From contig JAAYMS010000053.1 in assembly GCA_012521295.1 (NCBI GenBank), positions 1-48,911 on the forward strand: a DNA stretch of 48,911 nt. The letters run 5' to 3'. The notes beneath the pieces are model-generated. The model saw only the letters and a list, made by a program, of their open reading frames with translations, did not search any database and was not told where the DNA came from. The stretch comes from Bacillota bacterium. Its GTDB lineage: Bacteria > Bacillota > Limnochordia > Darwinibacteriales > Darwinibacteriaceae. This document shows, in pieces, positions 1 through 48,911 of the stretch. How positions within the stretch are numbered: the first letter of the stretch is position 1; each line of letters opens with the position of its first letter. The position numbers and the translations under genes were made by a program.

Positions 1-1635
1 CCAAACCTTGATCAGCAGGCAGAGTCCATCCTCGATTTGACCGTCGCTGGGACCAAAGAGGCGGTCATGATGGTAGAAGCAGGTGCAAAGGAAGTAACAG
101 AGGAGCAGGCCTTGGGTGCTATCATGTTTGCCCATGATTACATTAAGGAGCTCTGCCTCCTCCAAGAAGAAATCCGCGCACAGATCGGGAAAGAAAAGGT
201 CGCAGTTCAGCTCTTCGAACCCGAACCAGAGATGGAACAGTGGGTACGCGATTTCGCCACTGAAAGACTTAAACTAGCTCTGCGCGCGAGTGACAAGCAG
301 GAGCGGGAGCTGGCAGTCGATACTGTTAGAGAAAAACTCAACGAAGCTTATATTGAAGCTTTTGGCGAAGAAATCTTTGAAGAGAAGGCAAAAGACGTAG
401 GGGTTGTCTTCGACTCATTGATGAAAGAAGAAGTACGGCGGTCTATCATTTTTGAAAAGACAAGGCCAGACGGACGCCGTCCCGATGAGATTCGCCCCAT
501 CTCCACTAGAGTAGGAATTCTGCCGCGGGCTCATGGCTCAGGCCTATTCAGGCGGGGGCAAACCCAGGTTCTGACTGTCTGTACCCTCGGGCTAAAATCT
601 GATGAACAGCAGCTGGACAACTTAACCGATGAAGCAAGCAAACGCTACATTCACCACTACAACTTCCCAGCATATAGCGTAGGTGAGGTACGGCCAATTC
701 GCGGGCCGGGAAGGCGCGAAATCGGGCACGGTGCTCTAGCAGAACGGGCGCTGGTGCCAGTTATCCCTTCAGAAGAGGAGTTCCCATACACGATTAGGCT
801 CGTGAGTGAAGTCGTTGAGTCCAACGGTTCTACATCGCAAGCGAGTGTATGCGGAAGTACACTAGCCCTCATGGACGCAGGTGTACCGATTAAGAAACCC
901 GTAGCAGGTATTGCCATGGGACTGGTTATGCACGGTGATGAGTTTACCATTCTCACCGACATTCAGGGGATCGAAGACGCCCTCGGCGACATGGACTTCA
1001 AAGTTGCCGGAACTCGTGATGGGATCACTGCACTGCAGATGGACATTAAGATCACAGGTGTAGGCCGGGATATTCTCGAGCAAGCTCTTGCACAAGCTCG
1101 TGCTGGAAGGCTGTTCATCCTAGACAAGATGGCCGAAACGATTACCGAACCACGGCCGGAACTCTCGCCACATGCACCGCGGATTATTACCATGGAGATT
1201 CCTGTAGACAAGATCCGTGATGTGATCGGGCCAGGTGGAAAGACAATCCGCAAGATTATCGATGAAACAGGTGTTTCCATTGATATCGAAGATGACGGAC
1301 GCGTCTACATCGCTTCGACTGATGGCACAGGTGGCCCAAAGGCTCGCGCAATGATTGAACGCCTCACAAAAGACGTGGAAGTTGGTGCTTCTTATCTGGG
1401 GACTGTGAAGCGCATCATGAACTTCGGTGCCTTCGTAGAAATCCTACCCGGAAAAGAAGGACTGATCCATATCTCCCAACTAGATCATGGACGGGTGAAA
1501 AGGGTCGAAGATGTGCTCAACATCGGAGACGAAGTCATGGTCAAGGTCATCGAAATCGACCGGCAGGGCCGTATCAATCTTTCGCGAAAAGAGCTTCTTC
1601 CTAAAGAGGAAGACGACGCAAATAAGTCGAAATGA
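1..1635 (+). CDS. pnp: Polynucleotide phosphorylase, C-terminal ~545 aa (5' end upstream of window)
   Basis: Frame 1 is open from base 1 ([28 protein letters not shown]...), so the TTG at 37 in the ORF track is internal. Second RNase-PH domain, KH motif ([15 protein letters not shown]) and S1 domain ([28 protein letters not shown]) are present. Stop at 1633-1635. Confidence 0.95.
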
Positions 1636-1659
1636 TTTTATATGGATGAAGGAATGAGG

Positions 1660-1689
1660 AAGCAGGTATGAATAGATACCTGCTTTTTG
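1660..1689 (+). terminator. Rho-independent terminator after pnp
   Basis: Inverted repeat aagcaggtat / atacctgctt with a 6-nt loop, followed by tttt. Confidence 0.7.
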
Positions 1690-1724
1690 TGTCTTTTCAA
1701 CACTCTCATAGGGGGTGGTAAGCC

Positions 1725-2669
1725 ATGGCGTTCCTGGCTATAATCTCCCACTCAAACAGCATTTCTGTCGGTATAAGCAGTGACCAAGGTTTTCAGACGG
1801 CCCGTATCCCTCTTATGACCGATGAAACAGAGCTTGTGCCGACAATTGCAAACTTGTTCCCCGATGCCTTAACCGAAGCTCAGCTTGAAGCTGTTGTCAT
1901 CGCTGGCGATTTTCCTCCGTATATATCTCCTACCCGACTCCAACATGAGCTGCAGACTCTATTTGAAGTGCCTACCTGCATTCTCAACGACATCTTATTC
2001 GAATCCGTACTAGAAGAGGCCCACCTGACAGGGTTTTCAGCTATGCCGCGGACTCTGCGTGGGCCTAAGCTAGAGTTGTGTTATGCAGCAGGGCTGGCAG
2101 CTGAGGAACTTAAGATCCCCCTCAACACAAGCAGATTTGTTGTGACTTACCTCGGTGACGCTATTTCCACGGCGGCTGTTGCGGGGGGAAGAATTATCGA
2201 TATGAGCGCATGGTATGACGAGGGGCCGTTTGGGGTCCGCTCCAGTGGTGGGCTGCCCTTTGCCGCGCTGCTAGAACTCTGCGCCTCTGCACCCAGCCGT
2301 CAAGATGCGCTTCAGGAAGTTACAGAAAAATCAGGGCTGCAGGGGTACTTGGGCGTGGATAGCATAAGTCAGGCAGAAGAGTTAGCACTGCAAAAGCACG
2401 AAGCGGATCTGATCTATTCGGCGTTTGTCTATCAACTGGCGAAGGAGATAGGGGCTTATAGAACGGTTCTTCAAGGTAAGCTTGATGCATTGGTGCTCAC
2501 TGGCCCTAGTCTGCCCGTTAATGGTCTGAAAGGCCTCAGTGCTTACTTCGGTAGTTCAGTTCTGCTCCTCTATCCAGGAGACTTATCGCTTCGAGCAGCT
2601 GTTCACTTCGGACGAGAACTGATTAACTCTAGAAAGGGGAATCACCATGGGCTTTGCCAAACTCCGTAA
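1725..2669 (+). CDS. Butyrate-kinase-like ASKHA protein with degenerate catalytic motifs (putative pseudo-kinase)
   Basis: Aligns by eye to the bona fide buk at 3581: YLGDAISTAAVAGGRIIDMSAWYDEGPFGVRSSGGLP versus HMGGGISIGAHRYGHVIDVNNALNGEGPLSPERTGSLP. The N-terminal phosphate loop is ISHSNSISVG instead of INPGSTSTK, and LTGGMA is LTGPSL. RBS gggggtgg lies 6 nt upstream of the ATG. Confidence 0.6.
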   Translation: MAFLAIISHSNSISVGISSDQGFQTARIPLMTDETELVPTIANLFPDALTEAQLEAVVIAGDFPPYISPTRLQHELQTLFEVPTCILNDILFESVLEEAHLTGFSAMPRTLRGPKLELCYAAGLAAEELKIPLNTSRFVVTYLGDAISTAAVAGGRIIDMSAWYDEGPFGVRSSGGLPFAALLELCASAPSRQDALQEVTEKSGLQGYLGVDSISQAEELALQKHEADLIYSAFVYQLAKEIGAYRTVLQGKLDALVLTGPSLPVNGLKGLSAYFGSSVLLLYPGDLSLRAAVHFGRELINSRKGNHHGLCQTP

Positions 2670-3552
2670 TAGGCTTGGTAAGACGAGCCAGATGAGCTTA
2701 GCTGTTGCTTGGGGCACCGATGCCGCAGTACTACTGGCTTGTTCGCGGGCTCTAGAAGAAGGTTTTGTGCGAAATGTTGCGGTGACCGGTCCCGAAGATG
2801 TCATCAAGGCCGCCTGCAGACAAGCGGGTATCGAGCCCTCTCTGTTTACAATTGTGTCAGCTGCCTCTCCTGAAGAAGGAGCGGCTAAGGCGGTTGAACT
2901 CGTACGTGTAGGCCAGTGCAACCTGCTCATGAAGGGAATGCTGAACACTGCTGTTCTCCTCCGTGCGGTCCTCAACAAGGAACGGGGGATTAGAGGCAGC
3001 TCGCTTCTCAGTCATATTGCCATAGTCGAAATGCCTGACAAACGGCTTGCCCTATTAACTGATGCCGCGATGAATATCAGGCCAGACCTTGAACAGAAGG
3101 TGGCTATCGTCCAGAACGCAATTGATTTTGCCTGGTCCATCGGGCTGGAGACCCCTAAGGTAGCTCTTCTCGCCGCCGTCGAAACAGTTAACCCGAAAAT
3201 GCCAGAGACAGTCGATGCGGCAGCGATCGCTCAGATGGGAGCTCGCGGACAGTTCCGGCCCGGAGCCATAATCGATGGGCCACTGGCCTTCGACAATGCC
3301 TATTCTAAAGAGGCCGCTGAACATAAAGGGATCAACTCACCTGTGGCAGGCGAAGTTGACATCTTTGTGGTCCCAGAAATAACAGCTGGCAACATACTGT
3401 ACAAAGCCTTTACGTATGCAGCAGGCTTTCCTACGGCTGGAGTTGTGGTGGGAGCACAGTGCCCGATCGTCCTTACATCCAGATCAGACAGTGAAGAAAG
3501 CAAGCTAAACGCTATTCTGGTGGCGGCCTGTGCTGGAAAGGGCAGTGCATAG
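2647..3552 (+). CDS. ptb: Phosphate butyryltransferase (phosphate acyltransferase, PTA_PTB family)
   Basis: ~300 aa with N-terminus ...MSLAVAWGTDAAVLLACSRALEEGF and C-terminal GAQCPIVLTSRSDS, typical of Ptb. Sits directly upstream of buk. Overlaps the preceding ORF by 23 nt. Confidence 0.85.
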   Translation: MGFAKLRNRLGKTSQMSLAVAWGTDAAVLLACSRALEEGFVRNVAVTGPEDVIKAACRQAGIEPSLFTIVSAASPEEGAAKAVELVRVGQCNLLMKGMLNTAVLLRAVLNKERGIRGSSLLSHIAIVEMPDKRLALLTDAAMNIRPDLEQKVAIVQNAIDFAWSIGLETPKVALLAAVETVNPKMPETVDAAAIAQMGARGQFRPGAIIDGPLAFDNAYSKEAAEHKGINSPVAGEVDIFVVPEITAGNILYKAFTYAAGFPTAGVVVGAQCPIVLTSRSDSEESKLNAILVAACAGKGSA

Positions 3553-3580
3553 AAACTTGTTCTAGCCTGGAGGGAACGTC

Positions 3581-4651
3581 TTGGAAAGGTTGCTTGTGAT
3601 TAACCCCGGATCAACCAGCACCAAACTAGCTATCTATGACGGCAGAGAACTACATGCGAGCATTACGATAAATCATTCAGCGGCAGATCTAGCCCAGTTT
3701 CCCGATATTGTCGACCAGATCGATTTCCGCACGGAGGCGCTCCTCAACTGGCTGAGCGAAATCGAAGTCAGTCTGGGCAGTATTACCGCCGTTGTCTGTC
3801 GGGGTGGGCTCTTGAAGCCTATTCCCAGCGGCGTATATCAAGTTAACGAAGACATGGTGGCCGACCTAAGAAGTGGGCGTTATGGAAAGCATGCCAGCAA
3901 CCTGGCTGGACTGATCGGTTTTGGGATCGGTCAACGTCTCAACATTCCCTGCTATATAGCCGATCCCGTGGTCGTCGATGAACTGCAGCCCGTAGCGCGC
4001 GTCAGCGGCCACCCGAAGATTTCCCGCATAAGTATCTTCCATGCCCTAAACCACAAAGCCACAGCGCGCCGCGCTGCTGAACAGTTGGGCAAACCATATG
4101 CAGCTCTGAAACTCATCGTAGTCCATATGGGCGGTGGCATCTCCATCGGCGCTCACCGCTACGGGCATGTGATCGATGTGAATAACGCGCTCAACGGCGA
4201 GGGCCCTCTCTCTCCAGAAAGAACCGGTTCACTACCTGCAACAGCCCTGGTCAACTACTACTTCGATGAGATGGCTTCGCCCCATGAGTTGATGCGCCGG
4301 TTTGTGGGGCGGGGTGGACTTGTCAACCATCTCGGAACCAATGACTTAAGAGAGGTTCAAAAGAGAATGGAAGCAGGGGATCATCAAGCTAAAGTCGTTT
4401 TTCGTGCGATGGCATTACAGATCAGTAAAGAGATTGGAAGAGCCAGTGCTGTACTGCATGATCACGTAGACGCCGTCGTTCTAACCGGGGGAATGGCATA
4501 CTCAAAGGCCTTAACAGACCTAATAGCCGAATACGTCCAGTTCATTGCCCAGGTGATTGTGCTTCCTGGAGAAAACGAGCTCGAAGCACTCGCCCATGCA
4601 GCCATCCGTGTGCTGCGCGGCATTGAAAAACCACGGATTTACCAGCGTTGA
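3581..4651 (+). CDS. buk: Butyrate kinase
   Basis: TTG start. Canonical motifs LVINPGSTSTKLAIY, VVHMGGGISIGAH, GEGPLSPERTGSLP and VVLTGGMAYS. 356 aa. Confidence 0.9.
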   Translation: MERLLVINPGSTSTKLAIYDGRELHASITINHSAADLAQFPDIVDQIDFRTEALLNWLSEIEVSLGSITAVVCRGGLLKPIPSGVYQVNEDMVADLRSGRYGKHASNLAGLIGFGIGQRLNIPCYIADPVVVDELQPVARVSGHPKISRISIFHALNHKATARRAAEQLGKPYAALKLIVVHMGGGISIGAHRYGHVIDVNNALNGEGPLSPERTGSLPATALVNYYFDEMASPHELMRRFVGRGGLVNHLGTNDLREVQKRMEAGDHQAKVVFRAMALQISKEIGRASAVLHDHVDAVVLTGGMAYSKALTDLIAEYVQFIAQVIVLPGENELEALAHAAIRVLRGIEKPRIYQR

Positions 4652-4666
4652 TGAGGAGGTGACTCG

Positions 4667-4882
4667 ATGGCTAAGGGCCGCGTTATTATTGAAGCTGAGC
4701 GCTGCAAAGAGTGCAGTCTATGTGTCAACGCCTGTCCCTTTGGTGTGCTGAGAATATCGAGCAGTATCAACTCGCGGGGTTTTCATCCTGCCGAGGCTGC
4801 TCATCCGGAGAAGTGTACTGGGTGCCGGCTATGCGCAATTATGTGTCCTGATGTTGTAATTACAGTAGAACGCGCCTCATAA
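4667..4882 (+). CDS. 2x[4Fe-4S] ferredoxin, delta subunit of 2-oxoacid:ferredoxin oxidoreductase
   Basis: 71 aa with two CxxCxxCxxxCP motifs (CKECSLCVNACP, CTGCRLCAIMCP). Immediately upstream of the alpha/beta/gamma subunits. Confidence 0.85.
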   Translation: MAKGRVIIEAERCKECSLCVNACPFGVLRISSSINSRGFHPAEAAHPEKCTGCRLCAIMCPDVVITVERAS

Positions 4883-4907
4883 ATCAGAAGGGAAGGAGTT
4901 GGTCCCA

Positions 4908-5969
4908 TTGGCGAAAGTCCTGATGAAAGGTAATGAAGCCATCGCCGAGGCTGCGATTCGCGCTGGCTGCAGAGCCTTCTATGGGTATCCTATTACGCCT
5001 CAAAATGAAATCCCCAACTATATGGCGCTCCACCTCCCCGAGCGCGGTGGTGTCTATCTACAGGCCGAGAGCGAAGTCTCAGCCATTAACATGGTATATG
5101 GCGCAGCTGGCTGTGGTGTACGCGTCATGACTTCATCGTCAAGCCCGGGCATCAGCTTGAAAGCCGAAGGAATTTCTTACATCGCTGCAGCCGAACTGCC
5201 CTGCGTGATAGTGAATGTTATGCGCTGTGGCCCAGGCCTAGGCGGAATCCACCCCAGTCAAGGCGATTATTTCCAAGCAGTAAAAGGCGGCGGCCACGGA
5301 GATTACCGCCTGATAGTCCTTGCTCCAGGCTCTGTTCAGGAAATGGCTGATCTAACCTTCGAAGCCTTTGATCTGGCAGACAAATGGCGCAATCCAGTCA
5401 TGGTCCTGGCCGATGGGCTCCTCGGTCAGATGATGGAACCAGTAGAGTTCATTGACAGAGAACCACAGATGGTCCCGAAACCTTGGGCCACTACAGGCGC
5501 CGAGGGGCGTAAGCCAAACATCATCAACACACTCGATATTGTGCCTGAGTCATTAGAAAAGCGCAATTACGCATTGGCTGAGAAATACGCTCGTATCGCT
5601 GACGAAGAAACACGCTGGCAGGAGTACAAGATCGAGGATGCAGATCTGATAATCGCCGCCTACGGCACATCAGCCCGAGCCGCTCGTTCAGCAGTCGATA
5701 TGGCTCGCGAGAAAGGAATGAGAGTGGGCTTGATTAGGCCGATCTCGCTTTGGCCATTCCCATCTGCTCCGTTCGCAGAGGCAGCCGATGGTACGCGGCA
5801 GTTCTTGGTAGTGGAAATGAGCATGGGGCAGCTGATAGAAGATGTGCGCTTGGCGGTAAATGGCCGCGGAGTCGTCCATTTCATCAACCGTCTCGGGGGC
5901 ATGGTTCCCACTCCACCAGAAATCTACAGCAAGATTGAGGCTATTCTGCAGGGGGGCGAAGTTCAGTGA
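4908..5969 (+). CDS. 2-oxoacid:ferredoxin oxidoreductase, alpha subunit
   Basis: [33 protein letters not shown] is the typical KorA/VorA N-terminus. The ORF track starts at TTG 4899, which directly abuts the RBS ggaaggag. TTG 4908 (9-nt spacing) is preferred, and ATG 4923 is also possible. Confidence 0.88.
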
Positions 5970-6721
5970 TGCGAGTCTTTGAGAGGCCAGAAAGCCTAAC
6001 TGAAAAACAGATGCACTACTGCCCTGGATGCACTCATGGTATTATTCATCGACTTACTGCAGAAGCCATCGATCAGTTAGGGATCAGAGAGAAAACCATT
6101 GGTGTCGCAAGTGTGGGATGTTCGGTATTTGCTTATGACTATTTCAACTGTGATATGCAGCAGGCTGCACATGGACGCGCTCCAGCAGTAGCCACCGGCA
6201 TAAAGCGAGTTCTTCCCGATCGGGTGGTCTTCACCTATCAGGGAGACGGCGATCTGGCTTCGATCGGTACCGCAGAAATCGTGCACGCGGCAGCCAGGGG
6301 AGAAAACATAACCGTGATCTTCGTAAATAACGCCATCTACGGTATGACCAGCGGTCAGATGGCACCGACCACGCTGCTGGGCCAGAAAACTACCACTACT
6401 CCACGAGGGCGGACTGTCCACGACAATGGCTATCCTATTCGTATGAGTGAACTTCTAGCCACACTAGACGGTGCAGCTTATATCGAACGTGTCTCTACCC
6501 ATGATCCTAAACATGTAATGCAGGCAGGTAAAGCAATCAAGAAGGCCTTTACTATGCAACTAGAAGGCAGAGGATTTGCCCTAGTCGAAGTATTATCCAC
6601 CTGCTCAGTCAACTGGGGCCTAAGTCCGCAAGAAGCTCTCGAGTGGATGCGTGATAACATGGTTCCCTATTATCCACTTGGAGTCTTCAAAGACGTTACC
6701 AGGGAGGAGGAGCAGGCATGA
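5966..6721 (+). CDS. 2-oxoacid:ferredoxin oxidoreductase, beta (TPP-binding) subunit
   Basis: CPGCTHGI near the N-terminus and the TPP motif [36 protein letters not shown]. Start GTG 5966 or ATG 5969 overlaps the alpha stop. Confidence 0.9.
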
Positions 6722-7251
6722 CCGAGATTATCATCGCCGGCTTTGGCGGCCAGGGCGTATTGGTAATGGGGCAGCTCTTAGCTTATGCCGGCATGCTCGA
6801 GAGCAAAGAAGTTACCTGGTACCCATCATATGGCCCAGAGCAGCGGGGCGGAACGTGCAACTGCTCGGTGGTCATAAGTGAAAGAGAAATCGGCTCACCC
6901 ATTGTTGTAGAACCAGATGCTGCAATCATCATGAACCGGCCATCTTTGGACCGGTTCGAACCAATGCTCAAGCCGGGTGGTATCTTGGTGTACAATAGTA
7001 CCCTAATTGACAGGGAACTAGAGCGCACCGACCTGCGCGTGATCCCCGTGCCGGCTAATGAAGTTGCCGACGAGTTAGGGAACACGAGAATCGCAAACAT
7101 GGTAGCACTAGGAGCGTTTCTTGAGGCGGCCAAAGTAGTTTCTCCTAAGAGTATTGTCGAATCACTGTCTCATGTGCTCTCTGAACGCCACCATGGGCTT
7201 ATTCCACTTAATGTGCAAGCTTTAGAACGGGGCCGGGCATACCAATACTAG
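6718..7251 (+). CDS. 2-oxoacid:ferredoxin oxidoreductase, gamma subunit
   Basis: [22 protein letters not shown]...YGPEQRGG is typical of gamma subunits. ATGA overlap with the beta stop. Confidence 0.9.
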
Positions 7252-7273
7252 AATCTTTCTAGGAGGGGTATGC

Positions 7274-8356
7274 ATGGATGTCGCCTTCAAAGCTGGGACT
7301 GTCAAAGAGATTCTCTTTGAGTCAGAACAGCGGCAGGACATAGTGATCGTAACAGACTCAGGAAGCGCAAGAGCTATTAACCTCTTAGAGTTGACTGGCC
7401 CCTGCCAAGTGGGAGACACTGTTACAATCAACACAACGGCAGTCGACCTGAACCTAGGAACTGGAGGCTGGCATTTCGTCATGGCAGTGTATGGCCGGAG
7501 TGTCAGCCTCCACGGCAGTGGGCACATCATGAAGGTACGCTATACACCCGTACAAGGCCGCGTACACTCTGTTGAAGAAGAGGACAGCCCATATCATCAT
7601 GTTTTTCAAGGCGACTATACACTTGAAGGCATGCCTGCCGCGGTGGGCACTCTTCACAGTATGCTCGCTCCGTTCGCCTTTGCCTTCAGACACTGCTGTC
7701 CGGATAAGAGACTAATCTATTTGATGTCCGATGGTGCAGCTCTGCCTCTTTCGTTAAGCAAGATTGTGCCGATACTAAAGGAAAGAGGGCTTATTGATGA
7801 AGTAGTCACCTTCGGACATGCATTTGGCGGTGATCGCGAGGCTGTAAATATCTTCAGCGCGCTGTTGGCAGCCAGACACGTATGCCGCGGCGATGCGGCA
7901 GTTGTTTTGATGGGCCCCGGTGTGGTTGGGACAAGCACCAAATGGGGTACGACAGCTCTCGAACAGGGATATTATCTCAACGCAGTGCAGGCTTTGAAAG
8001 GTGTGCCTGTTGCTCTCGTGCGTATGAGCGAAGCTGATAAACGGCCTCGACATTTCGGGATCAGCCATCATACCATGACTGTGCTCCAAGACTTGGCCCA
8101 TCCAGGCTGTGTTGTGCCGCTACCGGAACGTCTAGCAGAACGTGATGACTGTCTGTCGGTTGTAAAAGAACGTCATAACCTGGTTTTTGTTAATACAGAG
8201 GAGTTATTTAGCACAATGCTCGAGTCTGGGCTCGAGCTTTCCACAATGGGACGCACACCGCACGAAGATGCGTTATTTTTCCACGCTGCACTTGCCGGAG
8301 GATGTGTAGCCGCCCACTACGCCAAGCAAAGGGGGAACCATGAGAGTCGCAGCTGA
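7274..8356 (+). CDS. DUF3866-family protein (function unknown)
   Basis: 360 aa. The pattern GTVKEILFESEQRQDIVIVTDSG...GDTVTINTTAVDLNLGTGGWHFV is recognised as DUF3866-like from memory. RBS aggagggg lies 5 nt upstream. Confidence 0.65.
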   Translation: MDVAFKAGTVKEILFESEQRQDIVIVTDSGSARAINLLELTGPCQVGDTVTINTTAVDLNLGTGGWHFVMAVYGRSVSLHGSGHIMKVRYTPVQGRVHSVEEEDSPYHHVFQGDYTLEGMPAAVGTLHSMLAPFAFAFRHCCPDKRLIYLMSDGAALPLSLSKIVPILKERGLIDEVVTFGHAFGGDREAVNIFSALLAARHVCRGDAAVVLMGPGVVGTSTKWGTTALEQGYYLNAVQALKGVPVALVRMSEADKRPRHFGISHHTMTVLQDLAHPGCVVPLPERLAERDDCLSVVKERHNLVFVNTEELFSTMLESGLELSTMGRTPHEDALFFHAALAGGCVAAHYAKQRGNHESRS

Positions 8357-9512
8357 TCTTCATATTCACATCGGAAAAACAGACAACGGGCAAGCAGTCA
8401 AGATACCAACTTCACCCGATTTGACCCTAAAAAACATCCTGCGCGCTGCCTATGAGATCAAAGGCCTGCAGCTGGTGGGCATCGTAGATGCTGCCTGTTT
8501 AGGAGTAATCTCCGACCTAGAAAAAGCTGCTGATTTAGGCATAATTGAGCCACTCAACGGCGGAGGCTTTTCCGATGGTCGAGTCGCACTTTTTCTAGGG
8601 AGTGAAGTCGAATTAGCCCATCCCAAAACAAGAAGGGCCGCTCACTTCATTGGGTTTTTTCCCACTATGAGTGACATCAAGGCCTATGCTAACGAGGCTC
8701 GAAAATTCCTGACCAATGCCTACCTCGGCACGCAGAAGACCCGCCTATCGCCCGATGACTGGCTTGATCTCGTCATTGATAATCACGGGGTTGCCATCGC
8801 CGCCCACGCTTTTACCCCTCACAAAGGAGTATACGGTAACTGTGTTTCCCGCCTCGAGGAGATGTTCTCTAAACCCGAGAAGTTCACAGCAATAGAGCTC
8901 GGATTGAGTGCAGACACTCAAATGGCCGAACTCATTCCGGATACACACTCATATAGTTATATCAGCAGTTCTGACGCCCATTCACTGCAGAAAATCGGGC
9001 GCGAATTCACCATCTATGAGCTTCCCGAACTGAGCTTCGCCTCCTGGGTGAGCGCTCTGCAGGGCGAGAATGGGCGGATTTTGGCGACACACGGCATGGA
9101 GCCACTGCTTGGAAAATACCATCGCAGCTTCTGCCCAGCCTGCAGACGGACCGCCCATGAGGAGGAACCTGTCCTTAGTTGCCCACAATGCGGGGGAGAT
9201 GTGGTGCTGGGTGTCTGGGACAGAATTCTATCCATTGCCGTTCCATCTGAGCACGCACCTGAACGTCCTCCTTATGTCTCGCACATTCCGTTAGAAATGA
9301 TTCCTGAAGTCGGTCGAGAAAAGAGGCAGAAGTTATACCGCACAGGAACAGAGATCGAAATTCTCTATAAGAAACCTCTTGATGAGTTGGCGGGAGTAGT
9401 AGGGCAGTCAGCTGCCCTGCAGATAATGAGAGCTAGGCAAGGAAAGTTGGGGCTAATTCCTGGTGGAGGAGGAAAATACGGGAAAGTGACGAAATGGCAG
9501 GAAAAGGGGTGA
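8340..9512 (+). CDS. Endonuclease Q-like protein (PHP-fold N-domain plus Cys4 zinc ribbon)
   Basis: N-terminal ADLHIHIGKT (PHP metal site), later SSSDAHS, and zinc ribbon CPACRR...CPQCGG. Overlaps DUF3866 by 17 nt. Confidence 0.7.
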   Translation: MRVAADLHIHIGKTDNGQAVKIPTSPDLTLKNILRAAYEIKGLQLVGIVDAACLGVISDLEKAADLGIIEPLNGGGFSDGRVALFLGSEVELAHPKTRRAAHFIGFFPTMSDIKAYANEARKFLTNAYLGTQKTRLSPDDWLDLVIDNHGVAIAAHAFTPHKGVYGNCVSRLEEMFSKPEKFTAIELGLSADTQMAELIPDTHSYSYISSSDAHSLQKIGREFTIYELPELSFASWVSALQGENGRILATHGMEPLLGKYHRSFCPACRRTAHEEEPVLSCPQCGGDVVLGVWDRILSIAVPSEHAPERPPYVSHIPLEMIPEVGREKRQKLYRTGTEIEILYKKPLDELAGVVGQSAALQIMRARQGKLGLIPGGGGKYGKVTKWQEKG

Positions 9513-9516
9513 AAGG

Positions 9517-10134
9517 ATGGACCTCTTACTGATTCGCCACGGAGAAACCAGCTGGAACTTGGAACAGCGCTACCAAGGGCAGCAGGACAGCCCTCTCTCG
9601 AGCTCAGGTCTGGTTCAGGCCGAGAAGACAGCCGCGTTTTTGAGTCGTTTCAAACTAGATGCAGTTTATACCAGCGATCTGCTGAGGGCACAGAAGACTG
9701 CTGAGGTAATTGCGCGGCACCATGGGCTGACACCTATTCCGGACCCTCGACTGCGAGAAGTCGCCTTCGGTGAGTGGGAAGGCCTCACGCGGGCTGAAGT
9801 GCAGGCCCGCTATCCTGACATCTATACTGCCAGATTCAACGATGCCCTGAACGTGCGCGTCCCCGGAGGCGAGCTTCCCAGTGAAGTGCTGGACCGCTTA
9901 ATGGACTTTATCTCAGACCTTATTTCACGCCACCCAAACCAAAAGGTGGCGTGTGTGTCCCATGGAGGAGCACTGCGCTTGTTGATCGCTGAACTTCTAG
10001 GAATGCCTATGGAGAAGGCATATTGCCTGCACATGGAGAATGCAGGTATTTCACACCTCCAGTTTGCCCCTGGCCGCGGCAGCTGCATTTGGCGGGTACA
10101 TTTCATTAATAGTACTGCCCACCTGTTATCATAA
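9517..10134 (+). CDS. Histidine phosphatase family protein (phosphoglycerate mutase / alpha-ribazole phosphatase-like)
   Basis: LLLIRHGETSWN catalytic RHG motif and downstream SHGGALR. 205 aa. Confidence 0.85.
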   Translation: MDLLLIRHGETSWNLEQRYQGQQDSPLSSSGLVQAEKTAAFLSRFKLDAVYTSDLLRAQKTAEVIARHHGLTPIPDPRLREVAFGEWEGLTRAEVQARYPDIYTARFNDALNVRVPGGELPSEVLDRLMDFISDLISRHPNQKVACVSHGGALRLLIAELLGMPMEKAYCLHMENAGISHLQFAPGRGSCIWRVHFINSTAHLLS

Positions 10135-10214
10135 CAGCTCTTGTCCCCTCATAGGATCATGTAGCAGAGGGGTGAGACAGGAGCATGGTTATCGCGGGTC
10201 GTGTTGGAGAGATA

Positions 10215-10832
10215 ATGCGCAGCTTTTTCATACGTCACCTAGCGCTCTATATCGCACTGTGTGTGCTCTTTGCTATGGGAGTCGGATTTGGGGCACTTGC
10301 TACCCAAAGCCTTTCTGATTCGCAGCGTGCAGATTTGTCTGACTATGTAGCTAGTGTTTTTGCTCGCCTGACCAGCAACACCGGGTCGTTGTTAGGCCCG
10401 AGCCGATCGTGGTACAGCCTAACTGATGACGTGTTGAAAACGGCCGGGCTGATATGGCTCTTAGGATTGACGGTAATTGGAGCACCACTCGTATTGGGAA
10501 TTGTCTTTCTGCGTGGTTTTGTCTTAGGCTTTACAGTCGGCTTCATGATTGATCAGATGCATTTTAGGGGCATCATCTTATCATTGATTTCGGTTCTGCC
10601 CCATAATCTGCTGGCTGTGCCCGCTGTTTTGCTGGCTGCTGGTGGAGCTTTGAGTTTCTCTGCTTCAGCCCTAAAGACGCTCGTCGGCGTGAGCCGCGAG
10701 AGCATATACGGGAAGTTCGCCCAGACAACTGGGCTGGCAGCACTTAGTGCCTGTCTCTTGGTATTGGCTGCAGCAGTGGAGCTTTACATCACCCCCGTCT
10801 TCGTCCAGCTTACGCGGGGGCTGTTGGCGTAG
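10215..10832 (+). CDS. spoIIM: Stage II sporulation protein M
   Basis: Polytopic membrane protein (~5 TM) with FLRGFVLGFTVGF and LPHNLLAVPAVLLAAG patterns. Its position upstream of xerD matches B. subtilis. ATG 10215 (RBS ggagag) is preferred over the track ATG 10185, whose aggag is only 1-2 nt upstream. Confidence 0.75.
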   Translation: MRSFFIRHLALYIALCVLFAMGVGFGALATQSLSDSQRADLSDYVASVFARLTSNTGSLLGPSRSWYSLTDDVLKTAGLIWLLGLTVIGAPLVLGIVFLRGFVLGFTVGFMIDQMHFRGIILSLISVLPHNLLAVPAVLLAAGGALSFSASALKTLVGVSRESIYGKFAQTTGLAALSACLLVLAAAVELYITPVFVQLTRGLLA

Positions 10833-10842
10833 GAGATGATCT

Positions 10843-11748
10843 ATGGGTGTGTCAAAGCAACTACTATTAGAATATCTGGCCTACTTACGCGTGGAACGTG
10901 GCCTTTCGGAAAACACTATTTCTGCCTATGAGCAAGATTTGGCTCAGTTCTATGAATACTGCCAAGCGGAAAGGCTCTTACTGCACGAGGTAACGCAGCA
11001 CCATGTTCGCGAGTTTCTTGCCTACATCGGTGGCACCGGGCTAAGTGCCCGTACCCGTGCTCGTAAAGTCGCAGCACTGCGTGGTTTTTTTCAATACCTA
11101 GTTGATGAGGGCGTACTTGGTTCTGACCCCACGGGCGACCTCGAATCGCCCAAATTTACCATGACTCTACCTGATGTGCTCAGCATTCCAGAAGTGGACA
11201 AACTCTTGAACACACCACGCCTGGACAAGCCTACAGGATACCGGGATCGGGCAATTCTCGAAGTGCTTTATGGCGCTGGCCTGAGAGTGTCAGAGCTAGT
11301 TGAGCTTAATCTAGACGATGTAGACGAGCTCGGTTATGTACGCTGTATGGGGAAAGGAAGTAAGGAACGCATTGTCCCCATCGGACGAAGTGCCCTCACA
11401 GCAGTCGCGTTATACACACAGTCGGCTCGGCCCCGCTTGGTGAGAAACCCGCGCGAAAGCGCGCTGTTCCTCAACGCCCGCGGAGAACGACTGACGCGTC
11501 AGTCGGTGTGGAAGATGCTGAAAAAATATGCAAAGGACTGCGGAATCAAACAAGAAATATCACCACATACACTGCGGCATTCCTTTGCTACTCATCTGCT
11601 CCAGAACGGTGCTGACCTACGGGCTGTGCAAGAAATGCTGGGCCATGTAGATATATCAACAACACAAATATATACACATTTGACGAAGAGCCATCTCCGG
11701 GATGTATATCTCAAAGCACATCCCCGAGCTCTTAAGGAGGATAATTAG
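10843..11748 (+). CDS. xerD: Site-specific tyrosine recombinase XerD
   Basis: SAP-like N-domain ([19 protein letters not shown]). Catalytic region with [23 protein letters not shown] and the Tyr in QIYTH. Confidence 0.9.
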
Positions 11749-11750
11749 AT

Positions 11751-12920
11751 ATGCGGCGAGTTATAATGATTGTGCTTGACAGCGTTGGTGTCGGCGAACT
11801 GCCTGATGCCGCTCTTTACGGCGATGAAGGCAGCAACACTTTAGGTAATATCGCTAAGGTACGCGGAGGTTTAGACCTCCCGAATATGGGCAGCTTAGGC
11901 CTGGGAAACATCATTCCTATCGAGGGAGTACCTCCCACCGACAAACCAAAAGGCGCATGGGGGAAAATGGCCGAGCAGTCAGCCGGGAAAGACACAACGA
12001 CCGGTCACTGGGAAATCGCCGGGTTGATTTTGGACAAACCATTTCCCACCTATCCAGAAGGGTTCCCCCCAGAAGTGATCGCTGAGTTTGAGAAGGCCAT
12101 TGGCCGCAAGACAATAGGGAACTACCCAGCCTCGGGTACTGTGATCATTGAGGAGCTGGGTGAAGAGCACATGAAGACAGGCTATCCCATCGTATATACG
12201 TCTGCAGATAGCGTTTTTCAGATTGCTGCTCATGAAGAGATTGTCCCACTTGAACTCTTGTATGAGTGGTGTGAGATTGCCCGCCAACAGCTGCAGGGCG
12301 AACATGGGGTGGGGCGTGTTATCGCTCGGCCCTTTGTGGGAGAACCGGGCAGCTTTAAAAGGACAAGCGCACGCAGAGACTTCAGCTTAGAGCCACCAGC
12401 AAACACAATCCTCGATGTGCTGGTAGAAAATGGAGTCCCAGTTTATAGTGTAGGTAAGATTAAGGACATCTTTGCTGGCCGGGGGATTACCGAAAGCACC
12501 AAGACCAGCAGCAACCAAGAAGTCGTCGATGGAGTGCTGCGCTATATGCAGTCCAAGGACGAACCCTGTCTAATCTTTGCTAACTGTGTTGATTTTGACA
12601 TGCTCTGGGGCCATCGCAACGATGTGGAAGGATATGCCCGCGGGCTCGAGGAGTTTGATGAGCGCCTACCCGATATTCTCAGCGCCCTTCGTCGCGATGA
12701 TATTCTCATAATTCTGGCAGACCACGGATGCGATCCCACAACGACAAGCACTGACCATTCTCGCGAATATGTCCCTCTACTTGTGGCCGGTGAGAATGTG
12801 AAACCAGAAAACCTCGGTGTAAGAGAGACTTTTGCTGATACTGCCCAGTCGATTGCAGAGCTCTTTGGTGTAGAGTTCGTCTGTTCTGGCAGGAGTTTTG
12901 CGTACATTGTTGAGGACTAG
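11751..12920 (+). CDS. deoB: Phosphopentomutase
   Basis: [31 protein letters not shown] and ADHGCDPT motifs. 389 aa. Confidence 0.95.
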
Positions 12921-12933
12921 AGGGTGATCCACT

Positions 12934-14250
12934 GTGCATGCAGTTGATATCATTCGCAAAAAACGCGACGGGGGTATCCTTACTGCTGAGGAAATCCAAT
13001 ACATGATCGAAGGTGCCACAGCTGGCTCAATTCCTGATTATCAGATCGCGGCCTTCTGCATGGCAGTATATTTTCAGGGGATGACCAGTAATGAAACGAC
13101 TGCTCTGACACTGGCCATGGCTCAATCAGGGAAGACCCTTGATTTGAGTGCCATACCAGGTGTTAAGGTAGACAAACACTCGACAGGTGGAGTTGCCGAT
13201 ACAACTACCTTGGTAGTAGCTCCGCTGGTAGCAAGCTTAGGGGTCCCGGTGGCCAAAATGTCCGGGCGCGGGCTGGGCCATACCGGTGGAACCATTGATA
13301 AACTTGAGAGCATTCCGGGTTTTCGCGTTGATCTAGAGTCGGAGGAGTTTATCAGACAGGTTACTAACCTAGGGATCAGCATAATTGGCCAGACAGCGCA
13401 ACTTGCCCCAGCTGATGGGTTGATCTACGCCCTGCGAGATGTGACTGCTACGGTTGAGTCAATCCCACTGATAGCCTCGTCTATCATGAGTAAAAAGCTC
13501 GCAGCAGGTGCTGACGCCTTTGTCCTGGACGTGAAAACAGGTAAAGGTGCTTTTATGAAGACGCTAGATGACGCTGTTGAGCTGGCCAAGACGATGGTGT
13601 CCATTGGGGCGAAGTCCAACAGAACAACTACCGCTCTGGTTACCGACATGAACCAACCTCTAGGAATGGCTGTCGGCAATGCTCTAGAGGTGCGCGAAGC
13701 CATTCTCACCCTGCAGAACCAAGGTCCTAAGAGGCTCACTGCCATCTGTATCGCCCTTGCAGCAGAAATGATTCTGCTTGCTGGCGTTGCTGATACGCAA
13801 GAGGAGGCTCGCGAACAAGTCGAAAAGCAGCTTCAGTCGGGTGCGGGCCTCAGGATGCTTGAGAAGTTGATTGCCGCGCAAGGAGGCGATTCGAAAGTAG
13901 TCCACGATCCAACCCTTCTGCCGCAGGCGAAGTTCACATTCGCCGTTAAAGCACCAGCAGATGGTTACATCCATGGGGTTGATCCGATGCAGATCGGAGT
14001 CAGCGCAATGCGGCTTGGAGCGGGGCGAGAAACAAAGGACAGCCCCATCAATTTGGCGGTAGGTATTGTCCTCGAACGCGAGATCGGTAACCCTGTAAAA
14101 CAGGGAGATACCTTAGCAGTTGTCCATGCTGATCGAGAGGAACACATTTCCGAAGCCGAACGGAGTATCTTAGCAGCCTTTGAGATAAGGCCGGATAAGC
14201 CCGAGATACCCCCTCTGATTTATAAGAGAATAACCTCTGATGATGTATAA
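12934..14250 (+). CDS. pdp: Pyrimidine-nucleoside (thymidine) phosphorylase
   Basis: VDKHSTGGVADTTTLVVAPL, KMSGRGLGHTGGTIDKLESIPGF. GTG start. Confidence 0.9.
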   Translation: MHAVDIIRKKRDGGILTAEEIQYMIEGATAGSIPDYQIAAFCMAVYFQGMTSNETTALTLAMAQSGKTLDLSAIPGVKVDKHSTGGVADTTTLVVAPLVASLGVPVAKMSGRGLGHTGGTIDKLESIPGFRVDLESEEFIRQVTNLGISIIGQTAQLAPADGLIYALRDVTATVESIPLIASSIMSKKLAAGADAFVLDVKTGKGAFMKTLDDAVELAKTMVSIGAKSNRTTTALVTDMNQPLGMAVGNALEVREAILTLQNQGPKRLTAICIALAAEMILLAGVADTQEEAREQVEKQLQSGAGLRMLEKLIAAQGGDSKVVHDPTLLPQAKFTFAVKAPADGYIHGVDPMQIGVSAMRLGAGRETKDSPINLAVGIVLEREIGNPVKQGDTLAVVHADREEHISEAERSILAAFEIRPDKPEIPPLIYKRITSDDV

Positions 14251-14296
14251 TGGGGCCTTTGGCCCCATATGCATTTAAGGGAAGGGGGAATTCTCT

Positions 14297-15457
14297 GTGA
14301 AAGACAAGCGAATGCTGCTCCCGATCTTATCCCTTGTGTTTGCTTTCGCTGTCATACCCACCGCGGCCGCTGCTCTGGATCTTGACGCCGCGGCAGCCCT
14401 GCTCATGGACGCCAGGTCTGGCCGCATCCTCTACGCCGAGAATATTGATACACCACTACCAGTAGCCAGCCTTACAAAAATGATGACACTGACTATTGCC
14501 CTAGAAGCCATTGACCGGGGAGAGTTTCAGCTGACCGATGTGATTACCGCCAGTCCTCACGCAGCTTCGAAGCGCGGCTCCCGGATCTGGTTGGAAGCCG
14601 GTGAACAGATGACTCTCAACGAGCTGCTCTATGCCATCGCAGTAGGTTCAGCTAACGATGCTGCCGTAGCCGTAGCCGAGTACATCGCTGGCTCCGAAGA
14701 TAGCTTTGTAGCCCTCATGAACCAGCGAGCTAGAGAGTTGGGCCTAGAGAACAGCTATTTTGCCAACTCCAGCGGCCTGCCCCTTGAGGACGGGACCGAA
14801 CATTCCATGACGGCTCGCGATGTGGCAAATCTTGCTAGGCATGCGCTCACCGTACCCCGTATGATGGAATACGTCTCAACCTACGAATACACCATGCGGC
14901 GCGACACCACAAGAATCCCTGTTTTGTGGAACAACAACAAACTCCTACGCCGCTACAGTGGCGTGGATGGTATCAAGACAGGATTCACAACTAAGGCGGG
15001 TTACTGTATTGCCGTTAGTGCAGTGCGTGATGGCCTGCGTTTGATTGGAGTAGTCTTAGGCAGCCCTAGTGAAGCGGCAAGAGAACAGGACGTTCGTACC
15101 CTCCTTGATTGGGGTTTTCGGCGGTATTACAACTATACAGCGGCAGAAAAAGGCACTGTACTGGGTGAACTGCAGATCTGGAACGGAAATCCCAGTTCGG
15201 TAGAAGTCGTTTTGGGTGAGCCATTTGCGGTCACCGTCGAACGGGGCCGGGAGGGAGAGCTGGAGCTCGAATCCGAGTTGTTCGCAGAGATACGCGCACC
15301 GCTGGCCGCACAGGCAATAGTGGGTACACTGACGGCCAAATTGGACGGCGAGATACTGGGAAGCGCCCCCCTGGTTGTAGGCGAAGCGGTGGAGCGCGCA
15401 GGATTTGCCGCTCTTGTAGGCCGCACGCTGAAATCAATGGCGGAAGCAGCTTTTTAG
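14297..15457 (+). CDS. dacF: D-alanyl-D-alanine carboxypeptidase (sporulation-type PBP5 family)
   Basis: Signal peptide, SxxK (ASLTKMMT), SxN (GSANDAA) and KTG (IKTGFT) motifs. Its position directly upstream of spoIIAA matches B. subtilis dacF. Confidence 0.85.
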   Translation: MKDKRMLLPILSLVFAFAVIPTAAAALDLDAAAALLMDARSGRILYAENIDTPLPVASLTKMMTLTIALEAIDRGEFQLTDVITASPHAASKRGSRIWLEAGEQMTLNELLYAIAVGSANDAAVAVAEYIAGSEDSFVALMNQRARELGLENSYFANSSGLPLEDGTEHSMTARDVANLARHALTVPRMMEYVSTYEYTMRRDTTRIPVLWNNNKLLRRYSGVDGIKTGFTTKAGYCIAVSAVRDGLRLIGVVLGSPSEAAREQDVRTLLDWGFRRYYNYTAAEKGTVLGELQIWNGNPSSVEVVLGEPFAVTVERGREGELELESELFAEIRAPLAAQAIVGTLTAKLDGEILGSAPLVVGEAVERAGFAALVGRTLKSMAEAAF

Positions 15458-15476
15458 ATGCTTCCGCGTTTTTTTG
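15440..15476 (+). terminator. Rho-independent terminator overlapping the dacF stop codon
   Basis: 9-bp stem gcggaagca / tgcttccgc, 10-nt loop containing the dacF TAG (15455-15457), then g + 7 T. Confidence 0.7.
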
Positions 15477-15486
15477 GAAAACAAGC

Positions 15487-15512
15487 AGGTAAAGTGTACA
15501 TTAGGCTCGAAA
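15487..15512 (+). promoter_or_regulatory. Possible sigma-H-type promoter for spoIIA operon
   Basis: AGGTAAA (15487-15493) and GAAA (15509-15512) resemble the sigma-H consensus RnAGGAwWW ... RnnGAAT, with about the right spacing. Each element has one mismatch. Confidence 0.25.
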
Positions 15513-15547
15513 GATTCAGTAAACTGTTGTTAAATGGAGGGAGAAAG

Positions 15548-15886
15548 GTGCAATTCAACATAACTGTGATTGGACAAGCCCTCATCGCCACGCTGGACGG
15601 CGATTTAGATCTACACACCTGCCCACAGTTTAAAGATGCCCTCACAAAGGCCCTCGACACGAACTCTAACGTCAAAAACTTAGTATTCGATGTGCAGAAC
15701 CTGACGTTCATAGACAGCTCGGGCCTCGGTGTAATCTTGGGGCGATATCGAGCTGTTCAGGCTCGGGGAGGCAAGCTCTTTTTTGTGAAAGCAAGCCCGC
15801 ATATGCAGCGAGTGTTGAAGCTGGCGGGTATGCACCGTATCTCAGAGTTTGTCGATTCTACAACAGAAGTCCTGAACCGAGCGTAG
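15548..15886 (+). CDS. spoIIAA: Anti-sigma-F factor antagonist SpoIIAA (STAS domain)
   Basis: STAS fold with the phosphorylatable Ser in FIDSSGLGV. GTG 15548 lies 6 nt after the RBS ggaggg. The ORF-track ATG 15458 lies inside the dacF terminator hairpin and is rejected. Confidence 0.9.
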   Translation: MQFNITVIGQALIATLDGDLDLHTCPQFKDALTKALDTNSNVKNLVFDVQNLTFIDSSGLGVILGRYRAVQARGGKLFFVKASPHMQRVLKLAGMHRISEFVDSTTEVLNRA

Positions 15887-15896
15887 GAGGGGAAAA

Positions 15897-16328
15897 ATGA
15901 TGAAAAACTGGATCGAATTAGTATTTCCCGGAACTTCGATTAATGTCAGTTTCGCTCGAGCTGTAGTTGCGCATTTCGCTGCTCAGCTTGACATTACCCT
16001 CGACGAGTTAGAGGACATTAAGGTTGCCGTATCAGAAGCGGTATCGAACTGTGTTGTCCATGGTTATCGGGAAAAAGAGGGCAACGTAGTAATTAGGGCG
16101 TCCTATGAAGAATCGCGCCTTGAAATTATAGTAGAAGATTTCGGACACGGTATCCCCGATATCGAAGTAGCGCAAGAAACAGGCTATACAACACTACCTG
16201 AAGAGCGGATGGGATTAGGGCTCACCTTCATGCGCGAGTACATGGATGAGCTGCATATTTACTCTGAAGTAGAAGTGGGAACCAAGGTGGTTATGGTTAA
16301 GCAGATTCCAGCGCGGCAAGCCGGGTGA
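15897..16328 (+). CDS. spoIIAB: Anti-sigma-F factor SpoIIAB (serine kinase, GHKL ATPase)
   Basis: SEAVSNCVVHGY (N-box), EDFGHGI (G1) and GLGLTFM (G2). 143 aa. Lies between spoIIAA and sigF. Confidence 0.9.
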   Translation: MMKNWIELVFPGTSINVSFARAVVAHFAAQLDITLDELEDIKVAVSEAVSNCVVHGYREKEGNVVIRASYEESRLEIIVEDFGHGIPDIEVAQETGYTTLPEERMGLGLTFMREYMDELHIYSEVEVGTKVVMVKQIPARQAG

Positions 16329-17050
16329 GAGATATGACCGGGCAACCATCGAAGGAAGAAACGCGCACATTGATCGGGCTGGCTCAAGCTGGTGACATGG
16401 AGGCCCGCTCGCAACTGGTCGAATCTAATCTCCCTCTGGTGGCCAGTATTGTTCGGCGCTTTCTCAGCCGCGGCTATGATTACGACGACCTGTTCCAGGT
16501 CGGATCGCTTGGGCTCTTAAAGGCGATACTTGATTTTGACCTCAGCTATGATGTACAGTTTTCTACGTATGCTGTACCGAAAATCATGGGCGAGATTAAA
16601 CGGTACATAAGAGAGGATGCACCGCTACACGTATCGCGTTCTCTCAAGGAATTAGCGGCCAAAGCCATCGCGGCTAAGGATCAGCTCGCCAGTGAGCTGG
16701 GGCGTAGCCCAACCATTTCAGAACTAGCACAGCATCTGGCAATATCTGTGGAAGAATTGGTTACCGCCCTTGATGCGGTTTCACCCGTCCATTCGCTGCA
16801 GGAAGTCGTGGCAGACAGTGACGATGAATCCGTCCACTTAGAGGACGTACTTCCAGCACCAGGTGGCGAAGGAAGATGGCAGCTTCGGACTGCCCTCGAA
16901 AGCCTAGATCCTTTCGAACGCCGCATCATTCTGCTGCGCTACTTCGCTGAGAAAAGTCAAACCGAAGTGGCTCAATCATTGGGTATTTCACAAGCTCAAG
17001 TCTCGCGCTTTGAAAAGCGAATTATTGCCCAACTGAGGCACCATCTCTAG
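16325..17050 (+). CDS. sigF: RNA polymerase sporulation sigma factor F
   Basis: Region 2 (DLFQVGSLGLLKAILDFD...FSTYAVPKIMGEIKRYIRE), region 3 and region 4 HTH (SQTEVAQSLGISQAQVSRFEKR). GTG overlaps the spoIIAB stop. ATG 16334 is an alternative start. Confidence 0.9.
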   Translation: MRDMTGQPSKEETRTLIGLAQAGDMEARSQLVESNLPLVASIVRRFLSRGYDYDDLFQVGSLGLLKAILDFDLSYDVQFSTYAVPKIMGEIKRYIREDAPLHVSRSLKELAAKAIAAKDQLASELGRSPTISELAQHLAISVEELVTALDAVSPVHSLQEVVADSDDESVHLEDVLPAPGGEGRWQLRTALESLDPFERRIILLRYFAEKSQTEVAQSLGISQAQVSRFEKRIIAQLRHHL

Positions 17051-17072
17051 CCCTAGATAAGGATTTGATTGC

Positions 17073-17888
17073 ATGAAAGCTGACTTACACATTCACACAA
17101 CCGAATCAGACGGAACGTGGAACCCACGGCAAATCGGCAGTGAAGCGCAAAAGCGCGGCCTGGACATAATTGCGGTTACGGACCACGACACCGTATCAGG
17201 AGTAATTCCTGCCCAAGAAGCAGCTCCACCAGGCGTGGAGCTTATTCCGGGTATTGAAATCAGTACAAGTATTGGTCACCGCGATGAAGTGCACATTCTT
17301 GGCTATTGGATCGATCCGCAGAGCCCTGCTCTCTTGGAGTACATTAAGAGAATGCACACTATCCGCGTAGATCGCGCCCAGCAGATTGTATCAAGATTGA
17401 ACCAAAATGGGATTAATATCACTTTCGCAGATGTGCTGAAATTTACCCCGAGGGAAATTGTAAGCCGCAGTCACATCGCTGCAGCTATGCTCCATGAAGG
17501 ATATGTGCAGACAAAAGTGCAGGCTTTCGATCAGTGGATCGGTACAGGAAAACCTGCATATGTGCCGCGCCCCAAAATGCTTCCAGAAGAAGCAGTTGAA
17601 CTAATACTCGCTGCAGGAGGAGTGCCCGTACTAGCTCATCCAGGTCTTATAAATGATCAGAGTATCATTCCAAAGATCGCCCGGCACAAGTTGGTAGGGA
17701 TGGAAGTAATCCATTCTTCCCATTCTGAAAGTCAGACGAAGTATTATGCGGAGCTAGCCAATGAACTCAAGCTTCTGCCAAGTGGGGGTTCAGACTGCCA
17801 TGGGCCGGGAGGCAAAGATTCTCTGTTCCTCGGCAAGTTCACAATACCAGGCAGCTGGGTTGAGAGCCTGAGGCAAATGCGGCAGTAG
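17073..17888 (+). CDS. PHP-domain metal-dependent phosphoesterase (TrpH/YciV-like)
   Basis: KADLHIHTTESDGT, AVTDHDT, VLAHP, GGSDCHG motifs. Confidence 0.8.
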   Translation: MKADLHIHTTESDGTWNPRQIGSEAQKRGLDIIAVTDHDTVSGVIPAQEAAPPGVELIPGIEISTSIGHRDEVHILGYWIDPQSPALLEYIKRMHTIRVDRAQQIVSRLNQNGINITFADVLKFTPREIVSRSHIAAAMLHEGYVQTKVQAFDQWIGTGKPAYVPRPKMLPEEAVELILAAGGVPVLAHPGLINDQSIIPKIARHKLVGMEVIHSSHSESQTKYYAELANELKLLPSGGSDCHGPGGKDSLFLGKFTIPGSWVESLRQMRQ

Positions 17889-18013
17889 AGCAGGAAGGAT
17901 TTCCTTGAAGGTTATAGCGCTCCAGTACCGAAATAGGCAAATGAACATGATGCACCAATACGCAGCACTATTCGCACTCTTATTTTGACGCATAATGAAG
18001 GAGCTGGAGCCAC

Positions 18014-18547
18014 ATGTCTAGTCTACGGGGGACCTGGGTGCAGCTGCGCCCAATAACAGCAGAAGACCTGCCTGAACTACTTCCTTGGAATCAAGATGAA
18101 GAGATCAATAGTTTAGCCGATGGAGATTATCCGGCTGAAATGGCCGCAGCCCAAGAATGGCTGACGCAAATCCTGAGCGATCGCTACCGAAAGTACTTCG
18201 TGATCGTTCTTAATGACGAAGTAATTGGCGATATTGAGCTTGATCACATCGCTTGGCGAAGCGGAGACGCGGAGATGCGCATCCGCATCGGTAGAAAGGA
18301 CTTGTGGAATCAGGGCCTCGGAACCGACGCGGTAGAAACCATGCTTAACTATGCCTTTAAGCGGCTAAACCTTACCCGCATCTATCTGCGCGTCTATGCT
18401 CATAATAAGCGCGCAATCCGCTGTTACACCAAGTCTGGCTTTGTAGGAGAAGGCAGGCTAAACAGCCGTTATGGTAAAATTCTCTTGATGCGGATTACTC
18501 GTTCTGAGTACCTCGACAAGGAAAATCCACAGACCACCGCCGTTTAA
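18014..18547 (+). CDS. GNAT-family N-acetyltransferase (RimJ/RimL-like)
   Basis: LRPITAEDLPELLPW..., RIGRKDLWNQGLGTDAVETMLNYAF (acetyl-CoA Q/RxxGxG/A motif), YAHNKRAIRCYTKSGF. Confidence 0.8.
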   Translation: MSSLRGTWVQLRPITAEDLPELLPWNQDEEINSLADGDYPAEMAAAQEWLTQILSDRYRKYFVIVLNDEVIGDIELDHIAWRSGDAEMRIRIGRKDLWNQGLGTDAVETMLNYAFKRLNLTRIYLRVYAHNKRAIRCYTKSGFVGEGRLNSRYGKILLMRITRSEYLDKENPQTTAV

Positions 18548-18552
18548 CTTGG

Positions 18553-18573
18553 GCCGCCTAGTGCGGCTTTTTT
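18553..18573 (+). terminator. Weak candidate terminator after GNAT gene
   Basis: 5-bp GC stem gccgc / gcggc with a 4-nt loop, followed by tttttt. The stem is short. Confidence 0.35.
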
Positions 18574-18712
18574 CTTTTCTCCCCCTAAATCCCTAGCTTA
18601 ATAGGCGAAGTACTGTTGTAGTTTTCTCTCGACCTGCTCATGAAGGCAAGGATTATAGACAGATATGTCGAACTGAGAAGAAGCTGTATGTTTAGTCAAT
18701 GGAGGGGTATGA

Positions 18713-19327
18713 ATGCTAAACGTAATTGTTCTTGGTGGTCCGGTAATGATCCCGCTGCTGTTGTGCTCAGTGTTTGCCCTGGCTATTTCTATCGAGCGAC
18801 TGTGGTATCTTCTGCGCGGTAGAATTGACACGGAAGATTTGATGGAAGACATCCGCTTGGCTTTGGAACAGGGTAAAGTACTTGAGGCAATGCAGATTGC
18901 TAAGCGCAGCAGAGGGCCCGTTGCCGCCGTCCTCGCCGCAGGCATCGCTTACTATGATCGTGGCAAAGAAGAAATCCAGACCCATATGGAAGTTGTGGGT
19001 AGGGAAGAGATCTTCAAGATGGAGCGCCGCTTAAGTGCCCTGGATACCATCATCACGATTGCACCACTGCTTGGTATTCTGGGAACTGTTACTGGAATTA
19101 TTGATAGTTTTAATGTCTTGGCAGGCCTTGAAGGCGTATCAAATCATGCCCTGCTCGCGATGGGAATTGCTGAGGCGCTGATTACAACTGCGGCAGGTCT
19201 CATTATTGCCATCCCGGCTTCAGCAGTCTATTCTTATCTAAACACACTCATTGACCGGAACACCGCAGCAATGTCGAAGCATTCCACAGAGCTGCTGGCC
19301 CTTCTTAAGGGAAGTGGTGAAGAATGA
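18713..19327 (+). CDS. MotA/TolQ/ExbB-family proton channel
   Basis: Three TM segments. Signature APLLGILGTVTGII and EALITTAAGLIIAIP. RBS ggagggg upstream. 204 aa. Confidence 0.85.
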   Translation: MLNVIVLGGPVMIPLLLCSVFALAISIERLWYLLRGRIDTEDLMEDIRLALEQGKVLEAMQIAKRSRGPVAAVLAAGIAYYDRGKEEIQTHMEVVGREEIFKMERRLSALDTIITIAPLLGILGTVTGIIDSFNVLAGLEGVSNHALLAMGIAEALITTAAGLIIAIPASAVYSYLNTLIDRNTAAMSKHSTELLALLKGSGEE

Positions 19328-19731
19328 TTAGATTCGAGCGTCCGCGAAGAAAATCAAGTGGCCCGAACATCGTTCCACTGATCGACGTCATTTTCTTCCT
19401 GCTGATATTTTTTATGGTCTTCTATAATGTCAGCAGTACACCGTTGGGGATGGACGTAGAACTTCCGCAGGCGGTTACTGGAGCGCCCCAGAACGGACAG
19501 ACATTTGAGGTCAGTGTTCGGGCCGATGGAAGCTTTTATGTTGCAGGCCGCAAGGTAAGCGGCCCAGAACTGCGCGCTCAAGTGCAGCAGAGCTTGCTCA
19601 GCAATCCGGACCTGTTTGTCATTGTCAAAGCGGACAAGCAGGCCCGTTATGAACATGTTGTGAACTGTCTTGATCACATCAGAGCAGTTGGAGGTCACAA
19701 GCTGGGCCTAGCAGTTGAACAGAGCTCATAG
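19324..19731 (+). CDS. ExbD/TolR-family biopolymer transport protein
   Basis: Single N-terminal TM with the conserved Asp (NIVPLIDVIFFLLIFFMV) and a periplasmic-type domain (VIVKADKQARYEHVVNCLDHIRAVG). ATGA overlap with the preceding gene. Confidence 0.85.
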   Translation: MIRFERPRRKSSGPNIVPLIDVIFFLLIFFMVFYNVSSTPLGMDVELPQAVTGAPQNGQTFEVSVRADGSFYVAGRKVSGPELRAQVQQSLLSNPDLFVIVKADKQARYEHVVNCLDHIRAVGGHKLGLAVEQSS

Positions 19732-19749
19732 TGGAAGGGAGGCTTAGGT

Positions 19750-20772
19750 GTGATTAATCCTTATGGAGAAGAACAGCAATTCAACCGTTTTCTACTGATT
19801 TCCATTGTTCTCCATGCAATTGTCTTCCTCACCTATCCCCAATGGAGCTCACTCTTTGAGTCGGATCTTCCGAGTTCTGGTGATGGAGGGGTGATTCAGG
19901 TTTTCAGTGTACAGAGCACCGTTCCATCCCTGCCGAGCTCTGTCGTTGATCCTGTATCGCAGACGACACGGCCGCGGGTAACCGAGCCACGGCCGCAGCC
20001 CGATCAGCCGCCGGTGCAAAACGCTGTTGCACAGCCACTTCCGCCAGAAGTGCCCGAGCCAGCAGCACCGCAGCCCAGCCCGACACCCGATCCGGTAATG
20101 GAGGAGCCTACGATTCCAGAAAGGATAGCCGAATCTGAGATTCCCACTCCGGAAGTGCCAAAGCCAGCTGAGCCACAGGCCGAAAGTAGGGCAGCGGCAA
20201 CGGTGGGCGAAGGTAAACTGCTCACAAGCGAATCAGGGCCAGAAGTTGTCCTACCAGATAGCAGTCTTGGCAGTGAGGAAGTTATTCCTCCTACGCAGCC
20301 TCATCCCCAACCGCAGGAACTTCCTGCGAGCGAAGCTAACGTGGGAGCAAGCGGTTCGGGTACCGGTATTCAGGGGGAAGACGATAGTGCGGGTACCTCG
20401 CAATCGGGTACCGGCGAGGCAGATGCTGCACCGCCGCCACCGCCACCACCGCCTACAGGCAGGGTTATCGGTGCGGCAGCTGGCAATTTCAGGGTAAATT
20501 ATCCGAAGAATGCTGAACACTTAGGTGTGCAGGGAACCGTCCAGCTTCAGGCCCTCATCAGTGCATCTGGAGAAGTCTTAGATATCACCTTGGTACGTTC
20601 TTCGGGACACACACTCTTGGATACCCATGCAGGACTTGTTGCGGCGAACTATCCGTGGCCGTCGGATGTGGATGTTTACTGGGCGGAAGTCTTTGTCGAT
20701 TTTAGATACCAAGACGACCAGTTCAGTGCGGACATCCGCTTTGGCGAGACAGGCCGGGTAACTGCACCATAA
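19750..20772 (+). CDS. TonB-family energy transducer (TM anchor, long Pro/Glu-rich spacer, TonB C-terminal domain)
   Basis: N-terminal TM carrying an SxxxH motif (LISIVLHAIV). About 190 aa of P/E/Q/S-rich spacer, including the PPPPPPPP run. C-terminal YPKNAEHLGVQGTVQLQALISASGEVLDITLVRSSGHTLLD matches the TonB_C pattern. GTG start after RBS gaagggagg. Confidence 0.8.
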   Translation: MINPYGEEQQFNRFLLISIVLHAIVFLTYPQWSSLFESDLPSSGDGGVIQVFSVQSTVPSLPSSVVDPVSQTTRPRVTEPRPQPDQPPVQNAVAQPLPPEVPEPAAPQPSPTPDPVMEEPTIPERIAESEIPTPEVPKPAEPQAESRAAATVGEGKLLTSESGPEVVLPDSSLGSEEVIPPTQPHPQPQELPASEANVGASGSGTGIQGEDDSAGTSQSGTGEADAAPPPPPPPPTGRVIGAAAGNFRVNYPKNAEHLGVQGTVQLQALISASGEVLDITLVRSSGHTLLDTHAGLVAANYPWPSDVDVYWAEVFVDFRYQDDQFSADIRFGETGRVTAP

Positions 20773-20788
20773 GGAGGGCGTGGAAAAC

Positions 20789-22831
20789 ATGGGATACCAT
20801 AAACGATGCTGGTTCTTAGTCGTGTTGGCTGCTGTGCTGATCCTGCCCGCCGCTGCTCTGGGGCAGGAGACCGGGTTTATCCAAGTCGCCAACGAGTACA
20901 TCCGCATTATAGTCAATACGTCTGAACATAATATGGGTCGCTTTTCTGTGATGACTACGGGCGGCGACCCTGACCGCCTCGAAGATAATAATCAGCACCT
21001 TATCTACGGTGGAGAGAATCCGTGGACGTCCTATACCACAGTGCGTATCGGTAACGAAAACTGGGTATTCGGCGGTTCAACCAACCGCCGTGCGGGGCAG
21101 GGTGGAAAGTACGGCGAGATGGTTTTGCCGCCCACCGTTGAGGACAACGCAATTAAGAGTGTCTGGCGCCTAGGGCCCATCGAGGTAACCCAAATTCTCA
21201 GCTTTGCCCGCAGCACCACAACGGGGCTAATGGACACTGCACGAATCGAGTATCAGCTGCACAACGCGGACAGTGTCTCGCATATGGTCGGCCTAAGAAT
21301 CATGCTCGATACCATGTTAGGAACCAACGATGGTGCACCCTTCCGTGTGAATGAGCAAGCACTCTTGAGTGATACAGTCTTCTATGCAAATCAAATGCCG
21401 GAGTTTTGGCAGGCTTTTGACTCTCTAGCAAACCCTCGTGTTATGTCCCAAGGTACCCTACGGGGTAGAGGTGTCTCAACGCCTGATCGGGTCTATTTCA
21501 CCAACTGGGGCAGTGTGGCAGATGATCTCTGGAACTTCGACTTTACGCCTGGCCGGGATTTTACGCGTCGGGGTGAGTTCGAATTAGACAGTGCTATTGC
21601 CCTCTTCTGGGATTCAGCTCCACTAGGCCCTAATGAGACACGCAGCTACGTGGCCCACTACGGCTTAGGTGGCGTGACCATAGCAGCTGGTGAACTCGTC
21701 TTAGGCGTAACATCGCCGGCGCAGGTAACAGCAGATAGCGATCGCACCGAAACATTCTCCGTGATCGCATATGTTCAAAACGCTGGTTCAGGCGAGGCTC
21801 GTGACGTAATAGCTGAGATCGAGCTTCCTCAAGGGTTAGAGCTTGTGACAGGCAGCCGGACCCGCAGACTAGGTAACTTGGATGTCGGCGAAACACAGCA
21901 AACAGGCTGGCAGGTTGCAGCAACCGGAAGCATAAGTGGCGATCTGACCTACCGAGTTTCAGTACGTGCAATCAACAGCGAGCCCAACAGCGTCAGCCGG
22001 GCTGTGTCTATTGTCAGTCCCGCTCGCCTGCGGATATTCCGTCTCAGTGGGCCACCAGCGCTTTCTGTTGTAAACGAGCTTTACAACCCGTCGCCCTTTA
22101 CCATCGAAGCCTTGATTCGCAATGAGGGAGGTACCGCTGCGCACAACGTACATGCCAGTATACTCCATCCCATCGGCCTACTTCTCGCACCCGGTGAGCG
22201 CCGAGACAAGTTCGTGGGAACTATTGATGCAGGTGCTGAAGCACGCCTCACATGGTCGCTGGTTCCGACAGGTGTGTCTGGGAGCCTACCATATTCGGTA
22301 TCAATTCTGCACGGTGGAGAACCAGCACTCCAGAACAGCTTTATCTTTGTGCCGGAGCTGCGGCCTAAGGTATGGATTGGCGAACCAGAGACATATGGCC
22401 GCACACAGATCGCACCAGGAGACTACTTCTCCATCTCCGTTTGGGCTACAAATGTTGCCAACCTAGCACGGGCAGAGCTCGATCTATCTTTTAACCCAGA
22501 TGTGGTCGAACTGGTTGGTAAGACACTAGACATTACGCAGGGAACATTATTCCTCGATGATACTGTGACACCACCAGCAAAGCTTTCATGGACCATGCCT
22601 GTCGTTGATAACGCTGCCGGTACGGTGCAGGGTATACGAGGAGACCGAAGCCCCAGCAAGCCCTTAACGAGAGCCTACGGAACGCTAGTAACCCTTCATT
22701 TCCGGGCAAAAGGGCCGGGAGATGCTCAGATTACCCTTGACAATGTGCGTATTTTTGATGGCGTGAATCAACCTTGTGAATTTGAGTTAATCCCACAGCG
22801 CAGCGTTACTGTGATGCAGGCGGTAAAATGA
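20789..22831 (+). CDS. Secreted multidomain protein: unassigned ~290-aa N-domain, two Ig-like (CARDB-like) repeats, C-terminal cohesin-like domain
   Basis: Signal peptide MGYHKRCWFLVVLAAVLILPAAALGQ. Two clearly homologous ~90-aa repeats (nt ~21752-22021 and ~22094-22357). The C-terminus (GDYFSISVWATNVANLARAELDLSFNPDVVELV...GTLVTLHFRAKGPGDAQITLDNVRIFD) fits the cohesin pattern. ATG 20789 (10 nt after aaggaggg) is preferred to the track GTG 20780. Confidence 0.7.
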   Translation: MGYHKRCWFLVVLAAVLILPAAALGQETGFIQVANEYIRIIVNTSEHNMGRFSVMTTGGDPDRLEDNNQHLIYGGENPWTSYTTVRIGNENWVFGGSTNRRAGQGGKYGEMVLPPTVEDNAIKSVWRLGPIEVTQILSFARSTTTGLMDTARIEYQLHNADSVSHMVGLRIMLDTMLGTNDGAPFRVNEQALLSDTVFYANQMPEFWQAFDSLANPRVMSQGTLRGRGVSTPDRVYFTNWGSVADDLWNFDFTPGRDFTRRGEFELDSAIALFWDSAPLGPNETRSYVAHYGLGGVTIAAGELVLGVTSPAQVTADSDRTETFSVIAYVQNAGSGEARDVIAEIELPQGLELVTGSRTRRLGNLDVGETQQTGWQVAATGSISGDLTYRVSVRAINSEPNSVSRAVSIVSPARLRIFRLSGPPALSVVNELYNPSPFTIEALIRNEGGTAAHNVHASILHPIGLLLAPGERRDKFVGTIDAGAEARLTWSLVPTGVSGSLPYSVSILHGGEPALQNSFIFVPELRPKVWIGEPETYGRTQIAPGDYFSISVWATNVANLARAELDLSFNPDVVELVGKTLDITQGTLFLDDTVTPPAKLSWTMPVVDNAAGTVQGIRGDRSPSKPLTRAYGTLVTLHFRAKGPGDAQITLDNVRIFDGVNQPCEFELIPQRSVTVMQAVK

Positions 22832-22845
22832 AGGAGGCGGATTAT

Positions 22846-24150
22846 ATGAATAAGAGAGTAATGCTTGGCTTTGTTCTTGCTGTTCTGCTGTTCACATTAG
22901 GAGCAGCTCCTGTCGCAGCTAACTTAAGCGACGTGCCCAGTGATCATTGGGCGTATCACGCGGTGGTGACACTTGTCAACAAAGGGTACTTAGCCGTCTA
23001 CGAAGACGGTACGTTCCAGGGGTCCAGACCGGTAGACCGCTACACGCTGGCGGTAACCCTAGCCCGCATCCTGGATGATATTGAGGCCGGGCGAGTTCAG
23101 GGTTCGATGGAAGATCTGACCCTAATTCGAGAACTCACCACTGAGCTTACCGAAGAGCTCGTCGCATGGTACTCAGATCGGGCAGCTCTAGAAGACAAGG
23201 TAAGCAATGCCGAACGCATGCTTGTAATTACCGAGGATCGCTTGAACCGGGTTGTGACAGCGCAAACTCAGCTGCAGGACGAAGTAGCTGCGATTAAGAA
23301 TGAACTGATGCAGCAGATGCGTGAAGAAGCTGCACTGCTCGAAACAGCTACTGCAGAGCAGGCCACAACCCTAAGCGCGCAGCAGGCTTTACTGGCCCGC
23401 CAGGGCGAGATCATTGGCGAACACAGCGACGTGCTGTCCGAGCATGAAATGCGCATCAACGAGCAGATGGCGCAACTACGGGAGCAGCAGGTACGCCTCG
23501 GTGAGCTTATGACAGCTCTGATGGAGATCGAGAATAGTCTCATGACACACAAGGCAGACATCAATGCTCTGCAGAACTGGGCCGGAGAGAAGAGTGCTGT
23601 ACTGGCTGCCCTACAGCATCAAGATGCGGCACTCAATGAAGAGGTTGCTCAGATTAGAACGGAACTGGCCAGCCTGACACAGGAGACTGATGAACGATTA
23701 AGTGAGCTTTCTGCTATGGTATCTGAATCTGATGCAGAGCACGAAAACACCGCGGCTCAAATCGCTGCGCTGCAAGCCCGCTCCGTTGAGATCGAAAAGG
23801 ATCTGCAGAACCTGGCCGTACTGCTCCAGCGCGAGACACAGCGTCGTGGCGAAATGAGCACAGCTATTGACCAAATTCGTGCTGAAATGGCATCCTTAGA
23901 AACACAGATCGGCCTCTCAGAGGAAGAAATGGCTTCGCTGCGCTCGCAGATCAGCGATCAGGTCCGTCTCGAGATGAATGCTGCCCTAATCCGAGAGCAG
24001 CGTCTCGAGCGGCAGATAGACGAGCTTCAAGAAGAGTTTGCGAACTACAAACAGACAACCGAAGCTCAGCTGAAATCCAACAAGACTATGGCCACTATCG
24101 GTATTGTGGTGGGAGCCATTGGTGTCGTTGTGGGGTTGATAAATAAATAG
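22846..24150 (+). CDS. SLH-domain / long coiled-coil / C-terminal TM protein (Omp-alpha-like envelope tether)
   Basis: Signal peptide MNKRVMLGFVLAVLLFTLGAAPVAA. One SLH motif (SDVPSDHWAYHAVVTLVNKGYLAVYEDGTFQGSRPVDRYTLAVTLARIL). About 300 residues rich in E/Q/L/A heptad-like sequence. C-terminal hydrophobic MATIGIVVGAIGVVVGLINK. ATG 22846 follows RBS aaggagg, and the track ATG 22828 overlaps that RBS. Confidence 0.75.
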   Translation: MNKRVMLGFVLAVLLFTLGAAPVAANLSDVPSDHWAYHAVVTLVNKGYLAVYEDGTFQGSRPVDRYTLAVTLARILDDIEAGRVQGSMEDLTLIRELTTELTEELVAWYSDRAALEDKVSNAERMLVITEDRLNRVVTAQTQLQDEVAAIKNELMQQMREEAALLETATAEQATTLSAQQALLARQGEIIGEHSDVLSEHEMRINEQMAQLREQQVRLGELMTALMEIENSLMTHKADINALQNWAGEKSAVLAALQHQDAALNEEVAQIRTELASLTQETDERLSELSAMVSESDAEHENTAAQIAALQARSVEIEKDLQNLAVLLQRETQRRGEMSTAIDQIRAEMASLETQIGLSEEEMASLRSQISDQVRLEMNAALIREQRLERQIDELQEEFANYKQTTEAQLKSNKTMATIGIVVGAIGVVVGLINK

Positions 24151-24187
24151 CCCCGGAGGAGCAAACTAATACCGAACGCATATTTTC

Positions 24188-24218
24188 GAGACAGCCTGCG
24201 GGCTGTCTCTTTTTGTTT
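24188..24218 (+). terminator. Rho-independent terminator ending the exbB-to-SLH unit
   Basis: Perfect 9-bp stem gagacagcc / ggctgtctc, tgcg loop, then tttttgttt. Confidence 0.8.
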
Positions 24219-24220
24219 GG

Positions 24221-24250
24221 GCATAAACAGCCTCCTGCAAAGCTATACTA
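24221..24250 (+). promoter_or_regulatory. Candidate forespore (sigma-G/sigma-F type) promoter of spoVA operon
   Basis: GCATA (24221-24225), 18 nt, TATACTA (24244-24250). This resembles the sigma-G consensus GnATR ... CATnnTA with one mismatch. It lies ~29 nt upstream of the spoVAC ATG. Confidence 0.45.
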
Positions 24251-24279
24251 ATGACAGCTTTAACTGGGAGGCAGCGTAC

Positions 24280-24720
24280 ATGAAACCACAAGAGTACCAG
24301 CAGCTGGTAAGAGAAAACCAACCACCAAGGAGAACCTGGAGAAATGTTATCCTGGCATTCGTGGTGGGTGGTAGTTTCTCGCTTATAGGGCAGATCGTTC
24401 TTGATTTCGTCAGCGGCGTGGAAAGAACCACTGACGAGGCTTCGGCAATTACCCTGGCCATCATGATCCTTATAGGTGCGGTGCTGACGGGGTTGGGTAT
24501 CTATGACGAAATTGCCGAGATTGGTGGAGCGGGCGCCGCAGTCCCCATCACTGGCTTTTCGAACACTGTTACTGCAGCAGCCATGGAGTTTCGCCGCGAA
24601 GGTTTTATTCTTGGTATGGGTGCCAAGATGTTTGTGATCGCGGGCCCTGTCTTGGTCTACGGCATCTTGTCTGGATTTTTGGTTGCACTGATCAAATCAG
24701 TAGTACTGGGGTATTTCTAA
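24280..24720 (+). CDS. spoVAC: Stage V sporulation protein AC
   Basis: Four-TM protein with AGAAVPITGFSN and GPVLVYGI patterns. ATG 24280 follows RBS gggagg. The track TTG 24217 would include the terminator tail and promoter. Confidence 0.9.
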   Translation: MKPQEYQQLVRENQPPRRTWRNVILAFVVGGSFSLIGQIVLDFVSGVERTTDEASAITLAIMILIGAVLTGLGIYDEIAEIGGAGAAVPITGFSNTVTAAAMEFRREGFILGMGAKMFVIAGPVLVYGILSGFLVALIKSVVLGYF

Positions 24721-24733
24721 GGGGGGAAGCAGA

Positions 24734-25741
24734 TTGGCTACCAGAAGGGTGGGAGGCCAGACCATTTTCTTCGAAGACCTACCCAAGTTGGTGTCTGCCC
24801 ACACTATCGTCGGGAAAAACGAGGGGCAGGGGCCATACAGCGAATACTTCGATGAAATCCTCGAGGACGATTTATTGGGACAACCCACCGCAGAAAAGGC
24901 TGAACGCCAGATTCTACAACAAGCAGTCGAGCAAGCTCTCAGCAAGTACGGACTGGTTCCCCAAGATATTCAGTACTACGTCAGCGGAGATCTCCTGAAT
25001 CAAGTGATTTCAGCGGTCTTCAGTGCCCGCAACCTGGCGATTCCATTTCTGGGCATCTTCAGCGCCTGCGGTACTTTCGCTCAGAGCTTAGGGCTGGGAA
25101 GCATACTACTTCACGGAGGATTCGCCAGCAAAGTCTTGGTTGCTACTTCGAGCCACTACCAAACAGCAGAGCGCCAATACCGCTATCCGATAGAATTGAA
25201 CATCCAGCATCGGCCGACGAACCAGCACACTGTGACAGGAGCGGGGGCCTGCGTTTTATCGGCCGATGGAGAAGGCCCAAAGATCACACACGTTACCTTT
25301 GGCAGGATTGTCGATATGGGCCTCAAGGACCCAAATGATATGGGTAGTGCCATGGCTCCTGCTGCCTTCGATACACTTGAGAAGCATCTGAAGGACATAG
25401 AGTGTTCCCCTGATCACTACGACTTGATCCTAACCGGCGACCTGGGGCGGCAGGGCTTTAAGATGCTGAAGATTATCGCAGAGAAGAAGGGGCTGGCGCT
25501 GGGCACTAACCTGCAGGATGGGGGAGTTCTCATTTACGGCGAAGATCCTAAGTACGGTGCAGGGGCGAGCGGTGCAGCATGTTCAGCGGTCATGACGCTC
25601 GGCTATGGACTCTCTTTACTAAGAGAAGGAAAAATCCGGAGACTTCTCTTAGTTGGTACTGGTGCCCTCCTAAACCAACTAACTGTACAACAAGGTGACT
25701 CAATACCTACCATTGCGCACGCAGTTGCTATCGAGGCGTAA
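24734..25741 (+). CDS. spoVAD: Stage V sporulation protein AD (thiolase-like fold)
   Basis: 335 aa with SGDLLNQ, FLGIFSACGT and TGAGA patterns. Lies between spoVAC and spoVAE. Confidence 0.9.
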   Translation: MATRRVGGQTIFFEDLPKLVSAHTIVGKNEGQGPYSEYFDEILEDDLLGQPTAEKAERQILQQAVEQALSKYGLVPQDIQYYVSGDLLNQVISAVFSARNLAIPFLGIFSACGTFAQSLGLGSILLHGGFASKVLVATSSHYQTAERQYRYPIELNIQHRPTNQHTVTGAGACVLSADGEGPKITHVTFGRIVDMGLKDPNDMGSAMAPAAFDTLEKHLKDIECSPDHYDLILTGDLGRQGFKMLKIIAEKKGLALGTNLQDGGVLIYGEDPKYGAGASGAACSAVMTLGYGLSLLREGKIRRLLLVGTGALLNQLTVQQGDSIPTIAHAVAIEA

Positions 25742-25762
25742 GGAGCGAATAGAGGTGATGCC

Positions 25763-26113
25763 ATGCAGTACCTGATTGCCTTTGTCGTTGGAGGACTGAT
25801 CTGTGCAGCAGCTCAACTAGTCCTAGAGTATACCAAGCTGGCTCCAGTGCATGTACTGGTAGGGTTAACTGTCTTAGGCGCCATTTCTGCAGGAATCGGG
25901 ATTTATGAACCCTTTTTGCAGTTCGCAGGAGCGGGTGCGCTGGTCCCAGTGAGCGGGTTCGGCAGCTCTATCACACGAGGGATGCTTTCGGAAATAAAGC
26001 GGCTCGGATGGGAAGGATTATTTACAGGAGCTTTTGAGATAACGGGCCTCGGACTTGCAGCAGCAGTAGTTTTCGGCAGCTTAATGGCTATCGCGTCAAG
26101 GCCTCGCGATTGA
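25763..26113 (+). CDS. spoVAE: Stage V sporulation protein AE (AEB-type)
   Basis: 116-aa membrane protein, paralogous to SpoVAC (AGAGALVPVSGFGSSI). Confidence 0.9.
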   Translation: MQYLIAFVVGGLICAAAQLVLEYTKLAPVHVLVGLTVLGAISAGIGIYEPFLQFAGAGALVPVSGFGSSITRGMLSEIKRLGWEGLFTGAFEITGLGLAAAVVFGSLMAIASRPRD

Positions 26114-26140
26114 CCCCAGGACGATACTGGGGTCTTTTTT
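26112..26140 (+). terminator. Rho-independent terminator after spoVAE
   Basis: 8-bp stem gaccccag / ctggggtc, 7-nt loop, then tttttt. The stem begins within the TGA stop. Confidence 0.75.
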
Positions 26141-26229
26141 GCGTGCAGTCGCGCAGCAGGAGAACAGTAGGGTAAAGCGAAATAGATGATAGTATGTTAC
26201 TTCTTGCCATGACAATGGAGGCGATATTT

Positions 26230-26703
26230 ATGGCCGAAAGGCAACTGGTAGTATTCCAGCTGAACAACGAAGAGTTTGGTGTTGAAATAACTAAAGTGCG
26301 AGAGATCATAAAGCCGCGGCATATAACGCGTTTGCCCCATGTAAGTGACTACATTGAAGGCGTTACCAATCTCCGTGGTGTTGTCATTCCCGTTATTTCA
26401 CTGCGCAAACGCTTTGGTGTAGAAGCACAAGAAAACACCCAAGACACACGGATTATCATCCTGGAGGTTAACGAAAACCAAGTGGGCTTCATCGTAGACG
26501 CAGTTACCGAAACGCTGCGCCTGCCCGAATCTCAGATCGACCCGCCGCCTAGCATGATTGCAGGCCTTAAATCGGACTATCTCGCTGGTGTTGGCAAACA
26601 CGACGATCGGCTGATCATCATCCTAGAAGTAGATAAGATTTTGACCACTGAAGAGAAAATCGAGCTCCAAACGATCAACGCTGATGCCGAAGCAGTCCAA
26701 TAG
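26230..26703 (+). CDS. cheW: Chemotaxis coupling protein CheW
   Basis: QLVVFQLNNEEFGVEITKVREI...NLRGVVIPVISLRKRFG. ATG 26230 follows RBS ggagg. The track ATG 26194 is a probable over-extension. Confidence 0.9.
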   Translation: MAERQLVVFQLNNEEFGVEITKVREIIKPRHITRLPHVSDYIEGVTNLRGVVIPVISLRKRFGVEAQENTQDTRIIILEVNENQVGFIVDAVTETLRLPESQIDPPPSMIAGLKSDYLAGVGKHDDRLIIILEVDKILTTEEKIELQTINADAEAVQ

Positions 26704-26706
26704 GTA

Positions 26707-26734
26707 TCAAGCTTCGTCCTTGTGGTGCCGATAA
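26707..26734 (+). promoter_or_regulatory. Candidate sigma-D (FliA)-type promoter upstream of fliM
   Basis: GCCGATAA at 26727-26734 matches the sigma-D -10 consensus GCCGATAT at 7 of 8 positions, differing only at the last base. The -35 is imperfect (TCAA versus TAAA), with a 16-nt spacer. Confidence 0.4.
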
Positions 26735-26758
26735 TAGACAGAGAATGAAAAACGAGAG

Positions 26759-27760
26759 GTGAGCGGCGTGCATGATATTCTATCTCAAGAAGAAATCGAT
26801 CTACTAATTCAAGCAGCTACCGCACCCCAAGAAGCGAACGAAGCTGAACTCATTGTAGACGACCAGGCGATAGATACGTATGATTTCAGCCGTCCAAACA
26901 AGTTTTCAAAAGAACATATTCGAGGTCTGCAGCGGATCCATGAACAGTTCTGCCGGACCTTTGCTGGCTTGATGTCAGCTAAACTGCGCAGTCGTCTTGA
27001 GTTGAGCGTCAGTTCTATTACGCAGCTCACGTTTGGTGACTATGTCCGTTCACTGCCTAATCCGTCAGTTCTAACGGTATTTGATGTCTCACCTCTCCAG
27101 GGCTCGATAGTGGTGCAGTTCACACCTGAGATCGCGTTTGTGCTTCATGATCGCCTGTGCGGCGGGCCCGGACGCGTACCTGAACGCACTCGAAGTTTAA
27201 CCGACATCGAGGTTGCTGTCTTCCGCAAACAGGTGCTGCAGGCACTAAACAACCTCCTTAAGGATGCTTGGCATGAAGTCAAGCCTCTTGAGTTCGGGCT
27301 AACCGAGATCGAGAGCAATCCGCAGTTTCTCCAGGTTGCCTCAACTCGCGAGGTTGTTGCCCTGGTGACGATTAATTTCCGCCTGAACGAACTGCATGAC
27401 ATGATGACCATCTGCCTGCCGTTTCGAACACTCGAGCCAATTATTGGTAACCTGAGCCAGGCGAGGATGTTTGAGTCTCTCAGGCGTCCCGATCCCGCAC
27501 AGATAGAACGCCTCAAAGCCAAAGTGCGTTCTGCGGTGCTGCCAGTAGAGGTCGAACTAGGTTCGACAACGGTCACTGTGCAAGACCTCCTCGATCTGGA
27601 CGTCGGTGATGTGATTACATTAGATCGCAGAACAAATGAAACGATTGACGTCAAGATAGGAACGTTGACTAAGTTCAAGGCGACGCCCGGACGGATTGGT
27701 TCGAAGATCGGTATAGTTATCACTGCGGTATGCCAAAGCCGAGGAGGCGAACAAGAATGA
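26759..27760 (+). CDS. fliM: Flagellar motor switch protein FliM
   Basis: N-terminal CheY-P binding motif ILSQEEIDLLI, the middle FliM domain and a C-terminal SpoA/FliN-like domain. GTG 26768 is an equally plausible start. Confidence 0.9.
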   Translation: MSGVHDILSQEEIDLLIQAATAPQEANEAELIVDDQAIDTYDFSRPNKFSKEHIRGLQRIHEQFCRTFAGLMSAKLRSRLELSVSSITQLTFGDYVRSLPNPSVLTVFDVSPLQGSIVVQFTPEIAFVLHDRLCGGPGRVPERTRSLTDIEVAVFRKQVLQALNNLLKDAWHEVKPLEFGLTEIESNPQFLQVASTREVVALVTINFRLNELHDMMTICLPFRTLEPIIGNLSQARMFESLRRPDPAQIERLKAKVRSAVLPVEVELGSTTVTVQDLLDLDVGDVITLDRRTNETIDVKIGTLTKFKATPGRIGSKIGIVITAVCQSRGGEQE

Positions 27761-28770
27761 AGCTACAGCTTACAGATATAGAAAGGGACACGCTCGCTGA
27801 AATTGGCAATATATCCATGGGTTCGGCAGCAACCGCGCTCAGTACGTTGGTTAATAGGAAAGTGCGCATTACTGTCCCAGAGGTAACCCTGAGCGACATA
27901 GGCTCAGTGAGGGAGTCATATCCGGTACCCTGTTTACTTGTCAATGTCCAGTACCTATCTGGGCTGCAGGGCGAGAACATTCTCGTTATCAGAGAAAAAG
28001 ATGCTCTCATTATTGGTAACTTGATGATGGGTGAAGATGGGACAAACCCTCCAGAGGAACTCGACGAAATCTATCTAAGCGCTGTTTCCGAAGCCATGAA
28101 TATGATGATGGGTTCGGCAGCAACCGCGATGTCTGAGCTCTTCCATGATGCGATTGACATTTCTCCGCCTACAGCTGAGCTCAGGGACTTAGCTCAGGAA
28201 CCCCTAACTGAAGACATTTCTGAAAGCACCACTGTAGTCACAGTGGCGTTTCGGATTGAGATAGACGATCTTGTCGACAGTACCATGCTTCAGATTATCG
28301 ATGTGGAGTTTGCCAAAGGAATGGTAGCCAAGGTAATGCCTAGTGAAGAAGATGAAGCCGCAGCTGCTTCGGATGCCGCAGCGCACGTCGGAGCTGCATA
28401 CCCTTCACCGACACAAAAGGTCACATGGGATGACTTGAGTGTTACGCCACCAACAGGAGCTCCGACGCCACAAGCAGCAGCGCCGGATGCAGCGCAGGAA
28501 TACTTAGGGAATATCAAAATTGATCTCATCAAAGATATTCCGGTTCAGGTCAGAGCAGTTCTCGGCCGCACACACATGACGATCGAGAACATTCTGCGCC
28601 TTGGGCCTGGTAATATCGTCGAGTTGGATTCTTTCCACGGACAACCCATTGAGATTTACGCAAATGATACACTGGTCGCCCGGGGAGAAGTGGTCGTTGT
28701 TGGCGAACAGTTTGGCATTAGGGTGACAGAGATTGCCTCACCCCAAGACAGAATCGGCAGTGTACGTTAG
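27757..28770 (+). CDS. fliY: Flagellar switch protein/phosphatase FliY (CheC-like domains plus FliN domain)
   Basis: Two CheC-type motifs (DTLAEIGNISMGSAATALS and LSAVSEAMNMMMGSAATAMS). C-terminal FliN domain (VRAVLGRTHMTIENILRLGPGNIVELD...GEQFGIRVTEI). ATGA overlap with the fliM stop, after RBS gaggagg. Confidence 0.85.
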   Translation: MKLQLTDIERDTLAEIGNISMGSAATALSTLVNRKVRITVPEVTLSDIGSVRESYPVPCLLVNVQYLSGLQGENILVIREKDALIIGNLMMGEDGTNPPEELDEIYLSAVSEAMNMMMGSAATAMSELFHDAIDISPPTAELRDLAQEPLTEDISESTTVVTVAFRIEIDDLVDSTMLQIIDVEFAKGMVAKVMPSEEDEAAAASDAAAHVGAAYPSPTQKVTWDDLSVTPPTGAPTPQAAAPDAAQEYLGNIKIDLIKDIPVQVRAVLGRTHMTIENILRLGPGNIVELDSFHGQPIEIYANDTLVARGEVVVVGEQFGIRVTEIASPQDRIGSVR

Positions 28771-28791
28771 GTCAAGAGAAGAGGTGGGCTA

Positions 28792-30792
28792 TTGGATACT
28801 AGTGAATTCAAAGAGATTTTCGCAGCTGAAGCACGAGATTATCTCCAATCGCTCAATGACGATCTTTTGCGGCTGGAAAACGATCCTAGCAACAGCGATA
28901 TCTTAGATGAGATGTTTCGTGCGGCCCACAGCTTAAAAGGCATGGCAGGCACAATGGGGTTCCGAGAGCTGGCAGAGTTTACCCATGAGATGGAGAGTGT
29001 CTTCGACCTCCTCCGCACCGGTTCCCTCACTGCAACTCAGGAAGTTGTAGACGTGCTTTTCCAAGCTGTGGATACCCTCGAGCTGCTCCTCGAAGCAACC
29101 ATTGATGGTTCACCCATTGCTTATCACGAACAGATAACTCAGCGCCTGCGCTCATTAACAAGTGCTCCGCCAACACCGTCATCCTCTCGAAGCGTTGGCG
29201 AACTTGACGCGGGGTTTAAGCTGAACGAGTTTGACCGCGAGACCATCAAGCAGGGTAAGGAACAGGGGCTCAATGCCTATGCAGCCGAAGTATCATTGCG
29301 GCCGAACACTCTACTCAAATCGGTGCGGGTTTTTACAGTCTTTCAAGCACTAGAGAATATCGGGACGATCGTCAAGAGCGATCCTCCAGCACAAGATCTT
29401 GAGGAGGAACGATTTGATCTTGATTTTTCTCTCCTCATTCTGACGAGGGAAAGTGCTCAAACAGTGCAGCAAGTTATTGAGGGAATCTCTGAGATCGATG
29501 CCGTTAAGGTATACTCCATCAACCTCGAGCAAACACCAACTCCCAATATAGAAGCTGCCGCGGCGCAGGAAGAACTCCAGGTAGAGTTTCCTACAGGAGA
29601 AGGTTCACAGTTGGTGAAAACTACCCAGTTCCAACAGCGCAGTGGCGACAAATATGTCCGTATCGAGACGGAGCGATTGGATAAACTGATCAATTTGGTC
29701 GGCGAGTTGGTGATCAGCCGCACGCAGGTTATTGAGATCATGCGTGATGTGGTTGACACAGAGCAGAAAAGCGCAGCCGATCAGCTTGACCGCGTCACAA
29801 CTGAACTGCAGCATGCAGCTATGAGCCTAAGAATGGTCCCGATTAAACAGGTTTTTGACCGGTTCCCGCGTATGGTAAGGGACTTGGCACGGGCCAGCCA
29901 GAAAGAGATTAACCTCGAAATCTATGGCGAAGATACGGAACTCGACCGTTCGCTCGTCAATCAAATAGGCGACCCTCTTGTGCACCTCATCCGCAACTCG
30001 ATCGACCACGGTATCGAACCAAGGGATGTGCGCATCGCAAGGGGCAAACCAACTGCAGGAACGGTCCGGGTTGGCGCGCGTCACGAAGGTAGTCACATTG
30101 TCATTGCGGTGGAAGATGACGGTGGCGGGCTCAATGTGGAGAAGATTCGAGCCAAAGCGATCGAACGAGGACTGCTTCCCAGCGACGTTGGAGAGATTTC
30201 AAAGCAGACCGCTATAGACCTTCTGTTCCAGCCTGGATTCAGTACCGCCAGTGTTGTTACCGATATCTCTGGCCGAGGCGTGGGCATGGATGCCGTTAAG
30301 TCTGTAATCGAGTCTATGAGTGGAACAATTGAAATAGAAACTGAACCGGAAAAGTATCTCCGGACTGTGATCAAACTGCCATTGACCCTTGCAATCATTA
30401 AGGCTCTCTTGGTTGTAGCCGATGGGGCAACCTACGCAATTCCAATCCAAGCGGTTCGAGAGAACCTTCAGATTACACGTGATCAGATTAAGACCGTGCA
30501 GCAGCACGATGTAATTGTACTGCGAGACGAGATATTGCCCCTGTACGACCTGGCTGAATGTCTTGGCTTTACACCATTACAGCCAGAACAAGATGAGAGT
30601 CTGTCGGTTATTGTGATGGAGACACGGGGTCAGAAGGCGGCCTTTATTGTAGAAGACCTAATTGGCCAGCAGGAGATTGTAATCAAGAGTCTCGGCGACT
30701 TAATTGGTGAAGTAAAAGGAATCGCCGGTGCCGCTGTCTTAGGAAACGGCCAGGTCGCCCTAATATTAGATAACAGCACCTTACTAAGATAG
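28792..30792 (+). CDS. cheA: Chemotaxis histidine kinase CheA
   Basis: Hpt with the phospho-His (FRAAHSLKGMAGTMGF), dimerisation domain, HATPase (DDGGGL, GRGVGMD) and a C-terminal CheW-like domain. TTG start. Confidence 0.95.
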   Translation: MDTSEFKEIFAAEARDYLQSLNDDLLRLENDPSNSDILDEMFRAAHSLKGMAGTMGFRELAEFTHEMESVFDLLRTGSLTATQEVVDVLFQAVDTLELLLEATIDGSPIAYHEQITQRLRSLTSAPPTPSSSRSVGELDAGFKLNEFDRETIKQGKEQGLNAYAAEVSLRPNTLLKSVRVFTVFQALENIGTIVKSDPPAQDLEEERFDLDFSLLILTRESAQTVQQVIEGISEIDAVKVYSINLEQTPTPNIEAAAAQEELQVEFPTGEGSQLVKTTQFQQRSGDKYVRIETERLDKLINLVGELVISRTQVIEIMRDVVDTEQKSAADQLDRVTTELQHAAMSLRMVPIKQVFDRFPRMVRDLARASQKEINLEIYGEDTELDRSLVNQIGDPLVHLIRNSIDHGIEPRDVRIARGKPTAGTVRVGARHEGSHIVIAVEDDGGGLNVEKIRAKAIERGLLPSDVGEISKQTAIDLLFQPGFSTASVVTDISGRGVGMDAVKSVIESMSGTIEIETEPEKYLRTVIKLPLTLAIIKALLVVADGATYAIPIQAVRENLQITRDQIKTVQQHDVIVLRDEILPLYDLAECLGFTPLQPEQDESLSVIVMETRGQKAAFIVEDLIGQQEIVIKSLGDLIGEVKGIAGAAVLGNGQVALILDNSTLLR

Positions 30793-30805
30793 GAGATGAT
30801 GTGGC

Positions 30806-31168
30806 ATGCCAAAGACCGTACTCATTACAGACGACACAGCCTTCATGCGCATGACGCTGAAAAATGTAATCCAAAAGAATGGATACATCGTCGTGGGCGA
30901 AGCAGCAGATGGTGAAGAGGCCGTCGCTAAGTACCTAGAACTCCGCCCCGACTTGGTAACTATGGATATCACCATGCCGAAAATGGATGGAATTACAGCC
31001 ATTAAAGAAATCATGCGCCACGATCCTAATGCCAGAATCATTGTGTGCAGCGCCATGGGGCAAAAACCGATGGTTATCGAAGCTCTGAATGCAGGAGCAA
31101 AGGACTTTTTGGTGAAGCCATTTGACGCTGATCGTGTCATCGAAGCACTGCGCAAAGCTGCTCCGTAG
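30806..31168 (+). CDS. cheY: Chemotaxis response regulator CheY
   Basis: 120-aa single receiver domain with DD, the phospho-Asp in VTMDITMP, and K in VKPF. Confidence 0.9.
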   Translation: MPKTVLITDDTAFMRMTLKNVIQKNGYIVVGEAADGEEAVAKYLELRPDLVTMDITMPKMDGITAIKEIMRHDPNARIIVCSAMGQKPMVIEALNAGAKDFLVKPFDADRVIEALRKAAP

Positions 31169-31179
31169 GAGGAGGCTGA

Positions 31180-31776
31180 ATGGAACGACTAGACTTCTTG
31201 CGCGAACTAGGGAACATCGGAATTGGGCACGCAACTACAGCTCTGTCTGAAATGCTGCAGGGCAAGCTTCTGCGCCTTGTGGTTCCGGATGCCCGTATAC
31301 TCCCATTCGAAGAAGCGGCTGCCTATATCGGTGGCCTAGACGAAATCGTGGCCGGCATCTTTATGCAGATATCAGGTGACGTTACTGGTCACATGGCATT
31401 TATACTCCCGATCGAAAGCGCCCGCACACTAGTGGAATTGCTGACTCAACGGCATGGGACTGACGAAGAGATATTTGATGAATTAGGCCGCTCCGCACTG
31501 GAAGAAATCGGGAATATTATGATTACTTCTTATCTTAACGCTCTCAGCGCCTTAACAGATCTTGTCATGTCCCCAAGTATCCCAGCCCTCGCGATCGACA
31601 TGGCAGGAGCCGTTTGGGAAAGCGTGCTTGCAGGGGCTCTGGTTGATGAAGCGGTGACGATTATCCGGACTGATTTCTCTGCCGATGGCGTGGATATCGG
31701 GGGCAATATTGTGCTGCTTCCCGATGAAGAGGAGTTCCAGAAGATTGAGCATGCCCTCGGCCTGGAGGATTTCTGA
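31180..31776 (+). CDS. cheC: CheY-P phosphatase CheC
   Basis: Two CheC motifs (LRELGNIGIGHATTALSEML and ALEEIGNIMITSYLNALS). Lies adjacent to cheD. Confidence 0.85.
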   Translation: MERLDFLRELGNIGIGHATTALSEMLQGKLLRLVVPDARILPFEEAAAYIGGLDEIVAGIFMQISGDVTGHMAFILPIESARTLVELLTQRHGTDEEIFDELGRSALEEIGNIMITSYLNALSALTDLVMSPSIPALAIDMAGAVWESVLAGALVDEAVTIIRTDFSADGVDIGGNIVLLPDEEEFQKIEHALGLEDF

Positions 31777-32258
31777 TGGAAGAGGTCTTTGTCAATATGG
31801 GAGAGATCCGGGCTCTAGCGAGAACGGGTGTCTTAACAACAGTTGGCCTGGGTTCGTGTGTGGGAGTAGCTCTGTACGATAGCGTAGCTCAAGTGGGAGT
31901 AATGGGGCATGTATTCTTGCCGACGGCCCGCCGGCGGAACGAGACGGTGGATATGCCGGGGAAGTATGCAGACACCGCTATCCCGGCGCTGATCGATGAA
32001 GCGGTCAGGTTGGGCGCTCAGAAGCGCCGCCTATGGGCAAAACTTGCTGGCGGTGCCAATCTGTTTCCTAACCTCACGACGAGTAATGGAAACATCGGCA
32101 GTCAGAACATTAAAGCTGTACTGGAAAACTTGGCGTTACACGATATACCGGTCGTTGGTCAGGATGTGTCAGGCAGTCATGGACGTAAGATGCGTTTTTT
32201 TGTCGAAGACGGCCGCGTTACAGTAACGGCTATTGGTAAAGAACCAATTGATATTTGA
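31776..32258 (+). CDS. cheD: Chemoreceptor glutamine deamidase CheD
   Basis: TVGLGSCVGVALYD (catalytic Cys) and GHVFLP. Start overlaps the cheC stop. Confidence 0.9.
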   Translation: MEEVFVNMGEIRALARTGVLTTVGLGSCVGVALYDSVAQVGVMGHVFLPTARRRNETVDMPGKYADTAIPALIDEAVRLGAQKRRLWAKLAGGANLFPNLTTSNGNIGSQNIKAVLENLALHDIPVVGQDVSGSHGRKMRFFVEDGRVTVTAIGKEPIDI

Positions 32259-32268
32259 GGTGGTCGCG

Positions 32269-33339
32269 ATGTCCATCCGAGTATTAGTAGTTGATGACAG
32301 CGCATTTATGCGAAAGATGATTACGCAGATATTGACGTCCGACCCCGGTATCGAAGTAACCGCAACCGCCCGGAATGGAGCGGATGCTCTAAAAAAACTC
32401 ACTTCAACCGAGGTCGATGTCATCACCTTAGACGTTGAGATGCCAGTCATGAACGGGCTGGATACACTGCGTGAGTTGATGGCTGTAAACCCCAAACCAG
32501 TCATCATGCTGAGCAGCAGAACGAAACGAGGATCCGAGATTACATTCCAGGCCCTCGCTCTAGGTGCCGTAGATTTCGTTCCCAAGCCTTCGGGTGAGAT
32601 TTCTCTAGATATTGACACTATCGCACAAGAACTAATTGCAAAAGTAAAGGCTGCAGCTGGTGCTCGTGTTGTTGCGTATAAATCGTCTCCCCAACCCGAG
32701 AAGACAGTTACACCACCCCCTCCGCGAAAGCCGGTTCAAACGACAGTACCTCGTGGTATCGCGGCTGATGCAGTCGTTATCATAGGTTCGTCCACCGGCG
32801 GGCCCAAAGCACTAGAGCAGGTTATAGCCAGCATCCCAAAAGACATTCCCGCTGGCTTTCTTATTGTTCAACACATGCCGCAACCATTTACTAAGAGCTT
32901 TGCTGAACGCTTGAATGGTATCGGCGAACTGGCTGTTAAAGAAGCCGAAGAGGGAGATGTGGTCCAGAACGGTATGGCGCTGTTAGCTCCAGGATCGTTC
33001 CATATGGTTGTGGATCAAGATAAACGCATACGTCTAAATCAGGATCCACCGGTGCAGTTCGTGCGCCCCAGCATTGATGTCACGATGGCAAGCCTTCCAG
33101 AAGTATTTGGATCGAGAATTGTAGGAGTGATTCTCACAGGAATGGGCCGTGATGGAGCCGATGGCATGGGCTTGATTAAAAAGGCCGGTGGGTTGACTAT
33201 CGCGCAAGACCGCCTGACATCGACAATTTACAGCATGCCCAAGGCGGTCGCGGATGAAGGTCATGCTGACTATATCCTCTCACTCGATCGCATTGGGGAA
33301 AGCATCATTCGCTTGGTTCATGCCATACAGAGTCACTAA
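32269..33339 (+). CDS. cheB: Protein-glutamate methylesterase/deamidase CheB
   Basis: Receiver domain (IRVLVVDDSAFMR...LDVEMPVMNG) plus methylesterase domain (GSSTGGP, QHMP, GMGRDGA). ATG 32269 follows RBS gaggtgg. The track start 32233 overlaps cheD. Confidence 0.9.
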   Translation: MSIRVLVVDDSAFMRKMITQILTSDPGIEVTATARNGADALKKLTSTEVDVITLDVEMPVMNGLDTLRELMAVNPKPVIMLSSRTKRGSEITFQALALGAVDFVPKPSGEISLDIDTIAQELIAKVKAAAGARVVAYKSSPQPEKTVTPPPPRKPVQTTVPRGIAADAVVIIGSSTGGPKALEQVIASIPKDIPAGFLIVQHMPQPFTKSFAERLNGIGELAVKEAEEGDVVQNGMALLAPGSFHMVVDQDKRIRLNQDPPVQFVRPSIDVTMASLPEVFGSRIVGVILTGMGRDGADGMGLIKKAGGLTIAQDRLTSTIYSMPKAVADEGHADYILSLDRIGESIIRLVHAIQSH

Positions 33340-33353
33340 AGGGGTTATTAGCC

Positions 33354-34124
33354 TTGAGGATGGATTATGATTTTCTGAAACGGCGCATCTATGAAGTGTT
33401 GGGGATCGATCTGAATTCCTATAAGGAGCAACAGATGCGCCGGCGTATCGATCAGTGGTTGACACGCTACAGCTTAGAAGACTACGCCCATTTGGTTGAG
33501 CGTATTAAGAGTGATGCCGAACACCGCGAAAAGTTCACCAACTATCTCACGATAAATACGTCCCAGTTCTTCCGTGACCTGGGAGTTTTCAATGATATCG
33601 AAAACATGGTTCTGCCCCGTATAACGGCGGGAGGGAAGCGCCCTCGAATCTGGAGCGCAGGCGCTTCAATCGGGGCAGAGATCTATTCGATAGCACTCCT
33701 GCTGAAAAAGTACAACCAGCGGGCGCAGCAGCTCTTGGCCACTGATATCGATGAAGCCATCTTGGATCGCGCAGAAAAAGGGCGTTATTCGCCCAACGAA
33801 GTGCAGAACGTACCACCTGCCCTAATAGAGAAATACTTCACAAACGATGAGAATCATCTAGTGCTATCCGAGGAAGTCCGGACGATGGTAACCTTTAAGA
33901 AGCACGACATGCTGCGCGATCTTTTCCCAAAGCCCTTTGACTTAATTCTGTGCCGTAATGTTTTCATCTACTTCACTGCCGAAACCCAGGAGCGCCTCAT
34001 TCATAAGTTCGTTGATTCCTTAGTTTCCGGTGGTTTCTTCATTGTAGGTTCGGCAGAGCACATTATGGATCCAGCTCGATTTGGACTGGAAAGACAGAGT
34101 TACTGCATTTATTCCAAATTGTAA
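33354..34124 (+). CDS. cheR: Chemotaxis protein methyltransferase CheR
   Basis: FFRDLGVF, RIWSAGASIGAEIYSIALLL (SAM motif), CRNVFIYF. TTG 33354 or ATG 33360. Confidence 0.9.
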   Translation: MRMDYDFLKRRIYEVLGIDLNSYKEQQMRRRIDQWLTRYSLEDYAHLVERIKSDAEHREKFTNYLTINTSQFFRDLGVFNDIENMVLPRITAGGKRPRIWSAGASIGAEIYSIALLLKKYNQRAQQLLATDIDEAILDRAEKGRYSPNEVQNVPPALIEKYFTNDENHLVLSEEVRTMVTFKKHDMLRDLFPKPFDLILCRNVFIYFTAETQERLIHKFVDSLVSGGFFIVGSAEHIMDPARFGLERQSYCIYSKL

Positions 34125-34140
34125 AGGGGTCTTCATTCAG

Positions 34141-36105
34141 ATGAGAAAATGGGTGGGTCGCGGTTCTACGATCGACGAAGCTGTGGCCAAAGGCCTTCAG
34201 GAGTTGGGCGTAACCAAGGAAGAGGTAGATATCATAGTCCTCGAAGAGCCCAAGAGACGCCTCTTGGGCCTTGCTCGTACAGAGGCGGTAGTGCAGCTTG
34301 TAGAGCGGGCAGAGCAAGACGATACTGAGTCTATCGCCCAAGACCTTAACGGAAAGGTATGGGTAAAAAACGGTCAGCTCGGTTACGAGCCTCCGCGCGA
34401 TGGAGGGGCTGCCCCGCGCCTTATCATCGATGGAAAAATCACTGTAGTCTATCAGGGGCAGAGAATCGAGCGGGTTGTAGAACTCGAGCAGGGATTGTCA
34501 GGCCTCGAGATCATCCTTCCCGAAGATACTGAACCATTCACTCACCTAGATATCGTAGTAGACAAGGATGGATTAACTGCTCAGCTAGTTTGGCAACAGG
34601 TACCGGGTACTAAGTACAGCTTGGCCGATCAACCCACGTCAACCTCTGCGCAGTTAAAGCTTATCCAAGAAAGCCTGCCCCCAAGGCCCATTACTATAGA
34701 CGATGTGCGTCTAACAGTACAATCAGAAGGCATTACTTACGGCCTGCTTCTCGATACTATTAATCCAGATATCTTTAGAGCTCCACAGGGTTCCATCGTC
34801 GTAGCACGCGGAACGGAGCCCGTTCCTCCACAGGACGCAATAATTGAGTACACGTACAAACAGCAGAATGACATCGATCCCGATTCGATCCGCATAGACC
34901 ATTATGAAGTATACGGCATTTCCAGCGTCCAAATGGGAACCGTCTTAGCCCGTAAGGTTCCCGCGCAGGCTGGCGAGCCCGGCATTGATGTCTACGGAAG
35001 ACCTATACATGTGCCGCAGCCTAAAGACCGCAGTATCAAATGTGGCAAGGGCGTTGAGCTATCTCTTGATGGCTTAACCGCCACCGCCTCCATAGCTGGC
35101 TTACCGCACCTCAACGGTGATATCCTCGAAGTACTACCTATGCTCGAGCTAAAATCTGATGCCGATATCTCTACGGGGAACATCAGATTCGATGGCGCGG
35201 TGCTGATCCATGGCAATGTCCACGATAATGTCAAAGTCGAATCAATATCAGGAACCGTTTACGTCGGTGGCCTCGTTAGCGGAGCAACGATTCGAAGCCT
35301 TGGGACAATTGTGGTGCGGAAAAACGTGGTTTCATCATTTCTGCAAGCTGGTGGGAAGAGCATCGTCCACATTCGGCTGATGGCTATACTCAACCGCATT
35401 AAAGCACAACTGGAGAAACTAGAGACAGCATTCCGTACAATAGTGCGGCACAGTCCTCCAAGTACAAACGAGAGTGCTCTTCTCGAACACCTCATCGACT
35501 TGAAGTTCTCGCATCTGCTGCGTGAAACAGAGCTCTTGAGCGATTTCTTCAGTGAAATAGCTCAAGAACTCGAACCAAAGCTTCACGAAGCTGTTGCTCG
35601 GATCATAGTTCACTTCGGGCCAAAGAGGGCGCGGGGAACGCTCTCACTTGAGACGGTGCGGCGCCTGTTGGAAACACTGGCTGCTGAGGAAGAAGGCTTG
35701 ATGAGGGCAGCTTCGCAGGATGCTGATATTCGTGTGCGCTATATACAAAATAGTCACCTAGAAGCAGCTGGTTCTGTTATAATTGAGGGACAGGGAGCGT
35801 ATTACTCAACGGTAATCGCGGGGAAGGGGTTTCAGATGGAGCGCGGCCTGTTCCGCGGCGGCGAGATAATTGTCAATGATGGCGAGATTGTCGCCAAAGA
35901 ATTGGGAGGGCCCACAGGCGTTGCCACCAGCGCTACCGTTGTTACAAATGGGCGCATCAAAAGTCAACTGGTTCATTCAAATGTCACCCTGTGTATCGCT
36001 CAGCAGCGTTTTCGTTTTGATGAACCAGCGTCGAGAGTACATGCGTATCTATCCGATGGTGTCCTCCACGTGATCGCCGATGGAGTCAAAGTAGTGGGCG
36101 GGTAG
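34141..36105 (+). CDS. FapA/DUF342-family protein with a Jag_N-like N-terminal domain
   Basis: N-terminus GSTIDEAVAKGLQELGVTKEEVDIIVLEEPKRRLLG resembles the Jag/KhpB N-domain. The rest shows the long beta-helix-type repeats and coiled segment typical of DUF342. ATG 34141 lies 10 nt after aaagggg. The track start 34081 lies inside cheR. Confidence 0.7.
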   Translation: MRKWVGRGSTIDEAVAKGLQELGVTKEEVDIIVLEEPKRRLLGLARTEAVVQLVERAEQDDTESIAQDLNGKVWVKNGQLGYEPPRDGGAAPRLIIDGKITVVYQGQRIERVVELEQGLSGLEIILPEDTEPFTHLDIVVDKDGLTAQLVWQQVPGTKYSLADQPTSTSAQLKLIQESLPPRPITIDDVRLTVQSEGITYGLLLDTINPDIFRAPQGSIVVARGTEPVPPQDAIIEYTYKQQNDIDPDSIRIDHYEVYGISSVQMGTVLARKVPAQAGEPGIDVYGRPIHVPQPKDRSIKCGKGVELSLDGLTATASIAGLPHLNGDILEVLPMLELKSDADISTGNIRFDGAVLIHGNVHDNVKVESISGTVYVGGLVSGATIRSLGTIVVRKNVVSSFLQAGGKSIVHIRLMAILNRIKAQLEKLETAFRTIVRHSPPSTNESALLEHLIDLKFSHLLRETELLSDFFSEIAQELEPKLHEAVARIIVHFGPKRARGTLSLETVRRLLETLAAEEEGLMRAASQDADIRVRYIQNSHLEAAGSVIIEGQGAYYSTVIAGKGFQMERGLFRGGEIIVNDGEIVAKELGGPTGVATSATVVTNGRIKSQLVHSNVTLCIAQQRFRFDEPASRVHAYLSDGVLHVIADGVKVVGG

Positions 36106-36137
36106 CAGCAATAAGCATTGCAAGAAAGGTTGAATCT

Positions 36138-36647
36138 GTGAAACACTCTAACTCACGCAGAACTGTATATCTTGGCCTACTGACAGGCTTAGCCATGGGC
36201 CTGCATATCTTCGAGTCGTTTATTCCCATGCCTGTGCCAGTTCCAGGTGCTAAATTGGGCCTAGCGAATATTATCAGTTTATATGTGGTAATGAACTTCG
36301 GCATGAGAGATGCGCTTACTGTCACCGTGCTCCGCACCGTCTTAGGGTCTCTTTTGTCAGGGACGTTTTTGACGATTGTGTTCTACTTTAGTTTTGCCGG
36401 TGGAATTACGAGCACGATTGTGATGGGTTTGGCCTACCGCATGCTTCCAAAACAGTTCAGTATAGTAGGGATCAGTGTTCTAGGAGCTTTGACCCATAAT
36501 GTCGCCCAGATTTTGGTGGCAGCGTTTGTGGTAGAGGCCATGCTCATTGCCCTATATCTTCCTTACATGCTGTTTTTTGCACTTCCTACTGGGGTGTTTG
36601 TCGGTCTAGCTGTAAACCAGCTCAACAAGTACTACCGCCCATCCTAG
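36138..36647 (+). CDS. Gx-transporter / heptaprenyl-diphosphate-synthase-component-I-like membrane protein
   Basis: 169 aa, ~5 TM, with the PVPGAKLGLANIISLY motif recalled for this family. GTG start. Confidence 0.55.
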   Translation: MKHSNSRRTVYLGLLTGLAMGLHIFESFIPMPVPVPGAKLGLANIISLYVVMNFGMRDALTVTVLRTVLGSLLSGTFLTIVFYFSFAGGITSTIVMGLAYRMLPKQFSIVGISVLGALTHNVAQILVAAFVVEAMLIALYLPYMLFFALPTGVFVGLAVNQLNKYYRPS

Positions 36648-37024
36648 AGTACGTTCTGAAGACTTAAGCGTTCCTGTTGGTGAATCTGCCTCAGCCGCGT
36701 TCGGATATAGCTTAGTTCAACATGAGCATGACTGAAATTGTCAGTCTCTACAAAGGCAAGTAAGCGAGATAGGGCTGCTTCGAGCTCATCAAGATCAGTG
36801 TTGTAGATAAACGGGTTCCACCGATGTTGGGCCTTCTGCCACTTCTGGTGGGCCTTGGTGAGTCTTTCGAGTGCAGCATCTCGCTGTCCGGTGCTGAGGT
36901 ATGATTCACCCTCATCTAGATCGGAAAGCACGCCTTCTATCAGATTAGATAAGCCGTGTTCCACATAAAACCCAAGGCCAACAATGGCGACCATAATTAG
37001 TGTCAAGATTACTAATAAGCGCAT
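36644..37024 (-). CDS. DUF4363-family protein
   Basis: N-terminal TM followed by a helical domain. Start overlaps the stop of the upstream DUF421 gene (TGATG), the usual partner arrangement. Confidence 0.6.
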   Translation of the reverse strand: MRLLVILTLIMVAIVGLGFYVEHGLSNLIEGVLSDLDEGESYLSTGQRDAALERLTKAHQKWQKAQHRWNPFIYNTDLDELEAALSRLLAFVETDNFSHAHVELSYIRTRLRQIHQQERLSLQNVL

Positions 37025-37704
37025 CAGCTGCCCCTCCCAGAACGCGGCTGCACCACGAAATCTCCCCGGCTGTCGAGCATGGCAAAGAAGACATCGGCTG
37101 GCTTGAGCCCTTTCTCAGCCAACTTGGATTCGAGAGTCTCCTGGGTTAACCCAGCCTCTTTGACGTTGTTGTCCATAATCCGCCCATCCATGATGAGTGG
37201 AATGGGTAGCTTTTCATCTCCTGTATCGAGCCCCAAGTCGCTAGGGGTGACTGGACGAGACTGAGAAGTCGGAATGACACTTAACTCGCCGCTCGTTTCT
37301 AAGACAGCAATCTCCACATCGGAAAGATCGGCAAACCCCTTGATGCGCAGCTGCTCAAGCAGTTCATTCAGGTTATAGCGGGCTCGCCGCATTTCATCTT
37401 CCATTATGCGTCCCTGGCGCACGACTATGCTCGGGCTTCCATCCAAGATATGCCTGGCCCAATGGAACTTCAAAGTGACGGTAGACAGGCAGACTTGAAT
37501 GAAGGAAAGTGTTATAATTGAAATAAACCCATTCACAAGTGGAATCTGACGGTCCTGCATTGGTACTGCCGCAAGTTCCGCAATCATGATCGTGATCGCC
37601 AGTTCGTAGGGTTCAAGTTCACCGATTTGGCGTTTACCCATGACCCGCATGGTGACTACCACCAGAATGTACAGTAAGACACTGCGTGCAAAAGTGATCA
37701 GCAT
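37024..37704 (-). CDS. DUF421/YetF-family membrane protein
   Basis: N-terminus ARSVLLYILVVVTMRVMGKRQIGELEPYELAITIMIAELAA is typical of YetF/YrbG-type proteins. RBS ggggga lies upstream on the minus strand. Confidence 0.8.
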   Translation of the reverse strand: MLITFARSVLLYILVVVTMRVMGKRQIGELEPYELAITIMIAELAAVPMQDRQIPLVNGFISIITLSFIQVCLSTVTLKFHWARHILDGSPSIVVRQGRIMEDEMRRARYNLNELLEQLRIKGFADLSDVEIAVLETSGELSVIPTSQSRPVTPSDLGLDTGDEKLPIPLIMDGRIMDNNVKEAGLTQETLESKLAEKGLKPADVFFAMLDSRGDFVVQPRSGRGS

Positions 37705-37726
37705 GCGGAATTCCCCCAGTTATAAT
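37698..37726 (+). promoter_or_regulatory. Possible sigma-A promoter for miaB
   Basis: Perfect TATAAT at 37721-37726, 25 nt upstream of the miaB ATG. The -35 is weak (TCAGCA), with a 17-nt spacer, and lies inside the divergent DUF421 start region. Confidence 0.3.
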
Positions 37727-37751
37727 AGTTTCAGCAGTAAGGAGAGAGTCG

Positions 37752-39077
37752 ATGAAGCGATATTACCTCAAGACAATGGGTTGTCAAATGAACGAACACG
37801 ATTCGGAAGTTATCGCTGGTATTCTAGCTTCGTTGGGTTATGTGCCCACCGACGAACTAGAAGAGGCTGATTTCATACTATATAATACATGCTCTGTGCG
37901 GGAAAACCCCGAACGAAAGGTATACGGACACATAGGTGCTTTTCGCTTGCTGAAAGAAGCCAAGCCGGAGCTGGTTATCGGCATCTGCGGATGTATGCCG
38001 CAGCAGAGAGACGAGCTTGAGAGTATTCTGGATAAGCTGCCCCATGTGGACCTCATTTTTGGAACCCACAACATCCACCGCCTGCCTGAGCTGTTAGAAC
38101 GGGCACAGAGCGGGGAACGGGTGGTAGAAGTGTGGGATGAGGCTGAAGCTGCACCTGGTGAAGACAGCCGCGACGGGCTACCTGTAGTCCGCAGGCATAA
38201 CGTCAAGGCCTTTGTTAACGTGATCTACGGGTGCACGAATTTCTGCAGCTACTGCATCGTGCCATATACAAGAGGCAAGGAGCATAGCCGTCTTCCTGAG
38301 AAGATTGTCGAAGAAGTGCGTGGCCTTGCCCAGCAGGGCTTCAAAGAAGTTACTCTCCTAGGGCAAAACGTCAACGCTTACGGTAAAGACCTCGAGATCA
38401 ACACCAGTTTTGCCGACCTCCTGCGCGAGTTGAACGATATCGATGGGCTACAGCGTATCCGCTTTACTACAAGCCATCCCCGGGATATGGGCGATGATCT
38501 AATTGAGGCTCTGGCAGATCTTCCCAAAGTCTGCGAGCATCTGCACTTACCTGTACAGGCTGGGAGTAATCGTATTCTTCGCCGTATGAACAGGGGTTAT
38601 ACCAGGGAATACTATCTCCAACTTGTCGAAAAAGTCCGCAAAGCCGTTCCTAACATCAGCTTGACTACAGACCTCATTGTAGGTTTTCCAGGTGAGACTG
38701 ATGAAGACTTTGAGGAAACGCTTTCTCTAGTAAGAGAGGTGCGGTTCGATTCGGCCTTTACGTTCATTTTCTCGCCGCGTAAAGGTACTCCAGCCGCGAA
38801 AATGCACAACCAGGTTCCAGAAGAGATCAAGAAAGAGCGCATCTACCGCCTAATCGATCTCCAAAATGAGATTAGTGCCCAGTATATGCAGCAGCTCTTG
38901 GATCAAGAGCTGGAAGTCTTGATTGAAGATCTAACCAGTGAGGGATTAGTAGGCCGGACCAGAACAAACCGGCAGGTACACTTTACTGGGGATCCCAGCC
39001 TTGTAGGACAGCTGACCACCGTACGCATTACCAATGCCAGCACCTGGAGCTTAAAAGGAGAGCTGGTCGAAAAATAG
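37752..39077 (+). CDS. miaB: tRNA-2-methylthio-N6-dimethylallyladenosine synthase MiaB (radical SAM)
   Basis: UPF0004 N-domain (TMGCQMNEHDSE), radical-SAM CTNFCSYC motif, C-terminal TRAM domain. Confidence 0.95.
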   Translation: MKRYYLKTMGCQMNEHDSEVIAGILASLGYVPTDELEEADFILYNTCSVRENPERKVYGHIGAFRLLKEAKPELVIGICGCMPQQRDELESILDKLPHVDLIFGTHNIHRLPELLERAQSGERVVEVWDEAEAAPGEDSRDGLPVVRRHNVKAFVNVIYGCTNFCSYCIVPYTRGKEHSRLPEKIVEEVRGLAQQGFKEVTLLGQNVNAYGKDLEINTSFADLLRELNDIDGLQRIRFTTSHPRDMGDDLIEALADLPKVCEHLHLPVQAGSNRILRRMNRGYTREYYLQLVEKVRKAVPNISLTTDLIVGFPGETDEDFEETLSLVREVRFDSAFTFIFSPRKGTPAAKMHNQVPEEIKKERIYRLIDLQNEISAQYMQQLLDQELEVLIEDLTSEGLVGRTRTNRQVHFTGDPSLVGQLTTVRITNASTWSLKGELVEK

Positions 39078-39088
39078 GAGGCGTCCTG

Positions 39089-39427
39089 ATGTGGGTTGAC
39101 GAGAACAAGACTCTGTGGGAAGAACGCAATCGGGATCTATGGCAACTGCCCATTCTCAGCCAAGATGGCGAGTACCTAGGTAACGTAATCGGACAGATCG
39201 TAGAACCCAATGAGTACCTCGTACGATACCTAGTTGCTTTTTCGCCTGGGCAGCAGAAGCGTTTCCTGGTACCCTGTGAAACTGTGTTAGCCATCGATCA
39301 GGTGGTATATTGCCGGGTTTCGGCTGCGGACTTAGAACAGCTTCCCGCATTTCAGACGGAAATCTCTCGCAACCTCGAGGAGAAGATCTACCAAATGGTG
39401 GACTCGACTCCGTACTGGGAACAGTAG
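39089..39427 (+). CDS. Small hypothetical protein, possibly PRC-barrel-like
   Basis: 112 aa. The pattern ILSQDGEYLGNVIGQIVEPNEYLVRYLVAF...FLVPCETV resembles PRC-barrel proteins. Followed by a strong terminator. Confidence 0.4.
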   Translation: MWVDENKTLWEERNRDLWQLPILSQDGEYLGNVIGQIVEPNEYLVRYLVAFSPGQQKRFLVPCETVLAIDQVVYCRVSAADLEQLPAFQTEISRNLEEKIYQMVDSTPYWEQ

Positions 39428-39456
39428 CAGGAATTTACCATCAATGAGCGGAATCT

Positions 39457-39490
39457 AGGAGTGTGTGGCATTGTCACACACTCCTTTTTT
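39457..39490 (+). terminator. Rho-independent terminator upstream of mutS
   Basis: 11-bp stem aggagtgtgtg / cacacactcct, 7-nt loop, then tttttt. Confidence 0.85.
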
Positions 39491-39510
39491 GCACGGAGGC
39501 TGATTTTCCT

Positions 39511-42093
39511 TTGACACCAATGATGAAGCAGTACACGGAAATAAAAGAGCAGTATCCAGATGCTCTCCTGTTTTTCCGCTTAGGCGATTTCTACGAAATG
39601 TTTGGTGAGGACGCAAAAGTTGCTGCAAGAGAGCTCGAGATTACGCTGACCAGCAGAGAAGCAGGGAGGCAAGGCCGAATACCCATGTGTGGTGTGCCCT
39701 ACCATGCAGTGCATGGGTATTTAGAAAAGCTCGTTTCCAAAGGGTACCGAGTTGCCATATGTGAGCAGCTTGAGGACCCAAAGCAGGCTAAAGGAGTAGT
39801 AAGGCGCGACGTCGTGCGTGTGATCACTCCTGGAACTTATATAGAAGGTTCTCTCGACGAGAAGCGCTCCCAGTACCTAACGGCAGTGACTCATGTCGAT
39901 GGTTCTTTTGGGGTAGCTTCTTTAGATTTATCCACAGGCCAGTTTCTTGTCACCGAATTGCAGAGTTTCAGCCAAGTCTTAGATGAACTCCAGCGACTAC
40001 AGCCCGCGGAGATGGTTGTGGGTGACAAATCGGACCTGCTTTACTCACTGGAGAAGCTTGCCCAGGAACAGCAGATTACGATCTCCACAATAGATCAGCG
40101 GCAAACCCAGTGGGCGGAGTGTCAGAAGATACTGATCGAGCATTTTCAGGTCAGCACCCTCGAACCTTTTGGACTGGATTCGCTGGCCAAGATCGCCGCG
40201 GCAGGAACCGCACTGGCATACGTACAGGAAACTCAGAAAAGCGTTTTGGAACACGTAATCGCCGTGCAGTCATATACACTAGAGCAATACCTGCAGATCG
40301 ATGCTAACAGCCGCCGGAACCTGGAATTGACCCGCACGCTGCGCGATGGCCGCAAGACCGGGTCACTGTTAGGGGTACTTGACCACACTCGCACTAGTAT
40401 GGGCGGGCGCATGCTCCGGTGGAATCTTGAACAGCCGCTTGTCGACATAGTAGAGATCAAGCGGCGACAAGAAGCAGTACAGGCCTTAGTTGATAACACG
40501 GCTGTTCGTCTCGAAGTGCAAGATCTCTTGGATCAGGTATACGACCTAGAACGCCTAATGGGACGTCTTGCCGTCGGAGGCGGAAATGCTCGTGACCTGA
40601 CAGCGCTGTGTTCCTCACTAGAGGTGATTCCGCAAATTAAAGTGCTGCTCACAGAGATAAAGGCAGACCTTCTTGGTGAACTCCAACAACATCTTCGCCC
40701 TTTGGATGAGCTGACAGCCCTGATCACCAAAGCGATTGTCGACAACCCTCCTATTTCCGTTCGAGAAGGGGGCCTCATTAAGGAAGGATTCAGCGAAGAC
40801 CTTGATGAAATTCGCCGAGCCAGCCGTGAAGGCAAGAACTGGATTAAGAACCTGGAAAGAGCCGAAAGAGAACGCACCGGCATCAAGTCTCTTAAGGTAG
40901 GGTTTAACAAAGTCTTCGGTTACTACATTGAAGTCACGAAAGCCAATCTCAGCCTTGTTCCAGAAGACTATGAGCGCAAACAGACCCTAGCTAACGCCGA
41001 ACGGTTTGTAACTCCAGAGCTGAAAGAAAAAGAGGCACTGATTCTGGGCGCCGATGAACGTATCATTGATCTAGAATACGAGCTGTTCTACCAGATTAGG
41101 GATCAGGCAAAGGAGTATACTGCAGCCATCCAAGCCAATGCGAAGACTCTAGCCTTTCTCGATATGCTGCAGAGCCTGGCCGAAGCAGCGGTTAGATACA
41201 ACTACGTACGGCCCGAGATCACTAACGACTCCAACCTAGAGGTATCACAAGGCAGACATCCAGTCGTTGAAACACTGCAGAGTGGGTTTGTCCCCAATGA
41301 TATCTCGTTCAGCGATGATGAACGGATCATCCTGCTTACTGGGCCTAACATGGCAGGGAAGAGCACCTATCTACGTCAAACAGCACTAATCGTAATCATG
41401 GCCCAGATCGGAAGCTTTGTCCCAGCGCGCGCAGCCAAGATCGGATTAGTCGACAAGATCTTTACCCGCATCGGAGCTGCTGATGACCTGGGTTCGGGGC
41501 AGAGCACCTTCATGGTCGAGTGTGCCGAGACTGCGCATCTGCTGCGCAATGCCACCGATAGATCTCTCATCGTCCTGGACGAGCTGGGCCGCGGAACCAG
41601 CACCTTTGACGGAATGGCGATTGCTCAGGCAGTGATTGAGTACATCCACAATAGAATTGGAGCCCGTACACTCTTTTCGACTCACTTCCATGAGCTGACT
41701 AAGCTTGAACAGTCGCTGCCCAACCTGGCGACTTATCGTGTAGAGGTGGAAGAAAAAGATGGAACGGTGTATTTTCTCCATCATGTTGCCCGGGGCAGCA
41801 CTGACAAGAGCTACGGCGTCAACGTCGCCCGTATGGCCGGCATACCTAGCCCTGTACTAAAAAGAGCTCTAAAGCTGCTGCAGGAGCTAGAAGCAGACCG
41901 CGATCGTCCAGTACAGCTGGACTTATTCGCCAGTCTGCAGTATGATACCACTGTATTCGAAGAACCAACAGAAGACGCAGCGGTCAATCCGGTGCTCGAG
42001 GAGCTTCGGGCCGTTGATGTCAACAACCTTACACCTTTAGAAGCCCTGCAGCTGCTGGCAAAATGGCAGCAGGCACTGAAGGAGGAGGCATAA
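39511..42093 (+). CDS. mutS: DNA mismatch repair protein MutS
   Basis: TPMMKQYTEIKEQYPDALLFFRLGDFYEMF, Walker A GPNMAGKST, DELGRGTSTFDG. TTG 39511 lies 10 nt after ggaggc. The track start 39463 lies inside the terminator. Confidence 0.95.
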   Translation: MTPMMKQYTEIKEQYPDALLFFRLGDFYEMFGEDAKVAARELEITLTSREAGRQGRIPMCGVPYHAVHGYLEKLVSKGYRVAICEQLEDPKQAKGVVRRDVVRVITPGTYIEGSLDEKRSQYLTAVTHVDGSFGVASLDLSTGQFLVTELQSFSQVLDELQRLQPAEMVVGDKSDLLYSLEKLAQEQQITISTIDQRQTQWAECQKILIEHFQVSTLEPFGLDSLAKIAAAGTALAYVQETQKSVLEHVIAVQSYTLEQYLQIDANSRRNLELTRTLRDGRKTGSLLGVLDHTRTSMGGRMLRWNLEQPLVDIVEIKRRQEAVQALVDNTAVRLEVQDLLDQVYDLERLMGRLAVGGGNARDLTALCSSLEVIPQIKVLLTEIKADLLGELQQHLRPLDELTALITKAIVDNPPISVREGGLIKEGFSEDLDEIRRASREGKNWIKNLERAERERTGIKSLKVGFNKVFGYYIEVTKANLSLVPEDYERKQTLANAERFVTPELKEKEALILGADERIIDLEYELFYQIRDQAKEYTAAIQANAKTLAFLDMLQSLAEAAVRYNYVRPEITNDSNLEVSQGRHPVVETLQSGFVPNDISFSDDERIILLTGPNMAGKSTYLRQTALIVIMAQIGSFVPARAAKIGLVDKIFTRIGAADDLGSGQSTFMVECAETAHLLRNATDRSLIVLDELGRGTSTFDGMAIAQAVIEYIHNRIGARTLFSTHFHELTKLEQSLPNLATYRVEVEEKDGTVYFLHHVARGSTDKSYGVNVARMAGIPSPVLKRALKLLQELEADRDRPVQLDLFASLQYDTTVFEEPTEDAAVNPVLEELRAVDVNNLTPLEALQLLAKWQQALKEEA

Positions 42094-43952
42094 TGGGTAG
42101 AATTGCACTGCTGCCCGATGAGGTTGCCCACAAAATAGCCGCCGGCGAGGTCATTGAACGGCCGGCTTCGGTTGTAAAAGAACTCGTCGAAAACGCGATA
42201 GATGCTCAAGCGAGCCGTATTGAGATAGAGATTACGTCCGGAGGCATCGAGTATATCCGTGTCCAGGACAATGGTGAAGGCATCGCACCTGATGATGTAA
42301 AGATGGCCTTTCAGCCCCATGCAACCAGCAAAATCAGCAAGACTGAAGATCTCTTCAGCCTGTCGAGCTTGGGCTTTAGGGGAGAAGCACTACCCAGCAT
42401 CGCGAGTGTATCAAAGCTCACCCTCACAACCCGCACAGCAGCCGAGAAAAGCGGTGTCCGTGCCGTTGTAGAAGGCGAGAGTATCCATACCGAACCCTGT
42501 GGTGCGCCGCAAGGAACAACCATCGAAGTGCGCCAGCTGTTCTACAATGTGCCCGCGCGATACAAGTTCCTTAAGTCTCCCGCCACAGAAGGAAGGCGTG
42601 TCTTAGAGCTGGTAACTGACATGGCAGCAGCACACCCGCACATTGCCTTTACGCTGGTGCGTGATGGCAAAACTGTCCTTTCTACTCAAGGTAGTGGCAG
42701 TTTGCGTGATACGCTGCTGCTGATTCACGGGAAAAAGTTGATAAGCGAGCTTTTGTCGATTGAATCCACCTATCCATGGGCTAAGGTCACAGGCTATGCT
42801 GGCACACCCAAGCTGGCACGAGGCAGCCGTACAGGCCAGTTGATCATTATGAACGGAAGGGTCATACAGAACTCTACCATTCGAGCTGCAGCTGAGAGGG
42901 CCTACCAAGGCCTACTTCCGTCTAGGGTATATCCTTTCTTTGTGCTAGTGCTTGATGTAGATCCTAAGTTCGTAGACTGCAACGTACACCCTGCCAAAAG
43001 CGAAGTGCGGTTTGCCGACGATCAGACTGTGTTCAGAGACGTGCTTGATGCGGTACGTACTGCTGTTCTTTCTAAGAATATCGCACCTAAGTTTGAAGTA
43101 AGGCAGCAGTTTGAAGCAAGACAGCGTGAATCGCAGCCAGTGCAGTTTTACAAACCACAACCCAAACAAGCAGAAATCACCTGGGAACCTCGCACCTGGG
43201 ATACACTTGATGAAGTGCTGCGCCAGTACCGGCCAAGTGCCGCGAAACCTAAACCACCACTTGCTGTGGCGGAAACACCCCCCCGGGATGATCGAGAGAC
43301 AAGTGCTGCTGATACCGGTGCTGCTTCTACTGACGCCCACGCAGCTGAGACGGGTATAATAGCAGATGACAATGATGTACGCTCTGCCCTCAAGAATGGA
43401 CGGATCGTTGGTCAGCTGCACCAAACCTACATCCTTCTCGAAGTCCAGGGAGGCGGTCTGTGGATCCTTGACCAGCACATCGTTCATGAACGCATCCTCT
43501 ATGAACAGCTGGTGAAAGAGTTTACTAGCCGACAGGTGCACATTCAGCAGATTCTTCCTGAGGTCCTTGAGCTCAGCGCTGCAGAATATGCACGAATCCA
43601 AGAACATCTCGAGGAGATTAGGGCGGTTGGCATTGAACTAGAACCCTTTGGAGTGAATGCGTTTATTGTTCGAGGAGTCCCCACTTTCTTAAGTCAGACT
43701 GGAGGATGGAAGGGCGACATTCTCGAGATTGCCGAAGCTGCCGAAAAGGGCGGCCATTTTCTGCAGGCAGCGGCTGTGACCCTTGCCTGTAAAGGTGCTG
43801 TGAAAGCAGGGGATTACTTAGACACTCGCGCCATCAAGGCACTCCTGTTGGATCTAGCCAAGACCGAGAACCCCTTCACCTGCCCACACGGCAGGCCGAT
43901 CATTGTGCGGCTTGAGCATCAGGAAATTCTGCGCCGTTTCGGTAGAGCGTAG
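42093..43952 (+). CDS. mutL: DNA mismatch repair endonuclease MutL
   Basis: IALLPDEVAHKIAAGEVIERPASVVKELVENAIDA, DNGEGI, C-terminal endonuclease region. TAATG overlap with the mutS stop. The track start 42063 lies inside mutS. Confidence 0.95.
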   Translation: MGRIALLPDEVAHKIAAGEVIERPASVVKELVENAIDAQASRIEIEITSGGIEYIRVQDNGEGIAPDDVKMAFQPHATSKISKTEDLFSLSSLGFRGEALPSIASVSKLTLTTRTAAEKSGVRAVVEGESIHTEPCGAPQGTTIEVRQLFYNVPARYKFLKSPATEGRRVLELVTDMAAAHPHIAFTLVRDGKTVLSTQGSGSLRDTLLLIHGKKLISELLSIESTYPWAKVTGYAGTPKLARGSRTGQLIIMNGRVIQNSTIRAAAERAYQGLLPSRVYPFFVLVLDVDPKFVDCNVHPAKSEVRFADDQTVFRDVLDAVRTAVLSKNIAPKFEVRQQFEARQRESQPVQFYKPQPKQAEITWEPRTWDTLDEVLRQYRPSAAKPKPPLAVAETPPRDDRETSAADTGAASTDAHAAETGIIADDNDVRSALKNGRIVGQLHQTYILLEVQGGGLWILDQHIVHERILYEQLVKEFTSRQVHIQQILPEVLELSAAEYARIQEHLEEIRAVGIELEPFGVNAFIVRGVPTFLSQTGGWKGDILEIAEAAEKGGHFLQAAAVTLACKGAVKAGDYLDTRAIKALLLDLAKTENPFTCPHGRPIIVRLEHQEILRRFGRA

Positions 43953-43983
43953 GACAAGGCACAACTAATCTGGAGTGGAAGAC

Positions 43984-44943
43984 ATGACTAAGATACCTTT
44001 GCTTGTTATCGTAGGGCCAACTGCAGTGGGCAAGACTGCCCTCTCGCTTAAGCTAGCGGAAGAACTGAAGGGAGAAATCATCTCAGCTGATTCGATGCAG
44101 ATCTACCAGGGAATGGATATCGGTACGGCCAAACCAAGCCCTGCAGAACAAGCAAGAATACCGCACCATCTGATAGATGTGGTACCCCCCACTGAGGCTT
44201 TCAACGTTCAGGACTGGGTGATGCTTGCAGAGGAAGCCATCCAAGACATCACTCTTAGGGGCAACACCCCGATAGTCTCAGGTGGAACGGGCCTCTACGT
44301 CAATGCCCTAATTGATGGTTTCCTTTTTCCTGATACAAGCGCCGACCCAGAGTTGAGGCGCCAACTAGAACAGCGCGGACGGGAAAACCCCAGTGCGCTT
44401 CACAAAGAGCTTGCAGACGTAGATCCAGAAACCGCCCAACGGCTTCATCCTAACGATATTCGCCGCGTCGTTCGGGCACTTGAGGTCTACTACCGGACAG
44501 GTGAGCCAATCAGTACCTTGCAGAAGAAAGCGAGCACGACAGAACGCCCGTATGAGCTGCTGTATATCGGCCTGACACGGGACCGCGCAGAGCTCTACGA
44601 ACGAATCAACCTGCGGGTCGATCAGATGATTGACGAAGGGCTGATCGAAGAGGTTCGCACTCTCGTGGAGCGTTTTCTCGAATCCGCAGATGATCCGGCC
44701 AAGCTGACCGCACTGCAGGCACTCGGATATAAAGAAATTATCTGGGGCTTAACCGGTGAGAAAACAATGGCAGAAGCGGTGGAACTCCTAAAAAGAGACA
44801 CCCGCCGATATGCAAAGCGGCAGCTTTCTTGGTTTAAGCGGGATGAACGCATCCGCTGGTTTAACCTGAGCCATACCGCGGAATACGATGTGATAAAAAC
44901 CGTGACCAGCCTATGGCAGGAGCTTTTCGAAGGGCTCCGGTAG
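43984..44943 (+). CDS. miaA: tRNA dimethylallyltransferase MiaA
   Basis: LLVIVGPTAVGKTALS P-loop, SADSMQIYQGMDIGTAKP. ATG 43984 lies 8 nt after tggag. GTG 43975 is an alternative. Confidence 0.95.
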   Translation: MTKIPLLVIVGPTAVGKTALSLKLAEELKGEIISADSMQIYQGMDIGTAKPSPAEQARIPHHLIDVVPPTEAFNVQDWVMLAEEAIQDITLRGNTPIVSGGTGLYVNALIDGFLFPDTSADPELRRQLEQRGRENPSALHKELADVDPETAQRLHPNDIRRVVRALEVYYRTGEPISTLQKKASTTERPYELLYIGLTRDRAELYERINLRVDQMIDEGLIEEVRTLVERFLESADDPAKLTALQALGYKEIIWGLTGEKTMAEAVELLKRDTRRYAKRQLSWFKRDERIRWFNLSHTAEYDVIKTVTSLWQELFEGLR

Positions 44944-44986
44944 GAAAACTATCACCCTGGACTGCCTTCCCACGTATATATAGTAG

Positions 44987-45937
44987 GTGAAGGTGGTGTC
45001 TCCGACTGTGCTCAGGAAGAAGCGATTTGCACGTATCGAACGGAAAACAGAACCGGAGCCTAATCCGGAAAGCCGCAACTCGGGAAACCGCTCTTCATCT
45101 GAAGAACGGCTCCAAGCGCTCCAAGAAGAGCTAGACGCGCTGATCGGGCTGCAGTCCGTTAAGTCCACCATTCGGGAAATTCAAGCATATGCCCAGATAC
45201 AGCGTAAGCGTTCAGCTCTGCAGCTGACGTCGCAGCCCATCGTGCTACATACGATATTCATCGGAAATCCCGGTACAGCAAAGACCACGGTAGCACGGCT
45301 TCTCAGCAAGATGCTTGCTGAAATGGGCATTTTGGAAAAGGGACATACCGTTGAGGTGGAGCGTGCAGACCTTGTCGCCGAATATATTGGGCAGACCGCC
45401 CATCGAACCAGGGAAGCTATCAAGAAGGCAATGGGAGGCTTGCTTTTTGTTGATGAAGCGTATTCGTTAGCTCGCGGTGGCGAACGAGATTTTGGCAAAG
45501 AGGCGATCGATACTCTAGTCAAAGCCATGGAAGACCATCGTGGGCAGTTTGTGGTAGTATTGGCAGGCTACCCTGAACCGATGCAGGCGTTCTTACGCAC
45601 GAATCCCGGACTGCATTCCCGCTTCCCGTTGATGATTGAGTTCCCTGACTATACGGATGTGGAGCTATTTAAGATTGCTGAGTCTATGTTTGGACAGCGT
45701 CAGTATGTCTTAAGCAAGGGTGCTCGGCGAAGGCTGGCTGATCTAATCCGCCAGATGCGTTCCCGTGACCCCATAACCTTCGGGAATGCCCGAACTATCC
45801 GGAACATCGTGGAGAAGACCATCCGTATGCAGGCGGTCCGGCTCATGGGAAAGGCCAATGTAAGTGTTGACGAGTTGATTACCATTCTAGAACAAGATGT
45901 TCAAGGTGAATCAGTCCGGTACCGGAGCTATTGGTGA
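44987..45937 (+). CDS. spoVK: Stage V sporulation protein K (AAA+ ATPase)
   Basis: ELDALIGLQSVKSTIREI, Walker A GNPGTAKTT, Walker B LLFVDEAYSL, and the CbbX/SpoVK-type C-terminus. The start is uncertain (GTG 44987, 44993, 44996 or 45008). Confidence 0.8.
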   Translation: MKVVSPTVLRKKRFARIERKTEPEPNPESRNSGNRSSSEERLQALQEELDALIGLQSVKSTIREIQAYAQIQRKRSALQLTSQPIVLHTIFIGNPGTAKTTVARLLSKMLAEMGILEKGHTVEVERADLVAEYIGQTAHRTREAIKKAMGGLLFVDEAYSLARGGERDFGKEAIDTLVKAMEDHRGQFVVVLAGYPEPMQAFLRTNPGLHSRFPLMIEFPDYTDVELFKIAESMFGQRQYVLSKGARRRLADLIRQMRSRDPITFGNARTIRNIVEKTIRMQAVRLMGKANVSVDELITILEQDVQGESVRYRSYW

Positions 45938-46033
45938 GCCTGTGCAGATTGTCACAAATGCCGTCAGAGAAGGACTTTAAGCCTGTTACAACGAATTTTA
46001 TCTATAGAGATTAGTATAGGAGGAACGTAACGA

Positions 46034-46279
46034 GTGCAATCAGTCGGATTTGAATTTGAAACCGAAGAAGAAATGCTGAAAGCAGCGAAGAAGCTGTGGA
46101 CAAAACACGGTATTTCCGGCGAACTGGAAATGACCGCCACTTCTAACAAGAAATATCGCCTGAACATCTACTCCGAGAAGACCATTCGGGAAAGCATACT
46201 GAACCAAGTTCCTGGAAAACGCACCCAAGCTAAGGCCGCCTTTGGCACATCAGTCCATGAATTGAATGATGATGAATGA
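46034..46279 (+). CDS. Hypothetical small protein (81 aa), no recognised family
   Basis: GTG start ~10 nt after a strong RBS aggagg. The stop overlaps the next gene's ATG. Charged, non-membrane sequence. Confidence 0.5.
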   Translation: MQSVGFEFETEEEMLKAAKKLWTKHGISGELEMTATSNKKYRLNIYSEKTIRESILNQVPGKRTQAKAAFGTSVHELNDDE

Positions 46280-47535
46280 TGACAATGCGTATAATTGAGG
46301 AAGCGAAGGCACAGATTGCCCCACACTTCGAAGCAATTGAAAGAATCGTTTTATTCAACCAGGAAAAGGTGCTCAAGGCTTTCCATAAAGAACGGGTTAG
46401 TAGTGACTGTTTTGCTGATTCGACAGGTTATGCCTACCATGACCTTGGCCGAAAGACCATAGAAGCCGTGTACGCAAACGTCTTTCGCGGTGAAGCGGCA
46501 CTAGTAAGGCCGCAAATTGTGTCGGGTACGCATGCTATTTCGATCTGCTTGTCACTGCTCGATCCCGGAGATGAACTAATATCCATTAGTGGCTCTCCTT
46601 ATGATACTCTGCAGTCAGTAATCGGGACGCGTGGACATTCAAGACGCAGCCTCATAGCCCGTGGAGTTAGGTATGACGAAGTTCCTCTCAACGATGATGG
46701 TACCATGAACTTCGCAGCGATTGAGCAGGCTGTGAGCAAATCTACTAAGATGGTGGCGCTGCAGCGCTCAAGAGGGTACAGCTGGAGGCCGCCACTCAAT
46801 ATTGCTCAGATCAGTGAAGCGGTGCGGATCGTCAAGAAAAAGAATCCCAACTGCATTGTTTTTGTCGATAATTGCTACGGAGAGTTTGTCGAGCCTTACG
46901 AGCCACTGGAGGCTGGGGCCGACCTTATCGCGGGCTCACTCATCAAAAACCCTGGCGGAACACTCGCCGTAAGCGGTGGGTACATTGTAGGCCGCGGTGA
47001 GCTTGTGGAGCTGTGCGCTGAAATACTTACGGCACCACATCTCGGAGGCCGCCTTGGCTCGACTTTCGGCTTGACTCGACAGCTTCTCCACGGTTTTTTC
47101 TTAGCACCGCATGTAGTTGGAGAAGCCTTGTATGGAGCTCTGCTGACATCAGCGGTTTTCGAAAGGCTTGGGTACCCAGTGTCACCGCGCTTTGATGAGC
47201 AGCGTACGGACGTTGTACAAGCTATTCGGTTTGGCAATAAAGAGGAGCTGCTGGCCTTTTGCCGCGGCATCCAGAGTGCAGCACCCATAGATGCCCATTT
47301 TCTGCCAGTGCCCAGTGAAATGCCTGGTTACGATGATGAGGTTGTGATGGCAGGGGGGACGTTTATTCAAGGGTCATCGATTGAACTAAGTGCTGACGGA
47401 CCCATGAGGGAACCATATATCGGCTACCTGCAGGGCGGTATGTCTCGCCAGCATGTTCAAATTGGTATTGCGTATGCACTGCAAGCCCTTGCTGAGGAGA
47501 ATCAGCAGATCAAGAAAATAATCGAGGAGGAGTAG
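46276..47535 (+). CDS. YnbB-like PLP-dependent protein (aluminium-resistance / Met-gamma-lyase-like family)
   Basis: ~419 aa with ADLIAGSLIKNPGG (PLP-Lys region). Its position after spoVK matches B. subtilis ynbB. Confidence 0.75.
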   Translation: MMTMRIIEEAKAQIAPHFEAIERIVLFNQEKVLKAFHKERVSSDCFADSTGYAYHDLGRKTIEAVYANVFRGEAALVRPQIVSGTHAISICLSLLDPGDELISISGSPYDTLQSVIGTRGHSRRSLIARGVRYDEVPLNDDGTMNFAAIEQAVSKSTKMVALQRSRGYSWRPPLNIAQISEAVRIVKKKNPNCIVFVDNCYGEFVEPYEPLEAGADLIAGSLIKNPGGTLAVSGGYIVGRGELVELCAEILTAPHLGGRLGSTFGLTRQLLHGFFLAPHVVGEALYGALLTSAVFERLGYPVSPRFDEQRTDVVQAIRFGNKEELLAFCRGIQSAAPIDAHFLPVPSEMPGYDDEVVMAGGTFIQGSSIELSADGPMREPYIGYLQGGMSRQHVQIGIAYALQALAEENQQIKKIIEEE

Positions 47536-47540
47536 ATCGC

Positions 47541-48197
47541 TTGCAGATCACTAATCTTGAACTAGCGCTGCGTCTAATTCTATCCCTTGTATTGGCTGGA
47601 CTAATTGGACTAGAAAGGGAGAGTCATGGCCGACCGGCCGGTTTTCGCACTCATATCCTTGTTGGCATGGGTTCGACTCTCCTTATGATTGTCTCTATTT
47701 ATGCCTTTCGCCCGCTTGGAATGAGCGGTGACCCAGGACGAATTGCCGCACAAGTTGTAAGCGGTATAGGTTTCTTGGGAGCGGGAACAATTATGCGGGA
47801 AGGAGCCAATATCCGCGGACTAACCACAGCGGCGAGTTTGTGGACCGTGGCAGGTATTGGGCTCACCGTGGGAGCAGGTCTCTATTTTGCCGCAGTCATC
47901 ACAACGATTTTGGTTGTGGCTACCCTGGTACTCCTCAATAAGTTAGAATGGTCTTATCTGATGAGTAAACACGAAATCCTTACGGTTCTCGTTCAGGACA
48001 CTCCTGGTCAGCTGGCTAAGGTGTTCGGAGTATTAGCCAAACACGATGTAAACGTGCATAATGTTCAGCTGACCACAGATGATGAAGGAGAAGCCCGTAT
48101 TGAGATGGAAATCGAACTGGCCGCTCGCTCTCGCCGAGTCCAGATCATTGATGAGCTAGTGGCATTGCAGGGAGTTCATAGAGCAAGCTATAAATAA
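47541..48197 (+). CDS. mgtC: MgtC/SapB-family membrane protein with a C-terminal ACT-like domain
   Basis: LERESHGRPAGFRTHILVGMGS, AAQVVSGIGFLGAGTI. C-terminal ILTVLVQDTPGQLAKVFGVLAKHDVNV. TTG start. Confidence 0.85.
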   Translation: MQITNLELALRLILSLVLAGLIGLERESHGRPAGFRTHILVGMGSTLLMIVSIYAFRPLGMSGDPGRIAAQVVSGIGFLGAGTIMREGANIRGLTTAASLWTVAGIGLTVGAGLYFAAVITTILVVATLVLLNKLEWSYLMSKHEILTVLVQDTPGQLAKVFGVLAKHDVNVHNVQLTTDDEGEARIEMEIELAARSRRVQIIDELVALQGVHRASYK

Positions 48198-48219
48198 TCC
48201 TCGAGGATGGTTTGAGCCC

Positions 48220-48911
48220 ATGAGAATAATAGTCACCAATGACGATGGAGTTTTTGCGCCTGGAATACGTGTTTTAGCCGAGACGCTCACTGAATTTGGT
48301 GAGGTGACGGTGATCGCTCCAAGCAGGGAGCAAAGCGGGATGAGCCACGCCATAACCGTGGATCGTCCACTGCGCATGGAGAAAATCAATGCTATACCTG
48401 GCCTAGAAGGACGCTGCTACATGGTAGATGGCACTCCATCTGATTGTGTTAAAATGGCTGTTCACGGGCTGGACCTGCAGCCTGATATGGTAGTGTCAGG
48501 CATAAACATGGGCGAAAACTTAGGAACTGATGTGCTGTATTCAGGCACTGTTTCAGCAGCAATAGAAGCTGTATTGTTAGGCATTCCTGCCATAGCAGTA
48601 TCTCAGGTAGGAGGGGAGCTCAAGTTCCTAGAGACATCTCGAGCGGTTATCGCCCATCTGTTCAAGAGAAATCTCGGGTTATTCGATGATGGGCTAGTCC
48701 CACCTGATGGGCTTTTGAACATCAATGTCCCCGCGGTGGAGTTCTCCAAGCTTCTAGGTATCCGCCTGACACGCCTGGGAAATCAGGAATTTCAAAACCG
48801 TGTCGAAACCAGACTCGATCCAAAGGGGCGGCCCTATTACTGGATGACCGGTGCCCGCGAACTTGACGACTCCCAGGACCTATCCATTGACTACTATGCG
48901 GCTCAAGCCGG
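48220..48911 (+). CDS. surE: 5'/3'-nucleotidase SurE (3' end beyond window)
   Basis: Absent from the ORF track because it has no stop in the window. ATG 48220 gives MRIIVTNDDGVFAPGIRVLAETL...VIAPSREQSGMSHAIT...SGINMGENLGTDVLYSGTVSAA, and the frame is open to the window end. Confidence 0.9.
   Translation, partial: MRIIVTNDDGVFAPGIRVLAETLTEFGEVTVIAPSREQSGMSHAITVDRPLRMEKINAIPGLEGRCYMVDGTPSDCVKMAVHGLDLQPDMVVSGINMGENLGTDVLYSGTVSAAIEAVLLGIPAIAVSQVGGELKFLETSRAVIAHLFKRNLGLFDDGLVPPDGLLNINVPAVEFSKLLGIRLTRLGNQEFQNRVETRLDPKGRPYYWMTGARELDDSQDLSIDYYAAQA

What the first reader, a model, noticed from the sequence alone, without database searches (positions are those of the whole stretch)
18548..24218. ExbB-ExbD-TonB motor co-operonic with a secreted cohesin protein and an Omp-alpha-like tether, with no barrel receptor nearby
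Five same-strand genes form one unit: exbB/tolQ, exbD/tolR, tonB-like, a cohesin-domain exoprotein and an SLH/coiled-coil/TM protein. They are separated by a 4-nt overlap and gaps of only 14-18 nt. A 165-nt upstream gap with a weak terminator at 18553-18573 and a strong terminator at 24188-24218 bracket the unit. The motor looks functional rather than decayed. ExbD keeps its TM Asp (PLIDVIFF), ExbB keeps APLLGILGTVTG, and TonB keeps an SxxxH TM motif (SIVLH) and a TonB_C-like fold. Canonical Ton systems energise outer-membrane TonB-dependent beta-barrels, and none is encoded in this window. The co-transcribed partners are instead an orphan cohesin protein and a wall-binding rod. This suggests a PMF-driven, envelope-spanning apparatus of unknown function. 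One option is a diderm or sheathed spore-former using a non-barrel TonB client. Another is a wall-associated system in a monoderm. I know of no characterised system with this composition.
Basis: partly seen in the sequence, partly recalled or inferred. Interest (0 to 1): 0.85.

Follow-up and report, generated by a model that had tools for sequence, protein, structure and literature searches.

The report
Ton-like motor operon with wall tether
A proton-driven ExbB-ExbD-TonB motor is always encoded next to a secreted sugar-binding-like protein and a wall-binding coiled-coil anchor in three groups of double-membraned bacteria, and the one checked genome of them has no usual TonB-dependent receptors, so this looks like an undescribed envelope machine.

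Summary
Five same-strand genes at 18713-24150 encode ExbB, ExbD, a TonB-family protein, a signal-peptide protein with a weak cohesin match, and an SLH/coiled-coil/C-terminal-TM protein. Terminator-like hairpins lie on both sides.

- **Host:** homologue names place the window in Limnochordia, a spore-forming Bacillota class with an outer membrane. The monoderm option is very unlikely.
- **Conservation:** the block keeps the same order in all 80 species-level genomes examined, with zero counter-examples. These include cultured Halanaerobiales. The same block occurs in Candidatus Margulisiibacteriota, where the flanks are unrelated.
- **No barrel receptor:** in Halothermothrix orenii this block is the published "orphan" ExbB/ExbD/TonB set, for which no TonB-dependent receptor was found.
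- **Gene 4:** its most conserved part is not the cohesin domain but an N-terminal beta-supersandwich of carbohydrate-binding type.
- **Gene 5:** it resembles an OmpM/SlpA stalk without the barrel, as in Thermotoga Omp-alpha.
- **Promoter:** a conserved SigH-type motif precedes exbB in Limnochordia.

I found no description of this module in the searchable literature. My best reading is a proton-driven system acting on its co-encoded partners and on wall-membrane tethering, loosely parallel to Tol-Pal. This function is inferred, not shown.

The parts
18551..18579 (+). Terminator-like hairpin plus T-run that ends the upstream GNAT acetyltransferase gene and sets the 5' boundary of the unit
   Evidence: 7-pair stem, 5 GC pairs, then TTTTCTTTTC. 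The hairpin is conserved in the alignment of upstream regions.
18646..18673 (+). Conserved SigH-type promoter-like motif GCAAGGATTA-N11-GTCGAAC, 64 nt before the exbB ATG
   Evidence: Alignment of 13 upstream regions. The exact pattern GCAAGGAWW-N10-14-GTCGAA occurs once per locus, always upstream of exbB, in 24 loci. A relaxed pattern is present in 53 of 72 loci. The geometry matches the mapped C. difficile SigH promoters AGGATTA-N11-GTAGAAT in PMC7438776 Table 3. The same class of motif lies upstream of spoIIAA.
18701..18707 (+). Ribosome-binding site GGAGGGG of exbB
   Evidence: Sequence. It is invariant in the upstream alignment.
18713..19327 (+). ExbB/TolQ-family proton-channel subunit (204 aa)
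   Evidence: Pfam MotA_ExbB 7.7e-30. NCBIfam tolQ 7e-31 and exbB 8.5e-20, both far below the equivalog cut-offs. PDB TolQ 1e-12 and ExbB about 1e-11.
19324..19731 (+). ExbD/TolR-family subunit (135 aa) with the transmembrane Asp (PLIDVIFF)
   Evidence: Pfam ExbD 1e-28. NCBIfam tolR 2e-20 and exbD 1.8e-15, both below cut-offs. The 4-nt overlap with exbB is shown.
19750..20772 (+). TonB-family force transducer (340 aa): N-terminal TM with S-x3-H, Pro-rich linker, TonB_C domain
   Evidence: Pfam TonB_C 1.4e-10. NCBIfam tonB_Cterm 34.9 bits, above the 27.1 cut-off. PDB TonB C-terminal domains at about 1e-3. The same architecture appears in the orthologues inspected from Limnochordia, Halanaerobiales and Margulisiibacteriota; the L095 variant lacks TonB_C.
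20789..22831 (+). Exported four-domain beta protein (680 aa): signal peptide, N-terminal beta-supersandwich (residues about 30-295, the most conserved part), two CARDB/NEW3 Ig-like domains, and a C-terminal cohesin-like sandwich. An alternative GTG start lies at 20780.
   Evidence: Pfam. Alignment invariants are concentrated in the N-domain. AlphaFold2: pLDDT 84.9 for the full length and 86.9 with pTM 0.89 for the N-domain. Foldseek on the N-domain matches N-domains of GH94 phosphorylases, cyclic glucan synthase and GH116, the YidC P1 domain and galactose mutarotase-like proteins, at TM 0.45-0.59 and E from 1e-7 to 3e-5. A type II cohesin dyad appears among the full-length hits.
22828..24150 (+). 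Omp-alpha-like tether (440 aa): signal peptide, one OmpM/SlpA-type SLH domain, about 320 aa of proline-free coiled coil, and a C-terminal TM helix. An alternative start lies at 22846.
   Evidence: Pfam SLH 22.9 bits, above 20.8. NCBIfam por_somb matches the N-terminus at 3e-11. PDB: D. radiodurans SlpA 5e-13 and V. parvula OmpM from 2e-8 to 1e-7, over residues 24-128. The architecture is conserved with lengths from 159 to 1433 aa. Both ends are conserved and the middle is variable.
24188..24218 (+). Strong intrinsic-terminator-like hairpin (9 pairs, 6 GC) plus T-run; 3' boundary of the unit
   Evidence: sequence. It lies between the stop at 24150 and the probable spoVAC start at 24280.

Best explanation
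This is a conserved five-gene envelope operon of outer-membrane-bearing Terrabacteria (Limnochordia, Halanaerobiales, Candidatus Margulisiibacteriota). The parts are:
- **Motor:** ExbB and ExbD form a proton-driven motor in the inner membrane.
- **Transducer:** the TonB-family protein reaches into the periplasm and transmits force.
- **Gene 4:** an exported protein whose conserved N-terminal domain has a carbohydrate-binding-type beta-supersandwich fold.
- **Gene 5:** a probably trimeric rod that binds the cell wall through an OmpM-type SLH domain and sits in a membrane through a C-terminal helix.

Instead of opening barrel transporters, the motor most likely acts on these two co-encoded proteins. 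My best guess at the job is proton-motive-force-dependent control of wall-to-membrane tethering, or of envelope architecture. That would be a functional counterpart of TolQRA-TolB-Pal built from SLH parts. In Limnochordia it appears to be switched on by SigH at the transition to stationary phase or sporulation.

What is shown: the gene content, the conservation of the block, the domain folds, and the promoter motif. What is inferred: the partners of TonB, which membrane holds the helix, the ligand of the beta-supersandwich, and the physiological role.

The confidence of 0.4 refers to the functional reading. That the five genes form one conserved module is far more certain, about 0.9.
For: **Domains.**

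**Conservation of the block.**
- The same order and tight spacing hold in 80 species-level genomes with no counter-example.
- Flanks vary within Limnochordia.
- Halanaerobiales carry the block with different flanks: spmAB and PHP upstream, a SleB-like hydrolase downstream.
- Seven Margulisiibacteriota-type loci have unrelated flanks: LOG upstream, holB-rpsU-lptFG downstream. The taxon is assigned from names on homologous proteins.
- A fourth context is seen in L095.

**No barrel client.**
- The H. orenii genome paper found one ExbB/ExbD/TonB set and no TonB-dependent receptor.
- That set is this block.
- The 2025 survey detected Ton systems among diderm Firmicutes only in Negativicutes, and Tol-Pal only in Gracilicutes.

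**Parallel to Tol-Pal.**
- The gene order is motor, transducer, periplasmic protein, wall-binding anchor, which mirrors tolQ-tolR-tolA-tolB-pal.
- ExbB and ExbD score slightly better against the TolQ and TolR models than against ExbB and ExbD models.

**Gene 4.** It has a signal peptide, no lipobox and a strongly conserved N-domain.

**Gene 5.** Both ends are conserved and the middle is variable.

**Promoter.** A conserved SigH-type motif lies upstream of exbB.
Against: - No interaction between TonB and either partner was tested.
- No Ton-box or TolA-box-like free strand was found. The conserved N-terminal strand NEYIRIxVN is part of the fold in the model.
- None of the periplasmic parts is homologous to TolB or Pal.
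- The coiled coil varies from about 70 to about 1300 residues, which does not fit a fixed-width spacer. Its length does not track TonB linker length (Spearman -0.23, p = 0.12).
- A C-terminal helix after a Sec signal would by default stay in the inner membrane, so an outer-membrane tether is not assured.
- The module was seen in only three lineages plus one unplaced contig. I could not establish whether Negativicutes, Cyanobacteria, Deinococcota or Thermotogota have it, so a general Terrabacterial role is unproven.
- Absence of TonB-dependent receptors in Limnochordia and Margulisiibacteriota rests on literature statements or was not checked. The window's own genome was not scanned.
Confidence: 0.4

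Rival explanations
1. It is a nutrient-uptake Ton system with an unrecognised outer-membrane partner encoded elsewhere, for example an OmpM/Som-type porin or a divergent barrel. The beta-supersandwich protein would serve as a periplasmic or surface glycan-capturing accessory, and the SLH protein as a scaffold.
For: - The third gene is a genuine TonB-family protein whose C-domain matches TonB rather than TolA domain III.
- The N-domain of gene 4 has a carbohydrate-binding-type fold.
- The N-terminus of gene 5 matches the NCBIfam 'iron uptake porin' SomB family.
- The authors of the H. orenii paper allowed that the receptors might be too divergent to detect.
Against: - No barrel gene is linked to the block in any of about 95 loci.
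- No TonB-dependent receptor was found in H. orenii.
- Strict linkage to the SLH/coiled-coil gene across phyla is not expected for an uptake system.
- The operon shows no substrate-specific regulation or ABC importer, and in Limnochordia it has a SigH-type promoter.
Confidence: 0.25
2. It is a sporulation or stationary-phase envelope device of diderm spore-formers. The module would be expressed from a SigH promoter and would help remodel or tether membranes and wall at asymmetric division, engulfment or germination. One version: it holds the inner-membrane-derived outer spore membrane to the wall through a helix-anchored SLH rod.
For: - The SigH-type motif is conserved in 53 of 72 Limnochordia loci, and the same class of motif lies upstream of spoIIAA.
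- In Limnochordia the block sits between the spoIIA (sigF) and spoVA operons.
- In Halanaerobiales it sits between spoVS-spmA-spmB and a SleB/CwlJ-type hydrolase.
- A helical anchor is compatible with an inner-membrane-derived outer spore membrane, as described for diderm Firmicutes in PMC13018214.
Against: - The same five-gene block occurs in Margulisiibacteriota with housekeeping flanks and no sporulation genes in the 14-16 kb of flanking sequence shown.
- Several Limnochordia lineages have metabolic genes as flanks.
- The SigH motif was not found in Halanaerobiales.
- In C. difficile the SigH regulon also includes cell-division, translation and metabolic genes, so SigH control does not by itself imply a role in sporulation.
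Confidence: 0.15
3. It is a cell-surface scaffold of the cellulosome-anchor type, as several database names suggest. The cohesin domain would dock dockerin-bearing proteins and the SLH protein would fix the assembly to the wall. The motor genes would be only loosely associated.
For: - Database names such as 'cellulosome anchor protein' and 'cohesin domain-containing protein' are attached to homologues.
- The Pfam Cohesin match passes the cut-off in Halonatronum.
- A type II cohesin dyad appears among the fold matches.
Against: - The cohesin match is below the cut-off in the window.
- The cohesin-like domain is less conserved than the N-domain.
- No dockerin was detected in any of the five window proteins.
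- Linkage to the motor is invariant.
- The SLH domain is of the OmpM/SlpA stalk type, which lies under the outer membrane in its solved relatives. It is not a triple-SLH surface-anchor module.
Confidence: 0.06
4. The adjacency is a chance or relic arrangement: a decaying Ton system next to unrelated wall genes.
For: None beyond the lack of experimental data. The closest relatives share the whole neighbourhood, so their synteny alone is uninformative.
Against: - The block survives complete turnover of its flanks across two phyla.
- All catalytic and motif residues are kept.
- Start/stop overlaps between neighbouring genes recur in the window and in Margulisiibacteriota loci.
Confidence: 0.02

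Closest known systems
Ton system (ExbB-ExbD-TonB energising TonB-dependent outer-membrane transporters)
   Same: ExbB and ExbD domains with the conserved Asp and pore motifs. TonB has the S-x3-H transmembrane helix, a Pro-rich linker and a TonB_C domain.
   Different: No barrel receptor is linked in any locus, and none was reported in H. orenii. Two exported non-barrel proteins are invariably co-encoded. NCBIfam equivalog cut-offs for exbB and exbD are missed by a wide margin.
Tol-Pal system (tolQ-tolR-tolA-tolB-pal-cpoB) of Gracilicutes
   Same: The logic and gene order match: motor, transducer, soluble periplasmic beta protein, wall-binding membrane-anchored protein. Gene 5 has a coiled coil, as CpoB does (coiled-coil content of CpoB is from my own knowledge). 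The motor subunits score slightly better against TolQ and TolR models.
   Different: The transducer C-domain is TonB-like, not TolA domain III. The periplasmic protein is a supersandwich plus Ig domains, not a TolB propeller. The wall binder uses SLH and a C-terminal helix, not an OmpA-like domain on a lipoprotein. Tol-Pal is reported only in Gracilicutes.
Omp-alpha of Thermotoga (SLH, about 45-50 nm coiled coil, C-terminal hydrophobic anchor)
   Same: Gene 5 has the same three-part architecture and a similar rod length, with about 320 helical residues.
   Different: Omp-alpha genes lie alone or next to a beta-barrel gene, not downstream of a Ton motor. Homology beyond the SLH domain was not tested.
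OmpM/SlpA superfamily (outer-membrane tether of diderm Terrabacteria)
   Same: The N-terminal single SLH domain and the start of the coiled-coil stalk are homologous (SlpA 5e-13; OmpM from 2e-8 to 1e-7). The aromatic residues around HWAY and the DRY motif are retained (compared with the description read).
   Different: There is no C-terminal beta-barrel. It is replaced by a single TM helix, and the stalk is several times longer.
Other non-canonical 5:2-motor force transducers (vWA-domain transducers; Agl-Glt gliding motor)
   Same: A TolQR/ExbBD-type motor is coupled to non-transporter periplasmic partners.
   Different: The partners are different. Here the transducer keeps a TonB_C domain, except in the L095 variant.

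Membership tests
Ton system | ExbB (MotA_ExbB domain) and ExbD with the transmembrane Asp | tested here: met
   Pfam 7.7e-30 and 1e-28. The PLIDVIFF motif is in the sequence.
Ton system | TonB: N-terminal TM with S-x3-H, Pro-rich linker, TonB_C domain | tested here: met
   Pfam TonB_C 1.4e-10. NCBIfam tonB_Cterm 34.9 bits, above 27.1. Orthologues share the architecture.
Ton system | A TonB-dependent barrel transporter (Plug plus TonB_dep_Rec) as client | tested here: not met
   None in the window and none in the related loci whose genes were inspected. H. orenii, which carries the same block, has none according to PMC2626281. The window's whole genome could not be scanned.
Ton system | Scores above the NCBIfam equivalog cut-offs for exbB and exbD | tested here: not met
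   exbB 71.5 bits against 206. exbD 57.2 against 216 and 51.9 against 153.
Tol-Pal system | TolQ and TolR equivalogs | tested here: not met
   These are the best-scoring models, but tolQ scores 107.6 against 221 and tolR 73.7 against 127.3.
Tol-Pal system | TolA with its own C-terminal domain III | tested here: not met
   The C-domain matches TonB_C. Only the N-terminal TM region gives a weak tolA_full hit, 22.8 bits against 59.45.
Tol-Pal system | TolB beta-propeller periplasmic protein | tested here: not met
   The AlphaFold2 model shows a supersandwich, two Ig-like domains and a cohesin-like domain. There is no TolB or WD40 Pfam hit.
Tol-Pal system | Pal: outer-membrane lipoprotein with an OmpA-like wall-binding domain | tested here: not met
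   Gene 5 has an SLH domain, no lipobox Cys and a C-terminal TM helix.
OmpM/SlpA superfamily | N-terminal SLH domain followed by a coiled-coil stalk | tested here: met
   phmmer against the PDB: 7zgx 5e-13, and 8bys, 8bz2 and 8bym from 2e-8 to 1e-7, covering residues 24-128.
OmpM/SlpA superfamily | C-terminal outer-membrane beta-barrel | tested here: not met
   After the SLH domain the sequence is proline-free coiled coil and ends in one hydrophobic helix. There is no porin match beyond the N-terminus.
Omp-alpha (Thermotogae) | SLH, long coiled coil and a C-terminal hydrophobic segment | tested here: met
   The architecture is seen in the window and in the orthologues inspected. The description of Omp-alpha comes from PMC10160955.
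Omp-alpha (Thermotogae) | Sequence homology to Thermotoga Omp-alpha outside the SLH domain, and localisation in the outer membrane | not tested
   No Thermotoga sequence was compared. Localisation needs fractionation.
Cellulosome anchoring scaffoldin | A bona fide cohesin domain | tested here: inconclusive
   22.9 bits against a cut-off of 24.1 in the window. 27.1 bits in Halonatronum. A cohesin dyad appears among the fold hits.
Cellulosome anchoring scaffoldin | Cohesin and SLH domains on one polypeptide, with dockerin-bearing partners | tested here: not met
   The two domains are on separate proteins. No dockerin hit was found in the operon.
Zorya and other MotAB-type defence systems | ZorA/ZorB-type proteins with their effector genes | tested here: not met
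   PADLOC gave only a 14.5-bit ZorA hit (E = 0.003) and coiled-coil noise.

The most novel reading that the evidence does not exclude
The five-gene block is the Terrabacterial counterpart of Tol-Pal. It would be an ancient proton-driven system in which a TonB-type arm, a glycan-binding periplasmic protein and an SLH/coiled-coil anchor remodel or relocate wall-to-outer-membrane tethers during division, and in spore-formers at the onset of sporulation. It would have been present in the diderm ancestor of Bacillota and in the Cyanobacteria-related Margulisiibacteriota. It would then have been lost together with the outer membrane in the monoderm lineages.
Probability: 0.3. Interest if true: 0.9.

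Novelty: new variant of a known kind. Interest (0 to 1): 0.78.

Why it matters
Two open questions become testable.

1. What does the 'orphan' ExbB-ExbD-TonB set do in diderm Firmicutes that lack TonB-dependent receptors? This puzzle was noted for H. orenii in 2009. The comparative data now name two obligatory partner proteins.
2. How do outer-membrane-bearing Terrabacteria, which lack Tol-Pal, Lpp and Pal, couple inner-membrane energy to the outer envelope? A motor wired to an OmpM-type SLH module is the first concrete candidate.

The module would also add a marker gene set for studies of the transition from two membranes to one in Bacillota. It adds a new partner class to the family of 5:2 proton motors. 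Several hosts are cultured, among them Halothermothrix, Halanaerobium, Orenia, Natroniella and Limnochorda, so experiments are feasible.

Tried and rejected
1. **Ton box or TolA box on gene 4.** I looked for a free strand at the mature N-terminus (QETGFIQVANEYIRIIVN). The conserved NEYIRIxVN strand is an integral, confidently modelled strand of the N-domain. The residues before it are not conserved. I dropped the idea.
2. **Matching rulers.** I tested whether TonB periplasmic length and SLH/coiled-coil length co-vary. Over 46 loci Spearman rho is -0.23 with p = 0.12, so there is no support.
3. **Full-length fold search of gene 4.** It was dominated by multi-Ig proteins such as integrins and ciliary proteins and was uninformative. 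I repeated it with the N-domain alone.
4. **Defence system.** PADLOC was negative.
5. **Leader RNA or repeats.** There is no Rfam match and no meaningful repeat in 18300-24400.
6. **ECF-sigma reading of the upstream motif.** I rejected this because the usual AAC element of the -35 region is absent (that consensus is from my own knowledge). The geometry instead equals mapped SigH promoters.
7. **Supplements of the 2025 force-transducer paper.** They hold no entry for Limnochorda, Halanaerobium, Halothermothrix, Acetohalobium or Veillonella. The key 2020 paper on diderm Firmicutes is not held in the library.
8. **Negativicutes.** I tried to learn from cluster names whether they carry the module. 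The names were too sparse to decide.
9. **Whole-genome scan.** I could not scan the window's genome for TonB-dependent receptors, BamA or LpxC with the tools available.

Full report
**1. The observation**

- exbB runs from 18713 to 19327.
- exbD runs from 19324 to 19731 and overlaps exbB by 4 nt.
- The tonB-like gene runs from 19750 to 20772.
- The 'cohesin' gene starts at 20780 or 20789 and ends at 22831.
- The SLH/coiled-coil/TM gene starts at 22828 or 22846 and ends at 24150.

A database protein that is 100% identical to gene 4 has 680 aa, so ATG 20789 is the likely start. A 165-nt gap precedes exbB. Terminator-like hairpins with T-runs lie at 18551-18569 and 24188-24209.

Pfam confirms most of the domain calls.
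- MotA_ExbB scores 7.7e-30, ExbD 1e-28 and TonB_C 1.4e-10.
- SLH scores 22.9 bits against a cut-off of 20.8.
- Cohesin scores 22.9 bits against a cut-off of 24.1, so it is marginal here. It passes in the Halonatronum orthologue at 27.1 bits.

Nothing in the window resembles a TonB-dependent barrel. There is no Rfam element and no repeat in the region.

**2. The organism**

The named homologues of gene 4 come from Limnochordia MAGs, 'Peptococcaceae bacterium 1109' and Candidatus Darwinibacter acetoxidans. The best genome match is 92% identical.

The window also carries spoIIM, dacF, spoIIAA-spoIIAB-sigF, spoVAC-D-E and a chemotaxis/flagellar block. Limnochordia are spore-forming Bacillota with an outer membrane. 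This is shown by electron microscopy of cultured members and by outer-membrane marker genes in all 46 genomes analysed by Taib et al., as cited in PMC11456536.

The monoderm option is very unlikely.

**3. Is the block a unit?**

I scanned one genome per species with an alignment of gene 4. This found 361 relatives, and the best 80 loci were fetched.

I then ran BLAST of the window's proteins against all ORFs of these loci.
- exbB, exbD, the cohesin protein and the SLH protein appear in the same order and on the same strand in 63 loci.
- A TonB-like ORF sits between exbD and the cohesin gene even where BLAST misses it.
- Of the other 17 loci, 16 are cut by contig ends.
- The remaining one, L062, has the SLH gene below the BLAST threshold.
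- There is no counter-example.

The closest relatives share the whole neighbourhood, which alone proves little. In more distant Limnochordia the flanks are replaced by metabolic genes.

Cultured Halanaerobiales carry the block with other flanks: spoVS-spmA-spmB-PHP upstream and a SleB/CwlJ-type hydrolase downstream. The genera include Orenia, Halonatronum, Frackibacter, Halanaerobium, Halothermothrix and Natroniella.

Remote representatives of the gene 4 family led to a third lineage, Candidatus Margulisiibacteriota, including Marinamargulisbacteria. Seven loci of this type show LOG, then ExbB-ExbD-TonB (166-205 aa), the cohesin-like protein (623-685 aa) and the SLH/coiled-coil/TM protein (159-180 aa), then holB-rpsU-lptFG.

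A fourth, taxonomically unplaced context is L095. It keeps ExbB, ExbD, the cohesin-like protein and the SLH protein. Its third gene is a TM helix plus a disordered linker without a TonB_C domain.

Start/stop overlaps between neighbouring genes recur in the window and in Margulisiibacteriota loci. The five genes are therefore a conserved functional module.

**4. The missing barrel**

The H. orenii genome paper states that ExbB, ExbD and a putative TonB lie together. [quoted passage not shown]

In the complete H. orenii genome that set is this block, followed by the 660-aa cohesin-like gene and a 255-aa SLH gene.

A 2025 survey of periplasmic force transducers detected Ton systems among diderm Firmicutes only in Negativicutes. 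It found Tol-Pal only in Gracilicutes (PMC12204202).

I could not scan the window's own genome, so for Limnochordia this point rests on the literature. For Margulisiibacteriota it was not checked at all.

**5. The parts**

*ExbB and ExbD.* They are short and score slightly higher against TolQ and TolR models than against ExbB and ExbD models. All scores are far below the equivalog cut-offs. They are best called a separate branch of the family.

*The third protein.* It has the S-x3-H transmembrane helix, a Pro/Glu/Lys-rich linker and a TonB_C domain in all three named lineages.

*Gene 4.* It has a signal peptide and no lipobox.
- The full-length AlphaFold2 model has pLDDT 84.9.
- It shows four beta domains.
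- The N-terminal 270 residues hold most of the invariant positions, including DTMLGxNDGAPF and PGRDFTRxGEFELDSA.
- Modelled alone, this domain reaches pLDDT 86.9 and pTM 0.89.
- It is a beta-supersandwich.
- Its best fold matches are the N-domains of GH94 phosphorylases, cyclic glucan synthase and GH116, the YidC P1 domain and galactose-mutarotase-like proteins, at TM 0.45-0.59 and E from 1e-7 to 3e-5.
- From this I infer a glycan-binding role.
- The domain has no Pfam model.
- It belongs to a large family: 2554 clusters at E <= 0.001 and 501 clusters at E <= 1e-30.
- That family also contains stand-alone paralogues and an archaeal PEF-CTERM surface protein.

*Gene 5.* It has a signal peptide and one SLH domain, homologous to the stalk region of D. 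radiodurans SlpA and V. parvula OmpM. About 320 proline-free helical residues follow, and the protein ends in a Gly/Ala/Val-rich C-terminal helix.
- This is the architecture of Thermotoga Omp-alpha.
- Across orthologues the SLH end and the last 40 residues before the helix are conserved, while the middle is variable.
- Total length ranges from 159 to 1433 aa.

**6. Regulation**

The region upstream of exbB holds a motif conserved across Limnochordia: (A)AGGAWWW-N11-12-GTCGAAH, 64-89 nt before the start codon.
- It is seen in an alignment of 13 loci.
- The exact pattern hits once per locus in 24 loci.
- A relaxed pattern is found in 53 of 72 loci, including lineages whose flanks differ.

In the window it lies at 18646-18673. 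A general form of the pattern occurs three times in the window, against 0.56 expected by chance.

The geometry equals experimentally assigned SigH promoters of C. difficile, such as AGGATTA-N11-GTAGAAT, with a GCGAAT variant (PMC7438776 Table 3).

The spoIIAA gene is SigH-dependent in C. difficile. In these loci it carries the same class of motif, in 34 of 47 cases.

I therefore infer SigH-dependent transcription in Limnochordia. No convincing match was found in Halanaerobiales.

**7. How it most likely works**

What is shown: a conserved operon for an intact proton motor, a TonB-type arm and two exported proteins. One of these binds the wall through an OmpM-type SLH module. The operon occurs in diderm lineages, and for one of them a lack of barrel clients is reported.

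What I infer: the TonB arm acts on the co-encoded partners. The system couples proton motive force to wall-membrane tethering or envelope architecture. The order motor, transducer, periplasmic protein, wall-binding anchor parallels tolQRA-tolB-pal. No periplasmic part is homologous to TolB or Pal, so this is an analogy of design, not family membership.

Weak points:
- No contact was tested, and no Ton-box-like free strand was found.
- The rod length is highly variable and does not track TonB length.
- It is unknown which membrane holds the helix.

Rivals:
- An uptake system with an unrecognised outer-membrane partner (0.25).
- A sporulation or stationary-phase device (0.15). The SigH motif and the sporulation-gene flanks in two Firmicute classes favour it. 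The Margulisiibacteriota loci, which have no sporulation genes nearby, argue against it as the core function.
- A cohesin-dockerin surface scaffold (0.06).
- Chance adjacency (0.02).

**8. Novelty**

Full-text searches for the combination of ExbB/ExbD with SLH, coiled coil or cohesin returned nothing relevant. The recent papers on force transducers, OmpM and diderm Firmicutes do not mention it.

The orphan TonB of H. orenii was noted in 2009, but its two partner genes were not.

I class the module as a new variant of a known kind, namely 5:2 proton motors with a TonB/TolA-type transducer. Its partner set has not been described.

Noticed in passing
window 15487-15515: Upstream of spoIIAA lies AGGTAAA-N12-CTCGAAA, a SigH-type promoter-like motif of the same class as the one before exbB. 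It is conserved in 34 of 47 related loci.
   Followed up: partly
window 24210-24282: Between the strong terminator and spoVAC lies GCATA-N18-TATACTA. By the SigF/SigG consensus as I remember it, this resembles a forespore promoter. The ORF list starts spoVAC at TTG 24217, inside the terminator tail. The real start is probably ATG 24280, which gives 146 aa as in L003.
   Followed up: partly
window 15548-26113; L094 3176-11379: In this lineage the spoIIA (sigF) and spoVA operons are separated by PHP, GNAT and the five-gene block. In Bacillus subtilis they are adjacent (from my own knowledge). In Halanaerobiales the block lies between spoVS-spmA-spmB-PHP and a SleB/CwlJ-type hydrolase. A PHP-domain gene upstream is shared by both classes.
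   Followed up: partly
L050 11978-16276; L071 12165-15308; L084 12071-14737: The SLH/coiled-coil/TM protein varies greatly in length. It has 159-180 aa in Margulisiibacteriota, about 220-255 aa in Halanaerobiales, 360-520 aa in most Limnochordia, and 882, 1039 and 1433 aa in three Limnochordia lineages. The SLH end and the C-terminal helix are kept throughout.
   Followed up: partly
L095 5194-10789: A variant block from an unplaced, GC-rich contig. The third gene (256 aa) has a TM helix and a long disordered Pro/Glu/Lys linker, but it ends in a Cys-rich tail instead of a TonB_C domain. The cohesin-like protein is 937 aa and appears to end in a second cohesin-like module (judged from the sequence, not scanned).
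   Followed up: partly
P0261 (Methanolobus sp., 444 aa); L087 8001-9716: The N-terminal supersandwich domain of gene 4 also occurs outside the block. One case is an archaeal protein named as PEF-CTERM sorting-domain-containing, 41% identical over the domain. Another is a 571-aa paralogue with no ExbBD nearby, on a contig that also carries a SpoIVB-type peptidase gene (Peptidase_S55). The domain has no Pfam family.
   Followed up: no
L056; L093 (P0181): Contigs that carry the block are labelled 'Betaproteobacteria bacterium' (L056) and 'Thermoproteota archaeon' (P0181). Their gene content matches the Limnochordia-type and Margulisiibacteriota-type loci respectively, so the bins are probably mislabelled.
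   Followed up: no
window 7274-9512: A DUF3866 gene (360 aa, 9e-115) is followed, with a 17-nt overlap, by a 390-aa ORF that has no Pfam match at E <= 1e-5.
   Followed up: no
window 24135-24165 versus L001 13345-13377: The near-identical contig L001 gives gene 5 a different C-terminal end (…GLIMSPGGAN) from the window (…GLINK). This implies a small indel or sequencing difference just before the stop codon.
   Followed up: no

Follow-up and report, generated by a model that had tools for sequence, protein, structure and literature searches.

What is a protein made of one SLH motif, a long coiled-coil rod and a hydrophobic C-terminal helix doing in last place in the operon of a Ton/Tol-type motor? 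The question is raised by a contig from a Bacillota bacterium of the Limnochordia (GenBank JAAYMS010000053.1, assembly GCA_012521295.1), a two-membraned, spore-forming lineage in which a tether between the wall and the outer membrane is to be expected because there are two membranes; the whole stretch of 48,911 nt is called the window below. We suggest, at roughly even odds (about 0.5), that the rod protein is a wall-to-outer-membrane connector of the Ompα type, probably trimeric, and the distal partner of an orphan Ton/Tol-like motor. What is new here is the gene context: a whole family of such rod proteins is tied to a Ton/Tol-type motor operon. The features of the locus are as follows.

18551-18569, + strand: terminator-like hairpin that closes the GNAT transcription unit upstream
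18648-18673, + strand: SigH-type promoter-like motif AGGA-N17-GAAC, conserved across loci and lying ahead of the operon
18713-19327, + strand: operon gene 1, TolQ/ExbB-like proton-channel subunit, 204 aa (Pfam MotA_ExbB, E 8e-30)
19324-19731, + strand: TolR/ExbD-like subunit, 135 aa (Pfam ExbD, E 1e-28); its start overlaps the preceding stop
19750-20772, + strand: TonB/TolA-like force transducer, 340 aa (Pfam TonB_C, E 1e-10)
20780-22831, + strand: X683, a conserved secreted all-β protein, 680-683 aa (weak Pfam matches to NPCBM_assoc, Cohesin and CARDB)
22846-24150, + strand: SLH-rod-helix gene, stop codon included, 434-aa precursor (ORF, ribosome-binding site, 95 homologues of like architecture)
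22846-22920, + strand: Sec signal peptide MNKRVMLGFVLAVLLFTLGAAPVAA, aa 1-25, predicted from sequence to be cleaved after V-A-A, before NLSDVP
22921-23091, + strand: single SLH motif, about aa 26-82, DVPSDHWAY...FQG...VDRYT (Pfam, SlpA/OmpM matches, alignment)
23110-24084, + strand: coiled-coil rod, aa 89-413 (heptad contrast, no Pro, register, AF2 helices, alignment)
24085-24141, + strand: C-terminal hydrophobic helix TMATIGIVVGAIGVVVGLI, aa 414-432, glycine-zipper type, with the 2-residue tail NK
24188-24209, + strand: strong terminator-like hairpin at the operon end, 9 pairs and a T-run, 38 nt past the rod stop codon

A single SLH motif on a long coiled-coil rod

The open reading frame that contains the rod gene runs from 22828 to 24150 (+), and translation almost certainly starts at the ATG at 22846, because a GGAGG ribosome-binding site lies 7 nt upstream and gene callers choose this start, which gives 434 aa. 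The signal peptide has a positively charged start and a hydrophobic core without a lipobox Cys; it is kept in all family members and forms a helix at residues 3-19 in the AF2 model. It leads directly into one SLH motif, as in Ompα-type tethers, which PF00395 matches at 22.9 bits (Pfam; gathering score 20.8). In the family alignment W35, G59 and R65 are invariant, and Y37 and Y66 are present in at least 90% of sequences. These five residues are the equivalents of W34, G58, R64, Y36 and Y65, the ligand-binding residues in the SLH of VpOmpM1 (PMC10628300).

The rod that follows comprises 325 residues (89-413), or ~48 nm if each residue adds 0.1485 nm. Its composition is dominated by E (15%), A (13%), L (13%) and Q (10%), no proline occurs over 321 rod residues, and a heptad register can be assigned over more than 95% of its length, with a local a/d hydrophobic contrast of 0.435 against 0.261±0.024 in shuffles (z = 7.2). 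The AF2 monomer (pTM 0.27) is helical throughout residues 89-433 save for seven residues, with helices at 89-294 and 302-433, a pLDDT of ~90 at residues 100-240 and a low-confidence break at 295-301. In the alignment, the rod stretches between conserved anchors change length in steps of 3, 4 or 7 residues, and several motifs are conserved: ENWAGEK at about aa 243-249, ELEKDLQNLAVLLQRETQ at about aa 312-331, and the membrane-proximal segment NAALIREQRLERQIDELQEEF (aa 378-398), after which KSNK leads into the terminal helix; the strings LEKDLQNLAV and NAALIREQRLERQ stand for conserved rod motifs. When the rod model was compared with PDB structures in Foldseek, the hits were the OmpM1 SLH domain (E 0.013) and otherwise noise, as is usual for a long helix. 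The a/d core composition fits a dimer and a trimer alike; a trimer is probable, and a reasonable inference by analogy with the solved single-SLH relatives OmpM and SlpA.

The protein closes with KSNK-TMATIGIVVGAIGVVVGLI-NK, reading ...GLINK at its very end, in which 19 uncharged hydrophobic residues carry a GxxxGxxGxxxG pattern. The full order of signal peptide, SLH motif, rod and helix is kept in 95 homologues, and is therefore no chance feature of one open reading frame. An initial annotation, which gave the gene identical coordinates, had read the mature protein as an Ompα-like chain of one N-terminal SLH motif, a heptad-rich rod of about 300 residues spanning roughly 45 nm, and a hydrophobic C-terminal helix of about 20 residues with few residues after it. 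That domain order is borne out: the SLH match lies above the Pfam threshold, the central region is helical and in heptad register with the one break at 295-301, the rod is slightly longer than had been supposed, and the helix has a 19-residue core with a tail of two.

Gene context of the rod family

The operon runs from the TolQ/ExbB-like through the TolR/ExbD-like and TonB/TolA-like genes to X683 and, last, the rod gene, with intergenic gaps of 18, 7 and 14 nt and one overlap. The TonB-like protein consists of an N-terminal membrane helix with S18xxxH22, a Pro-rich linker and a TonB_C domain. X683, which has more than 543 homologues at 45-80% identity, is laid out as an N-terminal domain (aa 30-295), two Ig-like domains and a C-terminal cohesin-like domain (AF2, mean pLDDT 87). 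Foldseek gave it only generic multi-Ig matches (integrin α legs, PrgB), and no functional match for the N-terminal domain, which is its most conserved part and has no known function. In 30 of 49 loci a SigH-type motif, after the consensus AGGA, 17 nt, GAAT (PMC12456013), precedes the ExbB-like start by 64-95 nt, against a mean of 0.13 in shuffles. An ECF-type promoter had also been considered for this motif, and was dropped because the spacing is unsuitable.

Among species-representative genomes of Limnochordia and Halanaerobiales, the SLH proteins that end in a helix lie in the motor cluster in 57 of 60 cases, whereas those that end in a barrel (OmpM) do so in none of six (Fisher p = 9e-7), and in two-membraned Firmicutes the rod gene almost always closes the motor operon. 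Limnochordia loci share a synteny wider than the five genes, with PHP-domain and GNAT genes upstream and the operon set between dacF-spoIIAA-spoIIAB-sigF and spoVAC-AD-AEb. In more distant Limnochordia loci and in the Halanaerobiales the spoVA linkage is lost and the five-gene cluster stays; in Halanaerobium kushneri it lies in a different neighbourhood, with a SleB-like hydrolase gene downstream. The named carriers of the cluster are all diderm Firmicute lineages or unclassified Bacillota MAGs, and annotations call proteins of the family "hypothetical" or "chromosome segregation ATPase". The relatives of the rod protein belong to the Limnochordia and Halanaerobiales, diderm Firmicutes in which wall-to-outer-membrane tethers are expected (10.1101/2021.05.31.446380). 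The initial annotation had thought such a spacer in a spore-former, downstream of a Ton motor, unusual; to judge by its relatives the protein is at home in this organism, and the motor is no chance neighbour but the family's defining context.

Length is the least constant property of the family. Cluster-linked orthologues measure 185-800 aa, metagenome representatives reach 1480 aa, and the rods alone range from about 100 to more than 700 residues, whereas the co-encoded TonB-like proteins mostly measure 280-390 aa (range 211-456). A shared periplasmic span would predict that the two lengths go together, and no correlation was found (r = 0.12). Rods are also 2-2.5 times as long as OmpM stalks where both could be compared, at about 117 against 45 residues in one MAG and about 143 against 76 in one genus; a search for Limnochordia OmpM with the N-terminal 130 aa returned only seven fragments. 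Since length varies so widely and independently of the TonB-like protein, the rods are in general unlikely to be perpendicular struts cut to one fixed width of the periplasm, and the earlier proposal that the rod could set or sense the distance between membrane and wall is weakened and finds no support in its simple form.

Likeness to known tethers and motors

The closest parallel in architecture is Ompα of Thermotoga maritima, a protein of 45.3 kDa whose coiled coil measures 316 aa and which ends in about 20 hydrophobic residues (PMC3387000), to which the present protein, 45.6 kDa in its mature form with a 325-aa rod, comes very near; in the AF2 model it likewise exceeds the 75% helix of such rods. 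Ompα (OmpA1) and its paralogues and orthologues have been described in Thermotogae, Bipolaricaulota and Fraserbacteria, and Ompα co-purifies with the toga and matches periplasmic fibres of ~50 nm (PMC3387000, PMC10160955, PMC9388160). The rod protein described here belongs to another phylum, the Bacillota. BLASTP against a Thermosipho Ompα-type protein aligned the SLH motif only (70 aa, 49% identity, E 2e-19) and detected no homology outside it (E 0.18 or worse); Ompα rods are strongly divergent in sequence even within the Thermotogae (PMC10160955). No gene for an Ompβ-type β-barrel lies beside the rod gene, whose neighbours are X683, made of β-sandwich domains, and spoVAC, and the adjacency of Ompα and Ompβ genes is poorly kept within the Thermotogae (PMC10160955). 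The systems differ further in that the Thermosipho locus has no TolQR/TonB-like operon whereas the Bacillota gene sits in one, in the extreme length range of the Bacillota family, and in that its host lineages also have OmpM-type tethers, which Thermotogae lack.

By sequence, the SLH motif and the start of the stalk match Deinococcus radiodurans SlpA (phmmer, E 7e-13; PDB 7zgx) and Veillonella OmpM (E 1e-8; OmpM1, PDB 8bys, 8bym and 8bz2), with matches to 7zgx, 8bys and 8bz2 covering an N-terminal SLH and coiled-coil stalk, and NCBIfam por_somb matches the N-terminus below its cut-off (E 3e-11). The ligand-contact residues are shared, and a trimer is to be expected by this kinship. The rod exceeds a stalk of the Negativicutes type in length many times over, and the protein has no C-terminal β-barrel with an aromatic end, being helical up to ...GLINK (AF2), whereas the barrel-type relatives, encoded at other loci and absent from the motor cluster, end in F or W.

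The operon as a whole recalls Tol-Pal of the Gracilicutes (TolQ-TolR-TolA-TolB-Pal-CpoB) in its analogous gene order: a proton-channel pair, a transducer of the SxxxH/TonB_C type anchored in the inner membrane, a large secreted β-protein and a membrane-anchored peptidoglycan binder. The motor proteins score better as Tol than as Exb in NCBIfam (tolQ 107.6 bits vs exbB 71.5; tolR 73.7 vs ExbD 57), all below the curated equivalog cut-offs (221 for tolQ, 127 for tolR), and the TonB-like protein matches tonB_Cterm and, weakly, tolA_full. In contrast to Tol-Pal, X683 is a chain of β-sandwich domains (AF2, Foldseek) and not a TolB β-propeller, and the wall binder is an SLH motif, coiled coil and helix without a lipobox, not an OmpA-like lipoprotein as Pal is. 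With Ton systems the operon shares clustered ExbB, ExbD and TonB_C domains, all with Pfam matches above gathering score. Pfam revealed no TonB-dependent receptor gene among 37 of the 41 main plus-strand ORFs of the 49-kb window, and none was found in the genes flanking the cluster at the loci read. Halothermothrix orenii likewise has ExbB, ExbD and TonB and no detectable TonB-dependent receptor (PMC2626281), and among Firmicutes, Ton systems with receptors have been found only in Negativicutes (PMC12204202).

Which membrane, and to what end

For a protein that is exported by Sec and ends in a hydrophobic helix, the cytoplasmic membrane is the default destination, and we know of no pathway that carries such a helix to an outer membrane. 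The rod might thus be a type I protein, its helix a stop-transfer anchor in the cytoplasmic membrane and its SLH tip bound to peptidoglycan from below, tying the motor to the wall either in the manner of a stator or as a spacer between inner membrane and wall. We regard this as unlikely, though it has points in its favour: the best 19-residue window has an additive Hessa-scale sum of ~0 or below in Limnochordia members, co-expression with inner-membrane ExbB/ExbD/TonB would be explained, and the conflict in length between rods and OmpM stalks would vanish. The charges, however, are the reverse of what an N-out/C-in protein calls for, with K/R before the hydrophobic core in 54 of 59 distinct relatives, none after it in 44 of the 59, and a mean tail of one residue; a Thermosipho Ompα-type protein has the same K/R cluster right before its helix and the same very short, uncharged tail. 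Halanaerobium members have hydrophobic cores of only 15 residues, which is short for a helix that crosses the inner membrane, rods of 20-100 nm misfit the gap between inner membrane and wall as well, and the toga fraction is where Ompα, the sole characterised protein of such architecture, has been found (PMC10160955, PMC3387000). To judge from their sequences, flanks and core fit Ompα and not a stop-transfer anchor.

That the rod should be a passive ruler, setting a wall-to-outer-membrane distance of ~45-50 nm by itself, in the way suggested for Thermotoga, while its neighbourhood is mere inherited synteny, seems improbable to us. Its ~48-nm length does nearly equal that of T. maritima Ompα (PMC3387000), and synteny in the Limnochordia reaches past the five genes to the sigF operon and the PHP-domain and GNAT genes, but the cluster is tightly packed and terminator-bounded, is kept in Halanaerobiales amid different neighbours and goes with nearly all helix-type and no barrel-type proteins (57/60 vs 0/6), and the spread of protein length from 185 to 800 aa (1480 aa in the longest metagenome representatives) and the mismatch with OmpM stalks hardly suit a ruler. 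Still less probable is a role specific to sporulation or germination, in which the rod, expressed only in sporulation, would tie a spore membrane to the cortex or germ-cell wall. The setting between the sigF and spoVA operons, the SigH-type motif and the SleB-like hydrolase gene of H. kushneri could be read that way; we reject it as the main explanation because conservation extends to the five-gene cluster and not to its linkage with spoVA. Halanaerobium species, moreover, are not known to form spores, and SigH regulons are broad, that of the diderm Firmicute Sporomusa being enriched in division and envelope genes (PMC12456013). A cellulosome-type surface display, with the SLH protein anchoring a cohesin-bearing X683 on the wall, is the least credible reading. 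It would take up the Cohesin match of X683 and the database names of its homologues, which imply a "cellulosome anchor protein", but we reject that name because the match (22.9 bits) falls under the gathering score of 24.1 in the window protein and the cluster encodes no dockerin-bearing partner. The domain of X683 that is best conserved is the N-terminal one and not the cohesin-like one, the Ton/Tol-type motor is always in the cluster, and N-terminal single-SLH proteins of diderm bacteria face the periplasm (PMC10628300).

We therefore return to the Ompα-type connector. The rod protein would be exported by Sec and its signal peptide cleaved off; three chains would probably join, their three single SLH motifs forming one SLH module that binds a peptidoglycan-associated ligand, either a pyruvylated polymer or polyaminated peptidoglycan. 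The chains would run on as a parallel coiled coil of ~48 nm, and their three glycine-zipper helices would enter the inner face of the outer membrane as a bundle. Because the gene stands last in an operon with the motor, the transducer and X683, we propose that the rod is no stand-alone strut but the motor's partner on the side of the wall and outer membrane, and we infer that the two are physically coupled. It is possible, although we offer this more tentatively, that the five-gene module is a new envelope system of diderm Firmicutes, driven by the proton motive force, that stands in for Tol-Pal. By way of the TonB-like arm and X683, the motor would then act on or reposition the Ompα-like connectors, be it for outer-membrane stabilisation, for constriction at division, or to bring the helix-anchored rod to the outer membrane.

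The gene context reported here extends Ompα-type, helix-anchored rods beyond the Thermotogae and their neighbours to a large diderm-Firmicute family that is unannotated or misannotated, and that is almost invariably encoded beside a Ton/Tol-type motor lacking a known client in those lineages. The operon adds a highly conserved protein of 680 aa whose N-terminal domain has no known function. Diderm Terrabacteria have, to our knowledge, no Lpp, Pal or Tol-Pal, and OmpM is so far their sole recognised tether. Taken together, this makes the module a candidate, open to genetic test, for a system by which Terrabacteria would use energy to tether the outer membrane, and it offers a candidate function for a motor left unexplained since the H. 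orenii genome paper of 2009. If the Tol-Pal-like reading is true, it would explain the "orphan" ExbB/ExbD/TonB of the receptor-less Halanaerobiales and Limnochordia, and Terrabacteria would own an energised tethering machine of their own; how the outer membrane is kept attached through growth and division bears in turn on the debate over the transitions from diderm to monoderm cells.

Domain architecture and family of the SLH-rod-helix protein

Five closely spaced genes, of which the one under study comes last, lie between strong terminator-like hairpins (18551-18569 and 24188-24209):

18713-19327, +, TolQ/ExbB-like (Pfam MotA_ExbB)
19324-19731, +, TolR/ExbD-like (Pfam ExbD)
19750-20772, +, TonB_C protein, TonB/TolA-like (S18xxxH22 in the membrane helix, Pro-rich linker)
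20780-22831, +, X683, secreted, 680-683 aa (weak NPCBM_assoc, CARDB and cohesin matches)
22846-24150, +, SLH-rod-helix protein (P0001), 434 aa per gene callers, last operon gene

The enclosing ORF runs from 22828 to 24150 (+), with a GGAGG ribosome-binding site 7 nt 5' of the ATG at 22846; this placement and the 434-aa gene calls show that the initial annotation delimited the gene correctly. At the start of the precursor is a signal peptide of typical Sec type (MNKRVMLGFVLAVLLFTLGAAPVAA, cleaved before NLSDVP; no lipobox cysteine), and the mature protein (409 aa, 45.6 kDa) carries at its N-terminus the predicted single SLH motif, which passes the HMM threshold (Pfam PF00395, 22.9 bits vs a gathering score of 20.8). 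By phmmer against PDB sequences, residues 19-122 align with the SLH and early stalk of D. radiodurans SlpA (7zgx, E 7e-13) and also match those of Veillonella OmpM (8bys/8bym/8bz2, E ~1e-8). The SLH ligand contacts of VpOmpM1 are W34, G58 and R64, and also Y36 and Y65 (PMC10628300); their equivalents here are W35, G59 and R65, which never vary among the 38 aligned family sequences, and Y37 and Y66, present in at least 90% of them.

Residues 85-405 lack proline; E makes up 15%, A 13%, L 13% and Q 10%. The rod has a local a/d hydrophobic contrast of 0.435 (shuffles, 0.261±0.024; z = 7.2), a heptad register is assignable over >95% of its length with a few stutters, and AlphaFold2 (monomer, family alignment) places helices at 89-294 and 302-433, with pLDDT ~90 at residues 100-240 and a single low-confidence break at 295-301. 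These results bear out the long coiled-coil rod proposed earlier, and residues 89-413 have a computed span of ~48 nm. The C-terminus, KSNK-TMATIGIVVGAIGVVVGLI-NK, is likewise the expected hydrophobic helix with a short tail, its uncharged core of 19 residues having a glycine-zipper pattern. Ompα, reported from Thermotogae, Bipolaricaulota and Fraserbacteria, is described as an SLH, a 45-50-nm coiled coil and a C-terminal helix (PMC3387000, PMC10160955, PMC9388160, 10.1101/2021.05.31.446380), and the Omp-alpha-like architecture that had been suggested matches both this description and the layout of a 391-aa protein of Ompα type from Thermosipho, which differs in lacking the five-gene cluster. 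The initial observation is confirmed in every element.

Sequence search returned 95 homologues (334-529 aa), all from metagenome-assembled Bacillota and, where named, Limnochordia; every complete one keeps the signal peptide-SLH-rod-helix layout. The rod is not generic coiled-coil filler, since the family alignment shows conserved motifs within it (ENWAGEK, ELEKDLQNLAV.LQRETQ, G.SEEEL and, adjoining the membrane, NAALIREQRLERQI.ELEEEF..Y....KS.K). The spacing of conserved anchor residues varies by steps of 3, 4 and 7 residues, and in the first variable rod segment the values 2, 3 and 6 are absent from the anchor distances modulo 7, as a coiled-coil core constraint predicts. When 1.84 billion representatives were searched by HMMER with the first 130 aa of the protein, 1245 matched at E <= 1e-10; among the best 150 of these, ~80 of 140 newly found proteins combine a single SLH with a C-terminal hydrophobic helix (172-1480 aa), and their database names, where given, are 'hypothetical', 'S-layer homology domain-containing' or the erroneous 'chromosome segregation ATPase'. 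The extremes of this architecture are P0298 (1480 aa), P0268 (1003 aa) and P0245 (903 aa), with SLH-helix proteins of ~800 aa at loci L051/L052; if continuous coiled coils, these would exceed 100-200 nm, too long for any perpendicular periplasmic spacer.

The five-gene operon and its conservation

Upstream of the TolQ/ExbB-like gene lies the motif AAGGATTATAGACAGATATGTCGAAC (18648-18673, +). Comparison of the window with the upstream regions of homologous loci L002-L047 gives the consensus GCAAGGAT-N13-TGTCGAA; AGGA-N17-GAA(C/T/A) occurs 64-95 nt 5' of the ExbB-like gene in 30 of 49 orthologous loci (shuffles, mean 0.13), two Halanaerobiales MAGs among them. SigH-type promoters in Firmicutes have a -35 AGGA, a 17-18-nt spacer and a -10 GAAT (PMC12456013), a pattern that this putative promoter fits. 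The motif does not fit the pattern of a sigma-70 or ECF promoter.

The TolQ/ExbB-like subunit scores 107.6 bits for NCBIfam TolQ vs 71.5 for ExbB, and the TolR/ExbD-like subunit 73.7 for TolR vs 57 for ExbD, all below curated cut-offs. The Halanaerobium kushneri pair (L066 3746-4790) likewise scores TolQ/TolR above ExbB/ExbD, and the TonB-like protein has a weak tolA_full match (NCBIfam). Its S18xxxH22 has the residue numbering of E. coli TolA.

With >543 homologues at 45-80% identity, X683 is more conserved than the rod; it is the most conserved operon member. AF2 models it as all-β (mean pLDDT 87), comprising an N-terminal domain of 265 residues, a pair of Ig-like domains and one cohesin-like domain, and Foldseek gave generic multi-Ig matches only. 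The N-terminal domain, rich in invariant residues (GRFSVGTTGGDPDR, DTMLG.NDGAPF, FTNWGS, GEFELDSA), received no assignment from Pfam or PDB. The database name 'cellulosome anchor protein' rests on a sub-threshold cohesin match.

With the family alignment we scanned one genome per GTDB species; the loci were compared with the window's proteins by tblastn, and their SLH ORFs were extracted. The cluster is present throughout Limnochordia-type MAGs and also in Halanaerobiales, including cultured H. kushneri ATCC 700103, where its surroundings differ (a two-component system upstream; a SleB-like hydrolase and gyrA downstream). X683 stands directly upstream of 57 of the 60 helix-ending SLH proteins with enough upstream sequence, vs 0 of 6 barrel-ending ones (OmpM type, final F or W; Fisher p = 9e-7). 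MAG JBNJEB01 has two copies of the X683 and SLH-helix gene pair (L068, L074), and at L071 (Clostridia bacterium DTU065) the 8 kb upstream of the gene for a 273-aa SLH-helix protein contain no cluster, so there are also paralogues outside the operon. A Bacillota-type cluster in L032 (JBLNCC010000096.1), labelled 'Betaproteobacteria bacterium MAG135', encodes a 423-aa SLH-helix protein whose C-terminus is nearly identical to those of L030, L031 and L038, and the source MAG is probably mis-binned or mislabelled.

Chromosomal setting and host

The window is core chromosome. It opens with pnp, phosphotransacylase/kinase genes, 2-oxoacid:ferredoxin oxidoreductase, xerD, deoB and pdp, continues with dacF, spoIIAA, spoIIAB, sigF, a PHP-domain gene, a GNAT gene and the operon, then spoVAC, spoVAD, spoVAEb, cheW, fliM and fliY-like genes, and closes with a FapA-domain gene, mutS, mutL and miaA. 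The operon and the PHP and GNAT genes sit between dacF-spoIIAA-spoIIAB-sigF (14297-17050) and spoVAC-AD-AEb (24217-26113), a unit with its own terminator (26112-26134). These two blocks adjoin in Bacillus subtilis, and the envelope operon gives the impression of having been inserted into an ancestral neighbourhood of sporulation genes. Syntenic locus L002 has cheA-cheY-cheC-cheD-cheB-cheR at the place of window 28792-34124. At 1725-4651 (+), a phosphate acetyl/butyryl transferase gene lies between two ORFs of the acetate/butyrate kinase family (314 and 356 aa) that match the Pfam model only in part; this may reflect duplication or splitting of a kinase gene. A DUF3866 protein gene (7274-8356, +) is followed by a 390-aa ORF (8340-9512, +) with no Pfam match; both are unassigned in function.

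Such a spacer, downstream of a Ton motor, had been thought unusual in a spore-former. Its nearest relatives come from MAGs that bear the labels Limnochordia, Firmicutes or 'Peptococcaceae bacterium', and Limnochordia is one of three diderm Firmicutes lineages (10.1101/2021.05.31.446380), so that a periplasmic SLH tether is no anomaly here.

A proposed connector for a co-encoded motor

In the best-supported reading, the SLH-rod-helix protein is an Ompα-type connector that serves the co-encoded motor system as its distal partner. We posit that an SLH trimer would bind the wall ligand, that the chains would continue as a parallel coiled coil, and that the C-terminal helix bundle would sit in the outer membrane. 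It is also possible that the helix is anchored in the inner membrane, where default Sec biogenesis would leave it; however, of 59 distinct proteins, 54 have K/R ahead of the helix core and 44 have none behind it (mean tail, 1 residue), and Halanaerobium cores have only 15 residues. This charge pattern is the reverse of that of a stop-transfer anchor, and the Thermosipho protein has the same one. The Ompα precedent, the reversed charges, the short Halanaerobium cores and the Thermosipho likeness thus lend indirect support to an outer-membrane anchor.

The further suggestion that the rod could set or sense the distance between a membrane and the wall fares less well. Rods exceed OmpM-type stalks in one MAG (~117 vs ~45 residues) and within Halanaerobium (~143 vs ~76), and the length of the rod protein (185-800 aa) is uncorrelated with that of the TonB-like protein (r = 0.12), which ranges over 211-456 aa and is mostly 280-390 aa. 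These comparisons, like default Sec biogenesis, count against the connector reading, and they make it unlikely that the rods generally act as rigid perpendicular rulers; they may be tilted, flexible or laterally arranged.

Among tethers of diderm Firmicutes, OmpM alone has been discussed (PMC10628300, PMC5007114, PMC13018214), and our full-text literature search found no paper connecting an ExbB/ExbD/TonB-type motor with an SLH-rod protein. The Halothermothrix orenii genome encodes ExbB, ExbD and TonB but no detectable TonB-dependent receptor, and 'a different function' was suggested (PMC2626281). In a survey from 2025, Negativicutes were the only Firmicutes found to have Ton systems with receptors, and Tol-Pal was found in Gracilicutes alone (PMC12204202). 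We tentatively propose, at a chance of roughly three in ten, that in diderm Firmicutes the five genes may form an energised system, akin to Tol-Pal, for tethering or assembly. The SLH-rod-helix protein itself is best read as an Ompα-like tether whose phylum-level setting is new, as is its conserved genetic partnership.
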